A stretch of 64,000 nucleotides of DNA from IMG/VR virus record IMGVR_UViG_3300021256_003716; one strand, given 5' to 3'. Below the pieces are notes generated by a model. The model was not told the origin of the DNA. It worked only from the letters and a program-made list of their open reading frames with translations, and did not search any database. The translations under genes and the position numbers were made by a program. Positions 1-64,000 of this stretch are shown here, in pieces. Positions within the stretch are counted from its first letter, which is position 1, and the number at the start of each line of letters is the position of its first letter. This stretch comes from an uncultured virus (IMG/VR IMGVR_UViG_3300021256_003716). Taxonomy: Duplodnaviria > Heunggongvirae > Uroviricota > Caudoviricetes.

Positions 1-2
1 CA

Positions 3-1046
3 GAATGTGGGCATGAGTTTACAAGCCAAGATAAAGAGATTTATGAAAAGCAACTAATTGGGGTCAACTCAAGGATTGAGAGCCTAACAAATCAACAAAA
101 TGATTTAATTGCAAAAATAACCTCATCTAGAAGCTTGTATACAACTACCTCCACAGATGTTACGAATATTAGCAAAGAGGTTAATTTAATTAATAATGAA
201 TTAAGTAGTATTCGTACCAACAAACCTCAAATTGAGGAACAGATTACATATCTTGAAGGCCAAGCAACTGATGAGGTTGTAAAAAGTAAACAAGATTTAG
301 ATTTATTGAATAATGAGGAAAATTCATTAAAACAAGAACAGAATAATCTTGTATCTGCCCTTAAAGAGTATGAAAATCTAAATAACGATTTAAGAGCTGC
401 TCAGCAAGAGATTAGTTCTTTAAATCAACAATTACTTATTAGAAATAATATTATTCAAAATAATAATAATATTACTCTAGAAATTGACAATTTAACAAAA
501 GCTATTGAGGAACAAAATACTCTTATAGAAAACTATCATAGAGATGAAGCAGTCTATAAAGAAGTCTATTCTCTTCTTAAAGAATTAAGAGATTATGCTG
601 TTATCAAGGCTTGTGCTAAACTTGAGCAGGAAATGAATGATTTTATTAAAATTGTTTTTCCTGATATGTATGTTAGATTATTCCAAAATAAAGCTGGTGT
701 TGAATTTTTCTATACAACAGAAAAACAAGAAAGCTATAATAAAGAAGATTTATCTAACGCAGCTATGGCCTCAGGCTTTGAGAGAGCTACTTTAAGTATT
801 GCAGTAAAAGTTGCGCTTTGTAAAGCGTATAATTTGCCTTTTGCATTTTTTGATGAAGCAGATGAAAAAGGTTCTGATACTAATGCAGCAAAACTATTTA
901 AGTCATTATTAACAAATGGCTTATTTGACCAAGTATTTATTATTTCACAGAAAGATTTGGTTAGAGAAACAATTAAAAATGAGGTTGATGGCGTACGTAC
1001 TTATTATGCGCGCCATGGTAATTTCACTTTAGAAGGTGATTACTAA
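3..1046 (+). CDS. SbcC/Rad50/T4 gp46-like recombination ATPase, C-terminal part (5'-truncated by window)
   Basis: Frame is open from nt 3 (ECGHEF, second half of a CxxC zinc hook); long coiled coil; ABC signature ASGFE; Walker B FFDEADE; IISQ at the H-loop position. Confidence 0.85.
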   Translation, partial: ECGHEFTSQDKEIYEKQLIGVNSRIESLTNQQNDLIAKITSSRSLYTTTSTDVTNISKEVNLINNELSSIRTNKPQIEEQITYLEGQATDEVVKSKQDLDLLNNEENSLKQEQNNLVSALKEYENLNNDLRAAQQEISSLNQQLLIRNNIIQNNNNITLEIDNLTKAIEEQNTLIENYHRDEAVYKEVYSLLKELRDYAVIKACAKLEQEMNDFIKIVFPDMYVRLFQNKAGVEFFYTTEKQESYNKEDLSNAAMASGFERATLSIAVKVALCKAYNLPFAFFDEADEKGSDTNAAKLFKSLLTNGLFDQVFIISQKDLVRETIKNEVDGVRTYYARHGNFTLEGDY

Positions 1047-1085
1047 ATTAATTACATTTTTTAAATAATATAAGAAGGAACATAA

Positions 1086-3701
1086 ATGACGGTAAAGAAA
1101 AGAAATGGTGACATTGAAGAGTTTGACACTAAAAAAATCGAAAGAGCCATAATGGCAGCAGCAAGATCTGCTAAAGTAGACGTTTCTTCAGAAACTTTAG
1201 AGAAGCTCGTAAAGTTCGTAACTTCCAAAGTTTCAAAGTTAACTGAACCTATTGAAATTGAAGATATCCAAAATACAATTGAAGATTCTTTAATGAAATA
1301 CAATTTATTTGAGGTTGAGCGTACTTTCCATGACTATCGTAAGGAACATGATAAAATCAGATTTAAGTCCTTTGCGATTAATAAGGAGATGGAAGAAAAG
1401 CTTGCGGCTTCAAATGTCCAGAATAGTAATGCTAACATGGATGAAGCATCACATGGTGGACGTAAAGGTGAGATGATCAATTCTTACCTTAAAAAGGAAG
1501 CTTTGGATTATCGTATTAATCCTAAGTTTTCTAAATTACATGAAAATAATCATATCTATGAGCATGACCTAGATTCGTGGTCTCTTGGTATGCATAACTG
1601 TCTTTCTATTCCTTTTGATGATGGAATGAGTGATGGTCTTAAAACACGTCAGGTTTTCTTAAGGCCAGCTAGATCAATTCATACATTTTGTCAGTTAATC
1701 GCAGTAGGATGCCAGCTTCAGTCACTTCAGCAATTTGGTGGTGTTGCCGCAACTCATATTGATTCTTCGGCAGTTCCTTATATCAGATACTCAATTATGA
1801 AGCACTATATTGTAGCTTGGGCAATGTCACAAGAGAAGTTCTCTGATTTAGACTTAGTTGGAATGGCATTTGATGATTATGAGGAAACAATTGTTGGAAA
1901 CGGTAAAGAAATCACTTGGTGGAGAAACCGACTTGATGACTGGTTTGAGTCTAAAAAAGAAGATTTCTTAGAAAAAACTGGATTAGTATATGAAGACTTC
2001 TATATTGGAAGTGATAAACTTGATAAGACACTTTATAATCAAGCAATCTTGAGTACAATTAAAGAAATTAAACAGGGTGTAGAAGGTATGCTTCACAACC
2101 TTAATTCTCTTCAGTCACGTTCTGGAAACCAGCTTCCATTCTCAAGTATCAACTATGGACTCGACACATCTGAAGAAGGACGTTTATTCACTAGTGCAAT
2201 TCTTCATAATACTATTAGAGGCGTTGGTAAAGGAATGACATCAATCTTCCCTTGCCAGATTTTCCAGCTTAAAGATGGTATAAATACAAAAGAAGGAGAG
2301 CCAAACTATGACTTATTTAAGCTCTCTATTAGATGTTCAGCAAAACGTATGTACCCAAATTACGTCAATTGCGACTGGTCAGTTCAGAAAGCTGCATTTG
2401 AAAAGTCTCAGGCTTTGAAGAAACGCGTACTTGATAATATCGTTAATTGTGAGCCAGAAGAGTTTGCTATGAAAGTAGCTAATCTTCCATATAACATTCA
2501 GGATAAGCTCGGATTCCATTTTGATACAGAAAGTTCAACTTTCTATATGAATAATTATGAGCAGCCTTTTGAAGCGTCAAGTACAATGGGCTGTAGAACT
2601 TGGAACGGGTTTGATATTAATTTTACTGAGGATTACTTCTTAGACCTCTTAAAGAAAACTGTTGAATTAGGAAAGCTTCCTAAAAATTATCTTTATTCAG
2701 CTATTCAGAAAGATGGCCGTGGTAATATTGCACCTAGTACAATTATTCTTCCTACTTATGCTATGGAAGCTAAAAAGAAAGCTGAACGTGAGGGTCATCC
2801 AGAATACGCAGTAGATTATTTCATGAATGCCCTTGAAAAAGCTATTGGCGACTGTAAAGATGAATTGATTGAAAGATTTAATTGGATTTGTGCTCAAACT
2901 GTGTCTTCAGCTTCTTATATGTGGGAAAATAATACAATGAAAGGATATATCCCAGAAGAAGGTATTCGTTCCGCTATGAAACATGGTACTTTGGCAATTG
3001 GCCAAATTGGTATGGCGGAGACTTTACAAATCTTACTTGGATGTAATCAGCTTGACCCACGTGGTATGGAATTAGCAAAACGTATTGAGCAGCTTTATAA
3101 AGATAAATGTAATGCTTATAAAGAGTTCTATCATTTGAACTTTGGAGTTTACTATACACCAGCAGAATCACTTTGTATGACTTCTTATAATAAGTTCCTT
3201 AAGAAATATAAACTTATTGAGAACGTTACTGCTTATAGGGACCCAGAAACAGAAGAACTTAAACCAAGAGGATACTTTACTAACTCAATTCATGTTCCAG
3301 TTTGGGAGAAAGTTTCACCATTTGAGAAGATTGATTGTGAAGCTCAACTTGTTCCATATTCTTCTGCTGGTTGTATCACTTATGTTGAAATTGGTGATAA
3401 CGCAGAATATAACTTGGAAGCGCTTGAGCAGATTATTCTTTATGCAAAGAAAAAAGATATTACTTACTTTGCGGTAAATGTGCCTCTTGCAGAATGTACT
3501 CAATGTGGATATACAGGTACTATTTCATTTGATTGTGCTTGTCCTAAATGTGGTGCTTCAGATGAATACATAAATCATTATGCACGTGTTACTGGATATT
3601 TAAGTACTACATATAAGCACTTTAATAAAGGCAAGCAGTATGAGACCAAAGACAGGTATGTACATGTAAATAACATCCAATCTTGGAAATCAGCCTGCTA
3701 A
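1086..3701 (+). CDS. nrdD: Anaerobic (class III) ribonucleoside-triphosphate reductase with N-terminal ATP cone
   Basis: VKKRNG ATP cone, HDLD, HNCL, QSRSGNQLPFSSINYG, MGCRT, TPAESL, YFTNS, CxxC..CPKCG, RVTGYL glycyl-radical motif. Confidence 0.97.
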   Translation: MTVKKRNGDIEEFDTKKIERAIMAAARSAKVDVSSETLEKLVKFVTSKVSKLTEPIEIEDIQNTIEDSLMKYNLFEVERTFHDYRKEHDKIRFKSFAINKEMEEKLAASNVQNSNANMDEASHGGRKGEMINSYLKKEALDYRINPKFSKLHENNHIYEHDLDSWSLGMHNCLSIPFDDGMSDGLKTRQVFLRPARSIHTFCQLIAVGCQLQSLQQFGGVAATHIDSSAVPYIRYSIMKHYIVAWAMSQEKFSDLDLVGMAFDDYEETIVGNGKEITWWRNRLDDWFESKKEDFLEKTGLVYEDFYIGSDKLDKTLYNQAILSTIKEIKQGVEGMLHNLNSLQSRSGNQLPFSSINYGLDTSEEGRLFTSAILHNTIRGVGKGMTSIFPCQIFQLKDGINTKEGEPNYDLFKLSIRCSAKRMYPNYVNCDWSVQKAAFEKSQALKKRVLDNIVNCEPEEFAMKVANLPYNIQDKLGFHFDTESSTFYMNNYEQPFEASSTMGCRTWNGFDINFTEDYFLDLLKKTVELGKLPKNYLYSAIQKDGRGNIAPSTIILPTYAMEAKKKAEREGHPEYAVDYFMNALEKAIGDCKDELIERFNWICAQTVSSASYMWENNTMKGYIPEEGIRSAMKHGTLAIGQIGMAETLQILLGCNQLDPRGMELAKRIEQLYKDKCNAYKEFYHLNFGVYYTPAESLCMTSYNKFLKKYKLIENVTAYRDPETEELKPRGYFTNSIHVPVWEKVSPFEKIDCEAQLVPYSSAGCITYVEIGDNAEYNLEALEQIILYAKKKDITYFAVNVPLAECTQCGYTGTISFDCACPKCGASDEYINHYARVTGYLSTTYKHFNKGKQYETKDRYVHVNNIQSWKSAC

Positions 3702-3706
3702 AACTA

Positions 3707-3730
3707 AAAGCTCCCAGTTTTGGGAGCTTT
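3707..3730 (+). terminator. Hairpin / intrinsic terminator after nrdD
   Basis: AAAGCTCCCA-gttt-TGGGAGCTTT inverted repeat. Confidence 0.65.
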
Positions 3731-3745
3731 GTTAATTTAAATCAT

Positions 3746-4234
3746 ATGAAAGTTGTAAATATTATAGAAGACGATATTGTTGATTCAATTACGGGTATAA
3801 ATGTATCTGTATGGTTTGGTGGCTGTGATGTAAGATGTAGAAATTGTCATAATAGAGAGCTTTGGGATCCTAACCTGTTTGAAGATAAGCCTGCTGAAGA
3901 AATTATTGATAAGGTCATTAAAGCTATGTCTAAGGAGCCTAAACAGAGGGGACTATCTATTTTAGGTGGAGAGCCATTTGCGCCTTGGAATAAGGCGGAT
4001 GTTGCTCTCTTAGCAACAGAAGTTCGTAAAGCTTATCCAGAAGCTAAAATATACTGTTGGACTGGACATATATATGAAGAGATTAAAGATGACCCTGATG
4101 TTAAGAAAGCATTGGAAAGTATAGATATCTTAGTTGATGGTCCATTTATAGAAGAACTTAAAGGCGTCTATAAATTAAGAGGATCATCCAATCAGAGAAT
4201 CCTAAAGTTTAAAAATGGGGCTTTACTAGAATAG
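3746..4234 (+). CDS. nrdG: Anaerobic RNR activating enzyme (radical SAM)
   Basis: CDVRCRNC (CxxxCxxC), LGGEP, DILVDGPF, LRGSSNQR; next to nrdD; start moved to ATG 3746, downstream of the hairpin. Confidence 0.95.
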   Translation: MKVVNIIEDDIVDSITGINVSVWFGGCDVRCRNCHNRELWDPNLFEDKPAEEIIDKVIKAMSKEPKQRGLSILGGEPFAPWNKADVALLATEVRKAYPEAKIYCWTGHIYEEIKDDPDVKKALESIDILVDGPFIEELKGVYKLRGSSNQRILKFKNGALLE

Positions 4235-4250
4235 ATTACATATTTATAAT

Positions 4251-4691
4251 ATGAAGAAGTTTTTTATAATTTTTTGTATTTTAATATGTTGTTCAAGCAG
4301 TCTTTTTGCTAAGCATCATCATAGGGGGGACCACATATTAACTGGTTATGAGTTTATATCTAATGAACGTATTGGTAAACTTAAGTATGTTACATCAAAT
4401 TGTCCTGAAGGTTATAAACCAACAGACTATGTAGTTTTTAAGGACCATGAGCTAGAGTTTAAGTATTCTAGATGTCATCATACTGGATATCAGTATTATT
4501 ATGCGGAGATTATACGTCTAGCAACTAAAGAAGAAATTATTAAGCATCATTTTGTAATTGCTAGCGTTATAATAGGTATAATTATAGTTATTTTTGTACT
4601 AGCTATTATAGCTGCATCAGACAATACCCCTATTAGAGTGTCCTACCCTATAACAAAGTCTAGTATTATCCACGGATATTTTGATGAATAG
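4251..4691 (+). CDS. Exported membrane-anchored His-rich protein (paralog of 7949..8338)
   Basis: Signal peptide ending LFA|K, HHHR, YAEIIR motif, C-terminal TM helix. Confidence 0.7.
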   Translation: MKKFFIIFCILICCSSSLFAKHHHRGDHILTGYEFISNERIGKLKYVTSNCPEGYKPTDYVVFKDHELEFKYSRCHHTGYQYYYAEIIRLATKEEIIKHHFVIASVIIGIIIVIFVLAIIAASDNTPIRVSYPITKSSIIHGYFDE

Positions 4692-4744
4692 ATATTTTTG
4701 TACTTTTTAGTAATTATTCATATATTATATGCAGAGGTAATTAT

Positions 4745-6286
4745 ATGAGTTTAACTATTGAAGAAAAAATATTTACAATGGTAGAAGTTTCTAAAGCATC
4801 GGGTGTACCGGTGCTTTTTGTTTCAAATCCAGGTTTTGGTAAAACTGTAAATCTTACAAAGTGGGCTAAAGAAAATGGATACCATTATGAATCTCTTATC
4901 GCATCAAGGTTTAGGCCTGATGAAATTTCTGGTTTTATGGTAAATGAACCAGGCGTAGACCATCTTGTGCATAAAGAGCCATCTTGGTTTAAGCGTATTT
5001 GGGACCAGTACAATAAGAATGTTCCAACTCTTTTGTTTATTGATGAGCTTTCCGCAGCAGATGAAAATGTGCAGGCGCCATTATATACTCTGCTTTCTGA
5101 ACATACTATTGGTGAACAGAAAAAACTTCCAGACAATATTTTAATTATTTCCGCTGCAAACTATGCACCAAATATGCCAAGTTATTGTAATATTACAGCA
5201 CCTAACTTAAATCGTTTCTGTATTATAAACCTGCTTGAAAATATTGAAAGAAACGGGCTTCTTACAGAGTTTTTACAGCCATCTCAGGGTCACAAAAAGC
5301 TTACATTAGAAAAGCTGTCTGAAGAAGACACAAAGAGATTTAATCAATTGGTATATGAAACTATGATAAATCTTTTTGATGCTTATAATGATAAGAACTC
5401 TAGTAAAGGCTATTTGGATATTTATAATACGGATATTGGAAATATTTTTCAAAACTCTGAAGGATTTCTTTATAACTTCTTTTCTGGCCGTTCAAGTTAT
5501 TACTTACAGAATATGTTAAGGGCTTGTATCGAACTTAATGTAACAAATAAGGATATTATTGGTGAAATTGCTTCAGGTTTACTTGGTAATGGTACAAATA
5601 CATTTACTGATGAAAAACAAGCTATTGCTTTTAGAAAAGCATTAAAAGTTTCTTTTAATAATATGATGTCTACTTTCAAAGGAAAATCAATTAAAGTAAA
5701 GCCAAAAGAATCTAAAGCTGAAACTTTAGCAGATAAAATCCATGAAGTTATTATTGATAGAGACGGCGCATTAGATGTATCAATAGATAAAGATCCTTTT
5801 ATTAAAGTTTATTCTGATATTATGATTGAATATGGCAACCTAAAAGATACCTTCGCTAAGTTTTCAAAGACTGAGAAAGTATCAGATAAGGATAAGGCTA
5901 TATTTGTATCTGATATGGACGCTATTGAAGAATATATTAGCTGTGTTAGAACAATGCTTGATAAAAATGACCCTGTAGTTGAACAAGTTATACGAGTTCA
6001 TCAGGACCATCTTAGCATCTACAATATGTTTATGGGTACTTCAATTAAGATTTCAGATAAGAAAAATATCTATGGGTCAGATTATATTGATGAAAAGCAT
6101 GTAGATATTTTTGTACTCGCAAAAGTAAAAGATAGACTTTCAGGAAAATCTAATCTTATGAAGTTGTCAAAGAAGGAAGCATATAATAATCTTTATTATG
6201 CATTTGGCATGTCAGACGGTATTAAAAAGATAAACTTGAATAAGAATATTCATGCAGATGAAATTGAAGTAATTTATAAGGTTTAA
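4745..6286 (+). CDS. MoxR-like AAA+ ATPase
   Basis: Walker A SNPGFGKT, Walker B LLFIDE, sensor ISAAN, NRF arginine finger; VWA partner next door. Confidence 0.85.
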   Translation: MSLTIEEKIFTMVEVSKASGVPVLFVSNPGFGKTVNLTKWAKENGYHYESLIASRFRPDEISGFMVNEPGVDHLVHKEPSWFKRIWDQYNKNVPTLLFIDELSAADENVQAPLYTLLSEHTIGEQKKLPDNILIISAANYAPNMPSYCNITAPNLNRFCIINLLENIERNGLLTEFLQPSQGHKKLTLEKLSEEDTKRFNQLVYETMINLFDAYNDKNSSKGYLDIYNTDIGNIFQNSEGFLYNFFSGRSSYYLQNMLRACIELNVTNKDIIGEIASGLLGNGTNTFTDEKQAIAFRKALKVSFNNMMSTFKGKSIKVKPKESKAETLADKIHEVIIDRDGALDVSIDKDPFIKVYSDIMIEYGNLKDTFAKFSKTEKVSDKDKAIFVSDMDAIEEYISCVRTMLDKNDPVVEQVIRVHQDHLSIYNMFMGTSIKISDKKNIYGSDYIDEKHVDIFVLAKVKDRLSGKSNLMKLSKKEAYNNLYYAFGMSDGIKKINLNKNIHADEIEVIYKV

Positions 6287-6290
6287 TAAT

Positions 6291-7661
6291 ATGGCTACAA
6301 GAATACCACAGTGTGAACAAGAAATAAATACAAGACTTGAAAATGTACCTATTATTATAAATTATGTTCATAATAATACAGATACTGCTTTTATTCGCAT
6401 TCGAAGCGAAGGACAAAGTGAAGTTTATCGTATTACTGTAAATGCATCAAATGCTAATGCAACACATTATTTAGAAATGCATGAAAAAGGACATATACTT
6501 TTTGGGCATTGTTATAATAATGAATTGGTGAATAAAGCAAGTCGCATAAAAATCAAAAGTGCTTTTGATGCAAATAAAGATAAGTTTGTAAATACTAAAA
6601 ACTTATCAGTAAGCGATTTTTATGCTTACTTTGAAAGTTATTTGCAGAATATCCTTATGGATTTTGAAGTTAATTCTAAGCTTTTTACAGATGATGAAAA
6701 AGTTTTTATGAACAGAGAAATTGGTAAAATTTTTGGTGATAAAAACTCATCTGGTATGTGGCCAGAAGATTTTAATTTTCCAAAGAAGCTTACTGCTTCA
6801 GCTTATCTTAATCTCTATCTTTTGAGCATGAGGGATAACTTAAAGAAACTAAAGGAAAAATTATCTGGAAAGCCCGTTACTAGTGATAATTGGGTCTTTT
6901 CTAAGGCTGAACTAGAAAAAATGGTAGGTGAAGCAGAAAAGATAGAGCTACCTGGTACTGCTATTGCAGAGAAAGAGCTTACTGTAGAAGAACCAGAAAT
7001 ACCAGATGATGCGGATATAAAAACAAAAGCAACAAGCTCTAATATCCGACAAGTTGGTAATGTAGATGATTTATCTAATTGGATATTAAAGTGTATTTCT
7101 AAAAAAGAAAAGTTTTTAGAAGAAGATAAGCTTTACTTATATAATCGTAGAGTTCTAAATTGTGATGTAATTACGCCAGGTACTAGAAAATCTAAATCCC
7201 GTGAGGTTTCTAGTGCAGCTACCGTTTATATTTTACTTGATGTTTCTGGTTCTATATCCGCTACCGAAAAATCTGTCTTCTGTCAAGCTTTTAATAAGAT
7301 TATTGGTAAACTAAGAAAAAATGGAAGGCTAGTTCAGTGTGATACACAAGTTTTAGCTGATGAAAATATTAAAAAAATCCATTATGTAGCTGGTGGTGGA
7401 AACGACCTTAAAGTTGGTGTAAAATATATAAAAGATAAATATCGTCCTTCACCAAGAGACTATGTATTTTTTGTTAGTGACTTTTATGATCCTAGCCTTA
7501 AAGAATGCGCTAGTCTTTTTAAGTCTTATAATACAAAAAATATATTTTCTATTAGATGGGTATATGATAGTTCTTGGGGTAGATTTTCTAAGGATACAAG
7601 CTGGTCAGACTTAGAAAATGTTTGTAAAGATAACTTAGTATATAGCTTTGGGACTAAATAG
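6291..7661 (+). CDS. Metallopeptidase-like + VWA domain protein (DUF2201-type MoxR partner)
   Basis: HEKGH (HExxH), DFEVN, MIDAS DVSGS, CDT, GGGND, VSDFY. Confidence 0.8.
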   Translation: MATRIPQCEQEINTRLENVPIIINYVHNNTDTAFIRIRSEGQSEVYRITVNASNANATHYLEMHEKGHILFGHCYNNELVNKASRIKIKSAFDANKDKFVNTKNLSVSDFYAYFESYLQNILMDFEVNSKLFTDDEKVFMNREIGKIFGDKNSSGMWPEDFNFPKKLTASAYLNLYLLSMRDNLKKLKEKLSGKPVTSDNWVFSKAELEKMVGEAEKIELPGTAIAEKELTVEEPEIPDDADIKTKATSSNIRQVGNVDDLSNWILKCISKKEKFLEEDKLYLYNRRVLNCDVITPGTRKSKSREVSSAATVYILLDVSGSISATEKSVFCQAFNKIIGKLRKNGRLVQCDTQVLADENIKKIHYVAGGGNDLKVGVKYIKDKYRPSPRDYVFFVSDFYDPSLKECASLFKSYNTKNIFSIRWVYDSSWGRFSKDTSWSDLENVCKDNLVYSFGTK

Positions 7662-7695
7662 TATTATAAACATATTATATTAGGAGACTACCCAG

Positions 7696-7938
7696 ATGGA
7701 AGATGAAGAACTTGAAGAAACTTATGAAGTAGTATCTACTGAAGATGACTATGAAGATTATGAAGATGATATATCCTTTGGAGATGTAGCGTTTATTACA
7801 TTTTTAGTTATTTTGGGCTGTGCTGTATTCGCATTTGTTATCAGAACTATTAGTAAGCATCTTAAGCATATAAATCTTAAAATTGGAAATAAAATTGAAA
7901 TTGGTGTAGAAAGTAAAGATAAAGAATATAAGAAATAA
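7696..7938 (+). CDS. Small acidic single-TM protein
   Basis: AGGAG RBS; acidic N-terminus; one hydrophobic helix. Confidence 0.65.
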   Translation: MEDEELEETYEVVSTEDDYEDYEDDISFGDVAFITFLVILGCAVFAFVIRTISKHLKHINLKIGNKIEIGVESKDKEYKK

Positions 7939-7948
7939 AAGGTATTTT

Positions 7949-8338
7949 ATGAAAAAGAAAATTATTTTAGTTTGTCTAATTCTAGCATGTTGTTCTTCTG
8001 GTCTTTTTGCTAAATCTCATTATAGGCATCATCATTGGGGAGAGCATATATACACAGGTGAAGAAATTACAACACCTGAAAAAGTTGCAAAAGTAAAAAA
8101 ATTATATGTGGTTAGCGATTCCATTTATGATGAAAATACTTTTGTAGTATATAAATACCATGGTCCAGAGTTTATATATTCTGGTTGTGGCCATCATGAT
8201 TATGAAATTAGATATGCTGAAATTATTCGGCCAGCAACATCAGGAGAGATATCTTGGTATAGATTTAAAAAAGTTTTAGTTGTATTAGGCATAATTGTAC
8301 TTTTTATAATCGCCTTTATTGCTGAGGAACTTAAATAA
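7949..8338 (+). CDS. Exported membrane-anchored His-rich protein (paralog of 4251..4691)
   Basis: CCSSxLFAK signal, HHHWGEH, YAEIIRPAT, C-terminal TM. Confidence 0.7.
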   Translation: MKKKIILVCLILACCSSGLFAKSHYRHHHWGEHIYTGEEITTPEKVAKVKKLYVVSDSIYDENTFVVYKYHGPEFIYSGCGHHDYEIRYAEIIRPATSGEISWYRFKKVLVVLGIIVLFIIAFIAEELK

Positions 8339-8700
8339 TGGCTACAGCTAAATTTGTGTTAGAGAGTTTTGATAATAAAAAAATAAATATTTTAGGATCA
8401 GAATGGATAATTAAAGTTGTAGACCTTATTGATGGTGGTCTTGATGCTGCTGGGTCCTGTGATGGGACGGTCAGAGTGATTAAAATTAGAAAAATTATAG
8501 AACATTCTGATTTTGAAGATTTATCTGTATGGTATAAACAAACTATACGTCATGAAATAATACATGCATTTCTACAAGAGAGTGGATTAGATAATTGTTC
8601 TCATGCAACTACTGCTTGGGCTACAAATGAGGAAATGGTTGATTGGATAGCTGCGCAAGGGCCAAAATTATTTAAGGTTTGGAAAGAGCTCAATATTTAA
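8338..8700 (+). CDS. Small zincin-like HExxH protein
   Basis: TIRHEIIHAFL and NEEMVDW motifs, typical of a phage HExxH family. Confidence 0.7.
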   Translation: MATAKFVLESFDNKKINILGSEWIIKVVDLIDGGLDAAGSCDGTVRVIKIRKIIEHSDFEDLSVWYKQTIRHEIIHAFLQESGLDNCSHATTAWATNEEMVDWIAAQGPKLFKVWKELNI

Positions 8701-8772
8701 TAGGCAGTTACTAATTTTTAATAAGCATTTATAGCATCTTTGATTTTTACATAAAGCTTAAAAATAGCTATT

Positions 8773-10014
8773 ATGAAAGTACAAAATCTAGATGAAATAA
8801 CAGATACCGCTTATAGAAAAATTGGATTTGTTATTTTAATTGCAGGGATATTATACTTTTTATTATATAATGTAATAAAACCTTCACACATTTACCCGGT
8901 ATGGCAGATATCAATATTAGGCTATATACTGGCTACTGGCATTATCTGTTTTTTAACAAAACCCTATAAAAAATTACGAAAACTAGCAGATCATTTAGTT
9001 ATAATTGCAACTAGCATAATGGTCTGCGAAGTACATATATCTACTACTGTTAGTATCATTATTCCTATTATCTTATCTTTATATTCACTTAATAAAAAAT
9101 ATATAGAGTATATTATAGTTATAACTGCTCTATTTGTTTGTATTTCTATTATTTGTCGCCAACAATTTATACAAGCCTTTTTAATTACAGGTATTACTAC
9201 CGGAAAAAAGGATATAATTAAAGATTCTGTCATTTCTATAATTGCATTTTTAGTTGAACTAAAAATTATACAATCATTATATAAGCCATTTCATACTTAT
9301 TCTCGTTTAATAGGAGAGGAAAGAACTGCGCTCTTAAATGAAAAAAATAGCGCAATAGAAAATGTTCTTTCTTTCTGTAATACTGCTATGGCTTATCATA
9401 GTAAATATTTACTTATACATAATAAAAGTGTTGAAGCGCTAACCCAGATAATATTGGTTGGGCTATATAAAAAAGAAGAGTATAAAAATTATTTAACACC
9501 TCAAAAATGTAAAGATATCCTAGCCTCTGTTCAATTCCATGATATTGGAAAAATTTATATTGATGCATCTGTACTTGATAAACCGGATAGGCTAACAAAA
9601 GAAGAATATGATTTAGTAAAGCAACATCCAGAAAAAGGGTATGAGTTATTCAATCAGTTACCTCTTAATGTAACTACGCCAGAATTTAGAGCAACTTGTG
9701 GTAAAATTATTCTTGAACACCATGAGCGGCTAGATGGTACTGGCTATCCTTACCATAAAAAGGATATTTCATTAGAAGGCCAAATAGTAGCTGTAGCGGA
9801 TGTTACAGATGCGTTACTTTCATGGCGCTGTTATAAGAGTCCCTTTAGTTGGGATAAGTTTGTTAGTATCCTTAAAAATGATAAAGGCTTAAATCAAGAA
9901 TTTTGTAATATTATAATTAAAAATAAAAAAGAAGTTATAAATATGATTGACCATAATAACCTCTTATTAAAAGATTTATTTAAACTTTCACAAAATGATA
10001 TTATTAGACATTAA
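8773..10014 (+). CDS. Membrane-bound HD-GYP phosphodiesterase (c-di-GMP family)
   Basis: About 5-6 N-terminal TM helices; FHDIGK, LDKP.RLT.EE, HHERLDGTGYP, VADVTDAL...R.YK. Confidence 0.9.
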   Translation: MKVQNLDEITDTAYRKIGFVILIAGILYFLLYNVIKPSHIYPVWQISILGYILATGIICFLTKPYKKLRKLADHLVIIATSIMVCEVHISTTVSIIIPIILSLYSLNKKYIEYIIVITALFVCISIICRQQFIQAFLITGITTGKKDIIKDSVISIIAFLVELKIIQSLYKPFHTYSRLIGEERTALLNEKNSAIENVLSFCNTAMAYHSKYLLIHNKSVEALTQIILVGLYKKEEYKNYLTPQKCKDILASVQFHDIGKIYIDASVLDKPDRLTKEEYDLVKQHPEKGYELFNQLPLNVTTPEFRATCGKIILEHHERLDGTGYPYHKKDISLEGQIVAVADVTDALLSWRCYKSPFSWDKFVSILKNDKGLNQEFCNIIIKNKKEVINMIDHNNLLLKDLFKLSQNDIIRH

Positions 10015-10058
10015 GACTTGCTAATATATTTTAAAATAATATATTTAGGAGTCTTAAA

Positions 10059-10742
10059 ATGACGAAAATTGAATATTGGGATATGGGTGATAATATTTTT
10101 ATAAAAACATCCAAAAATGGTACTATTGAGAGTAGTAGAAAAATTCCAAAATCAGAATGTGAATCTACAATTCTTAATAAATTTAATGGAAAAACTTATT
10201 TTGTAGATGAGTTTGATGAAACTGCTAAAAAAGAAACTAAAGAGCCAATTCTAGCAGTAACAACTCCAGATACTATTGAGTCTAATATAATTGTTACTTC
10301 TCCTAATGCTGGTACGATAGTAGCTAATACTACTGATGTTTCTATCAAGGAAAAATCTAAGGTTAAGGAAGAGAGCAAAATAGAAGTAAAAAAACCTAAA
10401 ACAAATATAAAAACAAAGTCGGATAAAAAATATGACTTTGTAAATAGTCCAGCGCATTATAATGGTCATATTATTAAAACTAAAACAGGTCAGTTTGAGT
10501 ATGAAACAATTCAGTATCTTGAATCACTTGTAAAGCGTCTTGAAAAAGACCTTTATGCAGACGAATCAGGATCTGTTTATTGTGCGGCCAAGTATATGGA
10601 CCGAATTGGTGGTGGAAAACCAGATGGTAATAAGACTGTACGTGAAAAGATTGCTGAAGACTGCCAAAAGATTGGTTGGTATATGAATCATTGTGCGGAG
10701 CTTATTAAGAAAAATGGATTTGAGGACAAATCTAAAAAATAA
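10059..10742 (+). CDS. DUF3310-like phage protein
   Basis: DFVNSPAHY...ETIQY...AAKY..R..GK...ED.QK..WY pattern in the C-terminal half. Confidence 0.65.
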   Translation: MTKIEYWDMGDNIFIKTSKNGTIESSRKIPKSECESTILNKFNGKTYFVDEFDETAKKETKEPILAVTTPDTIESNIIVTSPNAGTIVANTTDVSIKEKSKVKEESKIEVKKPKTNIKTKSDKKYDFVNSPAHYNGHIIKTKTGQFEYETIQYLESLVKRLEKDLYADESGSVYCAAKYMDRIGGGKPDGNKTVREKIAEDCQKIGWYMNHCAELIKKNGFEDKSKK

Positions 10743-10751
10743 GGATAATAC

Positions 10752-11675
10752 ATGGTATATATTGATAGCGACGGAGTTTTATCAGACTTTGATCAATGGA
10801 TAAGAGATAAAACTCATAAGAATAGTAATAGTTCTGAGGATGTTCTTAGAACTTTAATAAAGTATCAGGATGAAGCTTTCTTAGCATCTAAGCCTATTAA
10901 GAAAAATAATTGGCTTAGAAAGATGATGAAAACATCAGACTTTAGGGTTCTTACAGCTTTACCTTATGGTGATGATTTCCGTGCGCTATTTAATTCTGAA
11001 TCAGCTTATATAGATTGTTTAGATAAGCTAAAAGAAAATAAATATCGATGGTTTGAAAATATTGGCGTACCGAGGGATAAGGTAATTATTACTAGTACAA
11101 GACGCGAAAAGTTCAATTATTGTAAATCAAAAGACGATATTCTTTATGATGATTTCCCTGATACTGTGCGTACTTGGCGAGATTATGGTGGAAGAGCGTA
11201 CCTTGTAAAAAATCCTAAGAGTAGAGCACAAAAAGATGATTACGAACTTTATGCACTTAAAAACTTTGATAAAATTAAAGATACTATTAGGAAAGGATTA
11301 AAAAGATACTACTTAAATCAATGTTTTATTAAGTACTATCCTATGAAAGATTATTATGACTGTTATGAGATTGCGGAATTAGATACAAATTATGCAATAA
11401 AAGAGATTGTTTCTACAAATATATTTTATAATCCTTTTACTGGTAAAATGTGTTTAAGAGGTAAATCAAGAAATCTTCTTGTACTAACTGCATCCAATAA
11501 GACAGAAACATTAATTGAGTATCTCGTACATTGTTTTCCTGTACTCTTTCCTAAAATAAAGAAAAACTCTTTTTATAAGGATAATTTTAATGATGGTGAT
11601 ACTTTAACTAATCTAGAAATGTATATTCCTGATGATTATAAAAAGTCGGGTATGTCACTTAAGAAAATTTACTAA
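10752..11675 (+). CDS. HAD-family 5'(3')-deoxyribonucleotidase-like protein with C-terminal extension
   Basis: VYIDSDGVLSDF (DxDGV), VLTA, K..WF, ILYDD..DTV..W...GG. Confidence 0.8.
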   Translation: MVYIDSDGVLSDFDQWIRDKTHKNSNSSEDVLRTLIKYQDEAFLASKPIKKNNWLRKMMKTSDFRVLTALPYGDDFRALFNSESAYIDCLDKLKENKYRWFENIGVPRDKVIITSTRREKFNYCKSKDDILYDDFPDTVRTWRDYGGRAYLVKNPKSRAQKDDYELYALKNFDKIKDTIRKGLKRYYLNQCFIKYYPMKDYYDCYEIAELDTNYAIKEIVSTNIFYNPFTGKMCLRGKSRNLLVLTASNKTETLIEYLVHCFPVLFPKIKKNSFYKDNFNDGDTLTNLEMYIPDDYKKSGMSLKKIY

Positions 11676-11681
11676 AAAATG

Positions 11682-11705
11682 AAAGCTGCCAAATGGGCAG
11701 CTTTT
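11682..11705. terminator. Bidirectional terminator between convergent genes
   Basis: AAAGCTGCC-aaatg-GGCAGCTTTT. Confidence 0.7.
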
Positions 11706-11707
11706 AA

Positions 11708-11968
11708 TTATAACCAACTTACTGAATTTTTACCTTTTTTTGATCTTTGTATATCACAAAAGAAATCATCTATAATTCTTTTTGCATATTCTTTATCTGA
11801 ATTATTTGTAGTTTTTTCTAATATATCAATAGCAGTTTCATAAGGAGATTCATAGTGTAAAAAATCCTTTGGCTGGCAATGATATTCATTTAATAAATAT
11901 GAGAATACAAAATCCACTAATTTTCCTGATTTGTATTTATCATATATTTCGTCTTTATTTACAGTCAT
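11708..11968 (-). CDS. Hypothetical protein
   Basis: AGGAG RBS and CTAATT motif upstream on the minus strand. Confidence 0.65.
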   Translation of the reverse strand: MTVNKDEIYDKYKSGKLVDFVFSYLLNEYHCQPKDFLHYESPYETAIDILEKTTNNSDKEYAKRIIDDFFCDIQRSKKGKNSVSWL

Positions 11969-12070
11969 TTTTATTCTCCTAAAAACTATCTTTAATTAGT
12001 TTTGGGCTTGAATAACTATAGACAACATATTATATATAGAAGAGTGAAAGGTTCACTCTGGGAGTTGATT

Positions 12071-12283
12071 ATGGAAGATAAGAGAATTACAGTTAAAGAC
12101 CTTAAGGCTTGGTTGGCTGATAAGGACGACAAAGCTGAAGTTTTCGTTGAGAAGTATGCCAATAATCATAGCAAAGAATTTCTTATTGTAAGAGAGTGGG
12201 ATGAAAAAGGGAAGCTTGATGAAAAGGAATTGCTTGTGGCGTCAATTATGCTTGACGAGCCAGTCATTAAAGATGATGACTAA
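12071..12283 (+). CDS. Hypothetical protein
   Basis: GGGAG RBS before ATG 12071; ACATATTATA motif upstream; terminator downstream. Confidence 0.65.
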   Translation: MEDKRITVKDLKAWLADKDDKAEVFVEKYANNHSKEFLIVREWDEKGKLDEKELLVASIMLDEPVIKDDD

Positions 12284-12301
12284 ACAAACTTCAAAAATGT
12301 G

Positions 12302-12329
12302 AAAGACCGGTACTTACCGGTCTTTTTTT
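12302..12329 (+). terminator. Intrinsic terminator
   Basis: AAAGACCGGTA-ct-TACCGGTCTTTTTTT. Confidence 0.8.
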
Positions 12330-12459
12330 ATTTCTCTCATTAACTTTTAAAGCTACATAACTAACTAAATATAAAAATTATCTTAGGATAATTGGCTTTA
12401 AAAATCTTCGTGGTGGGCGTTTTAAATTACGTGCCACAATATATGGGAGAAATAAATCA

Positions 12460-14802
12460 ATGGCAAGACAGCTATTACGTGAAAGTATTTGTATGAATTC
12501 TTCATACTATACAGACATCACTGACTCTGCTCCAGCTGCTATTAAGGAATCAATGAATAAAAATCCTCATGTAGCAATGGACAATCTTAATGAATCTATA
12601 TCAGTTTCTGATTCTGAAGTTAAGAGTGCAATTTGTCAGATGAAAGAAGCTAAAACTATTAGCGATAGTATCGTTAATGCAGTTGTTACAAAGCTTCGTG
12701 AGCGTGGTGTTTCCCTTAATGAAAGAAAAATTTATCGTGTACCTGTAGGACGTTGGGATAATATCAATGGAAACCGCAGACGCTACACAAAGAAACTTTG
12801 GGAAAACGTTATGAATAACCAGCAATCAGCTTGGAAAGGACTTTGTGGTTTAGCTGACCATCCTTCTGCTGATAATGACCCTGGTTCAATCAAAAACTCA
12901 GCTATCGTTTGGCTCGGAATGGAGCTTGATGATGTTGAAAAAATCGTATATGGTATTGGTACATTCGTTGGTGCTCTTGGACATATGTTCCAGGAAATTA
13001 TTGATGCGGGTGGACGTGTAGGTTTCAGCTCTTCTGGTTTCGGTGAAATCATGGCTGATGGACAGACAGTAAATCCAGATACATACCAAATTGAACGCCT
13101 CGCAGACGTTGTACTTAATCCTTCACAAGATGTTTATGGAGAAATCTCTGATGAACAGAAGGGATTAGGAAATATTGAATACGAAAAACAAACAGCTGTA
13201 GTTAATGAATCTACTACAATCACATCTAACAATACAATTAAGGAATCAGTAAACATGGAAAATACAAGACCATCTATCCTTTCAAAGGTAGAAGAGAAAG
13301 CCTTCAGAAACTATGTTAAGGCTTTTATTGAAGACTCAAATAACATTAAATCACCAAATGACCAGCTTAAAGAATTGAAGAGCATTAATGAAATGTTCGC
13401 AGAAGGCGTAGCTCCTGATCTTAAAGCTCAGCTCGAAGAAAAAATTGCTACAAAGCAAGCTGAACTTGAAGCTCTTATTGAAGAAGCAGTTACAATGAAA
13501 GAAGAACTCGGTGTTGATTCTCTTGAAGAAATCACTGAGGGCACAAAGCGTGTAATTGAAGAAGGCGCTGAACTTGCTAAGCAGGTTGAAAACTATAAAG
13601 CAATTGTAGAAGGAATGACAGAAAAGAATAAAGAACTTTCTGCAAAAGTTACAACTCTTGAAGAGTCTAATAAAGAGAAAGATGCTACAATTGAAAATCT
13701 TACAAAAGAAAATACAAGCTTAAATGAATCTGTTAAAGACCTTGCTGTAAAGGTAACAGTTAAAGAAGCAGAAGCTCTTGAGAATGCAGATAAGATTACT
13801 GAGTCTACAGCAGCTGACGCCGCTAAGATTGCAGAACTTACCGCTAAGTTGGAAGAATCTGAAAAGACAATTGCTGAAGCTAATGCTAATAAGCTTCGTA
13901 TTGACGAATCAATTCATGTTAGCGAACTTAAACTTGCTAATGCTGAAAAAGAAAATAAAGAACTTTCTGAGGCTCTTACAAAAGCAAATCTTAAGCTTAA
14001 GATTCGTGAAGAGCGCGCAGAAAAAGATACAATGAGCCGCAACGCAACTGTTGTTCAGGTTCAGGAAGCTTTGGATAAAGCTAATGAAGACCTTGCTAAT
14101 CTCAAGAAAACTTCTGAGGCTCAGATTGCAGAGCTCAATACAAAAGTTAATCAGTACCGTGAAGGTAATGAAAAACTTGAAAAGACTTGCAGCTTGCTCG
14201 AAGGCAAAGTTAAAACTGCAAATTCTATGTTGAATAATCTTTCCACAGCTAACACTGCTCTTAATGAATCTATTAAGACTATTAAAGATACAGCTTCAGC
14301 TGATAAAGATGCATTTGTTAAGAATCTTAATGAATCAATTGCAAAGATTAACGAGAATGGTTCTTATGAGCTTAAGCTTGATCCTAACGGAACTCTTACC
14401 GTAAATGTTAATGCTGCTCCTGAAGTTGTAGAGCCTGTAAAGACTGAAGAGCCAGCTGCTGAAGAACCAGCTTTTGATGATTTCGAAGAATCTAAATCTA
14501 AAAAACTTGGACAGTATATGGACTTCCGTGAGTCTCTTCCAATTGAAAAATATTGGGCTGACCAGCTTTCTCAGTTCGGTGAAGCTTTAATTCCATTTGA
14601 GCACAAAATCCGTGATGCTAAAACTCTTGCTGAAGCACAGCGTGAGTTCTTCAAAGCTCTTCCATTCATTTCTAGTAAGATTAATGAAGCTCGTATCAAT
14701 CCAAAATTGGTTCGTCAGGAAAGACTTGAAGAAGCTAAACTCCCAATTACTCCAAAGAAAACACCTAGCCAGTCAATGGCTGCTAAGTTTGGATTACTCT
14801 AA
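12460..14802 (+). CDS. Prohead core protease (T4 gp21-like) fused to a long coiled-coil scaffold domain
   Basis: NGNRRRY, GLADHP (catalytic His), VGFSSSGFG (catalytic Ser), DVVLNPS; then about 500 aa of E/K-rich coiled coil with repeated L/I-x-E-S sites. Confidence 0.85.
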   Translation: MARQLLRESICMNSSYYTDITDSAPAAIKESMNKNPHVAMDNLNESISVSDSEVKSAICQMKEAKTISDSIVNAVVTKLRERGVSLNERKIYRVPVGRWDNINGNRRRYTKKLWENVMNNQQSAWKGLCGLADHPSADNDPGSIKNSAIVWLGMELDDVEKIVYGIGTFVGALGHMFQEIIDAGGRVGFSSSGFGEIMADGQTVNPDTYQIERLADVVLNPSQDVYGEISDEQKGLGNIEYEKQTAVVNESTTITSNNTIKESVNMENTRPSILSKVEEKAFRNYVKAFIEDSNNIKSPNDQLKELKSINEMFAEGVAPDLKAQLEEKIATKQAELEALIEEAVTMKEELGVDSLEEITEGTKRVIEEGAELAKQVENYKAIVEGMTEKNKELSAKVTTLEESNKEKDATIENLTKENTSLNESVKDLAVKVTVKEAEALENADKITESTAADAAKIAELTAKLEESEKTIAEANANKLRIDESIHVSELKLANAEKENKELSEALTKANLKLKIREERAEKDTMSRNATVVQVQEALDKANEDLANLKKTSEAQIAELNTKVNQYREGNEKLEKTCSLLEGKVKTANSMLNNLSTANTALNESIKTIKDTASADKDAFVKNLNESIAKINENGSYELKLDPNGTLTVNVNAAPEVVEPVKTEEPAAEEPAFDDFEESKSKKLGQYMDFRESLPIEKYWADQLSQFGEALIPFEHKIRDAKTLAEAQREFFKALPFISSKINEARINPKLVRQERLEEAKLPITPKKTPSQSMAAKFGLL

Positions 14803-14869
14803 TCTAAATTACTAATCAGAGTGGCATACAATACTGTATGCCACATTTTACAATTAAAGGGAAATAAAA

Positions 14870-17167
14870 ATGGATTATAGTATATACTTAAAAATGGGTA
14901 TTAAAGCTGCGCTTCAGGAAACTTCTGATCCTATACGAGATGAATCTCTTGGAGAAACCGCTAAAGGCGCAAAAGCAGTACTTGAAGGATACCTTAAAGA
15001 CAAAAATCCTAATGTAGATGTAGACGCTGCAATTAACCAAATTAAAAGATTTATTGATCATCTCAAAGAACATGAGAGTGAGCTCTCTGATATAGAGAGA
15101 GACTTCTTAAAAGGATATACGGAATTCTTAGATAATTTTAAAAAAGCTATAAGCAATGAAAAACCTGAGACCTCAGAAGGTACAAATGAAAATGCAAGTG
15201 TACCTACTGATGAAGCCTCAGATTCAGAGGAAGATCCTTTTGAACATGCTTTAAAAATTATAAATACATCCGCAGACCCAAATGAGCGAGCTGAAGCGGA
15301 AGCCTTGATTCAAAGCTATATAGCAGGGGCTATGGCAGGGCAGACAGCAGCTAATGGAGATGATCTTTATGACTACGCAGAAGCTATAGTGCCTTATTTA
15401 GAAGATAAAACTAAAGATGATATTGAGAATCTTAAAAAAGCTAGCTCTGACCAGTTAAAGGATAATCAAAATATAATTAGAGAGCTTAAAAATAAGATTG
15501 CAAAAGATAAATTTTTTGAATCACATTTTAAGAGTTCTGAACAAATTTTTAGTATTATAAATCATTTATATAAGCCAGAAGGCCAAGAAATTAGAATTCT
15601 TGAAGAAAATCCCAATATAGTTTCCGAGCAACTTAATAGTTCTGAAGTAATACCTGGTACGCAAGATGAAGAGCATCCTAATGGCAAAACAGCTAAAGAA
15701 ATTTGGCTTGAGGGCTTTAGAGATTTAGCAATCTTAAATAGAAATGTTAATAAAGTTAAAAAAGAAGCTGAGAGTCTTGGTTTAGGTACAGATATGACGG
15801 GCATTCTTACTACAATTGGTACTGTTTGCGCAGCTATTGGTACAGTAGGATCATTCGCAACAAGGTTTATACCTATGGACCCTATTACTAAAAAAATAGT
15901 AAGAGGCGCATTTAAGTCTGTTACTGGTTTAGGAGGCATGTTAACCTCTACTCCTAATGCTATCAAAGCATTTAAGTCAGGAGATAAAAAGAAAGGACTC
16001 GCATTATTAGCGGGCTCAGTAGTATCTGCTACTGTAATCGCATCCGGTATTAAAGATGTAACTGCTGGCGTTCAATGGTCTAGTGCTCAAAGTATGATGA
16101 ACCAAATGCTAGATAATCCTGACCAGCTTAAAGCTGATATAGATAAAAAATTGGAAAATCCAAAATTAAATGATGCACAACGTGCTTCTTTGGTAAATGC
16201 TAGAAGTGCTATAGATACTGTACAAGCAGCGCAGGCTGAACATGTAGCTACACCTGAAGAACTTAAAGAACTTGTAAATAATCCTACAAATAGAGCCCAG
16301 ATGTTAGATACTATCAATGGTGAACTTCATGATAATGTAGATAAAGCAATAGAGGCACGACAGGAACAAGAAGCTCTTGCAGCTATGGACGAAATGAATG
16401 CAGCTAGTGAAACTGCTGCTGCTAATGGTGGTACATATGCTCCTCAAGACCTTCTAAAATATGTTAATGAAAGGGCTGGTACTGGCGCTAATGGTGGATG
16501 GCTAAACTCATCTTTAGGCAATAATCCAGAAATGGATAGACAAGCTAGAGAACTTTTAAATAGCCACCCCGATATTAAGGTCTCTACTGAAAAAATTATG
16601 CAAGCGCAGACGGAATTAAATAAGGCTAATAATGCGTTAGCTCTTAGCCAGTCTGAAATGCAAACAGCCTTAGAAAAAATTCAAAACTCTGAATCTCTTG
16701 AAGGTTATGGTTTTGACAAAGGAATGAAAAAACAGCTAGGTGATGCTTATGGTGATTTCACTAAAATGGGATCAGGTAAATCGAAGACTTGGGCAGTAGC
16801 TAATATTACTAACCTAGAAAATGACTTTAAGAATATGTTATCTGGTAATGAAGCAGCTATTCCAGAAGAAAGGCTTAGTGCATGTAAGGCATTAGTTAAT
16901 CAAGCAAATGCAGATAGTCTTGCTGGTAAAGAAACTCCATTTACAAGCTTGCTTAAAGGCTATAAAGACTTAGGTGCAGCTCAAGCTAAAGTTGATATTG
17001 CAACAACTGCTGTTAATAGTGCTAAGCGTGTACTTGACAGTACTGTTAGCACACAAGGGATTCAGCTCACAACATTAGAGCATCAACCACGTAATATTGG
17101 TTTTGTAAATCCTTCAACAAATGCAACATCAACCGGTGTTCCTACATTTAATACTGTGAACATCTAA
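14870..17167 (+). CDS. Putative virion internal/ejection protein
   Basis: Follows the prohead protease; A/Q/N-rich helical protein with central hydrophobic segments; N-terminal LQE site. Confidence 0.5.
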   Translation: MDYSIYLKMGIKAALQETSDPIRDESLGETAKGAKAVLEGYLKDKNPNVDVDAAINQIKRFIDHLKEHESELSDIERDFLKGYTEFLDNFKKAISNEKPETSEGTNENASVPTDEASDSEEDPFEHALKIINTSADPNERAEAEALIQSYIAGAMAGQTAANGDDLYDYAEAIVPYLEDKTKDDIENLKKASSDQLKDNQNIIRELKNKIAKDKFFESHFKSSEQIFSIINHLYKPEGQEIRILEENPNIVSEQLNSSEVIPGTQDEEHPNGKTAKEIWLEGFRDLAILNRNVNKVKKEAESLGLGTDMTGILTTIGTVCAAIGTVGSFATRFIPMDPITKKIVRGAFKSVTGLGGMLTSTPNAIKAFKSGDKKKGLALLAGSVVSATVIASGIKDVTAGVQWSSAQSMMNQMLDNPDQLKADIDKKLENPKLNDAQRASLVNARSAIDTVQAAQAEHVATPEELKELVNNPTNRAQMLDTINGELHDNVDKAIEARQEQEALAAMDEMNAASETAAANGGTYAPQDLLKYVNERAGTGANGGWLNSSLGNNPEMDRQARELLNSHPDIKVSTEKIMQAQTELNKANNALALSQSEMQTALEKIQNSESLEGYGFDKGMKKQLGDAYGDFTKMGSGKSKTWAVANITNLENDFKNMLSGNEAAIPEERLSACKALVNQANADSLAGKETPFTSLLKGYKDLGAAQAKVDIATTAVNSAKRVLDSTVSTQGIQLTTLEHQPRNIGFVNPSTNATSTGVPTFNTVNI

Positions 17168-17211
17168 TCTAAATAGAGAGCTTTAAGCTCTCTATATTGG
17201 GAGATATATAA

Positions 17212-17700
17212 ATGACAAAACTTGAAGAACAAGAATTATACTATGAAAATATATTAGATAAGCTTTGCAGTATGAATGAAGCTGAACAGCAGGCTTATCT
17301 TTCTAGAATGACTGAAGCTGACGCTGCCAGAGTTATGAAAGCTATGGTAAGAAAAGTATCTAAAAACCTTGCTAAATCAAAAAAAGGTCTTAATAAAATT
17401 AAGACTAAAATAACTAAAGCTCCAGCTGATGTACAGAATAAGGTTGCTAATAGCCGTTTAATTGGCGATAGGGGCGACTTAAGTGCAGCACTTAAAGAAA
17501 TTGAGCTTTTTGAAACAAAATATCTTCAGCCAACTACTGGCCTTTGGGCAAAAATGGTAGATAATCCATATGAAACTCCAGGTGCAGAAGATATTACTAA
17601 AAAGGACTTAAAGCAGATACAAACTGATGCTAACTTCGCAGCCTTGCAGTCAGGCGCTAAATCTACTTTAACTCAACCAACTTCTACGGAGACAAAATAA
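17212..17700 (+). CDS. Putative internal head protein
   Basis: MNEA/MTEA candidate processing sites; in head gene cluster. Confidence 0.5.
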   Translation: MTKLEEQELYYENILDKLCSMNEAEQQAYLSRMTEADAARVMKAMVRKVSKNLAKSKKGLNKIKTKITKAPADVQNKVANSRLIGDRGDLSAALKEIELFETKYLQPTTGLWAKMVDNPYETPGAEDITKKDLKQIQTDANFAALQSGAKSTLTQPTSTETK

Positions 17701-18276
17701 ATGAATGAAGAGCTAAGAGAACAGATGTTAAATGTTATGTTTGGCCCTTCAGAAGAAGAACTAAACGAGGGACTGGGAACAGCAATTAAGCATGGTGCTC
17801 AAAATGTAGTAAATCAGGTTAAGAATGATTTCGCTTTTACCGCTAAACAAAAAGCACAAGCTGCAAATAGAACAGCCACATTAAAAGCTACACAAGCTGC
17901 TGAAAATGCAGGTAATAAACAAATAAAGAATGCTAAAAAAGCTGGTAAAACTGCATATAAAGATATAATGTCAAAATGGTCAATTAAGTCTGCAAATCAA
18001 GCTATGCAAAATGCAGTAAATGCAAATGATATTGATACACTTGTTAGTGGCCTAGAATATGCTATTTGTGGTATTAATATTTTAGGTGCTAGTAAAGCTC
18101 AAGGTGAACAATCTTTTGAACAGCAACAAAATGTTCAAGATGCTGATAAAAATAATAAAAATGCTGGAAATGCAAATGTAGAAGCAGCTAAGAATAATAA
18201 GGCTAACGCAATGGCGGCTACTCAAAATGTTTCTGGTAATAATATGCAGAATCAAGGAGGACAAAATAATGGCTAA
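17701..18276 (+). CDS. Putative internal head protein (A/N/Q-rich)
   Basis: LRE and LNEG sites near the N-terminus. Confidence 0.5.
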   Translation: MNEELREQMLNVMFGPSEEELNEGLGTAIKHGAQNVVNQVKNDFAFTAKQKAQAANRTATLKATQAAENAGNKQIKNAKKAGKTAYKDIMSKWSIKSANQAMQNAVNANDIDTLVSGLEYAICGINILGASKAQGEQSFEQQQNVQDADKNNKNAGNANVEAAKNNKANAMAATQNVSGNNMQNQGGQNNG

Positions 18277-18805
18277 TTGGTCTTTAGGTAATGGTGTTCT
18301 TCCCTCTGAGCATCTTAATGAATCTCAGGATACTGGTAAAGTTAAAAATGCTATAAAAGCGCTTGAAGCAACTTATGCTGCATATAATGGATATATGACT
18401 AAAGCAAAAGCTGGAAGCCAAGATGGCTCTATAACCGATCAAAAAAGTTATCAGCAGGCTATTCAAAGCTTAGATAAATTAGGACAGGCTATTACTAGTG
18501 TGAAACAAGTCCTTGAGTTTTTTCAGAAAGGCTTAGTAACTGGAAATAAAAAACTTGGTGGCGGATTAAATCAGCAAACTTTAGATGCACTTATTAAAGG
18601 ATGCGAAGCAAAATTTAATGAGATTAAGTCTAAAATGACTGGAAATGTCCAGGCTAATGGGCAAAATCAAAATACTCAGCAGAATACACAACAGCAGCCT
18701 AATCAGCAGAATGCACAGAATAACATACAACAGATTACTACTGCATTACAAAATGCAACGCCTGAACAGCTACAACAAATTGCACAAATTTTAGGGAATA
18801 AATAA
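18269..18805 (+). CDS. Putative internal head protein (Q/N-rich tail)
   Basis: AGGAGG RBS before ATG 18269; HLNES site. Confidence 0.55.
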   Translation: MANWSLGNGVLPSEHLNESQDTGKVKNAIKALEATYAAYNGYMTKAKAGSQDGSITDQKSYQQAIQSLDKLGQAITSVKQVLEFFQKGLVTGNKKLGGGLNQQTLDALIKGCEAKFNEIKSKMTGNVQANGQNQNTQQNTQQQPNQQNAQNNIQQITTALQNATPEQLQQIAQILGNK

Positions 18806-18809
18806 AAAT

Positions 18810-18834
18810 AAAGCCGGATAAAATCCGGCTTTTT
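18810..18834. terminator. Terminator between convergent genes
   Basis: AAAGCCGGAT-aaa-ATCCGGCTTTTT. Confidence 0.75.
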
Positions 18835-18884
18835 CTTTAGGTTATACCTATTTAATATGTATATATACGAAAATAAGTTATATT

Positions 18885-20420
18885 TTATAGGCCCCCACGA
18901 TTAATAGCGAGTGACTGGGCTAAACTTGATTCATTCCAATAATTTATTACTTCTTCTTCAAGCTCTTTTGATCTTGACTTAAAATCATCTGCATTGAAAG
19001 GTATATTTTGGTCATCTTTTACTAGGGTAAGTAAAGCGCCAACATTACGTAAAGCATATGCTGTACAAAGTTTTCTTACCATTGGTATATCCCAAGCAGG
19101 AATGTGTGAATAGTCTAAGTCTGCGCAAAGCCAGTGAATATTTAGGAATCCCCCTACTGAAGAGTAGCCCTGAACATATTTTTTATTGTCTTCAATAATA
19201 TCGCGTGTATATTCTCTACGGAAATTATTTATATAGCCCTGTCTTGTAGCCATACTCATTAAAGCTGCATCAGATGTTTCTAATCCAACATAACCCGGAA
19301 CTGCTTTTCGGTATCTTAATCCATTTCCCCATTGGAAGCCGCTACCCATAGAGCCCATACCCATCATTTCGGTACGCATAAAATTAAATGCGGTACTATA
19401 AGCAGAAGCATTTGATGAGCCCGCGCCTAGTGTCATATAGGCATCAGCTTTATATGGGATTGCAGTTTTATTTTTTGGGAATAAGTGATATTCTACTTTA
19501 AACTCTTTACCTGCACCCATACTACCAACAGCTTCATCAATAACTAATGGGAATTTACTATAATAAACATCGAGAGCTGGACGAATACACATTTTAACTA
19601 TAGTGTCTTTATTATAAACCATTTCATCTTCATGTAAGAATGGCATTCCTAATTCTGACATTATAATCATATACTCATTATCACTAATAAGAACATCCGA
19701 AGATGTCGCTGCGTCATGTGCTACTGATTCCGCAAAGGGCATAAAGTCTGGTGGGACTTCATCATCGTAATAATTTGATCCAGAATCACTACCACCATCA
19801 CTTCCTACATCAGAGCCTATGTTAGAACCTGAGTCAGAACCTATATTAGAACCCGATGATGGATGCTTAAATGTAATTTTTGCAGCTTCTTCTGGCGTTA
19901 GAATAACTCTAAAGTTTGGTGATTCTACACCTTGATAAAAATAACATAAACCTTCAACATCATCTACTTCTAATTCTGACCAGTTTAAGGGATCAAAGCC
20001 TCTAGATGTATTAACTACGTATTCATAAATACAAAATACATATGCGCCTTCCATTGGACCAGGCTCAGTAACCTTAAAAAGGTTATCCTTAACATACATT
20101 TTTGTATTATTATTTACAGTCATTCCACCTAAAGATTTCCATGTATAGTAAATCTGCTTAGGGTCAGACTTTAATTTTAAAAGATATTCAAGCTTATTCA
20201 TATAAGAATTAGTAATAATGCCTGCTTGTTTCATTATTTTTATAGCTTGTTTATACCTATTACGTCTTACTTTTATAGAATGCTTCTTAGCAAATCTACT
20301 TTTTGGAAATGCCCTTTCTAGTAATGACTTATATTGTGGAAATTCTTTTTTTAAATTTATAAATTTGTTATCTTTATTTAAGTCAACAAATAAATTATAT
20401 TTGGTTAAATCTATAGCCAT
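18885..20420 (-). CDS. Putative virion structural (neck/head-completion-like) protein with internal GS-rich linker
   Basis: IMSELGMP...ALDVYYSKFP segment reminiscent of T4-like neck proteins; weak recognition only. Confidence 0.4.
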   Translation of the reverse strand: MAIDLTKYNLFVDLNKDNKFINLKKEFPQYKSLLERAFPKSRFAKKHSIKVRRNRYKQAIKIMKQAGIITNSYMNKLEYLLKLKSDPKQIYYTWKSLGGMTVNNNTKMYVKDNLFKVTEPGPMEGAYVFCIYEYVVNTSRGFDPLNWSELEVDDVEGLCYFYQGVESPNFRVILTPEEAAKITFKHPSSGSNIGSDSGSNIGSDVGSDGGSDSGSNYYDDEVPPDFMPFAESVAHDAATSSDVLISDNEYMIIMSELGMPFLHEDEMVYNKDTIVKMCIRPALDVYYSKFPLVIDEAVGSMGAGKEFKVEYHLFPKNKTAIPYKADAYMTLGAGSSNASAYSTAFNFMRTEMMGMGSMGSGFQWGNGLRYRKAVPGYVGLETSDAALMSMATRQGYINNFRREYTRDIIEDNKKYVQGYSSVGGFLNIHWLCADLDYSHIPAWDIPMVRKLCTAYALRNVGALLTLVKDDQNIPFNADDFKSRSKELEEEVINYWNESSLAQSLAINRGGL

Positions 20421-20466
20421 AATTATATACTAACATTAAAAAAAGCCCCTATTTAGGGGCCTTATA

Positions 20467-21309
20467 TTATGCAATACAATTTTCTAGCATTCGTTGATGA
20501 AGCTCTAAGAGAGAAGCTTCCAAAACTTGTTCAGTCTGGTGTTCTTTTCCCCACTTTTCTAAGAAAAGTCGCTTACTATGTCTAGTTCTTGGTCCGCGTA
20601 AAATGATTAAAAGGTACATTCTAGTAAGGAAAGCAATTCTTGAATCATGACCGATTACAGTATCTAGCTCACGGATAATAGAATTAAAAACCGTTCCATT
20701 ATCCATAGCAATTACTTTATCTTCTGGTGATAAATAATCTGGTGAAGCTGCTGTAATTGCGCTATCCTCATAAGTCATATTTTCAACTATTTCTTTCTGC
20801 CCATCATCAGAAATAATTTGATTAAGGCTTAAATGGTCATCTTCTGTTTGATACTTATAAAGTGCTTCAACAATCTTCCATTTTACCATACCAGCGAATG
20901 AAGCACCAACATAGAAGTCTGGGTTTTTATTATACTGGCTCATAAATGCTAGAGCAGCAGAAATAGCCTTATCAGATACGTCTTCTGGTTCCATAAACTT
21001 CTTCTTTTTATTTCTTTTAAGAATACAGGAACGTGTATACTGATACATAATCGCAAGCATTTTTGACCAAGTTTCTCTAGAATGGTCTACTGGTTTTGCC
21101 ATTTTAGGCTCTCTGCCAGTAGCTAGAGCACGCTCTAGCTCTTTAGAGTATTTTTCATACTCTTGTTTATATTTATCACGTTCAACAAATAATTGAGTTT
21201 GTAATGCAAATAACTCTTGCTCTGTAGGTGGCTTTTCATCGATAGTACCATAAAAGCCTTTTTCTGCAATTTTATCATTAAGATCGTCTAATATTTCTTC
21301 TTTTGTCAT
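20467..21309 (-). CDS. Putative phage sigma factor (gp55/late-sigma-like)
   Basis: Sigma region-2-like segment EDVSDKAISAALAFMSQYNKNPDF..SFAGMVKWKIVEAL followed by HLSLNQII. Confidence 0.55.
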   Translation of the reverse strand: MTKEEILDDLNDKIAEKGFYGTIDEKPPTEQELFALQTQLFVERDKYKQEYEKYSKELERALATGREPKMAKPVDHSRETWSKMLAIMYQYTRSCILKRNKKKKFMEPEDVSDKAISAALAFMSQYNKNPDFYVGASFAGMVKWKIVEALYKYQTEDDHLSLNQIISDDGQKEIVENMTYEDSAITAASPDYLSPEDKVIAMDNGTVFNSIIRELDTVIGHDSRIAFLTRMYLLIILRGPRTRHSKRLFLEKWGKEHQTEQVLEASLLELHQRMLENCIA

Positions 21310-21376
21310 TACTTGTTAATAATCCTATTTAAAAGTATAGAATAATATTAACAAGTAACTTAAAAAACTGCAGAGC

Positions 21377-23068
21377 TTACTTTTTGTAAGTATCTAATAT
21401 GTCTTTTAATGTCTTAGGTTGACCAAAATAGAAGCCTTGCATCATATCTACGCCTAAGCTATCTAATACTTTAATTTGGCCCTTTGTTTCAACACCTTCA
21501 GCTATTACTTTACATTTGAGTAAATGTGCGAGTTGAACAATAATATTGACAAATTTTAATTTTTCTTCATCAGTGTCTACATTGCTAGTAAAAGACTTAT
21601 CAATCTTAACAATATCAACATGTAATTTTGTTAAATAACTTAAAGAAGAATATCCTGTACCAAAATCGTCAAGCGCAATCTTGCAGCCTAAAGCTTTTAT
21701 TTTCTTAATATTGGATGAGGCTTCATCCATATGCTTTATATATGATGATTCTGTTATCTCAAATTCAAGATTAGCTGGAGGAAAACTAGCCATATTTATA
21801 GCTGAAATAATATCATCAATCAGGTCCATATCACATAAATGTTTACCAGATAAGTTTACAGCCAAAATATAATTTGGATTGATACTTAAAAGTTCTTTTG
21901 CCTCAATAAGTGCATGCTTTAATACCCAAATATCAATATCACATATTAAGCCTGATTGCTCAGCTATTCCAATAAACTTGGATGGCAATAAGTCGCCCAT
22001 TTTTGATGGCATTCTTAATAGAACTTCATAACCCAATGGAGCATTATTATCTAGCATATATTGAGGCTGGTAGAGTAAATAAAATTTATCTTCTTTCAAA
22101 GCATATTTTATTTGTTTCTCAATATTATATCTGTCTACAATCTCTTTATACATTTCTGCATTAAAGAATAAATACCTATTTTTACCAGATGTTTTAGCTT
22201 TGTACATAGCGGTATCAGCATAACTTAAAAGCTTTTCAATATCTCTAGTATCATTAGGAAATGATGCAATTCCAGCAGAAGTTGTTACATACGATGTAAG
22301 TTCACTACCTGTTTTTATAGAATTAAACATTTCTTTAACAACTTTTGTAGCAATTTTTTTATCATCCGTTTCAATAACCATTGCGAACTCATCACCACCT
22401 AGTCTTGCCAAAGTACACCTATCAAATATTTTTATATCATTCCATTTTGATGCAATAAACTTTAGCAATTCATCTCCAGCCTTATGGCCCAATGTATCAT
22501 TTACAGCCTTAAAGTTATCCAAATCTAGAAAAACAAGATAAAAAGGAGAATCTATAAAGAGCTTATTTTCCATAAGCTTTACGAGTCCCCTTCTATTTAT
22601 ACATCTGGTTAGAGTATCATAATATGCAGCATTGCTAAGAGTACTTTCATTATATTTTGCCCTGAAAATATAAACCTTTAATAAAGTTGTAATAATAATA
22701 TTAAAGATACTATAACTAATACCGATTAAATATAAGTCGTTATGTCGTATTATTCCAAATACGGATAAAACGCATATCTCAGTCAAATCAGCTAGCATTA
22801 GAATATTATAAGTTAACGCATTGCCTAATACTAGAATACATACTGAAGCTACAACTGAAGAGGTTACAGTCCACTTAAATAGGTCACCAGTTAAGATCCT
22901 ATATCCAAATAATGAGAAGTCTGTAAAATTAAAACAGTAGTGCGTTAAAAGCCAAAAAATAGAAATATAGAAAATAGTTATGAAGAATGCAGAAACTTTC
23001 CTTGTTCTTGATGTTTTAGCACCTACCAATTTTTTTAATTCTTTATTTTTCTTAAAAAGGGTTATCAT
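21377..23068 (-). CDS. Membrane-bound GGDEF-EAL protein
   Basis: TM N-terminus; DLDNFKAVNDTLGHKAGD, RLGGDEF, YQPQY, EVLLR, EITES, DDFGTGYSS, KIDKSF, AEGVET, QGFYF. Confidence 0.95.
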   Translation of the reverse strand: MITLFKKNKELKKLVGAKTSRTRKVSAFFITIFYISIFWLLTHYCFNFTDFSLFGYRILTGDLFKWTVTSSVVASVCILVLGNALTYNILMLADLTEICVLSVFGIIRHNDLYLIGISYSIFNIIITTLLKVYIFRAKYNESTLSNAAYYDTLTRCINRRGLVKLMENKLFIDSPFYLVFLDLDNFKAVNDTLGHKAGDELLKFIASKWNDIKIFDRCTLARLGGDEFAMVIETDDKKIATKVVKEMFNSIKTGSELTSYVTTSAGIASFPNDTRDIEKLLSYADTAMYKAKTSGKNRYLFFNAEMYKEIVDRYNIEKQIKYALKEDKFYLLYQPQYMLDNNAPLGYEVLLRMPSKMGDLLPSKFIGIAEQSGLICDIDIWVLKHALIEAKELLSINPNYILAVNLSGKHLCDMDLIDDIISAINMASFPPANLEFEITESSYIKHMDEASSNIKKIKALGCKIALDDFGTGYSSLSYLTKLHVDIVKIDKSFTSNVDTDEEKLKFVNIIVQLAHLLKCKVIAEGVETKGQIKVLDSLGVDMMQGFYFGQPKTLKDILDTYKK

Positions 23069-23218
23069 AGCTCTCCTTAGCTCTTACTATAATTAGAGTA
23101 GCCCTTACAAAAGGGATTTACATGTAAAAAGGATTTATCCGTGGGATATAGTTAGTCGACATAATTGAAAAGGGTACCAATCTGGTACCCTTAATAAATT
23201 TATATATTCTGAAATTCT

Positions 23219-23959
23219 TTAATTTTTGTAAAGCTTATTTATTATAATTTTATTACAAATATAAGATGCATCATCATTGCTACATGTACAAGTTACATCA
23301 AGCTTAGTTTTTTTATTTGATAAAATTTCAAAAAACTTATCTGCGCCAATATTTATTGTGAACTTTGGTTTAAGGCCATCTACCATAGAAAAAGTACAAA
23401 TATTTGAATCTGCCTTAAGTACTACTGAAGGTTCTGGTACTAACCATAAAAAATAATAGTTATCTGGGCTTTCCTGGAAATTTTTAAGATTATGCTCAGC
23501 TTCTTTTACTCTATCTTCCCAATATTTGGTCCAATAATCCGCAATATCATCTACCATTTCATCAATTTCTTTATCTGTTGTATCCTTTGTAATTGTTATA
23601 CCATAAGGAGGAGGCCACTGTAAATCTCGCTCGGCTATATGGCGGAAACTAGAAAATACCGTCCAGTTACCAGAATCACAATATGAGGGATAATTAGTAT
23701 TTTTAATTTTATTATCAAGTCTATATTTAATGTCATCTCTAACTTTCTTATATGACATTTTAGACACTTTAATACGTTCTTCTAAAGTACCCTCATAATC
23801 ATTTTTTAAGTAGTAATTTAAGTTATCTTTTTGCTTTTTAACTTCAGCCTGAAGTCTTTTAACTTTTAAGTCCGGCGTATTACTTTTTGAGGGTCGATAA
23901 TCTTTTATACTTAAACCTTCAATTTTAATTATTGCTTCTACTTGTACAGTTTTTGCCAT
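23219..23959 (-). CDS. Hypothetical protein
   Basis: 246-aa ORF with RBS, in a minus-strand operon. Confidence 0.65.
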   Translation of the reverse strand: MAKTVQVEAIIKIEGLSIKDYRPSKSNTPDLKVKRLQAEVKKQKDNLNYYLKNDYEGTLEERIKVSKMSYKKVRDDIKYRLDNKIKNTNYPSYCDSGNWTVFSSFRHIAERDLQWPPPYGITITKDTTDKEIDEMVDDIADYWTKYWEDRVKEAEHNLKNFQESPDNYYFLWLVPEPSVVLKADSNICTFSMVDGLKPKFTINIGADKFFEILSNKKTKLDVTCTCSNDDASYICNKIIINKLYKN

Positions 23960-23982
23960 ATATTATTTACTACCTATAAGTA

Positions 23983-24492
23983 TTACTTACAATATTTATT
24001 TACAGCATCTACAATAATATTATTAAGATTATTAAAATCTGCTGATATAGGACTGTTCAGGGGAACATCCTCTTTTAAGTCCTTATGGTATATATTATCG
24101 TTACCTAGCCTATATGAAAATTTAGGATAAATATAAATTCCTACATACCTATTTATAAACCGCTGGTCATCACCATTATTATTAAGATGGCCATATGCGT
24201 TTATTCTAACTTCCAATGTATAATCTGATGAAACATTGTCAGAATCTATATCAAACAGCATTTCACAATAGTCCACTAAAAATTTTCCTCTTCTCAAATG
24301 AGTTATTTTATCGGAAACTTGATTAGTGCCATCTTCAATAAGTTTTACCATAGATGATAAAAAATCTAAAACCGGTTGTTTATAAGCAACCCTATCTTGT
24401 AATACCCTAATTTGGTCATTAAGATTTTCTAAATCTTTTTTACTCTCATCTTCAAATCTATGAGTTATCTTTTCAAAAAAATCTTTTTTCAT
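23983..24492 (-). CDS. Hypothetical protein
   Basis: 169-aa ORF closely coupled to the upstream gene. Confidence 0.65.
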   Translation of the reverse strand: MKKDFFEKITHRFEDESKKDLENLNDQIRVLQDRVAYKQPVLDFLSSMVKLIEDGTNQVSDKITHLRRGKFLVDYCEMLFDIDSDNVSSDYTLEVRINAYGHLNNNGDDQRFINRYVGIYIYPKFSYRLGNDNIYHKDLKEDVPLNSPISADFNNLNNIIVDAVNKYCK

Positions 24493-24494
24493 AT

Positions 24495-25721
24495 TTATGC
24501 GTCTGAATCAATAATCTTAATACAAATAACTTTCAAAACACTATCCTGAATAATAAAGCCTGTTCCATGCGGTGTGCCAATAGCGCCAGAAGAATATATA
24601 ATTGTTACATTATCATCTACCATACGAGATAATATATCTTTTACATAAGCTGACCCAATTAAGAACTTAAAACTTTTTGAAGGTTCTGTATTTGAAATAA
24701 CTGTAACTGGTACAAATACACTTGCAGATGCATTACTATCCGCATGCGATAAATAAATCTGATTATTATTCAAGTGTACTTCAGATGAGTCCAAAACTAA
24801 GCTATTCCATTTCCATAACTCTGATCTAAATACACCATCAAAAGTATTAAGCGCTTCAACTAACTCTGCTTTATTTACCTGAAGTGTTATATTTTCAGCA
24901 TCACTTGGAGCAACAATATCTATTTCTTCCTCAGAAGGATACTGGAACACATTTTCAGCCAAAGATGTAATCATCAATAAGCCATTGGATGTTTCAATCT
25001 GAGCATACTGGTTTGACTCATCTAATGTAAGTACAACGTCATCTTTAATAAAAGATGACATATACTTCACAAGATTGTCCTGAATATAAATATCCTTATC
25101 ATAAGGTGATAAATCTTCCTTAAGAGTATATTCCATAATACCTTGTGGGTCACAATATTTAATTGTATTATGATTTATCATTGCTGAGTTCAATTCATAT
25201 CCTGAAGCCTTCATTGATCTACAAATAATTGCCATAATATCAAGGAACTCAGCATTTGGTTTAATCTTATAAGTATTACCTGCAAAACAGTTTCTATAAT
25301 CATCAAATGACTGAATAATCTTCTTTACTTTATTTTCTGTAAGCTTATCATGATTTGCAATTGTAATTTCTGTTTTAGTTACGTCATTTCTAATAATAGT
25401 AGACGTTGTATCTTCTCCAGCTACTATAACTGTAACAAAATCTGCACCTTTTAAAACTTTATTTGCGGTTGCGGCAAATTCGGCTACATTTACTAAGAAA
25501 TAATTCAAAGTATTAGTAACATCTGAGGAAGCACTACTGATATTTATAATAAATCTAGCTGAAAAATCGTCATTACCACCAAGAAACAACATTGTTAAAG
25601 TATTATTGTTTACATCTGGTAAACAAATACTTACGGAGTTCGCAATAATATCCTTTCCATGTGCTTCAAAGCTAAGTAATTTTTGAACTTCTGCTTTTGT
25701 TAAAGTAAACTGTGTATTCAT
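24495..25721 (-). CDS. Putative DNA polymerase sliding clamp (DnaN/beta-clamp-like)
   Basis: 408 aa, beta-rich threefold layout; FTLTKAEVQKLL, FQYP, QVNKAELVEALN and IGSAYVKDIL segments resemble beta-clamp repeats. Confidence 0.5.
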   Translation of the reverse strand: MNTQFTLTKAEVQKLLSFEAHGKDIIANSVSICLPDVNNNTLTMLFLGGNDDFSARFIINISSASSDVTNTLNYFLVNVAEFAATANKVLKGADFVTVIVAGEDTTSTIIRNDVTKTEITIANHDKLTENKVKKIIQSFDDYRNCFAGNTYKIKPNAEFLDIMAIICRSMKASGYELNSAMINHNTIKYCDPQGIMEYTLKEDLSPYDKDIYIQDNLVKYMSSFIKDDVVLTLDESNQYAQIETSNGLLMITSLAENVFQYPSEEEIDIVAPSDAENITLQVNKAELVEALNTFDGVFRSELWKWNSLVLDSSEVHLNNNQIYLSHADSNASASVFVPVTVISNTEPSKSFKFLIGSAYVKDILSRMVDDNVTIIYSSGAIGTPHGTGFIIQDSVLKVICIKIIDSDA

Positions 25722-25943
25722 ATTTATCCTCTATTTTCTTTATTATAATAACAAATGAATTATCCCAAAGAAGTAGAAAAATTATTAAAAATTAATGTGA
25801 ATTTTTTAAAATTGAAGTTATATTAATTAATGAATCTAGAGAAGGTATATTTGAGCCTTGCGTAGCGGCTTATTATATAGGGTTTTTAAAATTTTTATTT
25901 TTATTTTATTCTACAGGAGCTAATTTAATAGTAGGATAATTAA

Positions 25944-26138
25944 ATGGCAAATAAGCTTAGTGTTGATAACAAGTTGAGTCAAGGTAGTAAGTTGTTAAAT
26001 TATACTAAATCAACTTATCCTTCTGTAGTAGATATTCCTCCTAGCGAATTTGAGTGGGATGATGTATTAGATGAGCCTTTTTATAAAGGTTTTGTAAATT
26101 CTAAAGGAGAAGTTGTTCTGCCAAAAGACTATATTTAA
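25944..26138 (+). CDS. Hypothetical protein
   Basis: AGGA RBS; CTAATT motif at 25920. Confidence 0.55.
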   Translation: MANKLSVDNKLSQGSKLLNYTKSTYPSVVDIPPSEFEWDDVLDEPFYKGFVNSKGEVVLPKDYI

Positions 26139-26160
26139 TAGGTAAACTAATTTTAATATT

Positions 26161-26973
26161 ATGGATAAAGAATTAGGTAATATTGAATATCATAAAGGCT
26201 GGGTTTTAGAAAGAAATCCAGAACCTGATAAATTACATAATAAATTTGCATGGGCAGAAAAACATGGAGTTTCAATCTCTATTGGCCCGCAAGAAATAGG
26301 TGAAAGTATACCTAAGTCTAATAGGAGATTATTTGAAATGATGTTTTTTGATGATGATGATCAGAATATAGAAATAAGTACATCAAGAGATGTTGTAGAT
26401 TTTTTCAAGCATGAATTATTTCATAATGCGGATAATTATTCAAGCCCAATGAAAAAAGCTATGTCTATAGTTATTACTAGATTTCATGAATCAACTGAAA
26501 AATCACAAACAGGACTTGAGCTTATTATTGAATTCCTTGAAAGATTCATTGATACTGCTTCAAAATTGGATGAAAGTGAAGAAACTGATAACGTTCTGAT
26601 AGTTGCTAAGGGACAAGCAGATGAAGCAAAAAATGTTGCTATTACTGTTATTGAACGTGGTATTAAAGGAAATGTTGTTAGACAAGAGTTTGATAAGATC
26701 GACCAGTTACTTATAAATGCAACTAAGCTTTATAAATCTGCTTTACAGATTGCAGCTAATACCAAGGATGCTAGAAGTGCAGATTATAGAGCAATAATTA
26801 TGTCTCTTAAAACAGCGCTAGATGAAAGGTTTACAGCTATCAGAAAAGAAGTAGAAAAAGCTAATTCAGAAAGTACAATGCAAATTTATCATGGATTTGG
26901 TGATAATCTTATTGTACACCCTGAAGAATTATATCTTGAATATTATGCTAAACATTTCGTAAAAGCTGCTTAA
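26161..26973 (+). CDS. Hypothetical helical protein
   Basis: 270-aa ORF; CTAATT 8 nt before ATG, no RBS. Confidence 0.7.
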   Translation: MDKELGNIEYHKGWVLERNPEPDKLHNKFAWAEKHGVSISIGPQEIGESIPKSNRRLFEMMFFDDDDQNIEISTSRDVVDFFKHELFHNADNYSSPMKKAMSIVITRFHESTEKSQTGLELIIEFLERFIDTASKLDESEETDNVLIVAKGQADEAKNVAITVIERGIKGNVVRQEFDKIDQLLINATKLYKSALQIAANTKDARSADYRAIIMSLKTALDERFTAIRKEVEKANSESTMQIYHGFGDNLIVHPEELYLEYYAKHFVKAA

Positions 26974-26989
26974 AATTAAGCAGAAATAT

Positions 26990-27017
26990 AAAAAGCCAAG
27001 CAATTTGCTTGGCTTTT
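26990..27017. terminator. Bidirectional terminator
   Basis: AAAAAGCCAAGCAA-t-TTGCTTGGCTTTT between convergent genes. Confidence 0.8.
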
Positions 27018-27020
27018 ATT

Positions 27021-29331
27021 TTATTGTGGAATATACTTATCTGCGTATTCAAGATTAAGTTTATTAGGAATAACACCAATTTGGGTATTCAAAAGATTAT
27101 CCCATAAAGAATGCATTCTTAAACAACGCTCAATTGCTTGCAATTCGTTATATTCAAGCTTTTCTTGATTTTTAATTTTATCAAAAATGGCTTGTTCCCA
27201 ATCTCCCATAGTTAACCTCTAAATTTTCTTAACATACCGAGTAAAGTAGCCCATTTTTCTAGCCTCGTCAATAAGCTTATTTACTTCATCTACATAAAGA
27301 TTATAATATTTCTTTAACCAAGATGGCACTTTATATTTTCTCATTTTCTTAAAATAACTTTTATAAGTCTTAAAGAAATCTATAAATGCGTCCATTGAAA
27401 AGCAAACAATATCTCCAGAATAATTTTTATATTCCATAAGATCCTTGTTTGTACTAGAAATAAAATTTTCTTTTAACAAATCTGATGAGTCTTCTTTACC
27501 CATAATAACGCAAGATTCAAGACTATTAATATTAAGACTTAATGACGCAAGTTTTGTATAATCGTAAGTAACAGTTTTTTTCATAATAATCTCCTTACGA
27601 TTATAATATGTAGAGAGTTCTATAAAAGCCTAATTTTTAGTCATATGCAGTATCAGATTCATACCACCATTCAATTCCATGGCCAACCATAATATAGCTT
27701 CCATCCGGCTTCTTAAAGAAAACAATGCCATCTACCATTTTATCATATTTACACTCAATTGTAGTTTCATAAAGTATAGGACGCGCACTAGATGGGAATG
27801 CTTCAGCAAAATATTTAATATGTAGCGTTCCAGCAAAACAATTTAAGGCTACTAGGCCGCTTAATATTAAACTACAAATAAATTTTTTCATATTCTAATC
27901 CTCTATATTTACTTTTTGTAGATATTTTGTCCAAAATCCGCCACTAAAACCTTCAAGCATAACTAACTCAGTTCCATAATTATCCCAAGAATCAGTTGCA
28001 CATTCCCAAATTTTACCATTATAGTGCTTTGCTTCTATGCAGGTATGCATTACTACTTTATCACCCTTATGGAGAACATTCGCACCTTTTTTAGCTCTAG
28101 CAGCACCTCTTCTTTTCTCATAAGAATCTATAACATCTTTCCATTGATAATCCTTTACAAGGACAGTATCATTGTTCTTATATTTTTTCATAAAATCTGT
28201 ATAAGATTTATAATCATCTACAATATGATAAGTATGTTCAGGATAATGTTTATAAAATTCTTCAGCTGTGTAACGTTCACAATCAAAAAAACTTGGAGTA
28301 TATCCACTGAAACATCTATCTTCATTATCTGGGGTTCTTTTTCCCCAATACATAATACAATCTTTAGTAGAATGCTTAATTGAAATTGCAATATAATCTC
28401 TCATTTCCATAAATTACCCCTTAGTAGGTTTTGCTGATTCATTAGGCTGTTGCCCACTAAATCTGAATGACTTGAAAGGACTATAAAGATAATCTTTTTC
28501 CGTAGCTTCATCTGGCCAAGAGTTTATATCAATTTGAGGTTTATCAGTCCAACCATCATGGTCTCCATCTACATATCCTCTGCAGCATGTCATATCAATA
28601 CAATGATTCTTTGATAGTTTAATTTGTGTACAATTTTCACAAGTTTTATTCATTTTATAATCCTAATAATGATGATATTTTTAGACCATTAATTGGAGAA
28701 CTAAGCTGTTCAATACCCCAGCAAAGAGTTTTATCCACTTCAATAAAGTGTTTACAAGCTTTCTCTAAATTTTTCCGATTACCTAAATCATTCCATCCAT
28801 TTTTAAGAAAGCTAGTATCTTTCCAATAACCATAACATTTTTCACCGTTTCTCTTAAAAGAAAAAGGAAGATGTTGAAAAGTACCTATAAAGTATGTAGC
28901 AAAAGCATATTTTTTTAAGGTATCATAATAGGTAATATACCAGCTTCTATATTTTCCATTAGGGTCTAGCCACCCATTGCGTCCGTCATAACGTTCTGCG
29001 TTAGGGTCAACATAAAATCTAATAAGTACCATTTTTAGTTATCTTTCATTACTTTTGGCATCATGTTATTAACACAGTTTTCAAAAGCATTTTTCCATTC
29101 TTCCGTTTTAGGTGTAATTGGGCTATTAAAAACAATGCACTTAATATCTACACATTCATGTACATATAAGATTACATAAATATCTTCGATATTTGCATCA
29201 GGAATAATCTTAATCCAATCATCCTCATTGTCATTTTTATTATAAATGACAGTATTCATTTCAACAATTGTATCATTATCAAGAGTAAAGCCTGGAATAT
29301 TCAACTGTCTAACTACATCATATGTATTCAT
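27021..29331 (-). other. Cluster of seven small hypothetical ORFs (27021-27209, 27219-27584, 27637-27891, 27895-28410, 28414-28653, 28655-29032, 29035-29331)
   Basis: Tightly packed minus-strand ORFs; ACATATTATA-type motifs at 27602-27611 and about 29347; 27637-27891 has a signal peptide. Confidence 0.65.
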
Positions 29332-29422
29332 AGTACAATACCTCTATAATAATATGTATTTATACTTAAAAAATCATAAAAACTTACTTAAAAATTATAT
29401 AGAAGTATACTAATTTAGAATT

Positions 29423-29611
29423 ATGAAAAAAGTACTTATGGAAGTACCTGAAAAATGTGAAGGTCTATGTGATGGATGCTTTTTCTTCATAAAACGTGAC
29501 GCTTGTTTTAATGTGGTTTGTCAAAGATTACTTGTGAAAGGAAAAGATTGTAAAGATAAGATCTTTGTATTAAAAGAAATAAAAGATTCAAAAAGTTCTA
29601 AAAATAATTAA
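29423..29611 (+). CDS. Small Cys-rich protein
   Basis: CxxxCxxC...C....C; CTAATT 7 nt before ATG. Confidence 0.55.
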   Translation: MKKVLMEVPEKCEGLCDGCFFFIKRDACFNVVCQRLLVKGKDCKDKIFVLKEIKDSKSSKNN

Positions 29612-29686
29612 AGTCTACTCAATTTAATCTAAGTTTAGCTAATTTAAAAATATAATGAAATTTTTTATTTAGGGGAGAAGTCTTTA

Positions 29687-30076
29687 ATGAAAAAATTAAT
29701 ATGTTTTGTATTATTGGTTTTCATGTGCTATCTTCTTTGTGGAGAAACTTATACTGTTGTAAGTATAAGAGGCATAAATGGACACAAAGGACTAGCTAAA
29801 CTAAAGCAAGGTGGCGCAATTTCGATTGGTCAAGAATTAACAGATAATGATTATGTAGTTTTGAAAAATGGAAATTACATCGAGTTGGATAATAGTAAGT
29901 TTATTTATGATGAAGGTTATGTTAAGGATGTAGTTACTGATAAACGTAGACTTACTAAGGGAAAGATTGTAAAAGCTAGTAATATTGCTGGCCCGGTAGA
30001 ATCCACAAGAAAAGGCGTAGCAACTGCAGCATCAAGGGCTTCAGATGCTAAAGAAGATTTTGATTGGGATGAATAA
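29687..30076 (+). CDS. Exported protein, resembling a Treponema-type family
   Basis: Signal peptide; YTVVSI.G, GQEL.D, C-terminal RKGVATAASRASDAKEDFDWDE. Confidence 0.6.
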   Translation: MKKLICFVLLVFMCYLLCGETYTVVSIRGINGHKGLAKLKQGGAISIGQELTDNDYVVLKNGNYIELDNSKFIYDEGYVKDVVTDKRRLTKGKIVKASNIAGPVESTRKGVATAASRASDAKEDFDWDE

Positions 30077-30102
30077 GATTCTAGGACGGATACTAGATAT
30101 TT

Positions 30103-30112
30103 ACATATTATA
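30103..30112 (+). promoter_or_regulatory. ACATATTATA promoter motif upstream of flaB
   Basis: Exact 10-mer also found in intergenic positions 7670, 12025, 46432, 50557, 56745 (+) and 27602 (-). Confidence 0.6.
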
Positions 30113-30150
30113 GTAAAATAGGTAAACCATAAACCTAAAGGAGTAAAATC

Positions 30151-31002
30151 ATGGTAATAAACCACAACATGTCTAGCCTCTTTGCTTCACGCCAAGAAGG
30201 TATTAATACTCAGGCTCTTCAGAAGTCAATGGAAAAACTTGCCTCTGGCGAAAAGATTAACAGAGCAGGTGATGATGCTTCAGGCCTTGCAGTATCTGAA
30301 AAAATGCGTTCTCAGATTAGAGGTCTTAATCAGGCTTCAAGAAATATTGGAGATGCAATTTCTTTTTCTCAGACTGCAGAGGGCTACCTTAGTGAAACTG
30401 TAGATGTTCTTCAGCGTATTCGTGAACTTGCTGTTCAGGCATCTAATGGTGTTTATTCAGATGAAGACCGCGCGCAAATTGCAGTTGAAGTATCACAGCT
30501 TGTAGCGGAAGTAGATAGAATTGCATCAAGTGCGTCTTTCAATGGTATGTCACTTTTGACCGGTCGTTTTTCGCGTGAGTCAGATGTTGTAATGCAGTTC
30601 CAAATCGGAGCAAATTCTGATCAAAATATTCGTGCTTATATTGGTACAATGACTTCTCAGGCATTAGGCCTTACGGGTATTCAGGGAACTGATGAAAAGA
30701 TTTCTATTGCTAGTCCAGATGAAGCAAATGCTACAATTGCAACACTTGATGAAGCTCTTAAAAATGTAAATAAACAGCGTGCTGATTTAGGTGCTTATCA
30801 AAACAGAATGGAATTGGCAGCAAAAGGAATCAACGTTGCTGCAGAAAATACTCAGTCAGCAGAATCTCGCATTCGTGATGCTGATATGGCCTCTGAGATG
30901 GTTGACTTCTCTAAGAATCAAATTATTACGCAAGCGGCAACTAGTATGCTTGCACAGTCTATTTCAATCAATAGAAGTCAGGTATTACAGCTTTTAAGCT
31001 AG
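30151..31002 (+). CDS. flaB: Flagellin, spirochete FlaB-type periplasmic filament core protein
   Basis: [70 protein letters not shown]; 283 aa with no D2/D3 domain; AAGGAG RBS. Confidence 0.97.
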
Positions 31003-31026
31003 ACTTTTAAGATAAAATTTTTTAAG

Positions 31027-31053
31027 AAGGTTAAGTATTATACTTAACCTTTT
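31027..31053 (+). terminator. Terminator after flaB
   Basis: AAGGTTAAGTA-tta-TACTTAACCTTTT. Confidence 0.75.
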
Positions 31054-31071
31054 ATTATATAGAGGTATACT

Positions 31072-31734
31072 ATGTATAAAAAATTATTATTAAGCTTTAT
31101 AATTCTAGCATTTTCAGCAATATGTTTTTCTAATGAGTATATTTCTGTAAGTTCTAATTCGAAAACTTTAGAGTATCATAATCATGATACTTATGAAGTT
31201 TGGTATGATACATACTATAATAATCCTTCTTTTGTCATTTGGGATTTAACTTTTGAAGATGCTGTATTATCTGATAGTTCAAATAATAGAGCTAAATCTG
31301 GATTTAAGCAATGTGGCTCTTCCGCAAAGGAAAATGGCTATACAAAATCTGGCTTTGATAAAGGTCATATGTGCCCGAATAACGATAGAGATTGGAGTAA
31401 AGAATCTTCTCTTAATACTTTTAGAGCATGTAATATATGTCCTCAAACAGGCGCATTAAATAGAGGCAATTGGAAAAAATATGAAGCTTATGCGCATACT
31501 TTAGCAAATAAGTATCAACTTGTTACAATTGTATGCGGTCCAGTATATACTACAAGAGATAAAGTTATAATACCTGGAGATATTGTAGTACCAAATGCAT
31601 TTTTTAAGGTTTTTATAATTAATAATAAAATTTTTGAATGTTATATTTTTTATCAAAATAATACTTTTGAAATGGCAAATATAAATAAGATTGAAAAACT
31701 TACTGGGCTTAAGTTCAAGATTAAGAAGGATTGA
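31072..31734 (+). CDS. Exported DNA/RNA non-specific endonuclease (NucA/Serratia type)
   Basis: Signal peptide; SGFDKGHMCP (DRGH-like), NICPQ...LNRGNWKKYE, CGP, VPNAFFKV. Confidence 0.9.
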   Translation: MYKKLLLSFIILAFSAICFSNEYISVSSNSKTLEYHNHDTYEVWYDTYYNNPSFVIWDLTFEDAVLSDSSNNRAKSGFKQCGSSAKENGYTKSGFDKGHMCPNNDRDWSKESSLNTFRACNICPQTGALNRGNWKKYEAYAHTLANKYQLVTIVCGPVYTTRDKVIIPGDIVVPNAFFKVFIINNKIFECYIFYQNNTFEMANINKIEKLTGLKFKIKKD

Positions 31735-31915
31735 AAATGGCAAAAGAAGTTTCTGAAGCACAACTAAAAGCAGTATCGCTTAAAATTATTAATTGCATAA
31801 AATTTCATTTATGTAAGATGGATGAGGACTATGATAAGCCAATAATCAGTCCAAAGTTTCTAGCAGATACTTTAGATCAAATGGCAATTGATGGATTTGA
31901 GATGGGGATAGAAAA

Positions 31916-32290
31916 ATGACAAAAGAAGAGATAAAAAAGAAAATTAAAGAACTTGGGATAATATCTATTGAAGATGCAAATAATTGGCAAACAATGGAAG
32001 ATGTAATTAAAATTATTGAGGAAACAAATAAATCTCCTAAGATGATTGCAGTTCCTTTAGTTATTGATGCGGAAACTGACAGAAAGCTTTTTAATACCCG
32101 AGAAAAAATTTTATCATATTTTTCTGAAAAGAAGATTACAGATATATCTATACAGCGAGAAATATTAGTAGAAGCTATGAAAATAGACTCTGAGCCATAT
32201 ATAGCTAATCAAACAGAAGAACAAATCCTAGAGTCTGATATTAAAATGTATTTAACATATGCTTGGATAAATAATAGACAACATTATTAA
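31916..32290 (+). CDS. Hypothetical protein
   Basis: 124-aa ORF overlapping the small upstream ORF 31731..31919. Confidence 0.6.
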   Translation: MTKEEIKKKIKELGIISIEDANNWQTMEDVIKIIEETNKSPKMIAVPLVIDAETDRKLFNTREKILSYFSEKKITDISIQREILVEAMKIDSEPYIANQTEEQILESDIKMYLTYAWINNRQHY

Positions 32291-32294
32291 AAGT

Positions 32295-32318
32295 AAAGGC
32301 TGGACTAACCAGCCTTTT
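32295..32318. terminator. Bidirectional terminator
   Basis: AAAGGCTGG-actaa-CCAGCCTTTT. Confidence 0.75.
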
Positions 32319-32322
32319 ATTT

Positions 32323-32916
32323 TTACTTTTGTAGTTTATCAATTAAAGTAATTACAGAACCACGTAGAAATCCAAAATAGCCGCCACCAGATAAATCTCT
32401 ATTTTCTTTTGCAAAGTTTACAGAAATATCAGTATAGTCATTATATAGACCTTCATTATCTAATAAACAATCAATTATATTATCTTTAACTTTTCTAGAG
32501 TTTTCTTCACCCATTATTGTAACAAAATTTGAATCAAAATACTTTCTTACTCTCAAAGCGCCTTTAGAGAGAGCAAGCCTAAGTAGCTCATCATAAGCAC
32601 GACCAGACTCAGATAAAAAATCATCATTTCCTAAAAGATCAGATAAATTATTAAGTTTATATTTTTCCTTAAAAGTTTTTATTTCAATATCTGTTACGCC
32701 AAGTTGTTTTATATTTTCATCATTTGTAGCTAGCCACCAGTGGTGACAATTTCTGACACTCTGTTTTTTTAGCGCCTCAGAAGCTGAAACAAATTGATAG
32801 CAATGCTCATCGTCATCATAGCCAACGTTAATCAATCCAGTAATTTCTGGTGCATCACCAAGACGAATTAAATGTTTATAATAAAAAAAGCATGTACTTG
32901 AATATTTCTTAGCCAT
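32323..32916 (-). CDS. Hypothetical protein
   Basis: 197-aa ORF; CTAATT 7 nt before ATG. Confidence 0.65.
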   Translation of the reverse strand: MAKKYSSTCFFYYKHLIRLGDAPEITGLINVGYDDDEHCYQFVSASEALKKQSVRNCHHWWLATNDENIKQLGVTDIEIKTFKEKYKLNNLSDLLGNDDFLSESGRAYDELLRLALSKGALRVRKYFDSNFVTIMGEENSRKVKDNIIDCLLDNEGLYNDYTDISVNFAKENRDLSGGGYFGFLRGSVITLIDKLQK

Positions 32917-33014
32917 AGTAATTAATTAGCAAGTTTTTGCCTAAAATACACGTAATTACTACTAATTTTTATAACTTAAAAAATTAACTATTGAGGATTA
33001 TAGGAATATAAAAT

Positions 33015-33704
33015 ATGAAGAGGTTAAATGAATGGAACCCGGGCACTAAATCGGAAGCACTTGATTGGGTTGAAAGTGAGTTAAATACTTTAATAGAAAA
33101 GTTAGATGAACTTAATCAAAGTAATAGAATCCAATATGATGATTATTCAGAGCTTCATGATATAGTTGACCAAGCATTGGTATATGTTAGCGCAGGTCTT
33201 AAGCTAAGCGAATCTAGGAAATTAAATGAAGAACTCGCCTCAAGCGATGAGGCTCATTACTATAATGAAGGTTATGACGCATATATGGATGGTGCCAAAG
33301 ATTCTGACTGCCCATATGATGTTGAGGCGGAAAAAGAATATCAAAGATATTATAATAAATTAAAATCAAAAGCTTGGCATTGGGGCTATAGAAGTGCATT
33401 TGATGATGACTCTAATAGTGAACCTTATGAGCATCGTATGACAGAATCTAAAGAACTCCGCGAATCTACTAGTTTTATAGAGTCTGATGACTATAATAAA
33501 TTAATAGATTGTGTAGAAAATAAAACTCCAGAAGCTACAGCTGAATACTCTGGAAGCCTTGCAAAAAAATATGATTGTAAAAATCCTAAAGTTGTTTTTA
33601 AGAAAGTTTATGATTTCCTTCTAAGTGAAAGAGGAATGAGTATGGACCCAGAAGCAGCTGCAACTAAAATTGAAGATATACTTATGGCAGAGTATTATAA
33701 ATAA
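33015..33704 (+). CDS. Putative head-packaged protein with an internal RMF-like motif
   Basis: LNE/LSES/LNEE/MTES/LRES sites; EGYDAYMDG...CPY...AWHWGY resembles ribosome modulation factor. Confidence 0.5.
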   Translation: MKRLNEWNPGTKSEALDWVESELNTLIEKLDELNQSNRIQYDDYSELHDIVDQALVYVSAGLKLSESRKLNEELASSDEAHYYNEGYDAYMDGAKDSDCPYDVEAEKEYQRYYNKLKSKAWHWGYRSAFDDDSNSEPYEHRMTESKELRESTSFIESDDYNKLIDCVENKTPEATAEYSGSLAKKYDCKNPKVVFKKVYDFLLSERGMSMDPEAAATKIEDILMAEYYK

Positions 33705-33863
33705 TAAAACATTTTTAATTAAAAAATGTAAAATATGACATAGATAAATATTTATTTGTGTTTGAAATAATAACGAAGTATTAATAATTTCATTAGTTAC
33801 GTTATTATTCAAAGTTTTATGTTATTATTATTAATTAAAGGAATAATTTGATTAGGAGTAAAA

Positions 33864-34706
33864 ATGAGAAAATTTATTAGTATACTTCTTGTAGCATTTT
33901 TATTTGTTGGTATAGCATTTGCTGATGAAGCAAAATTGTTTGACTATACTGCAAAAGCAGATGTATTAGACACAGGCTATGATTGGGTAGCCAATGCTAA
34001 GGCAGAGGGAATTTCCGGAACATATGTTCCAGGTAAAAATCTTTTTAATCCAGTACTTTCAGAAAAGTATGGTCTCTGTATTCGTACAGATAGCGCACCA
34101 AATGCTGATAGTCGCTACGCTATCTCTTTTATTGAACCATCATTTAATGAACCAAATTCAGGTGCGGGATATATTAAAAATGCTGCGGCAGTAAAAAGTA
34201 TGGATATTGTGCTTACGCTTAATCGTGGATATGATGAAGTAGAAATTTTCTGGGAACAGAATGGTGTTGAACATAAACGTAAGTTTAAGGCATCAGACGC
34301 AACTACTACTATTGAATCTATGATTGAATTTAAGGCACATATTGATTTTTCAGAATATGTTGATGATGTAAGAAATCGTTCAATTGCTCAAATTCCAGTT
34401 GCTGGATTAAGAATGACGGATATTAAGCTTAAGAGAATTGAAGTTATTACACATAGAGCACCAGGCGATTGGATGTATAGCCCAACTTCTATTTTGGGCG
34501 TGAAAGAAATTACAATGGTATATGATAAAGCTGTTACTGATGAAGCTTACGAGCGTGGACATGAAGCTGACGAAGTATTCGGTGTAAAAGCTACTAAATT
34601 GCTTGAAGACCAGACTAGACGTAAGATTGAAATTAACTTAAGACAGTCAGAATATAATAAATCATTGATGGCAACTGAGGGAACTCAGGAAGCAGACGCA
34701 AAATAA
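33864..34706 (+). CDS. flaA: Flagellar filament outer layer (sheath) protein FlaA homolog, divergent
   Basis: Signal peptide ending AFA|DEAKLFD; GAGYIKNAAAVKSM, EYVDDVRNR, KEITMVYDKAV, DEVFGV, LMATE are colinear with Treponema FlaA motifs as I recall them (GYGVVKNVGVLKSI, YISDVRSR, KDVKIIYDKAV, EDLWGI, KLATE). Confidence 0.8.
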   Translation: MRKFISILLVAFLFVGIAFADEAKLFDYTAKADVLDTGYDWVANAKAEGISGTYVPGKNLFNPVLSEKYGLCIRTDSAPNADSRYAISFIEPSFNEPNSGAGYIKNAAAVKSMDIVLTLNRGYDEVEIFWEQNGVEHKRKFKASDATTTIESMIEFKAHIDFSEYVDDVRNRSIAQIPVAGLRMTDIKLKRIEVITHRAPGDWMYSPTSILGVKEITMVYDKAVTDEAYERGHEADEVFGVKATKLLEDQTRRKIEINLRQSEYNKSLMATEGTQEADAK

Positions 34707-34725
34707 TTAAAATTTAACTATAAAT

Positions 34726-34755
34726 AAAGGGTCACATAATTTGTGGCCCTTTTTT
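34726..34755 (+). terminator. Terminator after flaA
   Basis: AAAGGGTCACA-taatt-TGTGGCCCTTTTTT. Confidence 0.8.
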
Positions 34756-34780
34756 ATTTTTAAACGCTAATTAAGTTACA

Positions 34781-35857
34781 ATGCGTGCGGTAGAAAAAGC
34801 AGATAATTACATTATTAGATTTCTCTATAAAAAGCAAATTAAAGCTGATGTTATATACGCACTCTTTTTAATTTTTACTACAATAACATCTTTTGCAACA
34901 CAAAATAGTATTTGGTTAAGCTTAGTCTGCGTTTTAGCAACTTCCATAGTAATAGGCTGGACAATTAGGGATCTATTATCAAGAAGGGAAATTAATGCTC
35001 ATAATAGAGCTAAAGTACGACTATTTTATGTTGTATCTCTAATGTTATATTTATTTATGCCATCAGAAATGTTTATGGCTAGTATAATTTTTATTATTCC
35101 TTTTACAATCTTTTTTGTAGATTTGGTAGAAACTTATTGTGGACATGACTCACTTCACTGGCCATATATTTTTCATTTTGCATATGGCAGTATAATATTT
35201 TTAATAGTTAGCATGATAAAGCCATTTATCCCAATAGAAAAGTTTTATGTAACAGATTGGTTTAAGGTTATTTATAATCCTATTGCATTTACAATGATTA
35301 TAGATAATATTGCAGGCGAACTTGTAGATTTAAGAACAGTCTTTAAGGCAAAAGCATTTAGAGATGAAATTATAGCTTGTTATGATGAACTAACAGAAGT
35401 GCATAATAGACATGGCATTGTACAGCTCTGTGACTTAAGTAGAGCAACAGCTATAGCAATGATTGACTTAGACCATTTTAAGTTGGTAAATGATACTTAT
35501 GACCATAATACTGGCGATTTTGTATTAAAAGAGTTTGCAAATAGACTCTCAACTTATGGTGATAACGATAATTTTATTTGTCGCTGGGGTGGTGAAGAGT
35601 TCATTATAATTTCTAATAGTATTGGTGACCTTAAGGATATTTGTGTAAAACTTTTAATTCAAATGCGCAGTGAGCCAATATATTTTACTTTCAAAGACCA
35701 GAATATCGCGCATACACAAACGTTTTCTTGTGGTATAACCGAGATGGACCCAACAAAAGAGTTGGATGAGATGGTTAAGTTGGCGGATATACAGGCATAT
35801 CTATCTAAGGAAAATGGTAGAGACCACGTATATATAAATAATGAAGCTTTATTATAA
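34781..35857 (+). CDS. Membrane-bound diguanylate cyclase (GGEEF)
   Basis: Multiple TM helices; DELTEVHNR, IDLDHFKLVNDTYDHNTGD, RWGGEEF, TFSCG, AD...Y.SKENGRD. Confidence 0.93.
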   Translation: MRAVEKADNYIIRFLYKKQIKADVIYALFLIFTTITSFATQNSIWLSLVCVLATSIVIGWTIRDLLSRREINAHNRAKVRLFYVVSLMLYLFMPSEMFMASIIFIIPFTIFFVDLVETYCGHDSLHWPYIFHFAYGSIIFLIVSMIKPFIPIEKFYVTDWFKVIYNPIAFTMIIDNIAGELVDLRTVFKAKAFRDEIIACYDELTEVHNRHGIVQLCDLSRATAIAMIDLDHFKLVNDTYDHNTGDFVLKEFANRLSTYGDNDNFICRWGGEEFIIISNSIGDLKDICVKLLIQMRSEPIYFTFKDQNIAHTQTFSCGITEMDPTKELDEMVKLADIQAYLSKENGRDHVYINNEALL

Positions 35858-36489
35858 GGAATACCTATATGCAAGTAGTAGCTTTAGTAGTATTTTGTGT
35901 TATATATCTCATAATTACTTATTTATTCAAAATAATAGATGAGATAGTAGATATTCTAGTTAATAAAACCTATTCTAGAAAAAAAGGAATTACGAATCAT
36001 AATGGTAAATCTATTATGTTTTCTATTTTAGGTATGGCCCCATTTGAAGATATAAGTGCTGACTTCTTTGATGACATTGTTGTTAAATGGGGAGTATCAC
36101 GAGATTTTTTACTTTTCAAAGATGCTATGGGCCAAAGTAATAACTTTGAAAAAAAAATTTTAAAGAATTGGGAGAGCATATTTAATGGTGAAGAATTGGA
36201 TAATTAGAAAAATAGCAATGTTTCTATTACGAAATGCAGAAAGAGTAGGTAATATCAATAATGCTATAGAAGTAAAACTTAATAAAGGTGATTTAGAGAA
36301 AGATTATTGGCAGCAGTCTTTTATAGAGTTTTTTGTTAATAATAAGTATAGCATAAGATATTTTCCAAGAAGATTTATTAGAGACTATACTATAAATGGT
36401 AAGCCCCATAAAACTTATTTCGATGGCTGGTATACATTTTCGAACGGTGAGTACAGCATATATCAGGCCAAGGATGCAGATATAGAGTC

Positions 36490-37107
36490 ATGCAAGCAAG
36501 TCTTGAAACAAATAAGGTTATCTCGTTAGAAAAATTAAATAACCTAATTTTATTTATTTTAGTAAGTTCTTTAACTCCTCTCCTATTATTATATGGACTA
36601 TTTGGTAATAATCCATCAAATTGGTGGCATTCAATAAGTGCAGCATATTATTGTAATACTTCAGAAGCCTTTATTACAATGATGGCATTTATCTCTTATT
36701 TTTTAATTATATCTAAATCGCCATTATATAAACTGGCTGGAATTTGTATTGCATGTATTACAATTTTCCCAACTTATGAGTCTACATTAGGATTTTCAAT
36801 AAATTATCGTGTTGGTATATTTCAATTACCTATTAAACAATCTGGTGATTTGCATTTATTCTTTAATTTTTTATTACTTATTATTATTTTAATAATTTTA
36901 ATCAAGACTGTACTAGAATCTAAAGATTTTAGAATTTTATTATTTTTAATACCAATCTTAAGTAGCATAATAATGATAGTTATAGAGAACTGTCTTCATA
37001 ATAAAGGAAATTGGTCATTACATTGGACTACTATAATTTCTGAGTGGGTTTTGTTTCAAACTACTGCATTTATTTTCCTTAAAAGATATAACTTAAAATT
37101 ATCTTAA
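36490..37107 (+). CDS. Multi-pass membrane protein (SISxYY motif, DUF998-like)
   Basis: About 6 hydrophobic helices; HSISAAYY, LH...EW; start uncertain. Confidence 0.5.
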   Translation: MQASLETNKVISLEKLNNLILFILVSSLTPLLLLYGLFGNNPSNWWHSISAAYYCNTSEAFITMMAFISYFLIISKSPLYKLAGICIACITIFPTYESTLGFSINYRVGIFQLPIKQSGDLHLFFNFLLLIIILIILIKTVLESKDFRILLFLIPILSSIIMIVIENCLHNKGNWSLHWTTIISEWVLFQTTAFIFLKRYNLKLS

Positions 37108-37150
37108 TATTTATACTTTATACTTTGTGCTCATATATTATAAATGATAT

Positions 37151-37450
37151 ATGAAAGAAATAGACACAAAATATTTAAGCACTAAAATACCTAATCTAAT
37201 TTATACTCATGATTTAGATTCCTGGACTATAGGAACTCATAATTGTTTAACTATACCAGTTAATGCATATTTACGTAATGTAAATCCATCATTACTTGGA
37301 TTTGTATCTCATAAAATTCAGTATTTTATTAAGTATGTTATTTTCAAAAAATTAACAGATAGAAAATTTTGGAAAAACTATTATTATTGGATGAAGGCTA
37401 TTCTAATAGAACAGCTTGGCTCCATAAATTATAATGAATGGAATTGGTAA
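37151..37450 (+). CDS. Small protein carrying an NrdD-like segment
   Basis: IYTHDLDSWTIGTHNCLTIP versus NrdD IYEHDLDSWSLGMHNCLSIP in this window. Confidence 0.6.
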   Translation: MKEIDTKYLSTKIPNLIYTHDLDSWTIGTHNCLTIPVNAYLRNVNPSLLGFVSHKIQYFIKYVIFKKLTDRKFWKNYYYWMKAILIEQLGSINYNEWNW

Positions 37451-38958
37451 GTATATGAGTTTAGATGAAGAATGGTCTTTTAGAAAAAATAAAATTGCTC
37501 GTGAAAATATTGGAGAACACGATGGCGATAATCGATTTCTCCTTAGTGATATCCATTGTCAGCTCTGCCATTGGAAAAATAGTCATGAGAACTGCACGCC
37601 AATAGGCATTTGTTATGATGAGGAAGAAGAAAATTATGGATGCTATCCGATGGTTTTTGAAGATGAAAACGGAAATCGATTCTATACACATTGTGATATA
37701 AAAACTATTGAAGAGTATATTGAATTGGAGAAAAATAAATGAAAATGATTGGAGAGATTCATTATAGACTCGCGTTAAAACTAAAAAATGGAAAATATTT
37801 TCATGGTGGCGTTGATACTACTAAAGAATCCCAATTTACAAAAGCATTAAATAAAGAAGTAATTTGGTTTGATAACTTAAAGGATGCGCAAGAAGTAATA
37901 AAAGAAGACCAAAGATTACCTAAAGATATTGAATGTGAACCAGTAAAAGTAAAGATAACTACAACCTATGAAGAAATTAATGATGATAAAGTTAAAAAAG
38001 TAGATGGTTCTGATGATGTATTAAATCTTTTCACAAAAGAAGAGTTATGCTACGATTGTATGCCAGATGAGTTAGATACAATGACGCCTGAAAAAGAAAT
38101 CGCAGTGCTTAGTGAAGAACTTAATAACATGCGTAGAAAATATGGACAATTATCAAAAGAGCTTAATGAAGCCAATAAGGGATATTATTTTACAAGATGT
38201 GTATCAAGTGGATGTCCATATCTTCATCCCGAAAATAGGAATTGTTCTAGAGTAGGCGGTTTTTGTACTTCTGTAAGTAATAAAAATTGTCCTATGATGC
38301 AAAATCTTAAGGATAATGTAAAGCTTACTAGAGCAATAGAAGTTATTAAAGAACTTATGATGTTTGGCGCTTGCTCAGAAAATATGACTGAATCAGAAAA
38401 GGAACTTAGTAAAAAAAGTTGGATAACTGCACAGCAGTTTCTTAAGAGTATAATAGAAGAACAAGAGAGCGAATAAATGAGTGCAGGTGCAATTTTTGAA
38501 ATTATAATTGTGTATTTTTTAATATTTGTAGCAGCTATTGGCGTTATTGGCGCATTATGTTATGGATTTAAGATGTTATTAGATGCTTCAGCTGAAGCTT
38601 ATGATAGCTTTGACGTTTTTATGATTTTTCTATGTTGGATTGTATTGTTACTTTGTATTGGAGGTGGATTACTCTTTGTAAAAGCTTTAGCAATAGATGG
38701 CAATTTATTTCATCCAACATTATGGAGGGCATGGTGAGTATTAAACTTGATAAGGAGTTTCCAATGGTAAGTATTAAGCTTGATAAAGAACTCCCAGAAG
38801 ATTGGGATAAATACTTAAGTTGGAAAAATAGATTGGCTTCTACTGGTGTAGATGTTTCTAATACAACTTATAAAGAATTTGAAGGTTGCAAATTAAGACA
38901 CTTTGTAAGAGTAAATACTTGGTGGCCACAGGCGGATTATAATGAATGGAATTGGTAA
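37428..38958 (+). repeat. 23-bp direct repeat at two gene ends (37428-37450, 38936-38958)
   Basis: ATTATAATGAATGGAATTGGTAA occurs twice, each encoding YNEWNW-stop. Confidence 0.85.
38731..38796 (+). repeat. Imperfect 33-bp tandem duplication at a gene start
   Basis: MVSIKLDKEFP / MVSIKLDKELP. Confidence 0.8.
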
Positions 38959-41900
38959 TATGACAGTTGAGCAGAAATTAATAAATATTTGGTCAACTTC
39001 TTGGACAAATTATTTGGATAATTGTGCATTTAAAATAGCAATGTCTTTTGCACAGCCTGTTAAGATGCCATCATATTTTATGAGTGAGTCATTTAATATT
39101 AGAAGTTTTGAATTAAAAAACAGATTGAAACAGCCTAAAGATAACAAAACTAGAGTGAAAGACTTTATAGAGTTTAGTAGAATATAGCTTAATAGTTGGA
39201 GGAATAAATATGTCTACAAAGTTTGTTATTAAGAATGAAAAAGGCCAATATTATGGAGAGGCAGATAATGGTAGCTGGACAAGTTGGCTTGATGTAGATT
39301 ATTATAAGATACCTCTTTTTGATACAGAAGAAAACGCTAAAGATTTTATTGATAAATCTACTTTTATTAAAAAAACTTCTGAGTATCCAAAAATAGGCAA
39401 AATATCAAGTTCTTATGTAGAAGTAAGTAATTCAGATCCAGATGTTTGGAGAGCAAGGCATGAATTAGAAGAGCAACTTCTTAATGTACGTGGTCATAAA
39501 GACTCTCTTACTTCTCTTCTTAAAGATGGTAGTTTAACACATGATATGAACGCTATCTGTGGACGAGTAGGAAGACAGCTTGAAGCGGCAGGTATACATT
39601 ATACAAATGCTGAAGCTTATGAATATTCAGATTTGGTACATCATAGAGCTTACTATGATAAGGAAGATAAATGGCTCCCGGATAAAATGCTACAGGATAA
39701 TAATCTTGCTTTTAAGGCAAGAAAACTTGCAGGAGCAATAGCAACATTAGCAGATACATTAGCATTATTAGACAGGTATGAAGAAGAAGTATCTGAAAGT
39801 AGAAAAAATAAAAAGGATAAATAATGAAAGAATATAATGACCAGAGTGAGCTGGTTGATTTAGCCACTCTTAAGAAAAAGAAATTGCCTTATGTAGACAT
39901 TCATACTTTTGAAAAAGACCCATCTATTGTTAAAAATTTTATGGTAAGAAAGTGTGATAGAGATTGGGATACTGGAAAAGTACGAGAATGGTATGAGCTT
40001 GCTTATTCAAAACCAGTTTGGAGAATTTCTTGGCATCAAGTTTTAGCTAAACCAGGAAAAGGTTATCCGGAGCCAGAATATAAATGTATCAATGAACTTA
40101 AAGAATTGGAAAAATATCTAAAAACACAGGGCATAACTGATTTTAAGGACCATACTGAATACCATAACTCAATTGGTTACGACCATACAAAAACTTTCTC
40201 AACATTCATTACCTTTCAGTTATTGCGCGTTCTTGAAAAGAAGCTTGGAAAAGAAATTTGTTATCTTTACCCTCGTGGATATAATGACTGTCTTTACCCA
40301 GGATGTAATGATGAGTATCATTGGTATGGTGATAAAGATGCGGACGATTTGAAAGAAATGGACTCAAAAATCCGTATTTTCTTCGAGGACTTTACAGATC
40401 CAAAAGAGATTTTTGATGACTTTATTGAAATTGTAGATGACTTTGTTGAAAATACTGAATTTGGTAGTTTGTGGAATAAAAATGTTACTTATGAGGATGA
40501 ATACAAATCTGTAAAGCCCCGTGCACCTAAAAAGAATGTAGAGCCTTCTGCTGAAGAAAAGCTGTCTATTGCGCGGTCTCGTTTAGATGAAATTCTTTAC
40601 TGTACACCAGATGAATTATTAGATTTTATCAAAAATAAAGGTTTGCTAGATGAATTCAAAAATTCCTTCCTTGAGCAGTATTCAAAACAGTCGTTTACAA
40701 CAATTTCTATTGATGCAGATGTAATGTTTGGCGACGCTGATGGAACACATCATGAGTCTTTTACAATGTCGTTTGACGAATGGGATTATCTCAAGGAATG
40801 GTGGACTGCATACCGACAGAAATATCCAGCAAAGAAAGACACATTTGAAATGGACCATCCTATTTTTGGTGTAGGCTATCCGGAAGCAGGCGAGGGAGCA
40901 TGGAAAATTTGCGCAGTTGATAAGCTTCTTGAGGATAAAACTGTAAAAGTTTTTGATTTTGATAATGGCTATTCTACTGTTAGAATGAATGTTAGTAAAG
41001 ATGAAAATGCTAAGTTTGAAAATTCATACGAGGGTATTACCGATATACCAAATCCTCAGGACCATTATGAAGAATTACCAGATTTACTTCTCGCATATGC
41101 TTCATATTGGTATGCTATGGATAAAAAGCCTGAAGCTTTAATTGAGCTATCGGAAATTTATTAAAAGGAGATCTTAAAATGGTAGTAGCGCCGGTACCAC
41201 GCGATATAGCGGGCTCAATAGGATACCTTATTGGGTTTGTATTAGCTTGGATAATTATTTTTATTATAACTAGAATAGAAAAGAAATCTGAAAATAAGAA
41301 TAAAATTGAAAATAAAAAATCCTCAAGAGATAAAAGAAATAAGCTTAGTCAAGATGTAAAAGATTTTTTGTCAGACCTTGCAGACCCTTGGATTTTTATG
41401 TCTATTAAGGATTTTATTAGTGATGTGAGCAGTAAATACATTACAGATGACGATGGCTTTGGAGTTGGAGTTGCTGTAAATAAGAAAGATTTAAGTCTTA
41501 GAGAGATATCAATTAAATTATCCGATTTTAATTTTTCTGATAATGAAGATTATGAATATGACTGGGATGATTATGTAACACAAATGATAGAAAAATATAG
41601 TACAAATGAATATCAGCTTATTGGTATAAATTGGTATAATAAATAGGTAATTAAAATGAAAAAATGGAATTTTGATTTATACGCAATAAAAAATGAAACA
41701 AAAGATGATATAGAATACTGGAATTTTTTTACAGATAATTGGGTTAAAGGACCTCAGTTTAATATGGATTGTGTACAACCTCAATGGACTGCTGAAAATC
41801 AGTTAAAAGGTAATAAAGGTAAACTTGTTAAAATAAATATTATTGCTAAAGAAATTAAATCTGGGAAGTAGTTATGGAATTATTAAAAATATCCTCTGAA

Positions 41901-44900
41901 GAATTTAAGAAACTTTTTGATGAAGCTTACCCAAAATTAAAATATAAAGAATTTGTAGGCTATAAAACCGATTTTTCAGATAGTGACTGTTATAGAGTTA
42001 AAAATAAATTAGCAGGCTTTGCAGTTACAAATGAAAAAGAGCTAGTAAGTGTTTTTAATGCTGAGCAGGATTATAAATTATTAGATGATTCAGATGTAAT
42101 AGATTTTATAAAAAGAGAAGTTGATTGGCTTTGTTGTATAGAAACGCATACTTTTAATGATGAAAAATTAAATGACCCTTGGCGTTTTGAGCATTATAAT
42201 GGATATGGTCCTGTAGGATACTATTGTGAAAAATTAAAAGGTTTTGGAACTACGGGTATAACTAGAGAGGATATCTATGATATGATATACTCTAGAGGTT
42301 TTAAATTTACAATGGACTTTATGAATAAATATGGTGTTCCACATCATGAGTTTTTAGTAAATCTTAGGGGTCATATTAATAATTTTCCTTATACAGTTTC
42401 TCTTGGGCATGATGAATATAAGTTAGGAAAGTCTAGAACGTTGGAATATGTAGCTTACTTAAAAACTTTATAAGAATAGAGGATTTTAAAATGGTAAGAT
42501 TTATTGAGTTAACTGGAGAATATGTTTTTAAGTGGGAATTTAAAGAAAACCATGAAGGAACAGATTATGGATATAATGGAACAACGCATTATACCACAAA
42601 GAAAACCCATTATATTATAGCAAAGCTTAAAGGTGATGAACTTATAGATTGGCTTCAAAATTATGGACTAACACCTGACCAAATGTTTAAGGAAACAAAT
42701 CCTTTTAGTCACCTTTGGTTTGGAGAGCATGACGAAACAAAAACAATTGATAATTATACCTTAAATAAAACTGCAAAAGAATGGGCGGAAAATAATAAAG
42801 AAGTTATTGAAAAAAATCCTTGGACCGTTGTTGGTATGAATGGTGGATATGTTCTTATTTCAAATGGCTCAAAAGAGAATACCGTAGAACTTGGAAGTGC
42901 TTCTATAATGAACTTAGAAATGAATAATAACAATACTACAAATGTTAAGAATAATCCAAATATTTGTGTTAGCGCTCGTGCAAGTTTAATTTAAGAGGCA
43001 AAGTAATGATAGACAAGCCAGCTACATACCTATATAATTTATGCCCAACATTTTTTAATATAATGTTTATTATATGTGCAATTTATATGATTATAATGAT
43101 ACCTTATATTTGTTCGGGCTATATTAAATATTATATAGTAGAACCTATTAGAGCTAAGTTTATAGAAAGAAAATTGGATAATAAAAAGTTTTCTAATGAG
43201 GATTTAGAATCAATTGCAGATTGGCTAGCTTGGGTAGTGACAAATTGTGCCTCTAAAAAGCTAAGAACATATTATAATAAGGTTTTAATTAGGATAAGTG
43301 AATATTATGACAGTACTTCTAGCACATGTTGAGGATGATTGGACAGAATTCCCAAATAATGAAACAAGAGTTTTTGAGGATAGCGAAGAAGGATTTAATA
43401 GAGCAGTTAATTTTGTAGAAAGCTCTATTCCATGGGAAGAAAATCATATGAAAATATATTTTAAAAATTGCTCAAAAACAATTGGAGAAGAATCTCGTAT
43501 AATTCTTGCAAAAAGAATTAAGCGTGAAGGAAGTGTAACAGACTGGAATTGTAAAGAAAAATTTCCAGCAAAATTTTCTTTTTGTATTAAACAAGTAGAA
43601 GTTGAATAATATGGAGTAATATGACATTTTTATTTTTATATAATACTGAAGAGCAACATGAAGAACTTGTAAATATTATTATTTCAGAAGTATGTTCTCA
43701 TTTTGGATTTGATAAAGAAGATTTCCTTAAACATAAAAATGGATGTTATAGCCAGCCAGGTCTTAATTTTACATCTCATTTTGGTGATAGAGTAAAAATT
43801 GAATTGGCAAATGATATGTATTTTGAAGATTTGGAAAAAGCAAAAATGCATATTTATGATGGAAATGATTTTATAGGCTTACACGATTTGATGTCAGATA
43901 TAGAAGATAATCTTTATTTTGTACCAGAGATTGAGGTAAGATGATGGAATTAAAGGCTTTAGAGGCTTTAAAAGATGAAATTGCTCATTTAGAAGAAGCT
44001 GAAAAATTAGTAGAAATATTTAAAAATTGTTTTCCAGACTATTATGCTTTTAGAGACTTTGTAGAAAAGAATGCGAAGTATCTCACAAATGAAGAAAAAA
44101 ATAGACTTGGTTCTAGAATAGATAGTTATTTTAAATTTGATGATTCGGAGTAAAAACATGGATGAAGAACTTGTTAAGCGATTATCTAATGTAGCTTTAA
44201 AAGTTACGGATGCAATGGCAAGGGATAAAACTTGTAAAAATTGTAAACATTTAGCCTCAAAACAATTAAGTGCTATAATGCTGATTGGTGGTGGTTTTTC
44301 TACAAATGATTGTGGAAATTGTAAGAATGGTAGTAATTTTAAGGCCAGAGATTAGGTAGTAAAAATGGACAATATATTTATTGATGAAAATGGTAATTAT
44401 GATGAGAAAAAAGCCTTTGCTGCGAGAGTAGAGTATCTTAATTCTAATCATGCTGATGAAATAGCTGAGCTTAAGAGTAAGTATACTTTTCATTCATTAA
44501 AATTTTCTGATAATATGGACCGATGGTTTGACCTTTGGAGAAAACCAAAGAATTTGGAATAAATATGGAATTTTGTAAAAATTTTATCAATTTTTGCTTA
44601 AATGGCCATCAGTGGCTTTTTGTAGTATTTGCTTTGGTATTATATGCTATATCATTTTTTTTATTTATTATAGAAACTTGGGCTTCTAATAATCTTATAG
44701 CTGCTGTTGATATTTCATTTAAGGGCATTTTGAAATCATGCTTTTATGATAGTAGAATAAAGAAATATGATATTTGTACAGGCTTGCCATATATTATTTT
44801 CTGTCCATTATTTATGGTTTTGTCTACAATAATATTGGTTTGTTCTTGTTTTACATGGTTTTTTGAAAAGATTAGGAGATTATATGCCGGATAATCCTAC

Positions 44901-46446
44901 AGTTAATGAAAATATACTTACAAAATATTTTTCTGGCGGTAAAATTACTTTTGTAAAATCGAGAGAACTTACAGAAGATGAAAAATTAGCAAATTTAGAA
45001 AAAAGCGCTTTATTACAAGCTGTTGATTATGCTAAACGTCATAATGTAGATAGTGTTAGAATACAAGTTTCTAAAGATGAAATTATTTTTGATCATCTTT
45101 TTACTAAAACAGAATTAGAAAATGGTGAAAGTTTCTATAAAGAAATTGGCTGGGATAAAGCTTAATATATGAGGAAAATAATGGATTTAAAAGAAAGTTT
45201 CAAGAAGGCATTAAAAGATATTGAAGTAATAGGCGATTGGGGCTATGAAAGATATGGTTTTCAAAATGTAGAAGGGTGGCCAACAATTGATTTTGTAAAA
45301 GAAGATTATGATAACTATTTAGCTCATCCTGATGATGAAGATTATGAAAATTTTAAAAAAGGCTTATCTTTTGATGATTTTATAGAGGCTACAGTTGGAC
45401 ACGAAACGTATGAGCCTGGAGATAAAGAGGAACTCGACTGTGAAAATGTAGGGTTTACTAAGTTTGAAGTCTCCGACAATAAGATTGAATTGGGCCTTTA
45501 TGTTGGAGGTGATTGGCAACCACCGTATCTTATTAAAATTACTTTTGAAAATAATAAACTTCTTGCAGAAAATCTTGGACGAGCACCAATTGGTACAGAG
45601 ACCTCTTATGATCTTGAAAAAGAGTTTTTAAGATATATTGGTCTTATGGAGGACTAAAATGAATGAAGTTTGTAAACGAGAGTTTAAGGTCTTCGATGAT
45701 GAAATAGAACGCTTAGAAGTAAATTGTGGTTGTGAAGAGTATTATAGGGTAGGTTGGAAAACAGCTCTTATGAAAGCACAAAATAAAATTTCTAATAGCA
45801 TAAATCCAAATATGTCAGCGCAAGAAATTATTAGCATAGTAAAAGATACTTTCTTTGAATTGCTAAAGGAGTAATATATGAACTTGAGTGATGCAGCAGA
45901 AAGAATGAAGCATTTTAATGCTTTTTATACTTATCTTAAATCTTCAAAGGATTTTGAAAAACTTACTGTAAAAGACCTTTTGTGGAAAGTTTATAATCAG
46001 GCTTGTACTGATTGTGGTATAACTGCAGTTGATATTTCAGAAGAAGAAGTTGCTAAAATTATTGAGACTGAGACCTTTATTAGTTTTATTAGTGACTGTA
46101 TTACTAATCCACAAGATGCTAAAAAGTTGCCACATAATGATTATGTTAAAGTTACTTGGGATTGTACACCAGAGGATAGAGCAAAGTGTATTGCGTTCCC
46201 AGATAGATGCGAAGATGTATGTAGCGCAGAAAAGAGAACAACTCTTATAAATCTTTCTATGCTTTGTGGTATTGATTCTGATAAAAAAGAAACATTGGAT
46301 GATAAACTTCTTACAGAAGAAGAGATTGATCAATTATCAAAGATATTATCGTAATTAAGGACTTTAGTAAAGCCAGTAAGTAAAGTTACTGGCTTTTATT
46401 TTTTAAAATATAGACTATTAATATTCTCTTAACATATTATAAAAGT

Positions 46447-46860
46447 ATGAACAGATTTATTGAAATTAGAAATACTATTAATCATCGCAAAGAAGTTCAA
46501 AGAATTGCAAAAGAATTAGGATATTCATTTCCTTTTCATGATTTTGTTAAGATGATCAACATTTTTTTATTTGGTGATAAAATTGCAACTAAGCTCCATC
46601 GTAAGTTTTCAAATCATCATGCTCATATGAAACATCTTAGAATTTATTATGATGAAGGAACATATAAATGGTCTAAGGTTCAACCTGCTGGAAGATTTAT
46701 TAAAAATCAGGTAGAAGCAGCAATCGACTGGGAATCTGCTCGTTTTACAAAGCCAGAAAAACCATTGAATGCTTATGAAACTTGGAAAAGATATTATTCA
46801 GATATAGATATGGAAGATACATTAAAATCTTTAGGTTTTTGGCCAAAGAAGGAAGGATAA
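46447..46860 (+). CDS. HD-domain-like His-rich phage protein
   Basis: H...FHD...HRKFSNHH...IDWESARFTK. Confidence 0.5.
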   Translation: MNRFIEIRNTINHRKEVQRIAKELGYSFPFHDFVKMINIFLFGDKIATKLHRKFSNHHAHMKHLRIYYDEGTYKWSKVQPAGRFIKNQVEAAIDWESARFTKPEKPLNAYETWKRYYSDIDMEDTLKSLGFWPKKEG

Positions 46861-46863
46861 TTT

Positions 46864-47331
46864 ATGAAAATTTATATTGCGTCTCCATTACATACACCAG
46901 AGTGTAAAGAAGAAATCACAAGAGTAGTTGATTATCTTCGTAGTATTGGAAATGAAGTATATTCACCAATGGAGCTTAAGATTCCAAATGCTTGGGATAT
47001 TTCTAACCAGGAATGGGCAAAAAAAGTATACGATAATGATATTGCAGAGCTAAATAAAGCTGAAGTTATTGTATGTATTTATCGTGGGTTTAAGTTTGCG
47101 GGTGGTACGGGAACAGCTTGGGAACTTGGCTATGCAAAAGCAAGTAACAAAGATATTGTAGTTCTTTGTACAGATATTAAATCAAAACAGTCTCTAATGA
47201 TTATTAACAGTGCGGTTATTGCAATGCCATATAGTCAGTATAAAGAAGCTTGGGAAATGTATCAGTCTATTGATAAAAATCAAACTTTTGCTATTCCCTA
47301 TATTCATCCAGATTTGCAGGACCAGTCATAA
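46864..47331 (+). CDS. Nucleoside 2-deoxyribosyltransferase family protein
   Basis: KIYIASP, VYSP, ND...L, GTAWELGYA, SLMI. Confidence 0.88.
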   Translation: MKIYIASPLHTPECKEEITRVVDYLRSIGNEVYSPMELKIPNAWDISNQEWAKKVYDNDIAELNKAEVIVCIYRGFKFAGGTGTAWELGYAKASNKDIVVLCTDIKSKQSLMIINSAVIAMPYSQYKEAWEMYQSIDKNQTFAIPYIHPDLQDQS

Positions 47332-50300
47332 TGAAGGTCGACTTAGAATGGATTTTTATAGGGCTTGGCTGCGTAGTTGTCTGTATAATTGTTACTTTAA
47401 TAGTAGATTATAGACGGAGAAAAAATGCAGACGATCGACAAGAATTGTAGATTTACTGTTCATGATAATGAATTGTGGGCAGGCTTTATGGATTGGGTAG
47501 TTCTTATTAAGCCGGAGCATGTAGGTAATGGCCTTTTATTACGTTGGAATGTTACATTTAGCGAAGGCACGGGTGGAGATGCTTTATCACCAATTTATTG
47601 TAAAACTTTAGAACAAGCTTTTGAAATTATTAATCATTATAGAGATATTATTCATTTTGAAGATTTAGCTAAAAAAATTTTTGAGGATCAAAACTCGGAG
47701 AATTAGTATGAATAAAGAATTACAAGAATTACAAGATAAATTAAGAGAAGTTGAAAAAACAAGGGATGACCTTAAACGACAGATTCTTGCTAAAACATCT
47801 GAAGACTTATTAAATAAATTTGAGCCTGGAAAATATTATGAAGTTTATTTTGCGTCTTGTCAAAGATTCTATTATCATTGTATAAATAAGCCTACATTGC
47901 GTAGTGATGGATTAGTTTTTTTCAGTAATATAGTTAAAGAGCTTATTACAATGATGTATTATGATACTACACTGTGCCAAACAGCTTCTTTTGATGCTAG
48001 CTGTATTCCATCATGGGAAATAAAAGAAATTTCTAAAGAAGATTATTTAGAAGAAATTACAGAATATAAAGATAAGATTAGTAAATTAATTGAGGAATAA
48101 AATATGATTGATGTGGAGAAAGAGAAAAAAGAAAGATTAGAGTTCTTAAAGAAAAGTACAATTTTAACTGAAAGTATTTTCTCCGCAATAGATTTTATTT
48201 CATCAAAATTTTTAAAATATAATATTCCATTTGAGATTGTTCGGTCAGATGATATCTCAGTATATCCTAATGCAAATTGTTCAGAAGTTAGAATTCAAGT
48301 AAAAAATCATCCAATTATTTTTTATATTATTTTACTTAATAATGATTTCTCTCATAAATCTTATGGAGTAGTAGACCCAAGTGAAACATTTTTTGTTAAT
48401 AGAGAACGACAATTTGAAAATGTGATTGAAGCAAGCAAGTATATAATAAATGGAATAGGTGGTCAGACTATTAAAGTTTAAGGAGACTAAAGTGGGAATA
48501 TTAGAGGTATCATATAAAGTAGAAGATGCTCTTAAAGAGAAGGGCTTAGCGGGTACTAGGTATGGTAGTGGTTTTTGTGTTATAGATGGCGCTAGAGACG
48601 TACAATTTGGTTATAGTAATAATACCGATAAAAATGAAATCAGTAAAACTATTAAAGAGGCTATAAAAGACCAGCCAGAATATACTATTGATATAAAGTT
48701 TAGGGATGATTCTTATTCATTTTATGTAAGACCTATAAATCCACCAGAGGGCCAGTCAAGAGACTACCCAAACTGCACAAAAGGCGTTCCGGAAGAATAA
48801 ATGATTAAATCTGAACTTGAGAAGTTTATAGTAAGAAAGGGAAAAGAACTCTGTAATGAAGATTGGACTCTTGTAGAGGATGAAGATATTATAAATAGAG
48901 CTAAGTTTGCTATTACAGGTTGCGAAGAAAATAAATTTCAAGTACTTTTTGTAGCGCAAGTATTTGACTTAAAGAAATACGCTATTTGTCTTAGTGCTGG
49001 TAAAAAATCAGATGGCAAATGGAATGAATATTTTACTGATGCCGTTTCTATTATAAATAGGCTTACATCTAAAGATAAAGACAATTTTCTTTATATACCA
49101 CAAAAAGACCCTATACAAAAGGGCTTATTTAAGACCATTAACGTAGGCAAAATGTTTAAGACAGCTTGGATGATTAATTGGACTAACCTACCAGAATTTG
49201 ATTGGTCTCAATTATACATAGGAGTTGCATTTTAATGACATTTTATATATCTGCAACATTAATGCTTTTATCACTTTCCGGATTTGTACCTTATGATTTT
49301 GTACATAATCAGATTTGTAATATATGCCTTATCGCTGGGTGTATATTTAGAATTTCTGGTTTTAACATTGTTTTTACATATAAAAATATTTTTGGAGGAA
49401 GTAGAGTATTTTCTCTACCCATTTAAATGGAAAATATAGAAGATATTATAAAAAAATACGATAATGATAATATAGATAGACCAATTGGATCCGTCGAGGG
49501 TGATGCGATTTTTATTAATCCAAAAACGCTTAAATATTTTGAGGTAATGCCTTCTGATAAATACAAAGATGGAAAGTATTATTTTAAGAATACACTTGGT
49601 GAGTTTTCTGTACCAGTTAAAACGGATAAGTTGATACCAGAAGGCCAGCTTTTAGTTTATGGTAAGTCTAATACAGCTGAGCCAGAAATGGCATATAGCC
49701 CATTTTTACCATTTATCTCTACATCAAATATGCCTTTTTATAAAACAATTAAGCGTAAAATTCCTAAAAAGGAATTAAAAGCAAATATTTCACATGCTAG
49801 AAAAACAGATCCATTGACATTAGTATTTACTCTAACATTTCTCAAAGATAGAGATGAGCAAATTATGTATACATATTTTGATGATGATAATAAGATACAT
49901 AATATTATTATATCCCTTTCTAAGTCATATAAAGATGGATTTGGTTTTAAATATAGAAATTTGGATGTCTGGCATCAAAATGATGAAACAAGCGATATGG
50001 TAGAAATTAGTACAGTTAAAATTCCGGATAGTTATAAAGGCTGGAGTGACTGTGTAGCTTATATGCATGGTATTTATAGAGATAGTAAAGATTCTTGTTA
50101 TGATGTAACTGTACGTCTTGATAATGGTTATGTTAGCTCAGAAGAATTAGAGGTAGTCTAATGTCAAAAATAACAATTGATTCTGATAATTTTACAGAAG
50201 AACAATTTAATAATATTCAAGACTTAATTAAAAAATACAATGATGAAAATTCAGACCCTTTTTTAGTAGCTGCTAAAGCGTATGCAAAAACAAAAACTCA

Positions 50301-51164
50301 AGATGCTGGATTAGCTCCACTAGTTGAAGATGCTTTTGTAAATGGTGCAATTTGGCATAAGGATTTATTATCAAAGGAAGACTATACCAAAATTATTTAT
50401 GTATTAGCTTCTGCTTTTAGTAATCCAGAGTATGATGAAGATGCACGAAAAAGTGCAATGCAATTTGTATTTAAGTTATGTAAAATTTTTGAAGTAGACC
50501 CTAGGGACTTTGTAAGTTAAAATATAGCCAAGCTTTATGCTTGGCTTTTTTTATATACATATTATAATAAATATAGGAAGAATTATGAATTATTTTAATG
50601 AAAAAGAGATTAAATTAGTAAAGCCAAAGAAAATTTATTCAAAAATTAAAATCAGACTTATGAATTATGATACCCATGATGCATTTGAAGTTAAGGGCGC
50701 ACCGGAAGATTTTGAAAAGCTTAATTTTGAAAATAATAATTGGGTGAATGTAACTCTTACAAAAGAAAATCAAGATGCTTTATTAAAAGCCATGAATAAT
50801 AATAAAATAGAAAATAGCTGGATGGTGCCGAAAGAAACAATGAAGTATTTATTTGATTGGACGGTTTGGGATGAAATTCCAGAAGACTTAGAAGAAAAAG
50901 ATGATAATGGTGATAAAGTACAATTTGAATATTTTTAATAAAGGTAATATAATATGATTGAACTACAGAAAAAAGAAGTTAAAAAAATTAATAATAAACT
51001 TAATACCATTTTTAGAGCAATTTTTACAGCTATCCCGGTAGAAGCAACCTGCGAATGGGTTATGAATGCTATTAAAGTTCAGGATTATAAAGCTGTAATT
51101 ATAAATCTTATTTTAGGTAGTTTAGTTACCATAACTATAAATACAATTTGGGAGCACACAAAAG

Positions 51165-51899
51165 ATGGAAACTAAAGTAGCTTATATTGCGGATTTAGAC
51201 CAGGATATAGATGATGTAATTGCAATTGAATATCTTCATAAATATGATGCTCTTGCATATATTGTATGTGACCCTTTACCAATTACAGAAGAGGGTAAGC
51301 AGCGTTTAAGTAAGTTTACTAGTAAAGGAATTACTATTTTTCCAGAAATACAGTCAGGCACGAAAATAGTATTTTGTGGAGGTGCACTTACAAAAGTAGC
51401 TGAGTTTATTGGTAAAGGTGAATATCTAAGAGCTCTTGTTATGAATGGCGGCTTTGTTGGTAGAAACATAATAGACCCTTCAGAACAATTGCCAAAATTT
51501 AAGGGTAAAGAATTTGTTAAAACTTACAATTTTAACCTTGACATAAAAGCTACTGAGAAAGTTTTATCGTCATCAGATAATAGTATTGGACAGATTTTCT
51601 TAATTGGAAAACATTTATGTCATGATGAAAAAAATACTATTAAAGATTTATGGGCAACAGATTTCTTTTATGATCTTAAAGAAGAATATAAATTTGATGA
51701 TGGTAAAAGATTGCATGATGTATTAGCTTGTCATGAAGGTTTAGCATTATTAAATATTATTCCAGAAAAAACTTATTGTTCATATTTTGATTTAAGTCCT
51801 ATAAAAAATGGTGATACTTGGGGAGCTGCTCAAGATATTACAAGATATGCAAAATATGATATCTTTAGAAAGTGCCGAGTAGCAGTCTATTGGAAATAG
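51165..51899 (+). CDS. Inosine/uridine-preferring nucleoside hydrolase-like protein
   Basis: ADLDQDIDDVIA (DxDxxxDD), GGALT, MNGG, YNFNLD, LHDVLA. Confidence 0.75.
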   Translation: METKVAYIADLDQDIDDVIAIEYLHKYDALAYIVCDPLPITEEGKQRLSKFTSKGITIFPEIQSGTKIVFCGGALTKVAEFIGKGEYLRALVMNGGFVGRNIIDPSEQLPKFKGKEFVKTYNFNLDIKATEKVLSSSDNSIGQIFLIGKHLCHDEKNTIKDLWATDFFYDLKEEYKFDDGKRLHDVLACHEGLALLNIIPEKTYCSYFDLSPIKNGDTWGAAQDITRYAKYDIFRKCRVAVYWK

Positions 51900-53630
51900 A
51901 GCTATTATATTTATTATGAATAAATTTTTTAGAAAAATAAAACAAAAACTATTTCCTGAAAAAAGATATTATTTTATTGCTACTGTTAGACGTGTAAAAG
52001 AGACCTCTTCTAATGGTCAAGAGTTCGAAACAGAGGATACACGTTCTTGGGGTTTTTATAGGTCTAAGAAAAAAGCAATAAAAGCAGTTACTGAAAACTG
52101 GACCGATATGAATGAAATGGGCTATTATCCATGGGCAGTAATTGGCACTTATAATGAAGGCTTAATAGCTCAAGTTTTCGAAGAACCTGAAATGTGGTTT
52201 AAGGAAAGCTATCACCAATTATCAAATGATGAACTTGCTGAAATTGAAAAGAAAGCACCAGAAAAGTTTAAGAAAGACTGTACTATAAACCAAAAAACTG
52301 GAAGAGTTCAGTGGCATTATAATGATGGGTGGCATGATAACTTTGAGGGTTATAGACCTTGTGAGATACCAGAATGGGCAAAAGGATTTAGTGGATGGGC
52401 GCTGTAAAACATAAGTTTATTTTTGGAAAAGACTATTATCTCAATATGATTAAGCCTATTCGAGAAGAATTAGGTAAGCAATTAAATAAAAAAATTGGAG
52501 TTGCTAAAAAGAATAAAGATGGTACATATACTGTAACGCTTGAATATTGGGAAATGGACGCGATAGATAGAATTACTGAAGGAGTATGGAGGCAAAACGA
52601 AGTAAAATGAGCGGAAAAAATAGATATGAACGAGCAAAGAGTAAATGGATTTGTGTTATCTGTGCATTTTTCTTTCTTACTACAATGGTATCAGCTTTTT
52701 GGCTATCTCTTAAAAAGTCACCAGAAGTTAGAGTTTTTGATAATGAATTAAAATCCGTTAAAGAAAAAGTTTCAAATAAGAAAGGAGAACTTTCTGATTT
52801 AGAAAAAAGCATAAAAGAGCTTACTGATCAGAAGACATTCATTGAAAATGAGCTTAAGGCATATGAAGATAGATTTGATCCAATCTCCGGAGAAGCAACT
52901 CAATTTGACGTTGAAGGAAAAATTTATTATTGTTTCAGAAATGAAGCAACATTAAAGTCAACCATAGATAGAGTTTTACAGGCGTCTGGAGTTACATACC
53001 CTAAAGAAGCTGCTTTTGAAATTAATAAGAATTGGTCTAAAACATCTAGCTATCCTTCTGATGTAGCAAATAATATGAGAGTATATAAAATGCCGTATGT
53101 TTATAGAGAAGAAGTTGATATGATGTCAACTAAGATTAAGCATACTTTTATTCTCTATTATAGAGATGCTAGTGGCTATATTTATTATCAAAAGTTTGCG
53201 TATGCTTTTATGAAGGAGTAATATATGTTGAAATATTACCTTATTGTAATGATTATAACATTATTATTCTCAGCTTTTTTTAGCTATAAATGGCTAGATG
53301 AAACTGATAAGTATTTCCAATTTTTTTTGCTTGCGGATGTGTTTGCTAATGCAACTTTTATGTTAGTAATTACAATTATTACTGGTTCAATACATCCTTT
53401 ATTTTTTATTTGTAGCACTTTATCAGGAGTTTTTTTAGCTCTTATAATTATGAGTATAAAAAATATTCTTTGGCATACTAGAATAATTTATGAAGAAGAA
53501 GAACAGGCTAGACTTGAAGCTATAAAAAATAATCCTTATTATCAACAAGCTCATGACGAGGTTAATGACCTTGTAGAAGGTCGTAAAGACCCAAAAATAA
53601 ATTTGAATAAATAAGTTTTAATAGCCTAGA

Positions 53631-55478
53631 TTATTTAATTATTTTTAGCACATCTACTATAGGACCCAGATTATTTGTTCTAATGGCATTGATAAGATTA
53701 TCAATGCCAGTTCTACTAGCAAAGTCGAGGAAGCATTTTTCATTACCTATAAGTATTCTAGCATCTTTATTTTCTAATAAGGCTGAAATAAACTCTCTAA
53801 CTTTTTTTGGTGGCAAATGGTTATTGTTTAGAGTAATATCTACGATTTGTTTTTTTGCTAGCAACTGTAAATAAGTGATAAAGGTATTATCAAAATCATC
53901 AGGGTATCCCGCTGTACCACCACCAGTATTTATTTTTCCAATTCTTGCTGCTACTATCATATATTTATCGAATGATATACCTTTACATGAGAAAACCTTA
54001 TTTTGAGTATATTTTGTATAGCTTAATAAAGCATAAAGGTATGGAGAATGTATTATATCTTCGAAAGTATTATAATCCATGTCTTTTGGGTTGATACAGT
54101 CAGTTGCAACATACTTAATATATTCTTTTATGTATTCTAGTATCTCATCATCTGCACTAACGATTTCTCTACAGATATCGTAAAATGGAATACCCATATC
54201 TTTTATTTTTTTATTATATTGGGCAGATATATCAGAATATATAAATAAGCCTTTTAATTCTTCTCCCTCAAATTCGTATATATCGCTATTTAATAATTTT
54301 ATATCTTCTTCATCAATATACTGTAATAGTCCCTTAGCTTTATAAGCCTCTACAATTTTTCCTAAAGTTACAGCATGTGTGTCTTTATAATAGAGACCTA
54401 ATATGCTTAAATCCGGTAAAAGCGTACATTTATAGAGTGCATTATTTAATTCTTCAGGATCATATTTTATCTTACTTAGAGCTTCATTATCAAGAGACTT
54501 TAATGCTATATCTCTAAAATCCGCAAGGCTATATTTTATTAAATTTCCATTATCATTTACTATAACTTTTAGTACATTAGAAGGGAATCTTATGAGGTCT
54601 CTATATTCGACCATATGGTCCTCTTTGTCCATCCAGTCAAATCTATCTAAACTAAACGCAATCTGCCAAGCCTCTATATATTTACTATTCTCAAACTCTT
54701 TTATTACATAAAGCTTATTTTTTCCAGCATTTGTATAATGATCATAGTATTCCTTTGTTGCGGCCGTACACCATCTTGCTTTATTATAATTTTTGTATTC
54801 ATTTGAAATAAGGTCCTCATAATCGTCAGCATTGCTGACTTTTGATGGGAAAGGCTCTATATGCGACGCAAGTTCTATGTCTCCCTCAAAGGACTTTGGT
54901 ACATAAACCCCCCAATGAGAATCTTCATAAAGAGTATCATATAATTGTTTAGCTTGCTCTGGGTTTACATTATGCTTTTTAGCGTCTCGCTCAGCTTTGA
55001 TTTCTAAAACATTCTTTTCAAAATTATGCCACAAGTCTTTATTATATGGCTCTTCCATTATTTTCTTATATATTGATAAATCTTTTATCCATTGTGACTT
55101 TGCATTTTGTGCAAATACAACTAAAGCGTCCATACTATCAGATGTGATCTTATCAAAAATTACAAATGTTTCAGATTTTCTAATAAGAAGCGCGATAGTT
55201 TCATTTACTGCCCAATTTTTACCAGTAATACGAGTAAGTAAATTAAATAAAGACACATTTATAACATGTAGATGTGTATTATCTACTTCTGTCAATTCCT
55301 CGTAACGCTTTGATACTAAAGTATAAAGCCATTCTGGTAAAAATTTTTTTCCATCTAAAAATCTTAAAATATAGCCAGACCTGATAGCGTCTAATACAGA
55401 TGTCGGTGTAGTAAACTCTTTAGCTTCATTTAGTCTAGTAGCTTTAGCTGATTCATAAATAGCTTCAAAAAGATTCAT
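53631..55478 (-). CDS. Large hypothetical protein, probably virion-associated (WCT motif family)
   Basis: N-terminal LFEA/IYES/LNEA sites; KARWCTA motif seen in large-phage proteins; CTAATT just upstream. Confidence 0.55.
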   Translation of the reverse strand: MNLFEAIYESAKATRLNEAKEFTTPTSVLDAIRSGYILRFLDGKKFLPEWLYTLVSKRYEELTEVDNTHLHVINVSLFNLLTRITGKNWAVNETIALLIRKSETFVIFDKITSDSMDALVVFAQNAKSQWIKDLSIYKKIMEEPYNKDLWHNFEKNVLEIKAERDAKKHNVNPEQAKQLYDTLYEDSHWGVYVPKSFEGDIELASHIEPFPSKVSNADDYEDLISNEYKNYNKARWCTAATKEYYDHYTNAGKNKLYVIKEFENSKYIEAWQIAFSLDRFDWMDKEDHMVEYRDLIRFPSNVLKVIVNDNGNLIKYSLADFRDIALKSLDNEALSKIKYDPEELNNALYKCTLLPDLSILGLYYKDTHAVTLGKIVEAYKAKGLLQYIDEEDIKLLNSDIYEFEGEELKGLFIYSDISAQYNKKIKDMGIPFYDICREIVSADDEILEYIKEYIKYVATDCINPKDMDYNTFEDIIHSPYLYALLSYTKYTQNKVFSCKGISFDKYMIVAARIGKINTGGGTAGYPDDFDNTFITYLQLLAKKQIVDITLNNNHLPPKKVREFISALLENKDARILIGNEKCFLDFASRTGIDNLINAIRTNNLGPIVDVLKIIK

Positions 55479-55579
55479 ATAGAATTAGTTTTTCTTTATT
55501 TTGAATACGCAAGACTAATTTTAGTATATTTTCTAAAATTATTTAGAATATAATATTTTATTGGTTTTGGGTAGTTTGA

Positions 55580-56707
55580 ATGAAGAACGCATTCCAAGCA
55601 TTTGCAATAAATACCTCTGATAATAAAATAAATAAGTTTGTATACAAACAATGGGTAAAGTCAGGATATAAGAATGGCTTTAAGAATTATTTATTAGCGG
55701 AGGAAGAGTGCTATAAAGTTTTTGAGAATCATATTAAAGCAGCCTTTGATTTTGAACAAAGGCCATTAAATAATAATCCCGCAATATCTTATTTCCTTAC
55801 CACTAGAACCCCAGGACCTAATCAAAGAACTAAAAATAATGGTCTTGCTCACTTAAAAATAGTTTATCGTCATATAGATAAAGATGGCTTTTATAATGAA
55901 GATAATTATTATATAAGAGCGCTCTTTCCAAAAAAGGGACGTATTTCTTTTTCTAATAGCCCATATTTTAAGAATCTAACACATTTTATTGCATTTATAG
56001 ATGAAACAACTTTTGCTATAATTGATAATGCTTACTATTATAAAATAATGAAGCTTTGTGATTTAGACAGGTATAATAGAAGATCAATCTTAATATCTGA
56101 ACTAATAAAACAGAATTATGCGGCAATGTTTAATATAGATGGAACTCATGTAACTAATCTTGTTACGGGTAAAAGTACTAGCCATATAAAATATGGTAAT
56201 ATATTAAGTAAAGATTCTTATTTACAATGTGACGGTAAACAGTCTGCAAGCTATCTTGTAATGAATGAATATAGCGCGGAAGCAAAGTACTTACCAATTG
56301 ATGATATTGCAAATCTTTTTGGAAAGAATAATAAAACTTCATTTAAGCAGCATATTTATCGATATCTCACAGAGGTAAAAAAATCAGTTACAGAAAATAT
56401 ACAAATAAAACCTTTTAGTCCTAGAGGTATAAAAGATAGATGGTATATTTTGCCATTAGAGTATTTTAAGAATTTTCAAGATTTAGCTTCTTATAATAAA
56501 AATGCTAAATCAAGAACTTTAACAAATGAAGAGAGACTTCAAAAGGAGTTTGAGCATGCTAATATAATGAAGTATCGAGCATGGCTTAAGCGCCATGAGG
56601 GTCATATGAATCCAAAGTGGAATATGGACGATATAGCTTTTATTATGAATAATAAAAGTTTGGTCAGTTTAGTAACTGACGAATTATATCTTGAAAACTT
56701 TAACTAA
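55580..56707 (+). CDS. Hypothetical basic protein
   Basis: 375-aa ORF; no motif recognised. Confidence 0.65.
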   Translation: MKNAFQAFAINTSDNKINKFVYKQWVKSGYKNGFKNYLLAEEECYKVFENHIKAAFDFEQRPLNNNPAISYFLTTRTPGPNQRTKNNGLAHLKIVYRHIDKDGFYNEDNYYIRALFPKKGRISFSNSPYFKNLTHFIAFIDETTFAIIDNAYYYKIMKLCDLDRYNRRSILISELIKQNYAAMFNIDGTHVTNLVTGKSTSHIKYGNILSKDSYLQCDGKQSASYLVMNEYSAEAKYLPIDDIANLFGKNNKTSFKQHIYRYLTEVKKSVTENIQIKPFSPRGIKDRWYILPLEYFKNFQDLASYNKNAKSRTLTNEERLQKEFEHANIMKYRAWLKRHEGHMNPKWNMDDIAFIMNNKSLVSLVTDELYLENFN

Positions 56708-56744
56708 TTTGTTAATATATTTTTGTACTTAAAAATTATAAGTT

Positions 56745-56853
56745 ACATATTATATTTGTAAATTAGATTAAATAACTAATTAAAAAGTTAAATAACTAAT
56801 TTAATATAAAATTTTTAGTTTTTAGACTTTCCTACTAACTAATTACATATAAT
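56745..56853 (+). promoter_or_regulatory. Stacked promoter region of the tRNA operon
   Basis: ACATATTATA (56745), tandem TTAAATAACTAATT (56768, 56788), TAGACT-19nt-TATAAT (56823-56853) containing CTAATT. Confidence 0.6.
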
Positions 56854-56897
56854 AAATGTTCGGTATGAACATAAAAATTTTTAATAGGAGCAGTAAG

Positions 56898-57029
56898 ATG
56901 CGTACTTGGTTAAATAATTACAATACAAATTCTCGTACAAATGCAAATACAGTAGCATCGTATACATATGATTATACTGCTTCTAATGCAGCCGCTATGG
57001 CCGAAGAATACGATTACGGGGAACGTTGA
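56898..57029 (+). CDS. Attenuator leader peptide of the tRNA array (43 aa)
   Basis: AGGAG RBS at 56886; MRTWLNNYNTNSRTNANTVASYTYDYTASNAAAMAEEYDYGER; stop codon lies inside the antiterminator arm. Confidence 0.8.
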   Translation: MRTWLNNYNTNSRTNANTVASYTYDYTASNAAAMAEEYDYGER

Positions 57030-57083
57030 GCTTTAAATAAATCATAGGATTTTTTAGAGCTCAGTGAAAACTGAGCTTTTTTT
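57026..57083 (+). promoter_or_regulatory. Antiterminator/terminator switch (transcription attenuator)
   Basis: Antiterminator 57026-57064 (17 bp) and terminator AGAGCTCAGT-GAAA-ACTGAGCTTTTTTT 57056-57083 share 57056-57064. Confidence 0.82.
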
Positions 57084-57102
57084 ATTCCCTGGCAAAGTTT
57101 CC

Positions 57103-57176
57103 GGTCAGTTAGGCGAATTGGCTAAGCCACATCCCTCTCAAGGATGTAATTACGGGTCCGAATCCCGTACTGACCT
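57103..57176 (+). tRNA. tRNA-Glu(CTC)
   Basis: GGTCAGT/ACTGACC acceptor; CATCC-CTCTCAA-GGATG; T loop TCCGAAT. Confidence 0.88.
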
Positions 57177-57186
57177 TAGACAATTT

Positions 57187-57259
57187 CGTTCTATCGAATA
57201 GCGGTTAGTTCACACGGCTTTCAACCGTGTAGCGTTGGGTTCAACTCCCACTAGAACGA
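57187..57259 (+). tRNA. tRNA-Glu(TTC)
   Basis: CGTTCTA/TAGAACG; CACGG-CTTTCAA-CCGTG; TTCAACT T loop. Confidence 0.85.
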
Positions 57260-57262
57260 TAT

Positions 57263-57335
57263 GTCCCCATCGTCTAGTTGGTTAGGATAGCACCCTTTCA
57301 AGGTGCAGACTGCGGTTCAAACCCGCATGGGGATA
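57263..57335 (+). tRNA. tRNA-Glu(TTC)
   Basis: GTCCCCA/TGGGGAT; GCACC-CTTTCAA-GGTGC; TGCGG-TTCAAAC-CCGCA. Confidence 0.92.
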
Positions 57336-57345
57336 GAAATATTAT

Positions 57346-57457
57346 GTGCCGTAACCTATCGGCTAGAAAAAGACGTTTGACTGTCTGATTCTTTATGGGC
57401 AGTTTTATACCTAGTAAGTATAAGGCTGAAGAGTGGGTTCGACTCCCCCACGGTACA
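57346..57457 (+). ncRNA. Oversized tRNA-like RNA (112 nt) with G3:U70 and A73
   Basis: GTGCCGT/ACGGTAC acceptor and GGG-TTCGACT-CCC T arm, with an enlarged non-canonical interior. Confidence 0.6.
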
Positions 57458-57562
57458 CTAAAAAAGAGTATTAGGTTGGATGAAATTGGGTTGAGCTCTC
57501 CCAAACTGATTAGAGTAAACGATAAGTAGGTACCTGCTATATCACATCTAACTGGTTTTTAT

Positions 57563-57639
57563 GGGGCATTGGCACAGTGGTCGACTGCACCTGCTTTGCA
57601 AGCAGGATATCACCGTGAGTTCGAATCTCACATGTTCCA
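57563..57639 (+). tRNA. tRNA-Ala(TGC)
   Basis: GGGGCAT/ATGTTCC with G3:U70; CCTGC-TTTGCAA-GCAGG; GTGAG-TTCGAAT-CTCAC. Confidence 0.92.
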
Positions 57640-57719
57640 CTTCGCTGAAAGTCGTAAAGATGATTAGTCGGTAGTCTTTTTGAAACATTTAGGGAATCTT
57701 AATAGTAAATGTTTTATAT

Positions 57720-57792
57720 GGGCTGTGCGATGTGACGGTTTGACATTTCTCGTTTGCACCGAGACTAAGGGGTTCGACTCCCACATGGTCCA
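57720..57792 (+). tRNA. tRNA-Ala(TGC), divergent
   Basis: GGGCTGT/ATGGTCC with G3:U70; TCTCG-TTTGCAC-CGAGA; weak T stem. Confidence 0.75.
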
Positions 57793-58123
57793 CAAAATAG
57801 TTATCATAATACTATAGGTTCTGGAAGCCTTAAAATTATGAATTGGTCATGTAGGTACCTATGAGAGCTTGACAAGTTAAAACCTACAAACTCTAACAAC
57901 GGTTGTAATAAGAGAAAAGAGAGGAGAAGCTGTTACCGTTGACTGAAGGCTTCCATTTCACCAGAGCTTGATGAGTGAATTTGCCATTTACGTTTAAGTT
58001 AAGTTTTTAGTAGTAAGGCAACAGTATAGTTTCCGAGCTTTTAATGGTGAAACGCTCTCAATAGCTAGACTTACTTAATGATTTTTCTTTAAGTCGGTTG
58101 AGAGTGGCTTTTCGAATAATTTC

Positions 58124-58208
58124 GGGTAGGTGCGCCCAATGGTAAGGCAGCGGACTGTAAATCCGTCGCTCGTATCGAGCATTGGGGGTTCGAGTCCCTC
58201 CCTGCCCA
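58124..58208 (+). tRNA. tRNA-Tyr(GTA)
   Basis: GGGTAGG/CCTGCCC; GCGGA-CTGTAAA-TCCGT; long variable arm. Confidence 0.93.
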
Positions 58209-58323
58209 AAGTGAAAAATGATGCTATATACGAAGCAGGCCACTGCACCTTTAGAGTTGCCTGTAATTATAGCAAAACGAACTGACGAAGTGTGCAGCGC
58301 CTTTTTCAGATTAGGAATTTTAT

Positions 58324-58396
58324 GGAGTGTTAGCTCAGTTGGTAGAGCAGACGGCCGTTAACCGTCAGGTCGCAAGTTCGAGCCTTGCACACTCCG
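58324..58396 (+). tRNA. tRNA-Asn(GTT)
   Basis: GGAGTGT/ACACTCC; GACGG-CCGTTAA-CCGTC (C33); G73. Confidence 0.92.
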
Positions 58397-58558
58397 CTAC
58401 ATTACCTTTAAGTCTTCGGATAAAAAGGTTGCTCTTTTACGTAAGTCTAGAGTGGAAAACAACTTTTTCGTGTTGGAAGTGTTAATAAGGCTTGTAAGGA
58501 GATTGAGAGTAACTGCAGCAATGCTTGAAAATCGCCTTCTTGAAAACCGAAATTTTAT

Positions 58559-58631
58559 GGTCTTGTAAGCAGTGGTTTAGCAGGCCCGACTGTCTATCGG
58601 GAGGTCGCCGGTTCGAATCCGGCCAAGACCG
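58559..58631 (+). tRNA. tRNA-Asp(GTC)
   Basis: GGTCTTG/CAAGACC; CCCGA-CTGTCTA-TCGGG; GCCGG-TTCGAAT-CCGGC; weak D stem. Confidence 0.85.
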
Positions 58632-58665
58632 CTAAAAATTGTTGCTCTAATAAAAGTAACATTAT

Positions 58666-58750
58666 GGAATGTTGTGATAATGGTAGTCGGCTTGATTGGA
58701 AGTCAAGTGTACCAGCAATGGTATTACAAGTTCGAGTCTTGTACATTCCG
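58666..58750 (+). tRNA. tRNA-Ser(GGA)
   Basis: GGAATGT/ACATTCC; CTTGA-TTGGAAG-TCAAG; long variable arm. Confidence 0.9.
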
Positions 58751-58899
58751 CGAGCTTTATTGGACAGGTTCAGTAAGTTGAACAAGACTCCTACAAGTCA
58801 TATACTGTAGGTACGTTGTCTGGGTACTTTCCGAGAGGATGAGTCAGAAGGTTATATGCTGACAAAAGGTGAGCCCTTAAAATCACCGACCAAATATTT

Positions 58900-58970
58900 G
58901 CCTCTTTAGTTTAATGGTAGAACTGTGGATTTGTAATCCACTAATAAGTGTTCGATTCACTTAGGAGGCT
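58900..58970 (+). tRNA. tRNA-Thr(TGT)
   Basis: GCCTCTT/AGGAGGC; GTGGA-TTTGTAA-TCCAC; AAGTG-TTCGATT-CACTT. Confidence 0.9.
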
Positions 58971-58989
58971 TAAAATAAATTATTTATTT

Positions 58990-59065
58990 GCCCTTGTCGC
59001 GAAATGGTGTACGCACTGCACTGTCACTGCAGATTCGGCATGGGGTTCGATTCCCCTCAGGGGCG
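58990..59065 (+). tRNA. tRNA-Asp(GTC)
   Basis: GCCCTTG/CAGGGGC; CTGCA-CTGTCAC-TGCAG; GGGG-TTCGATT-CCCC. Confidence 0.88.
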
Positions 59066-59109
59066 CTATTTTTTGGTTATGTGGTAATCCCACATAACTA
59101 ATTAATATT

Positions 59110-60165
59110 ATGAGTGCAAATATTATAAAAGAATGGAAATGTCCCTATTGTAAGGAGATATTTTCGACACGGAGACAAAAAGAAGACCATACAAAAAATT
59201 GTAGTCAAAAGCCAAAATATAGTTGGATTTGCAATTATTGTGGAGAAGAATTTAGTAGTAGACAAAAGCTTGCTGCGCATAAAAAAGAAAATCATTACAA
59301 TGGTACGAGTAATGGCGGCTATGAAAAGAGCATTGAAGCTTTACAAAAAGGTCATATTAAATTTTTACATAAATGTCCTTTTTGTAAAAAAGAATGGGAA
59401 GTAAGTGAATGTACATTTTCTTTACATGTTAATCATTGTAAGGAAAATCCAAATGCTATTAAATATAAAGGACATACTTGGTCTGAAGAACAAAGAAAGG
59501 AAATATCAGAACGCATGAAAAAAGCTCATGCTGAGGGAAGAGCAGGGACTTTTCCTTCAAGAAAAGATAACGCAATGTCTTATCCAGAAAAATGGTTTGT
59601 AGGTGTTGCAGAAAGAGAAGGTATTACAGGCTACGTTCGAGAATTAAAATTTCATAGGTTTTTTCTTGATTTCGCTTGGCCTGAGAAAAAGTTTTGTATT
59701 GAGATTGATGGTGAACAGCATCAGAGATTTGAAGACAGAAAAAGAAATGATCTTGAAAAAGATCGTCTTCTTAAAGAAGATGGCTGGACAGAGCTGAGAG
59801 TATCTTGGTCTTGGTTATGTAAAAATACTCAAAGATTTATAGATGCTGTAAAAAATAACTTAAATTCCTTAAAAGACCTTGAAGTAAATAAACTTTCATT
59901 ATCTTATATTGGTGTTAAAGAGGAACGAAAGTTGATGCTTCAAGAAAAGCGAGCTGAAGCTGAAAAAAATGGTACACTTGCTTCAAATGGCCGTTTAAGC
60001 GCAAATAAGCTCTCTTTTGAAGAGTGGTCTAAAAGGAAAGAACTTATAGAAAAAGCAAATGTCGATTTAACCAAGTTTGGTTGTATTGCCGAATTGGTTA
60101 GAAAAACAGGTCTTACTAAAAGACAAGTTGAGAAAACATTAAAACATTTTTCTATGAGGCCTTAG
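59110..60165 (+). CDS. Putative free-standing homing endonuclease (Zn fingers + NUMOD3-like + DUF559/Vsr-like nuclease)
   Basis: Three CxxC...H zinc fingers; GHTWSEEQRKEISERMK; SYPEKWF..FLDFAW...IEIDGEQH...D.EKD..L...GW..LR. Confidence 0.8.
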   Translation: MSANIIKEWKCPYCKEIFSTRRQKEDHTKNCSQKPKYSWICNYCGEEFSSRQKLAAHKKENHYNGTSNGGYEKSIEALQKGHIKFLHKCPFCKKEWEVSECTFSLHVNHCKENPNAIKYKGHTWSEEQRKEISERMKKAHAEGRAGTFPSRKDNAMSYPEKWFVGVAEREGITGYVRELKFHRFFLDFAWPEKKFCIEIDGEQHQRFEDRKRNDLEKDRLLKEDGWTELRVSWSWLCKNTQRFIDAVKNNLNSLKDLEVNKLSLSYIGVKEERKLMLQEKRAEAEKNGTLASNGRLSANKLSFEEWSKRKELIEKANVDLTKFGCIAELVRKTGLTKRQVEKTLKHFSMRP

Positions 60166-60518
60166 CAGGTTTGACACTGAATAACTTCGCAAAGGAAAAA
60201 CAATTTTTTAGTATATTGATGCTAATATCAATATAAAGCGTGCTAATGTGAGCGTTCCTTAGTCACATAATCTTAATCCCGCTAAGTCAGATACAGCTTA
60301 GCCGCTTTAAGTGCTTTTCGATAATTTTCATGAGTCTAAAATTATTAGCTGGTGGCAACTAATGGCTTAAACCCGATCAGTAAAGTTGCAAGTTTTTGAG
60401 CGTTTTTCTATGATAAAATTGCTCCACTTGGGTAGTAATATCCTTTGTGCCCTTTATCTTTCGGATTGTGGAACAGGAAAGGTCATTGATAAGGTGGAAG
60501 GTTACGCTTATCAGTTTT

Positions 60519-60658
60519 AAGAATGCTGTAGGGTAAGAGTTACTTAGGCTGTTAACCTCGTGGTCGTTGGTTCAAATCCAACCCTGACGCGTCAGCTGCG
60601 TCGGGTAGCTCAGTCTGGTAGAGCACGTAATATGACTTTTACCCGAATTTTGCTTCTT
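60519..60658 (+). ncRNA. Y RNA (YrlA)-like tRNA mimic / circularly permuted tRNA-Asn(GTT)
   Basis: Order is anticodon arm, T arm, loop-closed acceptor stem, D arm, enclosed by GGGTAAGAGTTA/TGACTTTTACCC; flanks shared with 63138-63299. Confidence 0.75.
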
Positions 60659-60662
60659 TTAT

Positions 60663-60750
60663 GGAGTTGTTGGGCAGTTGGTAGCCTTCCTGACTTGAAA
60701 TCAGGCGATTGCCGAAAGGCGTCATGCAGGTTCGAATCCTGTCGGCTCCG
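60663..60750 (+). tRNA. tRNA-Ser(TGA)
   Basis: GGAGTTG/CGGCTCC; CCTGA-CTTGAAA-TCAGG; long variable arm with GAAA loop. Confidence 0.9.
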
Positions 60751-60753
60751 TTA

Positions 60754-60885
60754 GAAAGAGTAATTGCGTAGGGGTTTCCGAACAATTAGAAACTAGGTAG
60801 CGCATGTTTGCTGTCCTTTGAAAGTTTGCTGTAAAAATGACACGAGCGAATTACAGTATCGTAGGTCCAACTCCTACCTCTTTCG
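60754..60885 (+). ncRNA. Oversized tRNA-like RNA (132 nt)
   Basis: GAAAGAG/CTCTTTC acceptor and GTAGG-TCCAACT-CCTAC T arm enclosing about 100 nt of extra structure. Confidence 0.6.
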
Positions 60886-61086
60886 CTATTTTACCTAGTA
60901 ATAGGTTGGAGCCACGGAGGAGTCCTTGAGCTCCGTAAAGCCGGAGTATGAACTTCAGTAATAGGAATAAGTCACAGGCTAAATTGTGAAGACCCCGTAA
61001 CATTTCATACTTATAGAAAGCTAATCACATATTATTATAGAAGGTTTCCAATTTCCTTAAAAAATTGGTGGTGGAAGGAGTTCAAA

Positions 61087-61392
61087 ATGAACGTCTATAC
61101 AAAGATGGTTCAGGCTTTTCCAAGAGATTGTGGTTGGTGTGAATGGCCAGATGGTCATTTAACTGTTAGAATTTTCTATTCTGGTGATTATAGAGATAAA
61201 AAACCTGATTTTAAGCCTTGGTGTATTTTTTCTGTTTGGGGTTGTGATGACACCGGAATGGAAATCAATGAATATGTTTCTGATGATAAAGAAGCAAATG
61301 AATTGATTAATAAATGGCTAGAAATCTATCATGATATGCCAAAGCATCTTTCGATGGAATGGCTAGAAGAAAGAGGATTTAAGCCAGCATAG
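61087..61392 (+). CDS. Hypothetical protein
   Basis: AAGGAG RBS; ACATATTATTATA motif upstream. Confidence 0.7.
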   Translation: MNVYTKMVQAFPRDCGWCEWPDGHLTVRIFYSGDYRDKKPDFKPWCIFSVWGCDDTGMEINEYVSDDKEANELINKWLEIYHDMPKHLSMEWLEERGFKPA

Positions 61393-61402
61393 GGTTCTAT
61401 AA

Positions 61403-61627
61403 GTGATTATTCCAGGTGAAAATTATTATCGAATTATGGGAATGCATAGTCAAATGCAAACCCATAAAGCAAATAATGACGTAAATCCTCCTATACAAGC
61501 TGTTGAGTCAGCAGATAAAGATTCAGGAGCCCCAGATAAGCCAAAGTCTTCTGAATGTAGTATTTGTCCAGATCATGATACAGAACGCTGTAAAACATGT
61601 TTAACTGGTAAACAGATTTATGTTTAG
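61403..61627 (+). CDS. Small Cys-containing hypothetical protein
   Basis: CxxC...CxxC near the C-terminus; start uncertain. Confidence 0.45.
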   Translation: MIIPGENYYRIMGMHSQMQTHKANNDVNPPIQAVESADKDSGAPDKPKSSECSICPDHDTERCKTCLTGKQIYV

Positions 61628-61863
61628 CTAATTAAAATTGTAAGGTACAAGTTATCTTATAAGCCCGAAAAAACAAGAAGATAGCAGATAACGTGTGGCT
61701 AAGCTTGGCGTATATGGGTTAGATTAAGGGTTATAGCTGTTCCAAAGGGTTATCTTAGATATAAATTATAATGATATTTGATGTATTAGATTTATATTGA
61801 AAGAAAAGCTAAGTTTTTATAAAATCTTTCTGGTAACATAGGTTCAATTATACTAATTTATAT

Positions 61864-62529
61864 ATGAATAATATAGTTTTGTATAATTGTGAAAATTGTG
61901 GGAAAGCAGTTTTTATTGGATTTGGTACTAATAGGTTTTGTTCTAGGTCTTGTGCTAATAAAAGAATACATTCAGAAAAAACTAAGTCTAAGATTGCAGC
62001 AAGCGTAAAAGCTACTTATATAGAAAATGGACATATTAGAAAAACTTGTAATATATGTGGAAAAATATTGAATTCTACAAATAAAACCGGTTTTTGTCAT
62101 ATATGCTTGCATAGTGATCCTATTGCAAAAGGCCTTTTGACTAAAAGTTTATCTGCAACACATAAAGGTAAATGTGGTGGTTACCGTAAAGGAAGCGGAC
62201 GAGGAAAGAAAGGAACCTATAAAGGATATTATTGTGACTCAAGTTGGGAATTAGCTTATGTAATTTATAATTTAGATCATAATATAAAATTTGAAAGAAA
62301 TGAAAAACTTTTCCCTTATGAGTTTAAGGGTGAACAACATAATTATAAGCCTGATTTTATTGAGAATGGCATTTATGTTGAAATAAAAGGGTATTTTACT
62401 GAGCAAGTAAAAGCAAAAGAATTTGCTTTTCCATATCAGTTAAAATATATAGATAAAAACACTATAAAGCCATATCTTGAATATGTTGAACAAACATATG
62501 GAAAAGATTTTACAAGGCTTTATGAATAA
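61864..62529 (+). CDS. Putative free-standing homing endonuclease (Zn-binding + PD-(D/E)xK, TnsA-like)
   Basis: CENCG..RFCSRSC, HSEKTKSKI, CNICG, DSSWE, YKPDF...YVEIKG. Confidence 0.8.
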   Translation: MNNIVLYNCENCGKAVFIGFGTNRFCSRSCANKRIHSEKTKSKIAASVKATYIENGHIRKTCNICGKILNSTNKTGFCHICLHSDPIAKGLLTKSLSATHKGKCGGYRKGSGRGKKGTYKGYYCDSSWELAYVIYNLDHNIKFERNEKLFPYEFKGEQHNYKPDFIENGIYVEIKGYFTEQVKAKEFAFPYQLKYIDKNTIKPYLEYVEQTYGKDFTRLYE

Positions 62530-62532
62530 TTT

Positions 62533-62581
62533 GGAGACGTGGTTAAGCTTGGCTTAAGGTGTTCGACTCCTCTCGGTCCTA
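62533..62581 (+). pseudogene. tRNA remnant (5' strand/D loop joined to a T-loop fragment)
   Basis: GGAGACG-TG-GTTAAGCTTGGCTTAAGG followed directly by GTTCGACTC; no anticodon arm; acceptor strands do not pair. Confidence 0.45.
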
Positions 62582-62584
62582 TTT

Positions 62585-62749
62585 ATGAGTAAAGTTTATC
62601 AAGTAAAAGTAATCTATGAATTTGAAATGGAAATAGATGAAGATACTCTTAGCAAAGAACAGCTTAAAGAAGCTGCAAAAGAGCAATTTGATGAAAAACT
62701 CATGAATATTGATGTAGATTCTGAAAGCTTTGAGTACATAGTCAACTAA
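62585..62749 (+). CDS. Small acidic hypothetical protein (54 aa, below ORF-track cutoff)
   Basis: MSKVYQVKVIYEFEMEIDEDTLSKEQLKEAAKEQFDEKLMNIDVDSESFEYIVN. Confidence 0.6.
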   Translation: MSKVYQVKVIYEFEMEIDEDTLSKEQLKEAAKEQFDEKLMNIDVDSESFEYIVN

Positions 62750-62758
62750 TTTAAACCC

Positions 62759-63058
62759 TTGCTAAGGTTAAATTATATTATGACAGTACAAGAGATATTT
62801 GAAATAAAATTAAATTATTTAATTCAACTAACGCGAAATTATAAATCTTTCAGAATTCCTCTTTCATGGTGGGAGTATGCAGCTCCTACAAATAAAGATG
62901 TAAAAGTAGGCAAAAATGGTATGCATGAATATGGTACATCTTTTACATTAGTAAGGTTAGATAAAGAATTTAATGATATTTATACAAAAAAATTAAAAGA
63001 AGCTAATATAAAATTTAGTAAATTATCTAATGGTATTTTATATGAATATCTACCATAA
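62759..63058 (+). CDS. Hypothetical protein
   Basis: ORF track; real start probably ATG 62780. Confidence 0.55.
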   Translation: MLRLNYIMTVQEIFEIKLNYLIQLTRNYKSFRIPLSWWEYAAPTNKDVKVGKNGMHEYGTSFTLVRLDKEFNDIYTKKLKEANIKFSKLSNGILYEYLP

Positions 63059-63062
63059 ATTT

Positions 63063-63135
63063 GCTAACTTAGCTCCAGTGGTAGAGCACATCCATGGTAA
63101 GGATGGGGTCATTGGTTCAAATCCAATAGTTAGCT
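63063..63135 (+). tRNA. tRNA-Thr(GGT)
   Basis: GCTAACT/AGTTAGC; CATCC-ATGGTAA-GGATG; ATTGG-TTCAAAT-CCAAT. Confidence 0.92.
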
Positions 63136-63137
63136 CT

Positions 63138-63299
63138 AAAATTAAATGCTGTAGTAAAAGACTTACTTAGTTTCTATCCATTTTTTAGAAATATAGCTTA
63201 GGGGTCTAGAGCGCTGCTAGTAAATAGCAGAGACCTGGGTTCGAATCCCAGTTTAGTGCGTAAGCACTGTTAGTTTTTTGCGAATTTTGCTTTAATTTT
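63138..63299 (+). ncRNA. Second Y RNA-like tRNA mimic (D, anticodon-like and T arms, no acceptor stem)
   Basis: Same AATGCTGTA...TTACTT / CGAATTTTGC scaffold as 60519-60658 with compensatory stem changes; CTGGG-TTCGAAT-CCCAG T arm. Confidence 0.7.
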
Positions 63300-63381
63300 T
63301 TTAAGGAGAACATCTTTGAAAAAACTTCACATAAGGAAAAATACAGTCTTTTAAGTGAATTAATTCACTAAGGAGATTGTA

Positions 63382-64000
63382 ATGAGTAGAAGTTACAAAA
63401 AACACGGCGGATTTGCAATCTGTTCTTCTAATTCTGATAAGGAAGACAGAACATTGTATCATCGCGCTTTTAGAAGAAAAATAAAAGCTCTTCTTCATGA
63501 AATTTCTCTTATGGATATTAAGAGAGATTTATCTGATTCTATTGGAATGTCAGACTCAGAATTTTCTGATATTTGTATTCTTTGTAAAGTAACAAATTCT
63601 GCAAATGAAGATTTTGATTATGATGATTCAAAAGATTACTGGGTAGAATCTGATGAGCCTTATGTATCTTATCACAAATGTGTAAATCATAAATGCTACT
63701 CAATTGAGCCAAATTCAGCAATAGATAAAATTATAACTAAAGGAATTGATTATAGTTTACCAATGGCTGATAAATGGTCTTGGGGATCAGATGGTGGAAC
63801 ACGCTGGAGAGAAGATCTTTTAACAATCAGAAAAGATTTCGATACTGAAGTTTTTGCAGTTACAAATAATCGTTTTAGGCATCATACAATCTGGGATGAT
63901 TATATTTATAATAAAGAAAGATATTCAAATAAAAATCATCCATCATGGATTGTTACTTTAGCATATAAGGTAGTAAAACCTGATTTTGTTCCTTGTTGGT
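63382..64000 (+). CDS. Hypothetical protein (3'-truncated by window)
   Basis: AAGGAG RBS; MSRSYKKHGGFAICSSNSDKEDRTLYHRAFRRK...; frame appears open to the window end. Confidence 0.7.
   Translation, partial: MSRSYKKHGGFAICSSNSDKEDRTLYHRAFRRKIKALLHEISLMDIKRDLSDSIGMSDSEFSDICILCKVTNSANEDFDYDDSKDYWVESDEPYVSYHKCVNHKCYSIEPNSAIDKIITKGIDYSLPMADKWSWGSDGGTRWREDLLTIRKDFDTEVFAVTNNRFRHHTIWDDYIYNKERYSNKNHPSWIVTLAYKVVKPDFVPCW

Follow-up and report, generated by a model that had tools for sequence, protein, structure and literature searches.

The 64,000-nucleotide stretch of DNA analysed here (hereafter the window; uncultured virus, IMG/VR record IMGVR_UViG_3300021256_003716) belongs to a very large tailed phage which carries intact, conserved genes for a spirochete core flagellin, FlaB, and for a shortened FlaA-like sheath protein. 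The phage probably supplies or remodels the swimming organelle of its host, which is most likely a gut Treponema of ruminant origin. Several lineages of phages of about 220–390 kb retain both the core and the sheath gene. Treponema phages are described as barely known in the available text of PMC11144348, and the present data suggest that a large group of uncultured phages infects Treponema. A literature search found no report of a flagellin from a spirochete phage; the supplements of phage papers could list such genes.

The window and related phages

Among the genes of the window are those for NrdD/NrdG, SbcC-like and HD proteins, a nucleoside deoxyribosyltransferase, homing endonucleases and 12 tRNAs, and most of the ORFs are orphans. 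Thirty ORFs match IMG/VR record G001 (239,841 bp). The matches to positions 135..25721 all fall within 153,650–177,027 of that record, in largely the same order and with amino acid identities of 27–68%. According to PHROGs, G001 encodes a DNA polymerase, primase, DnaB, DnaC, UvsX, and baseplate wedge, tail and tail-fibre proteins. This collinearity with a 240-kb record bearing replication, baseplate and tail genes bears out the proposal, made in a previous sequence-only reading of this DNA, that the flagellin is phage-encoded. A further relative, G003 (300,878 bp), possesses direct terminal repeats and its completeness is rated 100%. Terminase_6N (PF03237) was not found in G001–G004, the phage nature of which is based on their PHROGs matches. 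A 20-kb portion of the window had no Megablast match among the INPHARED phages, and the phage records matched by FlaB in tblastn were all ≤56% identical to it and mostly unannotated fragments.

The window flaB stands outside a flagellar operon and, together with the flaA-like gene, is located among small orphan or auxiliary genes, outside any structural module. Directly upstream on the same (+) strand is the gene for a 129-amino acid protein with a putative signal peptide (29687..30076), which has no Pfam or PHROG match, and directly downstream, again on the + strand, that for a secreted DNA/RNA non-specific endonuclease (31072..31734; Pfam Endonuclease_NS, 5.7e-33). Homologs of both adjoin flaB in L011/G001, the former at L011 8275..8682 with 39% identity and the latter, in L011, with 56%. 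The next gene after flaA-like (34781..35857, + strand; Pfam GGDEF, 4.5e-28) encodes a membrane-anchored GGDEF protein with an intact GGEEF motif; GGDEF also occurs in G002 and G003, and a link to c-di-GMP or motility is possible. On the minus strand, 21377..23068 specifies a membrane-anchored GGDEF-EAL protein (Pfam EAL, 1.1e-68; GGDEF, 1.4e-33) which retains the GGDEF, EVL, DDFG and EGVE motifs.

The core flagellin

Gene flaB (30151..31002, + strand) specifies a protein of 283 amino acids which starts MVINHNMS, consists of D0 and D1 only and possesses a variant C-terminus. Residues 3–139 match Flagellin_N (PF00669; 9.6e-42, 142.8 bits, cut-off 26.6) and residues 197–282 match Flagellin_C (PF00700; 6.6e-22, 78.1 bits, cut-off 23), both domains exceeding the curated cut-offs. 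The top PDB matches are flagellins of spirochete filaments (10pp_A and 9pil_Fd, 284–286 amino acids, E 5e-106), with the local alignment ending at residue 272, and the entries with the best-matching flagellin chains also contain FlaA (9pim, 10pl). On these sequence matches the product is a full-length spirochete FlaB, in agreement with the sequence-only reading.

The canonical C-terminal D0 motif of FlaB was taken as ...MLAQAN-x5-VLxLL(R/Q/G), and is absent from the window protein, which ends in AQS-x3-NR...LL(S/G) and is one residue longer. The deviation had been remarked upon before as a feature of this gene; it is indeed present, but it is no peculiarity of one gene, since it is common to 90 of the 120 closest homologs, the other 30 having the canonical AQAN...LLR. 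With so many close homologs sharing it, it is a selected feature rather than damage. None of the examined bacterial FlaBs has the variant end, and inspection of the FlaB ORFs from the fetched loci revealed an xQAN/NAN end in 140 of 141; the phage clades L011, L004, L005 and L013 likewise retain the canonical C-terminus. As judged from the alignment, the variant arises from a one-residue insertion and an altered motif within the D0 core helix, with the hydrophobic spacing preserved. The C-terminal D0 segment is also the end of flagellin to which the chaperone FliS binds in FliS-flagellin complexes. The D0 C-terminus of the phage clade may be one that tunes filament-core packing or chaperone recognition. 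The extra residue in the D0 helix could also hinder normal polymerisation.

In phylogenetic analysis FlaB forms a clade (SH-aLRT 99) with the FlaBs of Treponema/Spirochaetaceae, specifically with the second tandem paralog of the flaB pair. In T. denticola this paralog (282–285 amino acids) is named FlaB3, according to the available text of PMC9481697, and we use the name for the bacterial paralog from that source, the orthology being named by no tool. The 24 phage-type rows make up one side of a branch with an SH-aLRT of only 75. A single ancient capture of flaB was considered and the claim dropped, because the AU test did not reject the union of the window's clade with a clade of T. bryantii-like rumen Treponema (p 0.335).

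The phage protein resembles Treponema FlaB1–3 in its length and two-domain D0/D1 build, and is 74% identical to the second-paralog copy of T. bryantii, the nearest bacterial FlaB among the GTDB species-genome matches listed. It differs in being phage-encoded, in ending as described above where FlaB1–3 have AQAN-x5-VLxLL(R/Q), and in its closest relatives: the 119 others among the 120 closest homologs are 81–100% identical, whereas none of the listed GTDB matches is above 74%. These 120 homologs represent hundreds of contigs (139 for P0008 and 114 for P0022).

Transcription and translation signals

A ribosome-binding site, AAGGAG (30138..30143, + strand), was read from the sequence 7 nt 5' of the flaB ATG. 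On the 3' side of the gene is a terminator-like hairpin with a 13-bp stem and a U-rich tail (31025..31062, hairpin 31025..31053, + strand) which folds with a dG of -15.3 kcal/mol (z -2.9; 2 of 200 shuffles were as stable), and which was left unflagged by a simple consensus terminator scan. Of the signals formerly ascribed to the gene, the ribosome-binding site and terminator thus stand and the promoter is not supported: a sigma-70 scan of 30077..30150 returned zero sites, and the sigma-28 -10 box (GCCGATAA or related) is absent from the same interval. The sigma-28 pattern TAAA-N15-GCCGATAA is missing from the window's flaB, with no GCCGATAA and no CCGATA nearby, and a hunt for the phage-specific promoter words TATAAATA, TATTATAG and TTATATAG gave unconvincing counts. 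Since no terminator was detected between flaB and the upstream + strand ORFs beginning at 29423 and 29687, co-transcription with these is possible.

In relatives the picture upstream of flaB is as follows. L002 has TAAA, a spacer of ~15–16 nt and GCCGATAA, which is the sigma-28 pattern, and L001, L004 and L005 have G(T/C)CGATAA, which nearly conforms to it. In T. denticola flaB2 is driven by a sigma-28 promoter (PMC9481697, available text). The want of a recognizable sigma-70 or sigma-28 promoter before the window copy counts against its product being a filament subunit.

The leader contains a candidate CsrA site, the hairpin UCUAG-GACGGAUA-CUAGA (30080..30097, + strand) with GGA in its loop. 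In the minimum free energy fold of 30077..30160, positions 30080–30084 pair with 30093–30097, the z of the whole leader being only -1.4, and the ribosome-binding site includes the second GGA of the leader. A clearer GGA-loop hairpin, accompanied by a Shine-Dalgarno hairpin, precedes flaB in relatives L004 (z -2.6), L007 (z -2.75) and L013.

The FlaA-like sheath protein

A second flagellar gene, which the sequence-only reading had passed over, starts 2.9 kb downstream of flaB (33864..34706, + strand) and specifies a protein of 280 amino acids with a putative Sec-type signal peptide. It is without any Pfam match up to E 10, also to the FlaA model PF04620, which scores five host FlaA proteins at E ~1e-76. 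A profile search of the PDB, however, retrieved chains named "Flagellar filament outer layer protein", 9pim_BR (E 4.4e-13) and 10pl_Ab (E 4.4e-10), and hhalign against host FlaA gave 98.4% (E 1.1e-14). With the AF2 model, which is of medium confidence (pLDDT 66.5), the top three Foldseek matches are FlaA1 of 9cyn; the Foldseek TM-scores are 0.33–0.53. In the reverse check the profile picked only the PF04620 FlaA gene in each of five Treponema genomes. Profile, fold and reciprocal evidence all point to homology, and the product is accordingly annotated as a shortened, remote homolog of the FlaA sheath protein.

As in FlaA, the N-terminus (MRKFISILLVAFLFVGIAFA/DEA) resembles a signal peptide, which upon inspection aligns with that of host FlaA, the putative mature N-terminus is DEAxLxD, and the alignment extends over the C-terminal two thirds, with YDKA and the terminal ...LMATE(E/G) among the aligned parts. 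The phage protein differs from the FlaAs of the five Treponema genomes (362–393 amino acids) in lacking roughly 70–90 host residues, and identity over the aligned part is ~21%. It sits in its own family of 186 proteins, none with a Pfam label; in the ESM Atlas the nearest cluster is 100% viral and a PF04620 cluster comes third. A homolog lies within the fetched flaB flank in 8 of 22 loci by tblastn and, by alignment, also in L003. Three of the four related phage records have the gene, the one without being G004 (70% complete). The terminator scan flagged a hairpin after the gene (34726..34762, + strand), the 11 pairs of which include 5 GC pairs and which runs into TTTATTTTTA as T-run. A predicted-complex run of FlaB with FlaA-like scored 0.00, a result which, being without controls, counts neither way.

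Conservation and expression

The sequence-only reading had named a gene silent and absent from related phages as a reason to give it up, and on both points the results go the other way. One flagellin is present in each of the four related records (220–386 kb), and flaB occurs in at least three phage lineages; L001, L002 and L012 have at least 12 flanking ORFs in common with each other and none with Treponema loci. RNA-library contigs from two studies cover flaB (X12, 30474–30864, with 20 differences; X20, 30678–30890, with none) and X12 also covers flaA-like (33826–34695, 31 differences), such contigs being ones that may include carried-over DNA and that reveal neither transcription start nor strand. 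Within 29400..35900 the nuclease, ORFs 31916 and 32323, and the GGDEF gene are without an RNA-library contig, which is not evidence of silence. A very high depth at 30268–30484 is due to short pieces of flagellins of other organisms, 90–95% alike.

FlaB is the best-conserved protein common to the window and G001 (85% identity). A comparison of dN/dS with the host, proposed earlier, gave NG86 values of 0.07–0.19 for phage flaB pairs versus 0.06–0.10 for host pairs; between phage flaB and Treponema dS is saturated at 2.3. The listed population variants are synonymous throughout (16/16 in flaB and 24/24 in flaA-like). Purifying selection runs along the whole protein, and the invariant alignment columns include the D1 polymerisation surfaces. 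The flaB/flaA-like module may be dispensable: the flaB copy of G002 is broken by a stop or frameshift, and G004 is without FlaA-like.

Possible roles in the infected cell

We put at about even chances a reading in which the phage-made subunits enter the host's periplasmic flagella. During infection flaB and flaA-like would both be expressed; FlaB would exit the cytoplasm via the flagellar type III export apparatus of the host and FlaA-like would be exported through Sec; both would be incorporated into the periplasmic flagella, and the infected cell would keep its motility and shape, or have them changed, while the large phage replicates. Several results besides the missing promoter tell against this reading: the leader fold of the window copy is not significant, the flaB/flaA-like module may be dispensable, FlaA-like falls short of the Pfam FlaA model, is missing a sizeable part of the host protein and has an AF2 model of medium confidence, the extra D0 residue could disturb polymerisation, and the phylogeny is soft. 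None of the four related phage records encodes FliS, FliW or CsrA, and 25 small ORFs of the window (of 45 not overlapping larger ORFs) gave no match to these proteins, so the phages would depend on the host for export and control. Since the flagellum is inside the periplasm, neither receptor masking nor immune evasion is a ready explanation. The presence of FlaA-like makes titration of FliW or poisoning of the filament less likely, and a structural part in the periplasmic flagellum more so. A bolder extension, which we consider doubtful, is that widespread huge phages of gut spirochetes would combine a matched core and sheath pair, a D0 C-terminus favouring phage-with-phage assembly and c-di-GMP enzymes of their own into a viral flagellum that steers swimming or shape; if true, the virus would have taken over how a bacterial organelle is built, and not metabolism alone.

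Rather than building filament, the flagellin, its mRNA leader or both could soak up FliW, FliS or CsrA in the cytoplasm, reprogramming flagellin homeostasis and CsrA-controlled translation. In all five Treponema genomes fliW and csrA are adjacent, and both are missing from the phages; in relatives, and possibly in the window, flaB is preceded by GGA-loop hairpins, and the phage-specific change is located in the C-terminal D0 segment. A cytoplasmic decoy would, however, have no need of the Sec-exported FlaA-like partner which most of the related records keep, nor would it account for selection across the D1 polymerisation surfaces or for the canonical end of a quarter of the close homologs, and we think this role improbable.

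The variant FlaB and the diminutive FlaA might also join the filament in order to halt or distort it, immobilizing or reshaping the cell and gaining room for large capsids or a cell held in a favourable place. In T. denticola the number, length and ribbon packing of the flagella are disturbed when any one of the filament proteins is lost, and helicity is under the control of FlaA (PMC9481697, available text). The inserted residue and changed core-helix motif of most close homologs, and the large part of host FlaA missing from FlaA-like, would suit such an effect; the canonical C-terminus of the other phage clades and the maintained hydrophobic spacing of the variant end speak against it, and with sequence data "alter" is inseparable from "sustain". 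We assign sabotage of this kind a low probability.

It is very unlikely that the phage uses these proteins, with their flagellin and jelly-roll folds, outside the flagellum as structural parts of its own such as fibres or decoration. FlaB does match phrog_16088 (E 3.4e-52), a flagellin-like PHROGs family without an assigned function, and FlaA-like resembles carbohydrate-binding jelly rolls and some phage tail proteins (Foldseek E ~1e-4). The putative Sec-type signal and mature A/DEAxLxD motif shared with host FlaA, however, point to the periplasm, both genes lie outside a structural module, and flagellar-type promoters are found in relatives.

A host-DNA chimera or a recent functionless capture is the least probable explanation and is already largely refuted: flaB has the highest GC of the 54 window ORFs (0.404, mean 0.315), an identical protein occurs on a 940,564-bp contig, an odd size for a phage, and none of the independent DNA contigs listed reaches across the flaB borders, which proves nothing either way, but the GC excess is confined to codon positions 1 and 2 (GC3 0.25 versus 0.20 ± 0.03), independently assembled phage records have the same neighbours (129-amino acid protein, nuclease and FlaA-like), and both the distance to bacterial FlaB, in identity and in saturated dS, and the purifying selection inside the phage clade contradict it.

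Comparison with other phage-borne host genes

If the phage proteins do enter the host filament, they would be a clear example of virus-supplied parts in a secreted bacterial machine, and would provide natural D0-core variants and a minimal FlaA for research on spirochete motility. Large phages carry auxiliary host-type genes, for example the photosystem genes of cyanophages. The present genes are similar in that a host structural or physiological gene is under purifying selection in a large phage of lytic type, presumably sustaining the infected cell. They differ in that the product is a secreted organelle subunit which needs a dedicated export apparatus, and in that the phage carries core and sheath, two parts that interact.

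Phage-borne flagellins are documented in temperate enterobacterial phages, which exchange the exposed surface of the filament by this means; the Enterobacter prophage flagellin fliC_P is accompanied by the TldR repressor (bioRxiv 10.1101/2023.11.30.569447, available text). That system and the present one have in common a flagellin brought by a phage, with conserved D0/D1 and expected assembly via host machinery, and promoters of the host sigma-28 type, found here in relatives L001, L002, L004 and L005. By the bioRxiv account, fliC_P belongs to temperate phages of externally flagellated bacteria and alters the exposed D2/D3 surface, whereas the flagellum is periplasmic in the present case and the phage FlaB is without D2/D3; the fliC_P system includes a repressor that is guided by RNA and acts on the host gene, and the present phage carries a sheath protein as well. 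A scan of ORFs of the window turned up no TldR/TnpB/OrfB-like domain, and a module of the fliC_P-tldR type is lacking among these ORFs; a TnpB-like ORF follows flaB in L013 only.

Flagellin gene and flanking signals

The flaB gene (30151..31002, + strand) is a 283-aa ORF with the N-terminus MVINHNMS, the product of which contains both terminal flagellin domains (Pfam Flagellin_N [9.6e-42] and Flagellin_C [6.6e-22]); a Pfam search revealed nothing between them able to form D2/D3. The closest solved structures are flagellins of 284-286 aa in recent spirochete filament entries (10pp_A, 9pil_Fd E 5e-106; 9pim, 10pl). The sequence-only reading of a full-length FlaB is borne out by these data, as are its ribosome-binding site (AAGGAG, read from the sequence 7 nt 5' of the ATG, + strand) and its terminator, a hairpin 3' of the stop codon (31025..31053, + strand) with a 13-bp stem and a U-rich tail (dG -15.3 kcal/mol, z -2.9). 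The promoter of its own that had also been ascribed to flaB is not evident: a sigma-70 scan of 30077..30150 found no site, and no sigma-28 box was found upstream of the gene. A strand switch at approximately 29.4 kb precedes flaB by 0.7 kb; no terminator was seen between flaB and the upstream ORFs at 29423 and 29687, so that co-transcription with these is possible.

The local alignments to PDB entries stop at residue 272, where the C-terminus deviates from the norm. This deviation, noted earlier, is real: 90 of the 120 closest FlaB homologs end in (A/S)QS-x3-(N/S)R...LL and the other 30 in the canonical form, and 84 of the 90 have 283 residues where the canonical form has 282. By inspection, all but one (L012) of the 141 FlaB ORFs from the fetched loci have the xQAN form. 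Judged from these comparisons the deviant C-terminus is not a lesion. From roughly residue 140 through to the C-terminus two database proteins (P0004 and P0005) match the window FlaB exactly, but they differ from it in the N-terminal third; the phage flaB alleles are therefore mosaic. Together with a contig from an RNA library (X12 record 4) which matches flaB only from 30474 onward, this suggests recombination among phage flaB variants.

Phage nature of the window and retention of flaB

The window has a GC content of 31.7% and its ORFs are mostly short orphans. Among its genes are those for NrdD/NrdG, an SbcC-like protein, an HD protein, a nucleoside deoxyribosyltransferase, homing endonucleases and 12 tRNAs; the last (57103..63136), including three tRNA-Glu and two tRNA-Asp genes, are interspersed with homing-endonuclease-like ORFs. 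No structural genes were found within the 64 kb. Thirty window ORFs match the IMG/VR record G001 (239,841 bp); those matching window positions 135..25721 all map to G001 153,650-177,027, with gene order mostly preserved and 27-68% amino acid identity. G001 specifies a DNA polymerase, primase, DnaB, DnaC, UvsX, RNA ligase and GroEL, together with baseplate wedge, tail and tail-fibre proteins, and its NrdD is interrupted by a homing endonuclease. G003 (300,878 bp), also a relative, has direct repeats at its termini and is classed as complete. We conclude that the window belongs to a very large tailed phage. For both FlaB (P0001) and the FlaA-like protein described below (P0121), the longest contig listed with an identical protein has 940,564 bp, far more than the 220-390 kb of the related phage records; such a length might reflect concatenation or chimerism, a chromosomal prophage, or a phage genome of exceptional size.

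The possibility that flaB is silent and absent from related phages had been raised; one flagellin per record is present in all four phage records searched. In G002 (385,934 bp, '100% complete'; locus L003 10001..10848, equivalent to G002 331374..331783) a stop or frameshift interrupts the copy; contigs of 350-390 kb carry intact 282-aa versions that share its C-terminus. A FlaB relative is found at 18 loci in IMG/VR. Three loci (L001, L002 and L012) have at least 12 flanking ORFs in common, including a 5'-3' exonuclease, primase and DnaB, and none in common with Treponema loci; by this shared neighbourhood they are a further phage lineage. Among the matches listed from GTDB species genomes the top bacterial one to the window FlaB is 74% identical (Treponema, including T. 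bryantii), and the best 120 in a set of 5.8 billion proteins are 81-100% identical, the contigs that carry them reaching 390 kb.

The GC content of flaB is the highest of the 54 window ORFs, the excess residing in codon positions 1 and 2; its GC3 is 0.25 against 0.20 +/- 0.03 for the window. The proposed dN/dS comparison with host genes (NG86) gave 0.07-0.19 for phage copies, similar to the 0.06-0.10 of host pairs, with dS between phage and Treponema saturated at 2.3. All 16 variants listed inside flaB are synonymous. A chimeric or passenger origin of flaB was rejected on its retention in relatives, phage-like GC3 and purifying-range dN/dS.

A remote sheath protein homolog and neighbouring, probably exported proteins

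The flaA-like gene (33864..34706, + strand) specifies a 280-aa protein with an N-terminus resembling a signal peptide and with neither Pfam nor PHROG match. Homologs follow flaB in L004, L007-L011, L018 (79%) and L031, and occur also in L003; the gene is present in three of the four phage records, lying 52 kb from flaB in G003. A profile of 13 FlaA-like sequences (A1) matched 9pim_BR [4.4e-13] and 10pl_Ab [4.4e-10], PDB chains that bear the name 'Flagellar filament outer layer protein'; the alignment takes in the putative signal peptide and first strand as well as profile positions 97-272, which contain the ...LMATEE end. With the AF2 model (pLDDT 66.5) as query, the top three Foldseek hits were all FlaA1 of 9cyn (E 1e-5 to 6e-5, TM 0.33-0.53). 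In each of five Treponema genomes the profile gave a single significant ORF, in every case PF04620 FlaA (E ~1e-76), and hhalign of the phage profile against host FlaA gave a probability of 98.4% (E 1.1e-14). Compared with its Treponema counterpart the phage protein is shorter by 80-110 residues. The family comprises 186 proteins, and no Pfam label is attached to any of the 120 that were listed; the nearest ESM Atlas cluster is 100% viral; all 24 variants listed in the gene are synonymous. By these profile and structural comparisons flaA-like would be a second filament gene of the phage.

Adjoining flaB, both in the window and in L011 (the G001 locus), are genes for a 129-aa secreted protein annotated without function (29687..30076) and an Endonuclease_NS nuclease (31072..31734), each with a signal peptide. 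With the FlaA-like protein they form a cluster of probably exported proteins.

Phylogeny

A quick IQ-TREE analysis (LG+G4) of 140 representatives, from 261 sequences clustered at 94%, placed the window FlaB in a 15-row clade with L011 and database proteins (SH-aLRT 99), the sister of which is L001 plus L002 (SH-aLRT 95). A second phage clade of six rows (SH-aLRT 100) contains L031. All 24 phage-type rows lie on one side of a branch with an SH-aLRT of only 75, and with a 51-row bacterial clade, the second tandem paralog, they form a clade (SH-aLRT 99). As the phage branch is soft and an AU test did not reject joining the window clade to a T. bryantii-like clade (p 0.335), flaB may have been captured once or several times, early or late. 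L031 is a 306,108-bp contig assigned to a 'Candidatus Fimenecus' MAG; as it carries phage-type flaB and flaA-like genes and groups with IMG/VR phage loci, it probably represents phage DNA that was binned with a Bacillota genome. L026, a 2,270-bp contig in a 'Clostridia' MAG, bears two tandem flaB genes of Treponema type and was probably mis-binned from a spirochete.

Control signals and expression

FliS, FliW and CsrA were found in none of the four phage records, nor among the small window ORFs scanned; fliW and csrA are adjacent in five of five Treponema genomes. Upstream of flaB, L002 has a sigma-28-type TAAA, a spacer of ~15-16 nt and GCCGATAA, with near-matches in L001, L004 and L005. A GGA-loop hairpin and an SD hairpin precede flaB in L004 (z -2.6), L007 (z -2.75) and L013; in the window leader one GGA lies in a hairpin loop (30080..30097) and another within the SD, in a fold that is not significant. 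A near-identical word, TTATTATA(TA)GAGGTAT(A/T)(C/G)T, occurs at 31050..31071, 29332..29357 (- strand) and 29390..29410, just 5' of the start codons of ORFs 31072 and 29035..29331 (- strand) and, more loosely, 29423, and possibly serves as a promoter or RBS signal of the phage.

At least 20 runs from 16 studies contain the stretch searched, in whole or in part, those labelled by organism being mostly bovine or goat gut metagenomes. Two RNA libraries, each from a separate study, yielded contigs that overlap flaB and flaA-like with 95-100% identity, which is only compatible with transcription since RNA libraries can contain DNA.

Possible function

According to PMC9481697, the T. denticola filament consists of FlaA and FlaB1-3, flaB2 is under sigma-28 and the other filament genes under sigma-70 control, and loss of any subunit disturbs flagellar homeostasis. 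In the most economical reading, which has roughly an even chance of being correct, the phage would supply core and sheath subunits which, using host export routes and controls, would end in the periplasmic flagella of the host, where they would maintain or modify how the infected cell moves and what shape it has. Two membrane-anchored proteins, a GGDEF-EAL protein (21377..23068, - strand; GGDEF, EVL, DDFG and EGVE motifs intact) and a GGDEF protein (34781..35857, + strand; GGEEF intact) encoded directly after flaA-like, may as c-di-GMP enzymes be part of this motility strategy. GGDEF genes also occur in two complete relatives, G002 and G003. That the phage flagellin would serve as a cytoplasmic decoy is a weaker explanation and rather improbable, and deliberate sabotage of the filament by the phage proteins is doubtful to the same degree; their use in the virion is very improbable.

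A full-text literature search and a term look-up in phage papers yielded no account of a flagellin in a spirochete phage. Among published systems the nearest is the prophage fliC_P-tldR module of Enterobacter (bioRxiv 10.1101/2023.11.30.569447). In L013 a 454-aa TnpB-like ORF (11160..12524, + strand) with HTH_OrfB_IS605, OrfB_IS605 and Cas12f1-like TNB domains lies ~300 nt downstream of flaB; the arrangement is reminiscent of fliC_P-tldR, but the ORF may belong to an ordinary IS element.

Follow-up and report, generated by a model that had tools for sequence, protein, structure and literature searches.

A putative leader-peptide attenuator ahead of a tRNA gene block in a large phage

The DNA analysed here, a stretch of 64,000 nucleotides from an uncultured virus that we call the window, probably carries a ribosome-mediated leader-peptide transcription attenuator that would control a large phage's first block of tRNA genes. 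Five features of the attenuator family are found at this locus: a short 5' leader ORF preceded by a ribosome-binding site, an intrinsic terminator, an antiterminator that excludes it, a stop codon placed in the 5' strand of that antiterminator, and a leader biased towards codons that relate to the product under control (34/43 residues and 30/43 codons).

Enterobacterial leader-peptide attenuators include the multivalent thr and ilvGMEDA systems, along with trp, his, leu and pheA: fast decoding of the leader terminates transcription, and slow decoding lets it read through. Why phages carry tRNA genes has been debated for decades, and to our knowledge the control of these genes is almost unexplored. 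Proposals include compensation for codon usage and an escape from defences that cleave tRNA (PMC10264068).

The leader region is separated by an AT-rich spacer of 190 nt from a 375-codon gene that ends at 56707. Its elements are the following.

56886-56890, plus strand: Shine-Dalgarno sequence AGGAG, by direct reading, with a 7-nt gap to the ATG at 56898
56898-57029, plus strand: leader ORF, 43 codons and a TGA stop (57027-57029)
57024-57066, plus strand: predicted antiterminator hairpin A:B, 14 + 5 bp with a 1-nt bulge, -17.1 kcal/mol, with the stop codon in its 5' arm
57056-57083, plus strand: predicted intrinsic terminator B:C, 10 pairs, GAAA loop, T7, -14.2 kcal/mol

The peptide encoded by the ORF is MRTWLNNYNTNSRTNANTVASYTYDYTASNAAAMAEEYDYGER. 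A first-pass annotation of the window had reported the AGGAG motif, the 43-aa ORF at 56898..57029 and a composition of N7 A7 T6 Y6 S3 E3 D2, or 34/43 residues, and direct reading confirms all of it. A Shine-Dalgarno core at most 20 nt upstream is found for 28 of the 58 ORFs of the window. The TGA stop is rare: besides the leader, it is used by one of the 58 window genes, the rest ending in TAA (48) or TAG (9). No tandem repeat was found inside the leader ORF, and comparison of the peptide with 1.84 billion representatives, like a word-index search, returned no homologue; a peptide without homologues fits a leader rather than a protein family.

The terminator reads AGAGCTCAGT-GAAA-ACTGAGCTTT, followed by a T run to 57083 that ends 20 nt before tRNA-Glu(CTC) at 57103; both the position of this terminator and its distance to the first tRNA had been given correctly by the first-pass annotation. 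The competing hairpin, which it described as 17 bp long at 57026-57064, actually has 19 bp and spans 57024-57066, but the location of the stop codon in its 5' arm and its incompatibility with the terminator both hold. Folding both conformers, a check that the annotation had proposed, gives -17.1 kcal/mol for A:B and -14.2 kcal/mol for B:C, and the two predicted folds overlap at 57056-57066, hence are mutually exclusive.

The antiterminator is the minimum-free-energy structure of 57000-57100 (z = -2.93), and stepwise folding completes it by 57066, before the 3' arm of the terminator exists. Paired with the upstream strand, the 5' arm of the terminator forms a duplex of -13.8 kcal/mol, the best among the 19 terminator-like sites of the window: the 18 others reach -8.0 kcal/mol at best, and the median of all 19 is -3.6. 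Only 5/5000 shuffles of the upstream strand match this pairing. The 5' arm encloses the stop codon (57027-57029), a geometry in which the position of the ribosome, whose footprint size is taken here from general knowledge, could choose the structure.

A pause, or anti-antiterminator (1:2), hairpin was sought in the ORF and in the 5' UTR, and yielded only weak, non-significant pairings (z = -0.73 for the ORF and an 11-bp helix sequestering the ribosome-binding site, z = -0.34 for the 5' UTR). With no significant pause hairpin, termination would need a ribosome close behind the polymerase. Such ribosome-polymerase coupling is absent in some bacteria.

Alternative structures alone do not identify the input of a switch. 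A protein of phage or host origin could select A:B or B:C, as could an uncharged tRNA in the manner of a T-box, and the ORF would then be irrelevant; candidate binding sites for such a protein are the direct repeats TAAATAACTAAT at 56769 and 56789. T-boxes sense uncharged tRNA by direct binding, without an ORF, and regulate synthetase or amino-acid genes; they share with the proposed attenuator the feedback on tRNA status through a choice between terminator and antiterminator. However, region 56700-57100 has no T-box or other Rfam match at E <= 1, and, as regards the stem I, specifier loop and conserved antiterminator sequence of T-boxes, the Rfam matches in 55000-64000 consist of tRNAs and weak unrelated hits. 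Factor-dependent antitermination would also require three coincidences: the good ribosome-binding site, a frame that stays open for 57 codons in DNA of 30% GC, and the stop codon in arm A. We regard it as very improbable.

A ribosome-mediated attenuator, by contrast with a factor-dependent switch, gives a role to the ORF, whose composition can be compared with the tRNA genes that follow.

57103-59066, plus strand: putatively gated tRNA block, Glu(CTC), Glu(TTC) twice, Ala(TGC), Tyr, Asn, Asp, Ser(GGA), Thr(TGT) and Asp, with tRNA-like spacers
60662-60751, plus strand: tRNA-Ser(TGA), behind a homing-endonuclease-like gene
63063-63136, plus strand: tRNA-Thr(GGT), with a tRNA-like element after it at 63191-63254

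Twelve tRNAs are firm, being called by ARAGORN at its default setting and by Rfam: three Glu, one Ala, Tyr, Asn, two Asp, two Ser and two Thr. The first-pass annotation had counted 13; its seven isotypes are the same, but its second Ala (57720-57793) is called only at a lowered ARAGORN threshold. All seven isotypes are present in the first block alone (57103-59066), which is followed by a terminator-like hairpin at 59073-59101 and then by an endonuclease-like gene; the tRNA-Ser(TGA) at 60662-60751 is probably a separate unit.

The element at 63191-63254 reaches 34.9 bits, above the Rfam gathering score of 29, and covers model positions 5-66 only; it is without a full acceptor stem, has a UAA anticodon-like loop after G33, and gets no default ARAGORN call. 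Other parts of the tRNA region deserve mention in their own right. The tRNA-like elements at 57345-57458 and 57720-57793 have good T arms (GGGTTCGACTCCC) and no default tRNA call. A 240-nt spacer, 57825-58068, is represented by contigs of both RNA libraries discussed below at 99-100% identity, and has no Rfam match. A YrlA (Y RNA-like) match at 60530-60648, of full model length, scores 42.4 bits, below its gathering score of 69, and lies immediately ahead of tRNA-Ser(TGA). Homing-endonuclease-like genes at 59110-60165 and 61864-62529 (DUF559/HNH-like and endonuclease-I-like) divide the tRNA region into blocks.

The leader residues N7 A7 T6 Y6 S3 E3 D2 place 34 of its 43 positions in the seven isotypes of the block. 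The background share of these isotypes is 0.44 over the 15,769 residues of the window proteins, which gives a binomial P = 2.9e-6 for a leader that had been singled out post hoc, from many windows, by the first-pass annotation. Sliding a frame of 43 residues over the window proteins never reaches 34 (0/13,333, with a maximum of 32), and among the 77,520 possible sets of seven amino acids, only 7 cover at least 34 leader residues, the tRNA set being one of them. At the level of codons, the anticodons of the block can read, under strict wobble, 30/43 leader codons, versus a proportion of 0.388 in window genes (P = 3.8e-5). The absence from the leader of Lys, Ile and Phe, said by the annotation to be abundant in this genome, is borne out over the 58 window ORFs, where these residues account for 9.5%, 7.9% and 4.6%, or 22% together. 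The architecture and the composition match put forward for this locus are thus both statistically unusual (5/5000 shuffles for the first; 0/13,333 windows and 7/77,520 sets for the second).

The match is uneven. The enrichment is carried mainly by Asn, Ala, Thr and Tyr (26/43), with Glu, Asp and Ser near background: Glu, which has three tRNA genes in the block, has only three leader codons. The leader also contains three CGT Arg codons, and the block is without a tRNA-Arg; four of the seven Ala codons, GCT and GCC, are not strict-wobble matches to the anticodon TGC.

These irregularities bear on another account, in which the leader is a generic sensor of translation rate that responds to any slowing of the ribosome, whether by global stress, a ribosome-targeting defence or antibiotics, and its composition is incidental. 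The geometry requires only that a ribosome reach or miss the stop, Glu, Asp and Ser are at background, and the three Arg codons are unmatched. Moreover, uORF attenuators for general translation stress are known: ribosome position on the uORFs of whiB7/wblC, vmlR and topAI selects between terminator and antiterminator (PMC10274678, PMC9226507, PMC12121999). These uORFs are reported to answer to antibiotics or, in the case of whiB7, to alanine starvation, and to control regulators or resistance genes. The choice by ribosome position on a short uORF is common to them and to the locus described here, which differs from them in that the leader composition mirrors the isotypes of the downstream tRNAs. 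The strength of this match (P = 2.9e-6, 0/13,333 windows, 7/77,520 sets) argues against an incidental composition, as does an unrelated phage, presented below, in which leader composition tracks the tRNA block. We consider a generic sensor unlikely.

The attenuator that we favour would work as follows. Transcription would start upstream of 56779 and run through the 43-codon leader. Once segment B (57053-57066) is made, segment A (57024-57037), which contains the TGA, could pair with it, and this A:B pairing would leave B unavailable for terminator formation with segment C (57070-57079). Since A:B forms first when no ribosome intervenes, the predicted default is read-through into the whole block, starting with tRNA-Glu. 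A fast ribosome that has arrived at the last codons or the stop by the time the polymerase makes B and C would cover A, leaving B:C to form and transcription to end at about 57083. Slow decoding of Asn, Ala, Thr, Tyr, Ser, Glu and Asp codons would instead hold the ribosome upstream of A; with the ribosome thus kept off A, tRNA synthesis would go up, and with ample tRNA it would go down. The net effect would be a negative feedback on tRNA supply. Leader translation, ribosome-polymerase coupling, the direction and size of the effect, and the cause of the shortage, for which the first-pass annotation proposed host anticodon nucleases or starvation, are all things that we infer from the arrangement of the locus.

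The start of such a transcript can be sought in the spacer and at its upstream edge, where the plus strand has three promoter-like sites.

56729-56756, plus strand: candidate promoter TTAAAA-16-TATATT, from a consensus scan
56691-56718, plus strand: second candidate promoter TTGAAA-16-TAATAT, from a consensus scan
56849-56854, plus strand: perfect TATAAT hexamer without a good -35, by direct reading

The TATAAT at 56849 may be the promoter motif mentioned in the first-pass annotation. Contigs from two RNA libraries, belonging to different studies, cover the leader at 99-100% identity: the X10 contig corresponds to 56779-57026, and the X17 contig to 56845-57075, ending inside the 3' arm of the terminator. 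Both begin upstream of the start expected from TATAAT, which is therefore not the sole promoter, if it is a promoter at all. A second X10 contig, 57031-57197, bridges the terminator into the first tRNA-Glu and the start of the second. The two RNA-library runs give no contig cover over 55996-56739 or past 58848, and gaps in cover prove nothing. Such contigs show neither RNA ends nor strand, and RNA libraries can contain DNA; as a weak hint, they fit a transcript that starts upstream of 56779, with 56729-56756 as its candidate promoter, and is partly terminated, partly read through. As for a promoter downstream of the terminator, which the first-pass annotation had named as an alternative source of the tRNAs, the consensus scan detects no promoter-like site on the plus strand between the terminator and 57103.

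Two side observations concern the same spacer. The best promoter-like site of the region, TTTACA-16-TATAAT (11/12), lies on the minus strand at 56762-56735 and faces the 3' end of the upstream gene. The module formed by promoter, UTR and AGGAG at 56835-56890 occurs in X10 and X3 contigs at lower identity, which then diverge (..ATGACTAGAAACGTTAGTTTA), and may belong to a further leader, which could serve a different tRNA operon or come from a related phage; a second copy of the module was sought within the window, and none was found.

The contigs can also be read in favour of an independent short transcript, a small-protein gene or an sRNA with a leaky terminator, in which the hairpin would be a stabiliser or an RNase processing site ahead of the pre-tRNA. 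The X17 contig, 56845-57075, is about the size of a discrete terminated transcript, the gap between the X10 contigs (57026 to 57031) falls at the base of the hairpin, and a stem of 19 bp is long enough for a double-strand RNase. This account nevertheless leaves unexplained both the exclusivity of terminator and antiterminator, matched by 5/5000 shuffles, and the stop codon in arm A; the peptide is of low complexity and has no homologue in 1.84 billion representatives; and no promoter-like site that could serve the tRNAs separately lies between them and the terminator. We thus hold an independent transcript to be quite unlikely.

Relatives of the locus could inform the attenuator reading, and several searches were conducted. 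Comparison of 56700-57110 and 55580-59100 with GenBank phages by blastn gives nothing, or generic tRNA likeness only, and tblastn of the neighbouring 780-aa and 375-aa proteins against the same phages gives no match. Scans of IMG/VR with the 375-aa and 615-aa neighbour proteins return nothing. The 375-aa protein has three homologues in other assemblies (P0002-P0004, 67-71% identity), and scanning IMG/VR with the alignment of all four sequences finds no locus; an alignment scan of genome contigs finds no relative, and a 28-base terminator pattern has no match in viral contigs or genome contigs. The sole metagenome match, L001, is identical to window 52502-57335. A search with a tRNA-Glu 20-mer leads to 4 unrelated loci, all without leaders. 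With NrdD, 6 loci at 51-64% identity are found; tRNAs are present in 1 of the 5 records searched (G005), where a plain promoter precedes them; this record has neither a leader nor homologues of the genes next to the leader in the window.

The stretch or its close variants occur in animal-gut metagenome runs, and among near-identical variants the leader varies at a single position, 57001 C>T, which changes Ala35 to Val. The head of the array (57090-57335) is variable: the variant with Val35 has 195 other bases in place of the first and second tRNA-Glu. L001 (1-148) departs from the window as soon as the third tRNA-Glu ends, and an Ala-like tRNA, 71% alike, comes next.

The window itself is phage-like DNA of 30% GC, with NrdD/NrdG, homing-endonuclease-like and nucleotide-metabolism genes and many ORFs without a family; no structural genes are found in it. 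It encodes a full flagellin with N and C domains (30151-31002), a GGDEF-EAL protein (21377-23068, minus strand) and a second GGDEF protein (34781-35857), and this combination suggests interference with host motility or c-di-GMP signalling. A protein identical to that of ORF 55580-56707 is found on a contig of 940,564 bases, and a 67% homologue on one of 578,814 bases; the element may thus be exceptionally large for a phage.

The searches above having yielded only identical or near-identical copies of the leader, the question whether leader composition and tRNA content vary together, a check that the first-pass annotation listed for related phages, can be put to unrelated ones. A blind sample of 118 IMG/VR loci was pulled by a generic tRNA D-arm motif. 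Each tRNA with at least 120 nt free upstream was eligible, and a match consisted of an ATG-initiated ORF of 12-70 codons together with a terminator at most 45 nt from the tRNA. Matches of ORF plus terminator are found for 10 of the 308 eligible tRNAs in these 118 loci: 7 resemble ordinary gene ends, and the other 3 are paralogues in a single contig, L062, of 67 kb and 30% GC, unrelated to the window. The same pipeline, applied to the window, picks out a leader at the first of the 7 tRNA heads and at none of the others.

Contig L062, reverse-strand starts 5987, 7412 and 8908: three leader ORFs beginning MRTI..., each with a terminator 10-18 nt before a tRNA

Each of the three leaders contains, inside the ORF, a partner for the 5' arm of the terminator. 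Leader A, MRTINKHKHFSKSSKWFSNKSELGTGKVLCLFFEDLTTL (MRTINKHKHFSKSSKWFSNKS..), precedes the block Lys-His-Phe-Lys-Trp-Trp-Lys-His-Phe-Lys; the second, MRTILNILVSSSRSSSGHVIRLCL, precedes Arg-Ser; and the third, MRTINLNMINVNNTLNTVMVLNTLCIRHSEGFHDLTTL (MRTINLNMINVNNTLNT..), precedes Asn-Asn. Every leader is enriched for the amino acids of its own block, with P = 0.0096 for Lys/His/Phe/Trp, 5.2e-4 for Arg/Ser and 0.027 for Asn, and for those of neither of the two other blocks. The true pairing of leaders and blocks scores 2.88, versus at most 0.37 for the other five permutations. Leaders specific to their blocks imply that co-variation of leader and tRNAs exists in at least one other phage: the check comes out in favour of the proposal, with the true pairing the best of 6 permutations, in a single sampled contig.

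Structures are predicted at these leaders as well. The Asn leader has a near copy of the terminator 3' arm inside its ORF (-15.1 kcal/mol, 1/2000 shuffles), and the corresponding arm in the ORF of the Arg/Ser leader reaches -11.5 kcal/mol (86/2000 shuffles). The Lys/His/Phe/Trp leader combines a hairpin inside the ORF with the terminator (z = -6.4 for a fold of the whole region), a layout that it shares with the trp leader.

Searching with the pattern of the L062 family retrieves 3 contigs in all, 2 besides L062, with identical spacing and no further diversity. Leader-gated tRNA blocks are not general: of the 118 sampled loci, L062 is the one contig with a clear case, and the single distant NrdD relative that has tRNAs shows a plain promoter. 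Some incidental traits are common to the two phages. HNH genes divide the tRNA region of L062 too. The leader of the window begins with MRT, like the 3 leaders of L062, a likeness noticed post hoc; the product of the background frequencies of R and T is about 0.002, and the shared start may be due to chance.

It is tempting to go one step further and conjecture that phage tRNA blocks are under feedback in the style of the trp operon: leaders would list the amino acids of their own block, the virus would thereby gauge decoding speed one codon at a time, and exactly those tRNAs in short supply would be replenished, for example after the action of host tRNA-cleaving defences. We find this generalisation possible, and would stop just short of calling it likely. 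Under it, the window would be the seven-amino-acid example, in a giant gut phage, and L062 a recurrence in an unrelated one.

How close the proposed element is to known attenuators can be judged against those of the thr/ilvGMEDA type. Both have a short leader with a ribosome-binding site, translated there and predicted to be so here; an intrinsic terminator directly ahead of the genes under control; a competing antiterminator whose 5' strand is where the stop codon falls; and residues linked to the regulated product. The logic of fast and slow decoding, proposed here, is also common to both. The locus of the window differs in that the regulated genes are tRNA genes instead of biosynthetic enzymes and are borne by a phage, that seven amino acids are spread over 43 codons with no tight run, and that it has no significant 1:2 hairpin, in consequence of which read-through would be the default without translation.

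The first-pass annotation knew of no described attenuator controlling a phage tRNA operon, and the literature search agrees with it: no paper describing leader-peptide attenuation of tRNA genes was found. The 'tRNA operon' passage of PMC3082878 is unrelated. The E. coli pheV gene was considered as a precedent with a Phe-rich leader and rejected: the K-12 sequence has a promoter directly upstream and no such ORF. The departures from the classical attenuators lie in what would be regulated (tRNA genes), in what carries the element (a phage) and in the number of amino acids covered (seven).

If the proposal is true, the supply of phage tRNAs would be a regulated, demand-driven system, and classical attenuation would reach from amino-acid synthesis to tRNA genes. 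The leader described here would also be a compact natural sensor of tRNA availability.
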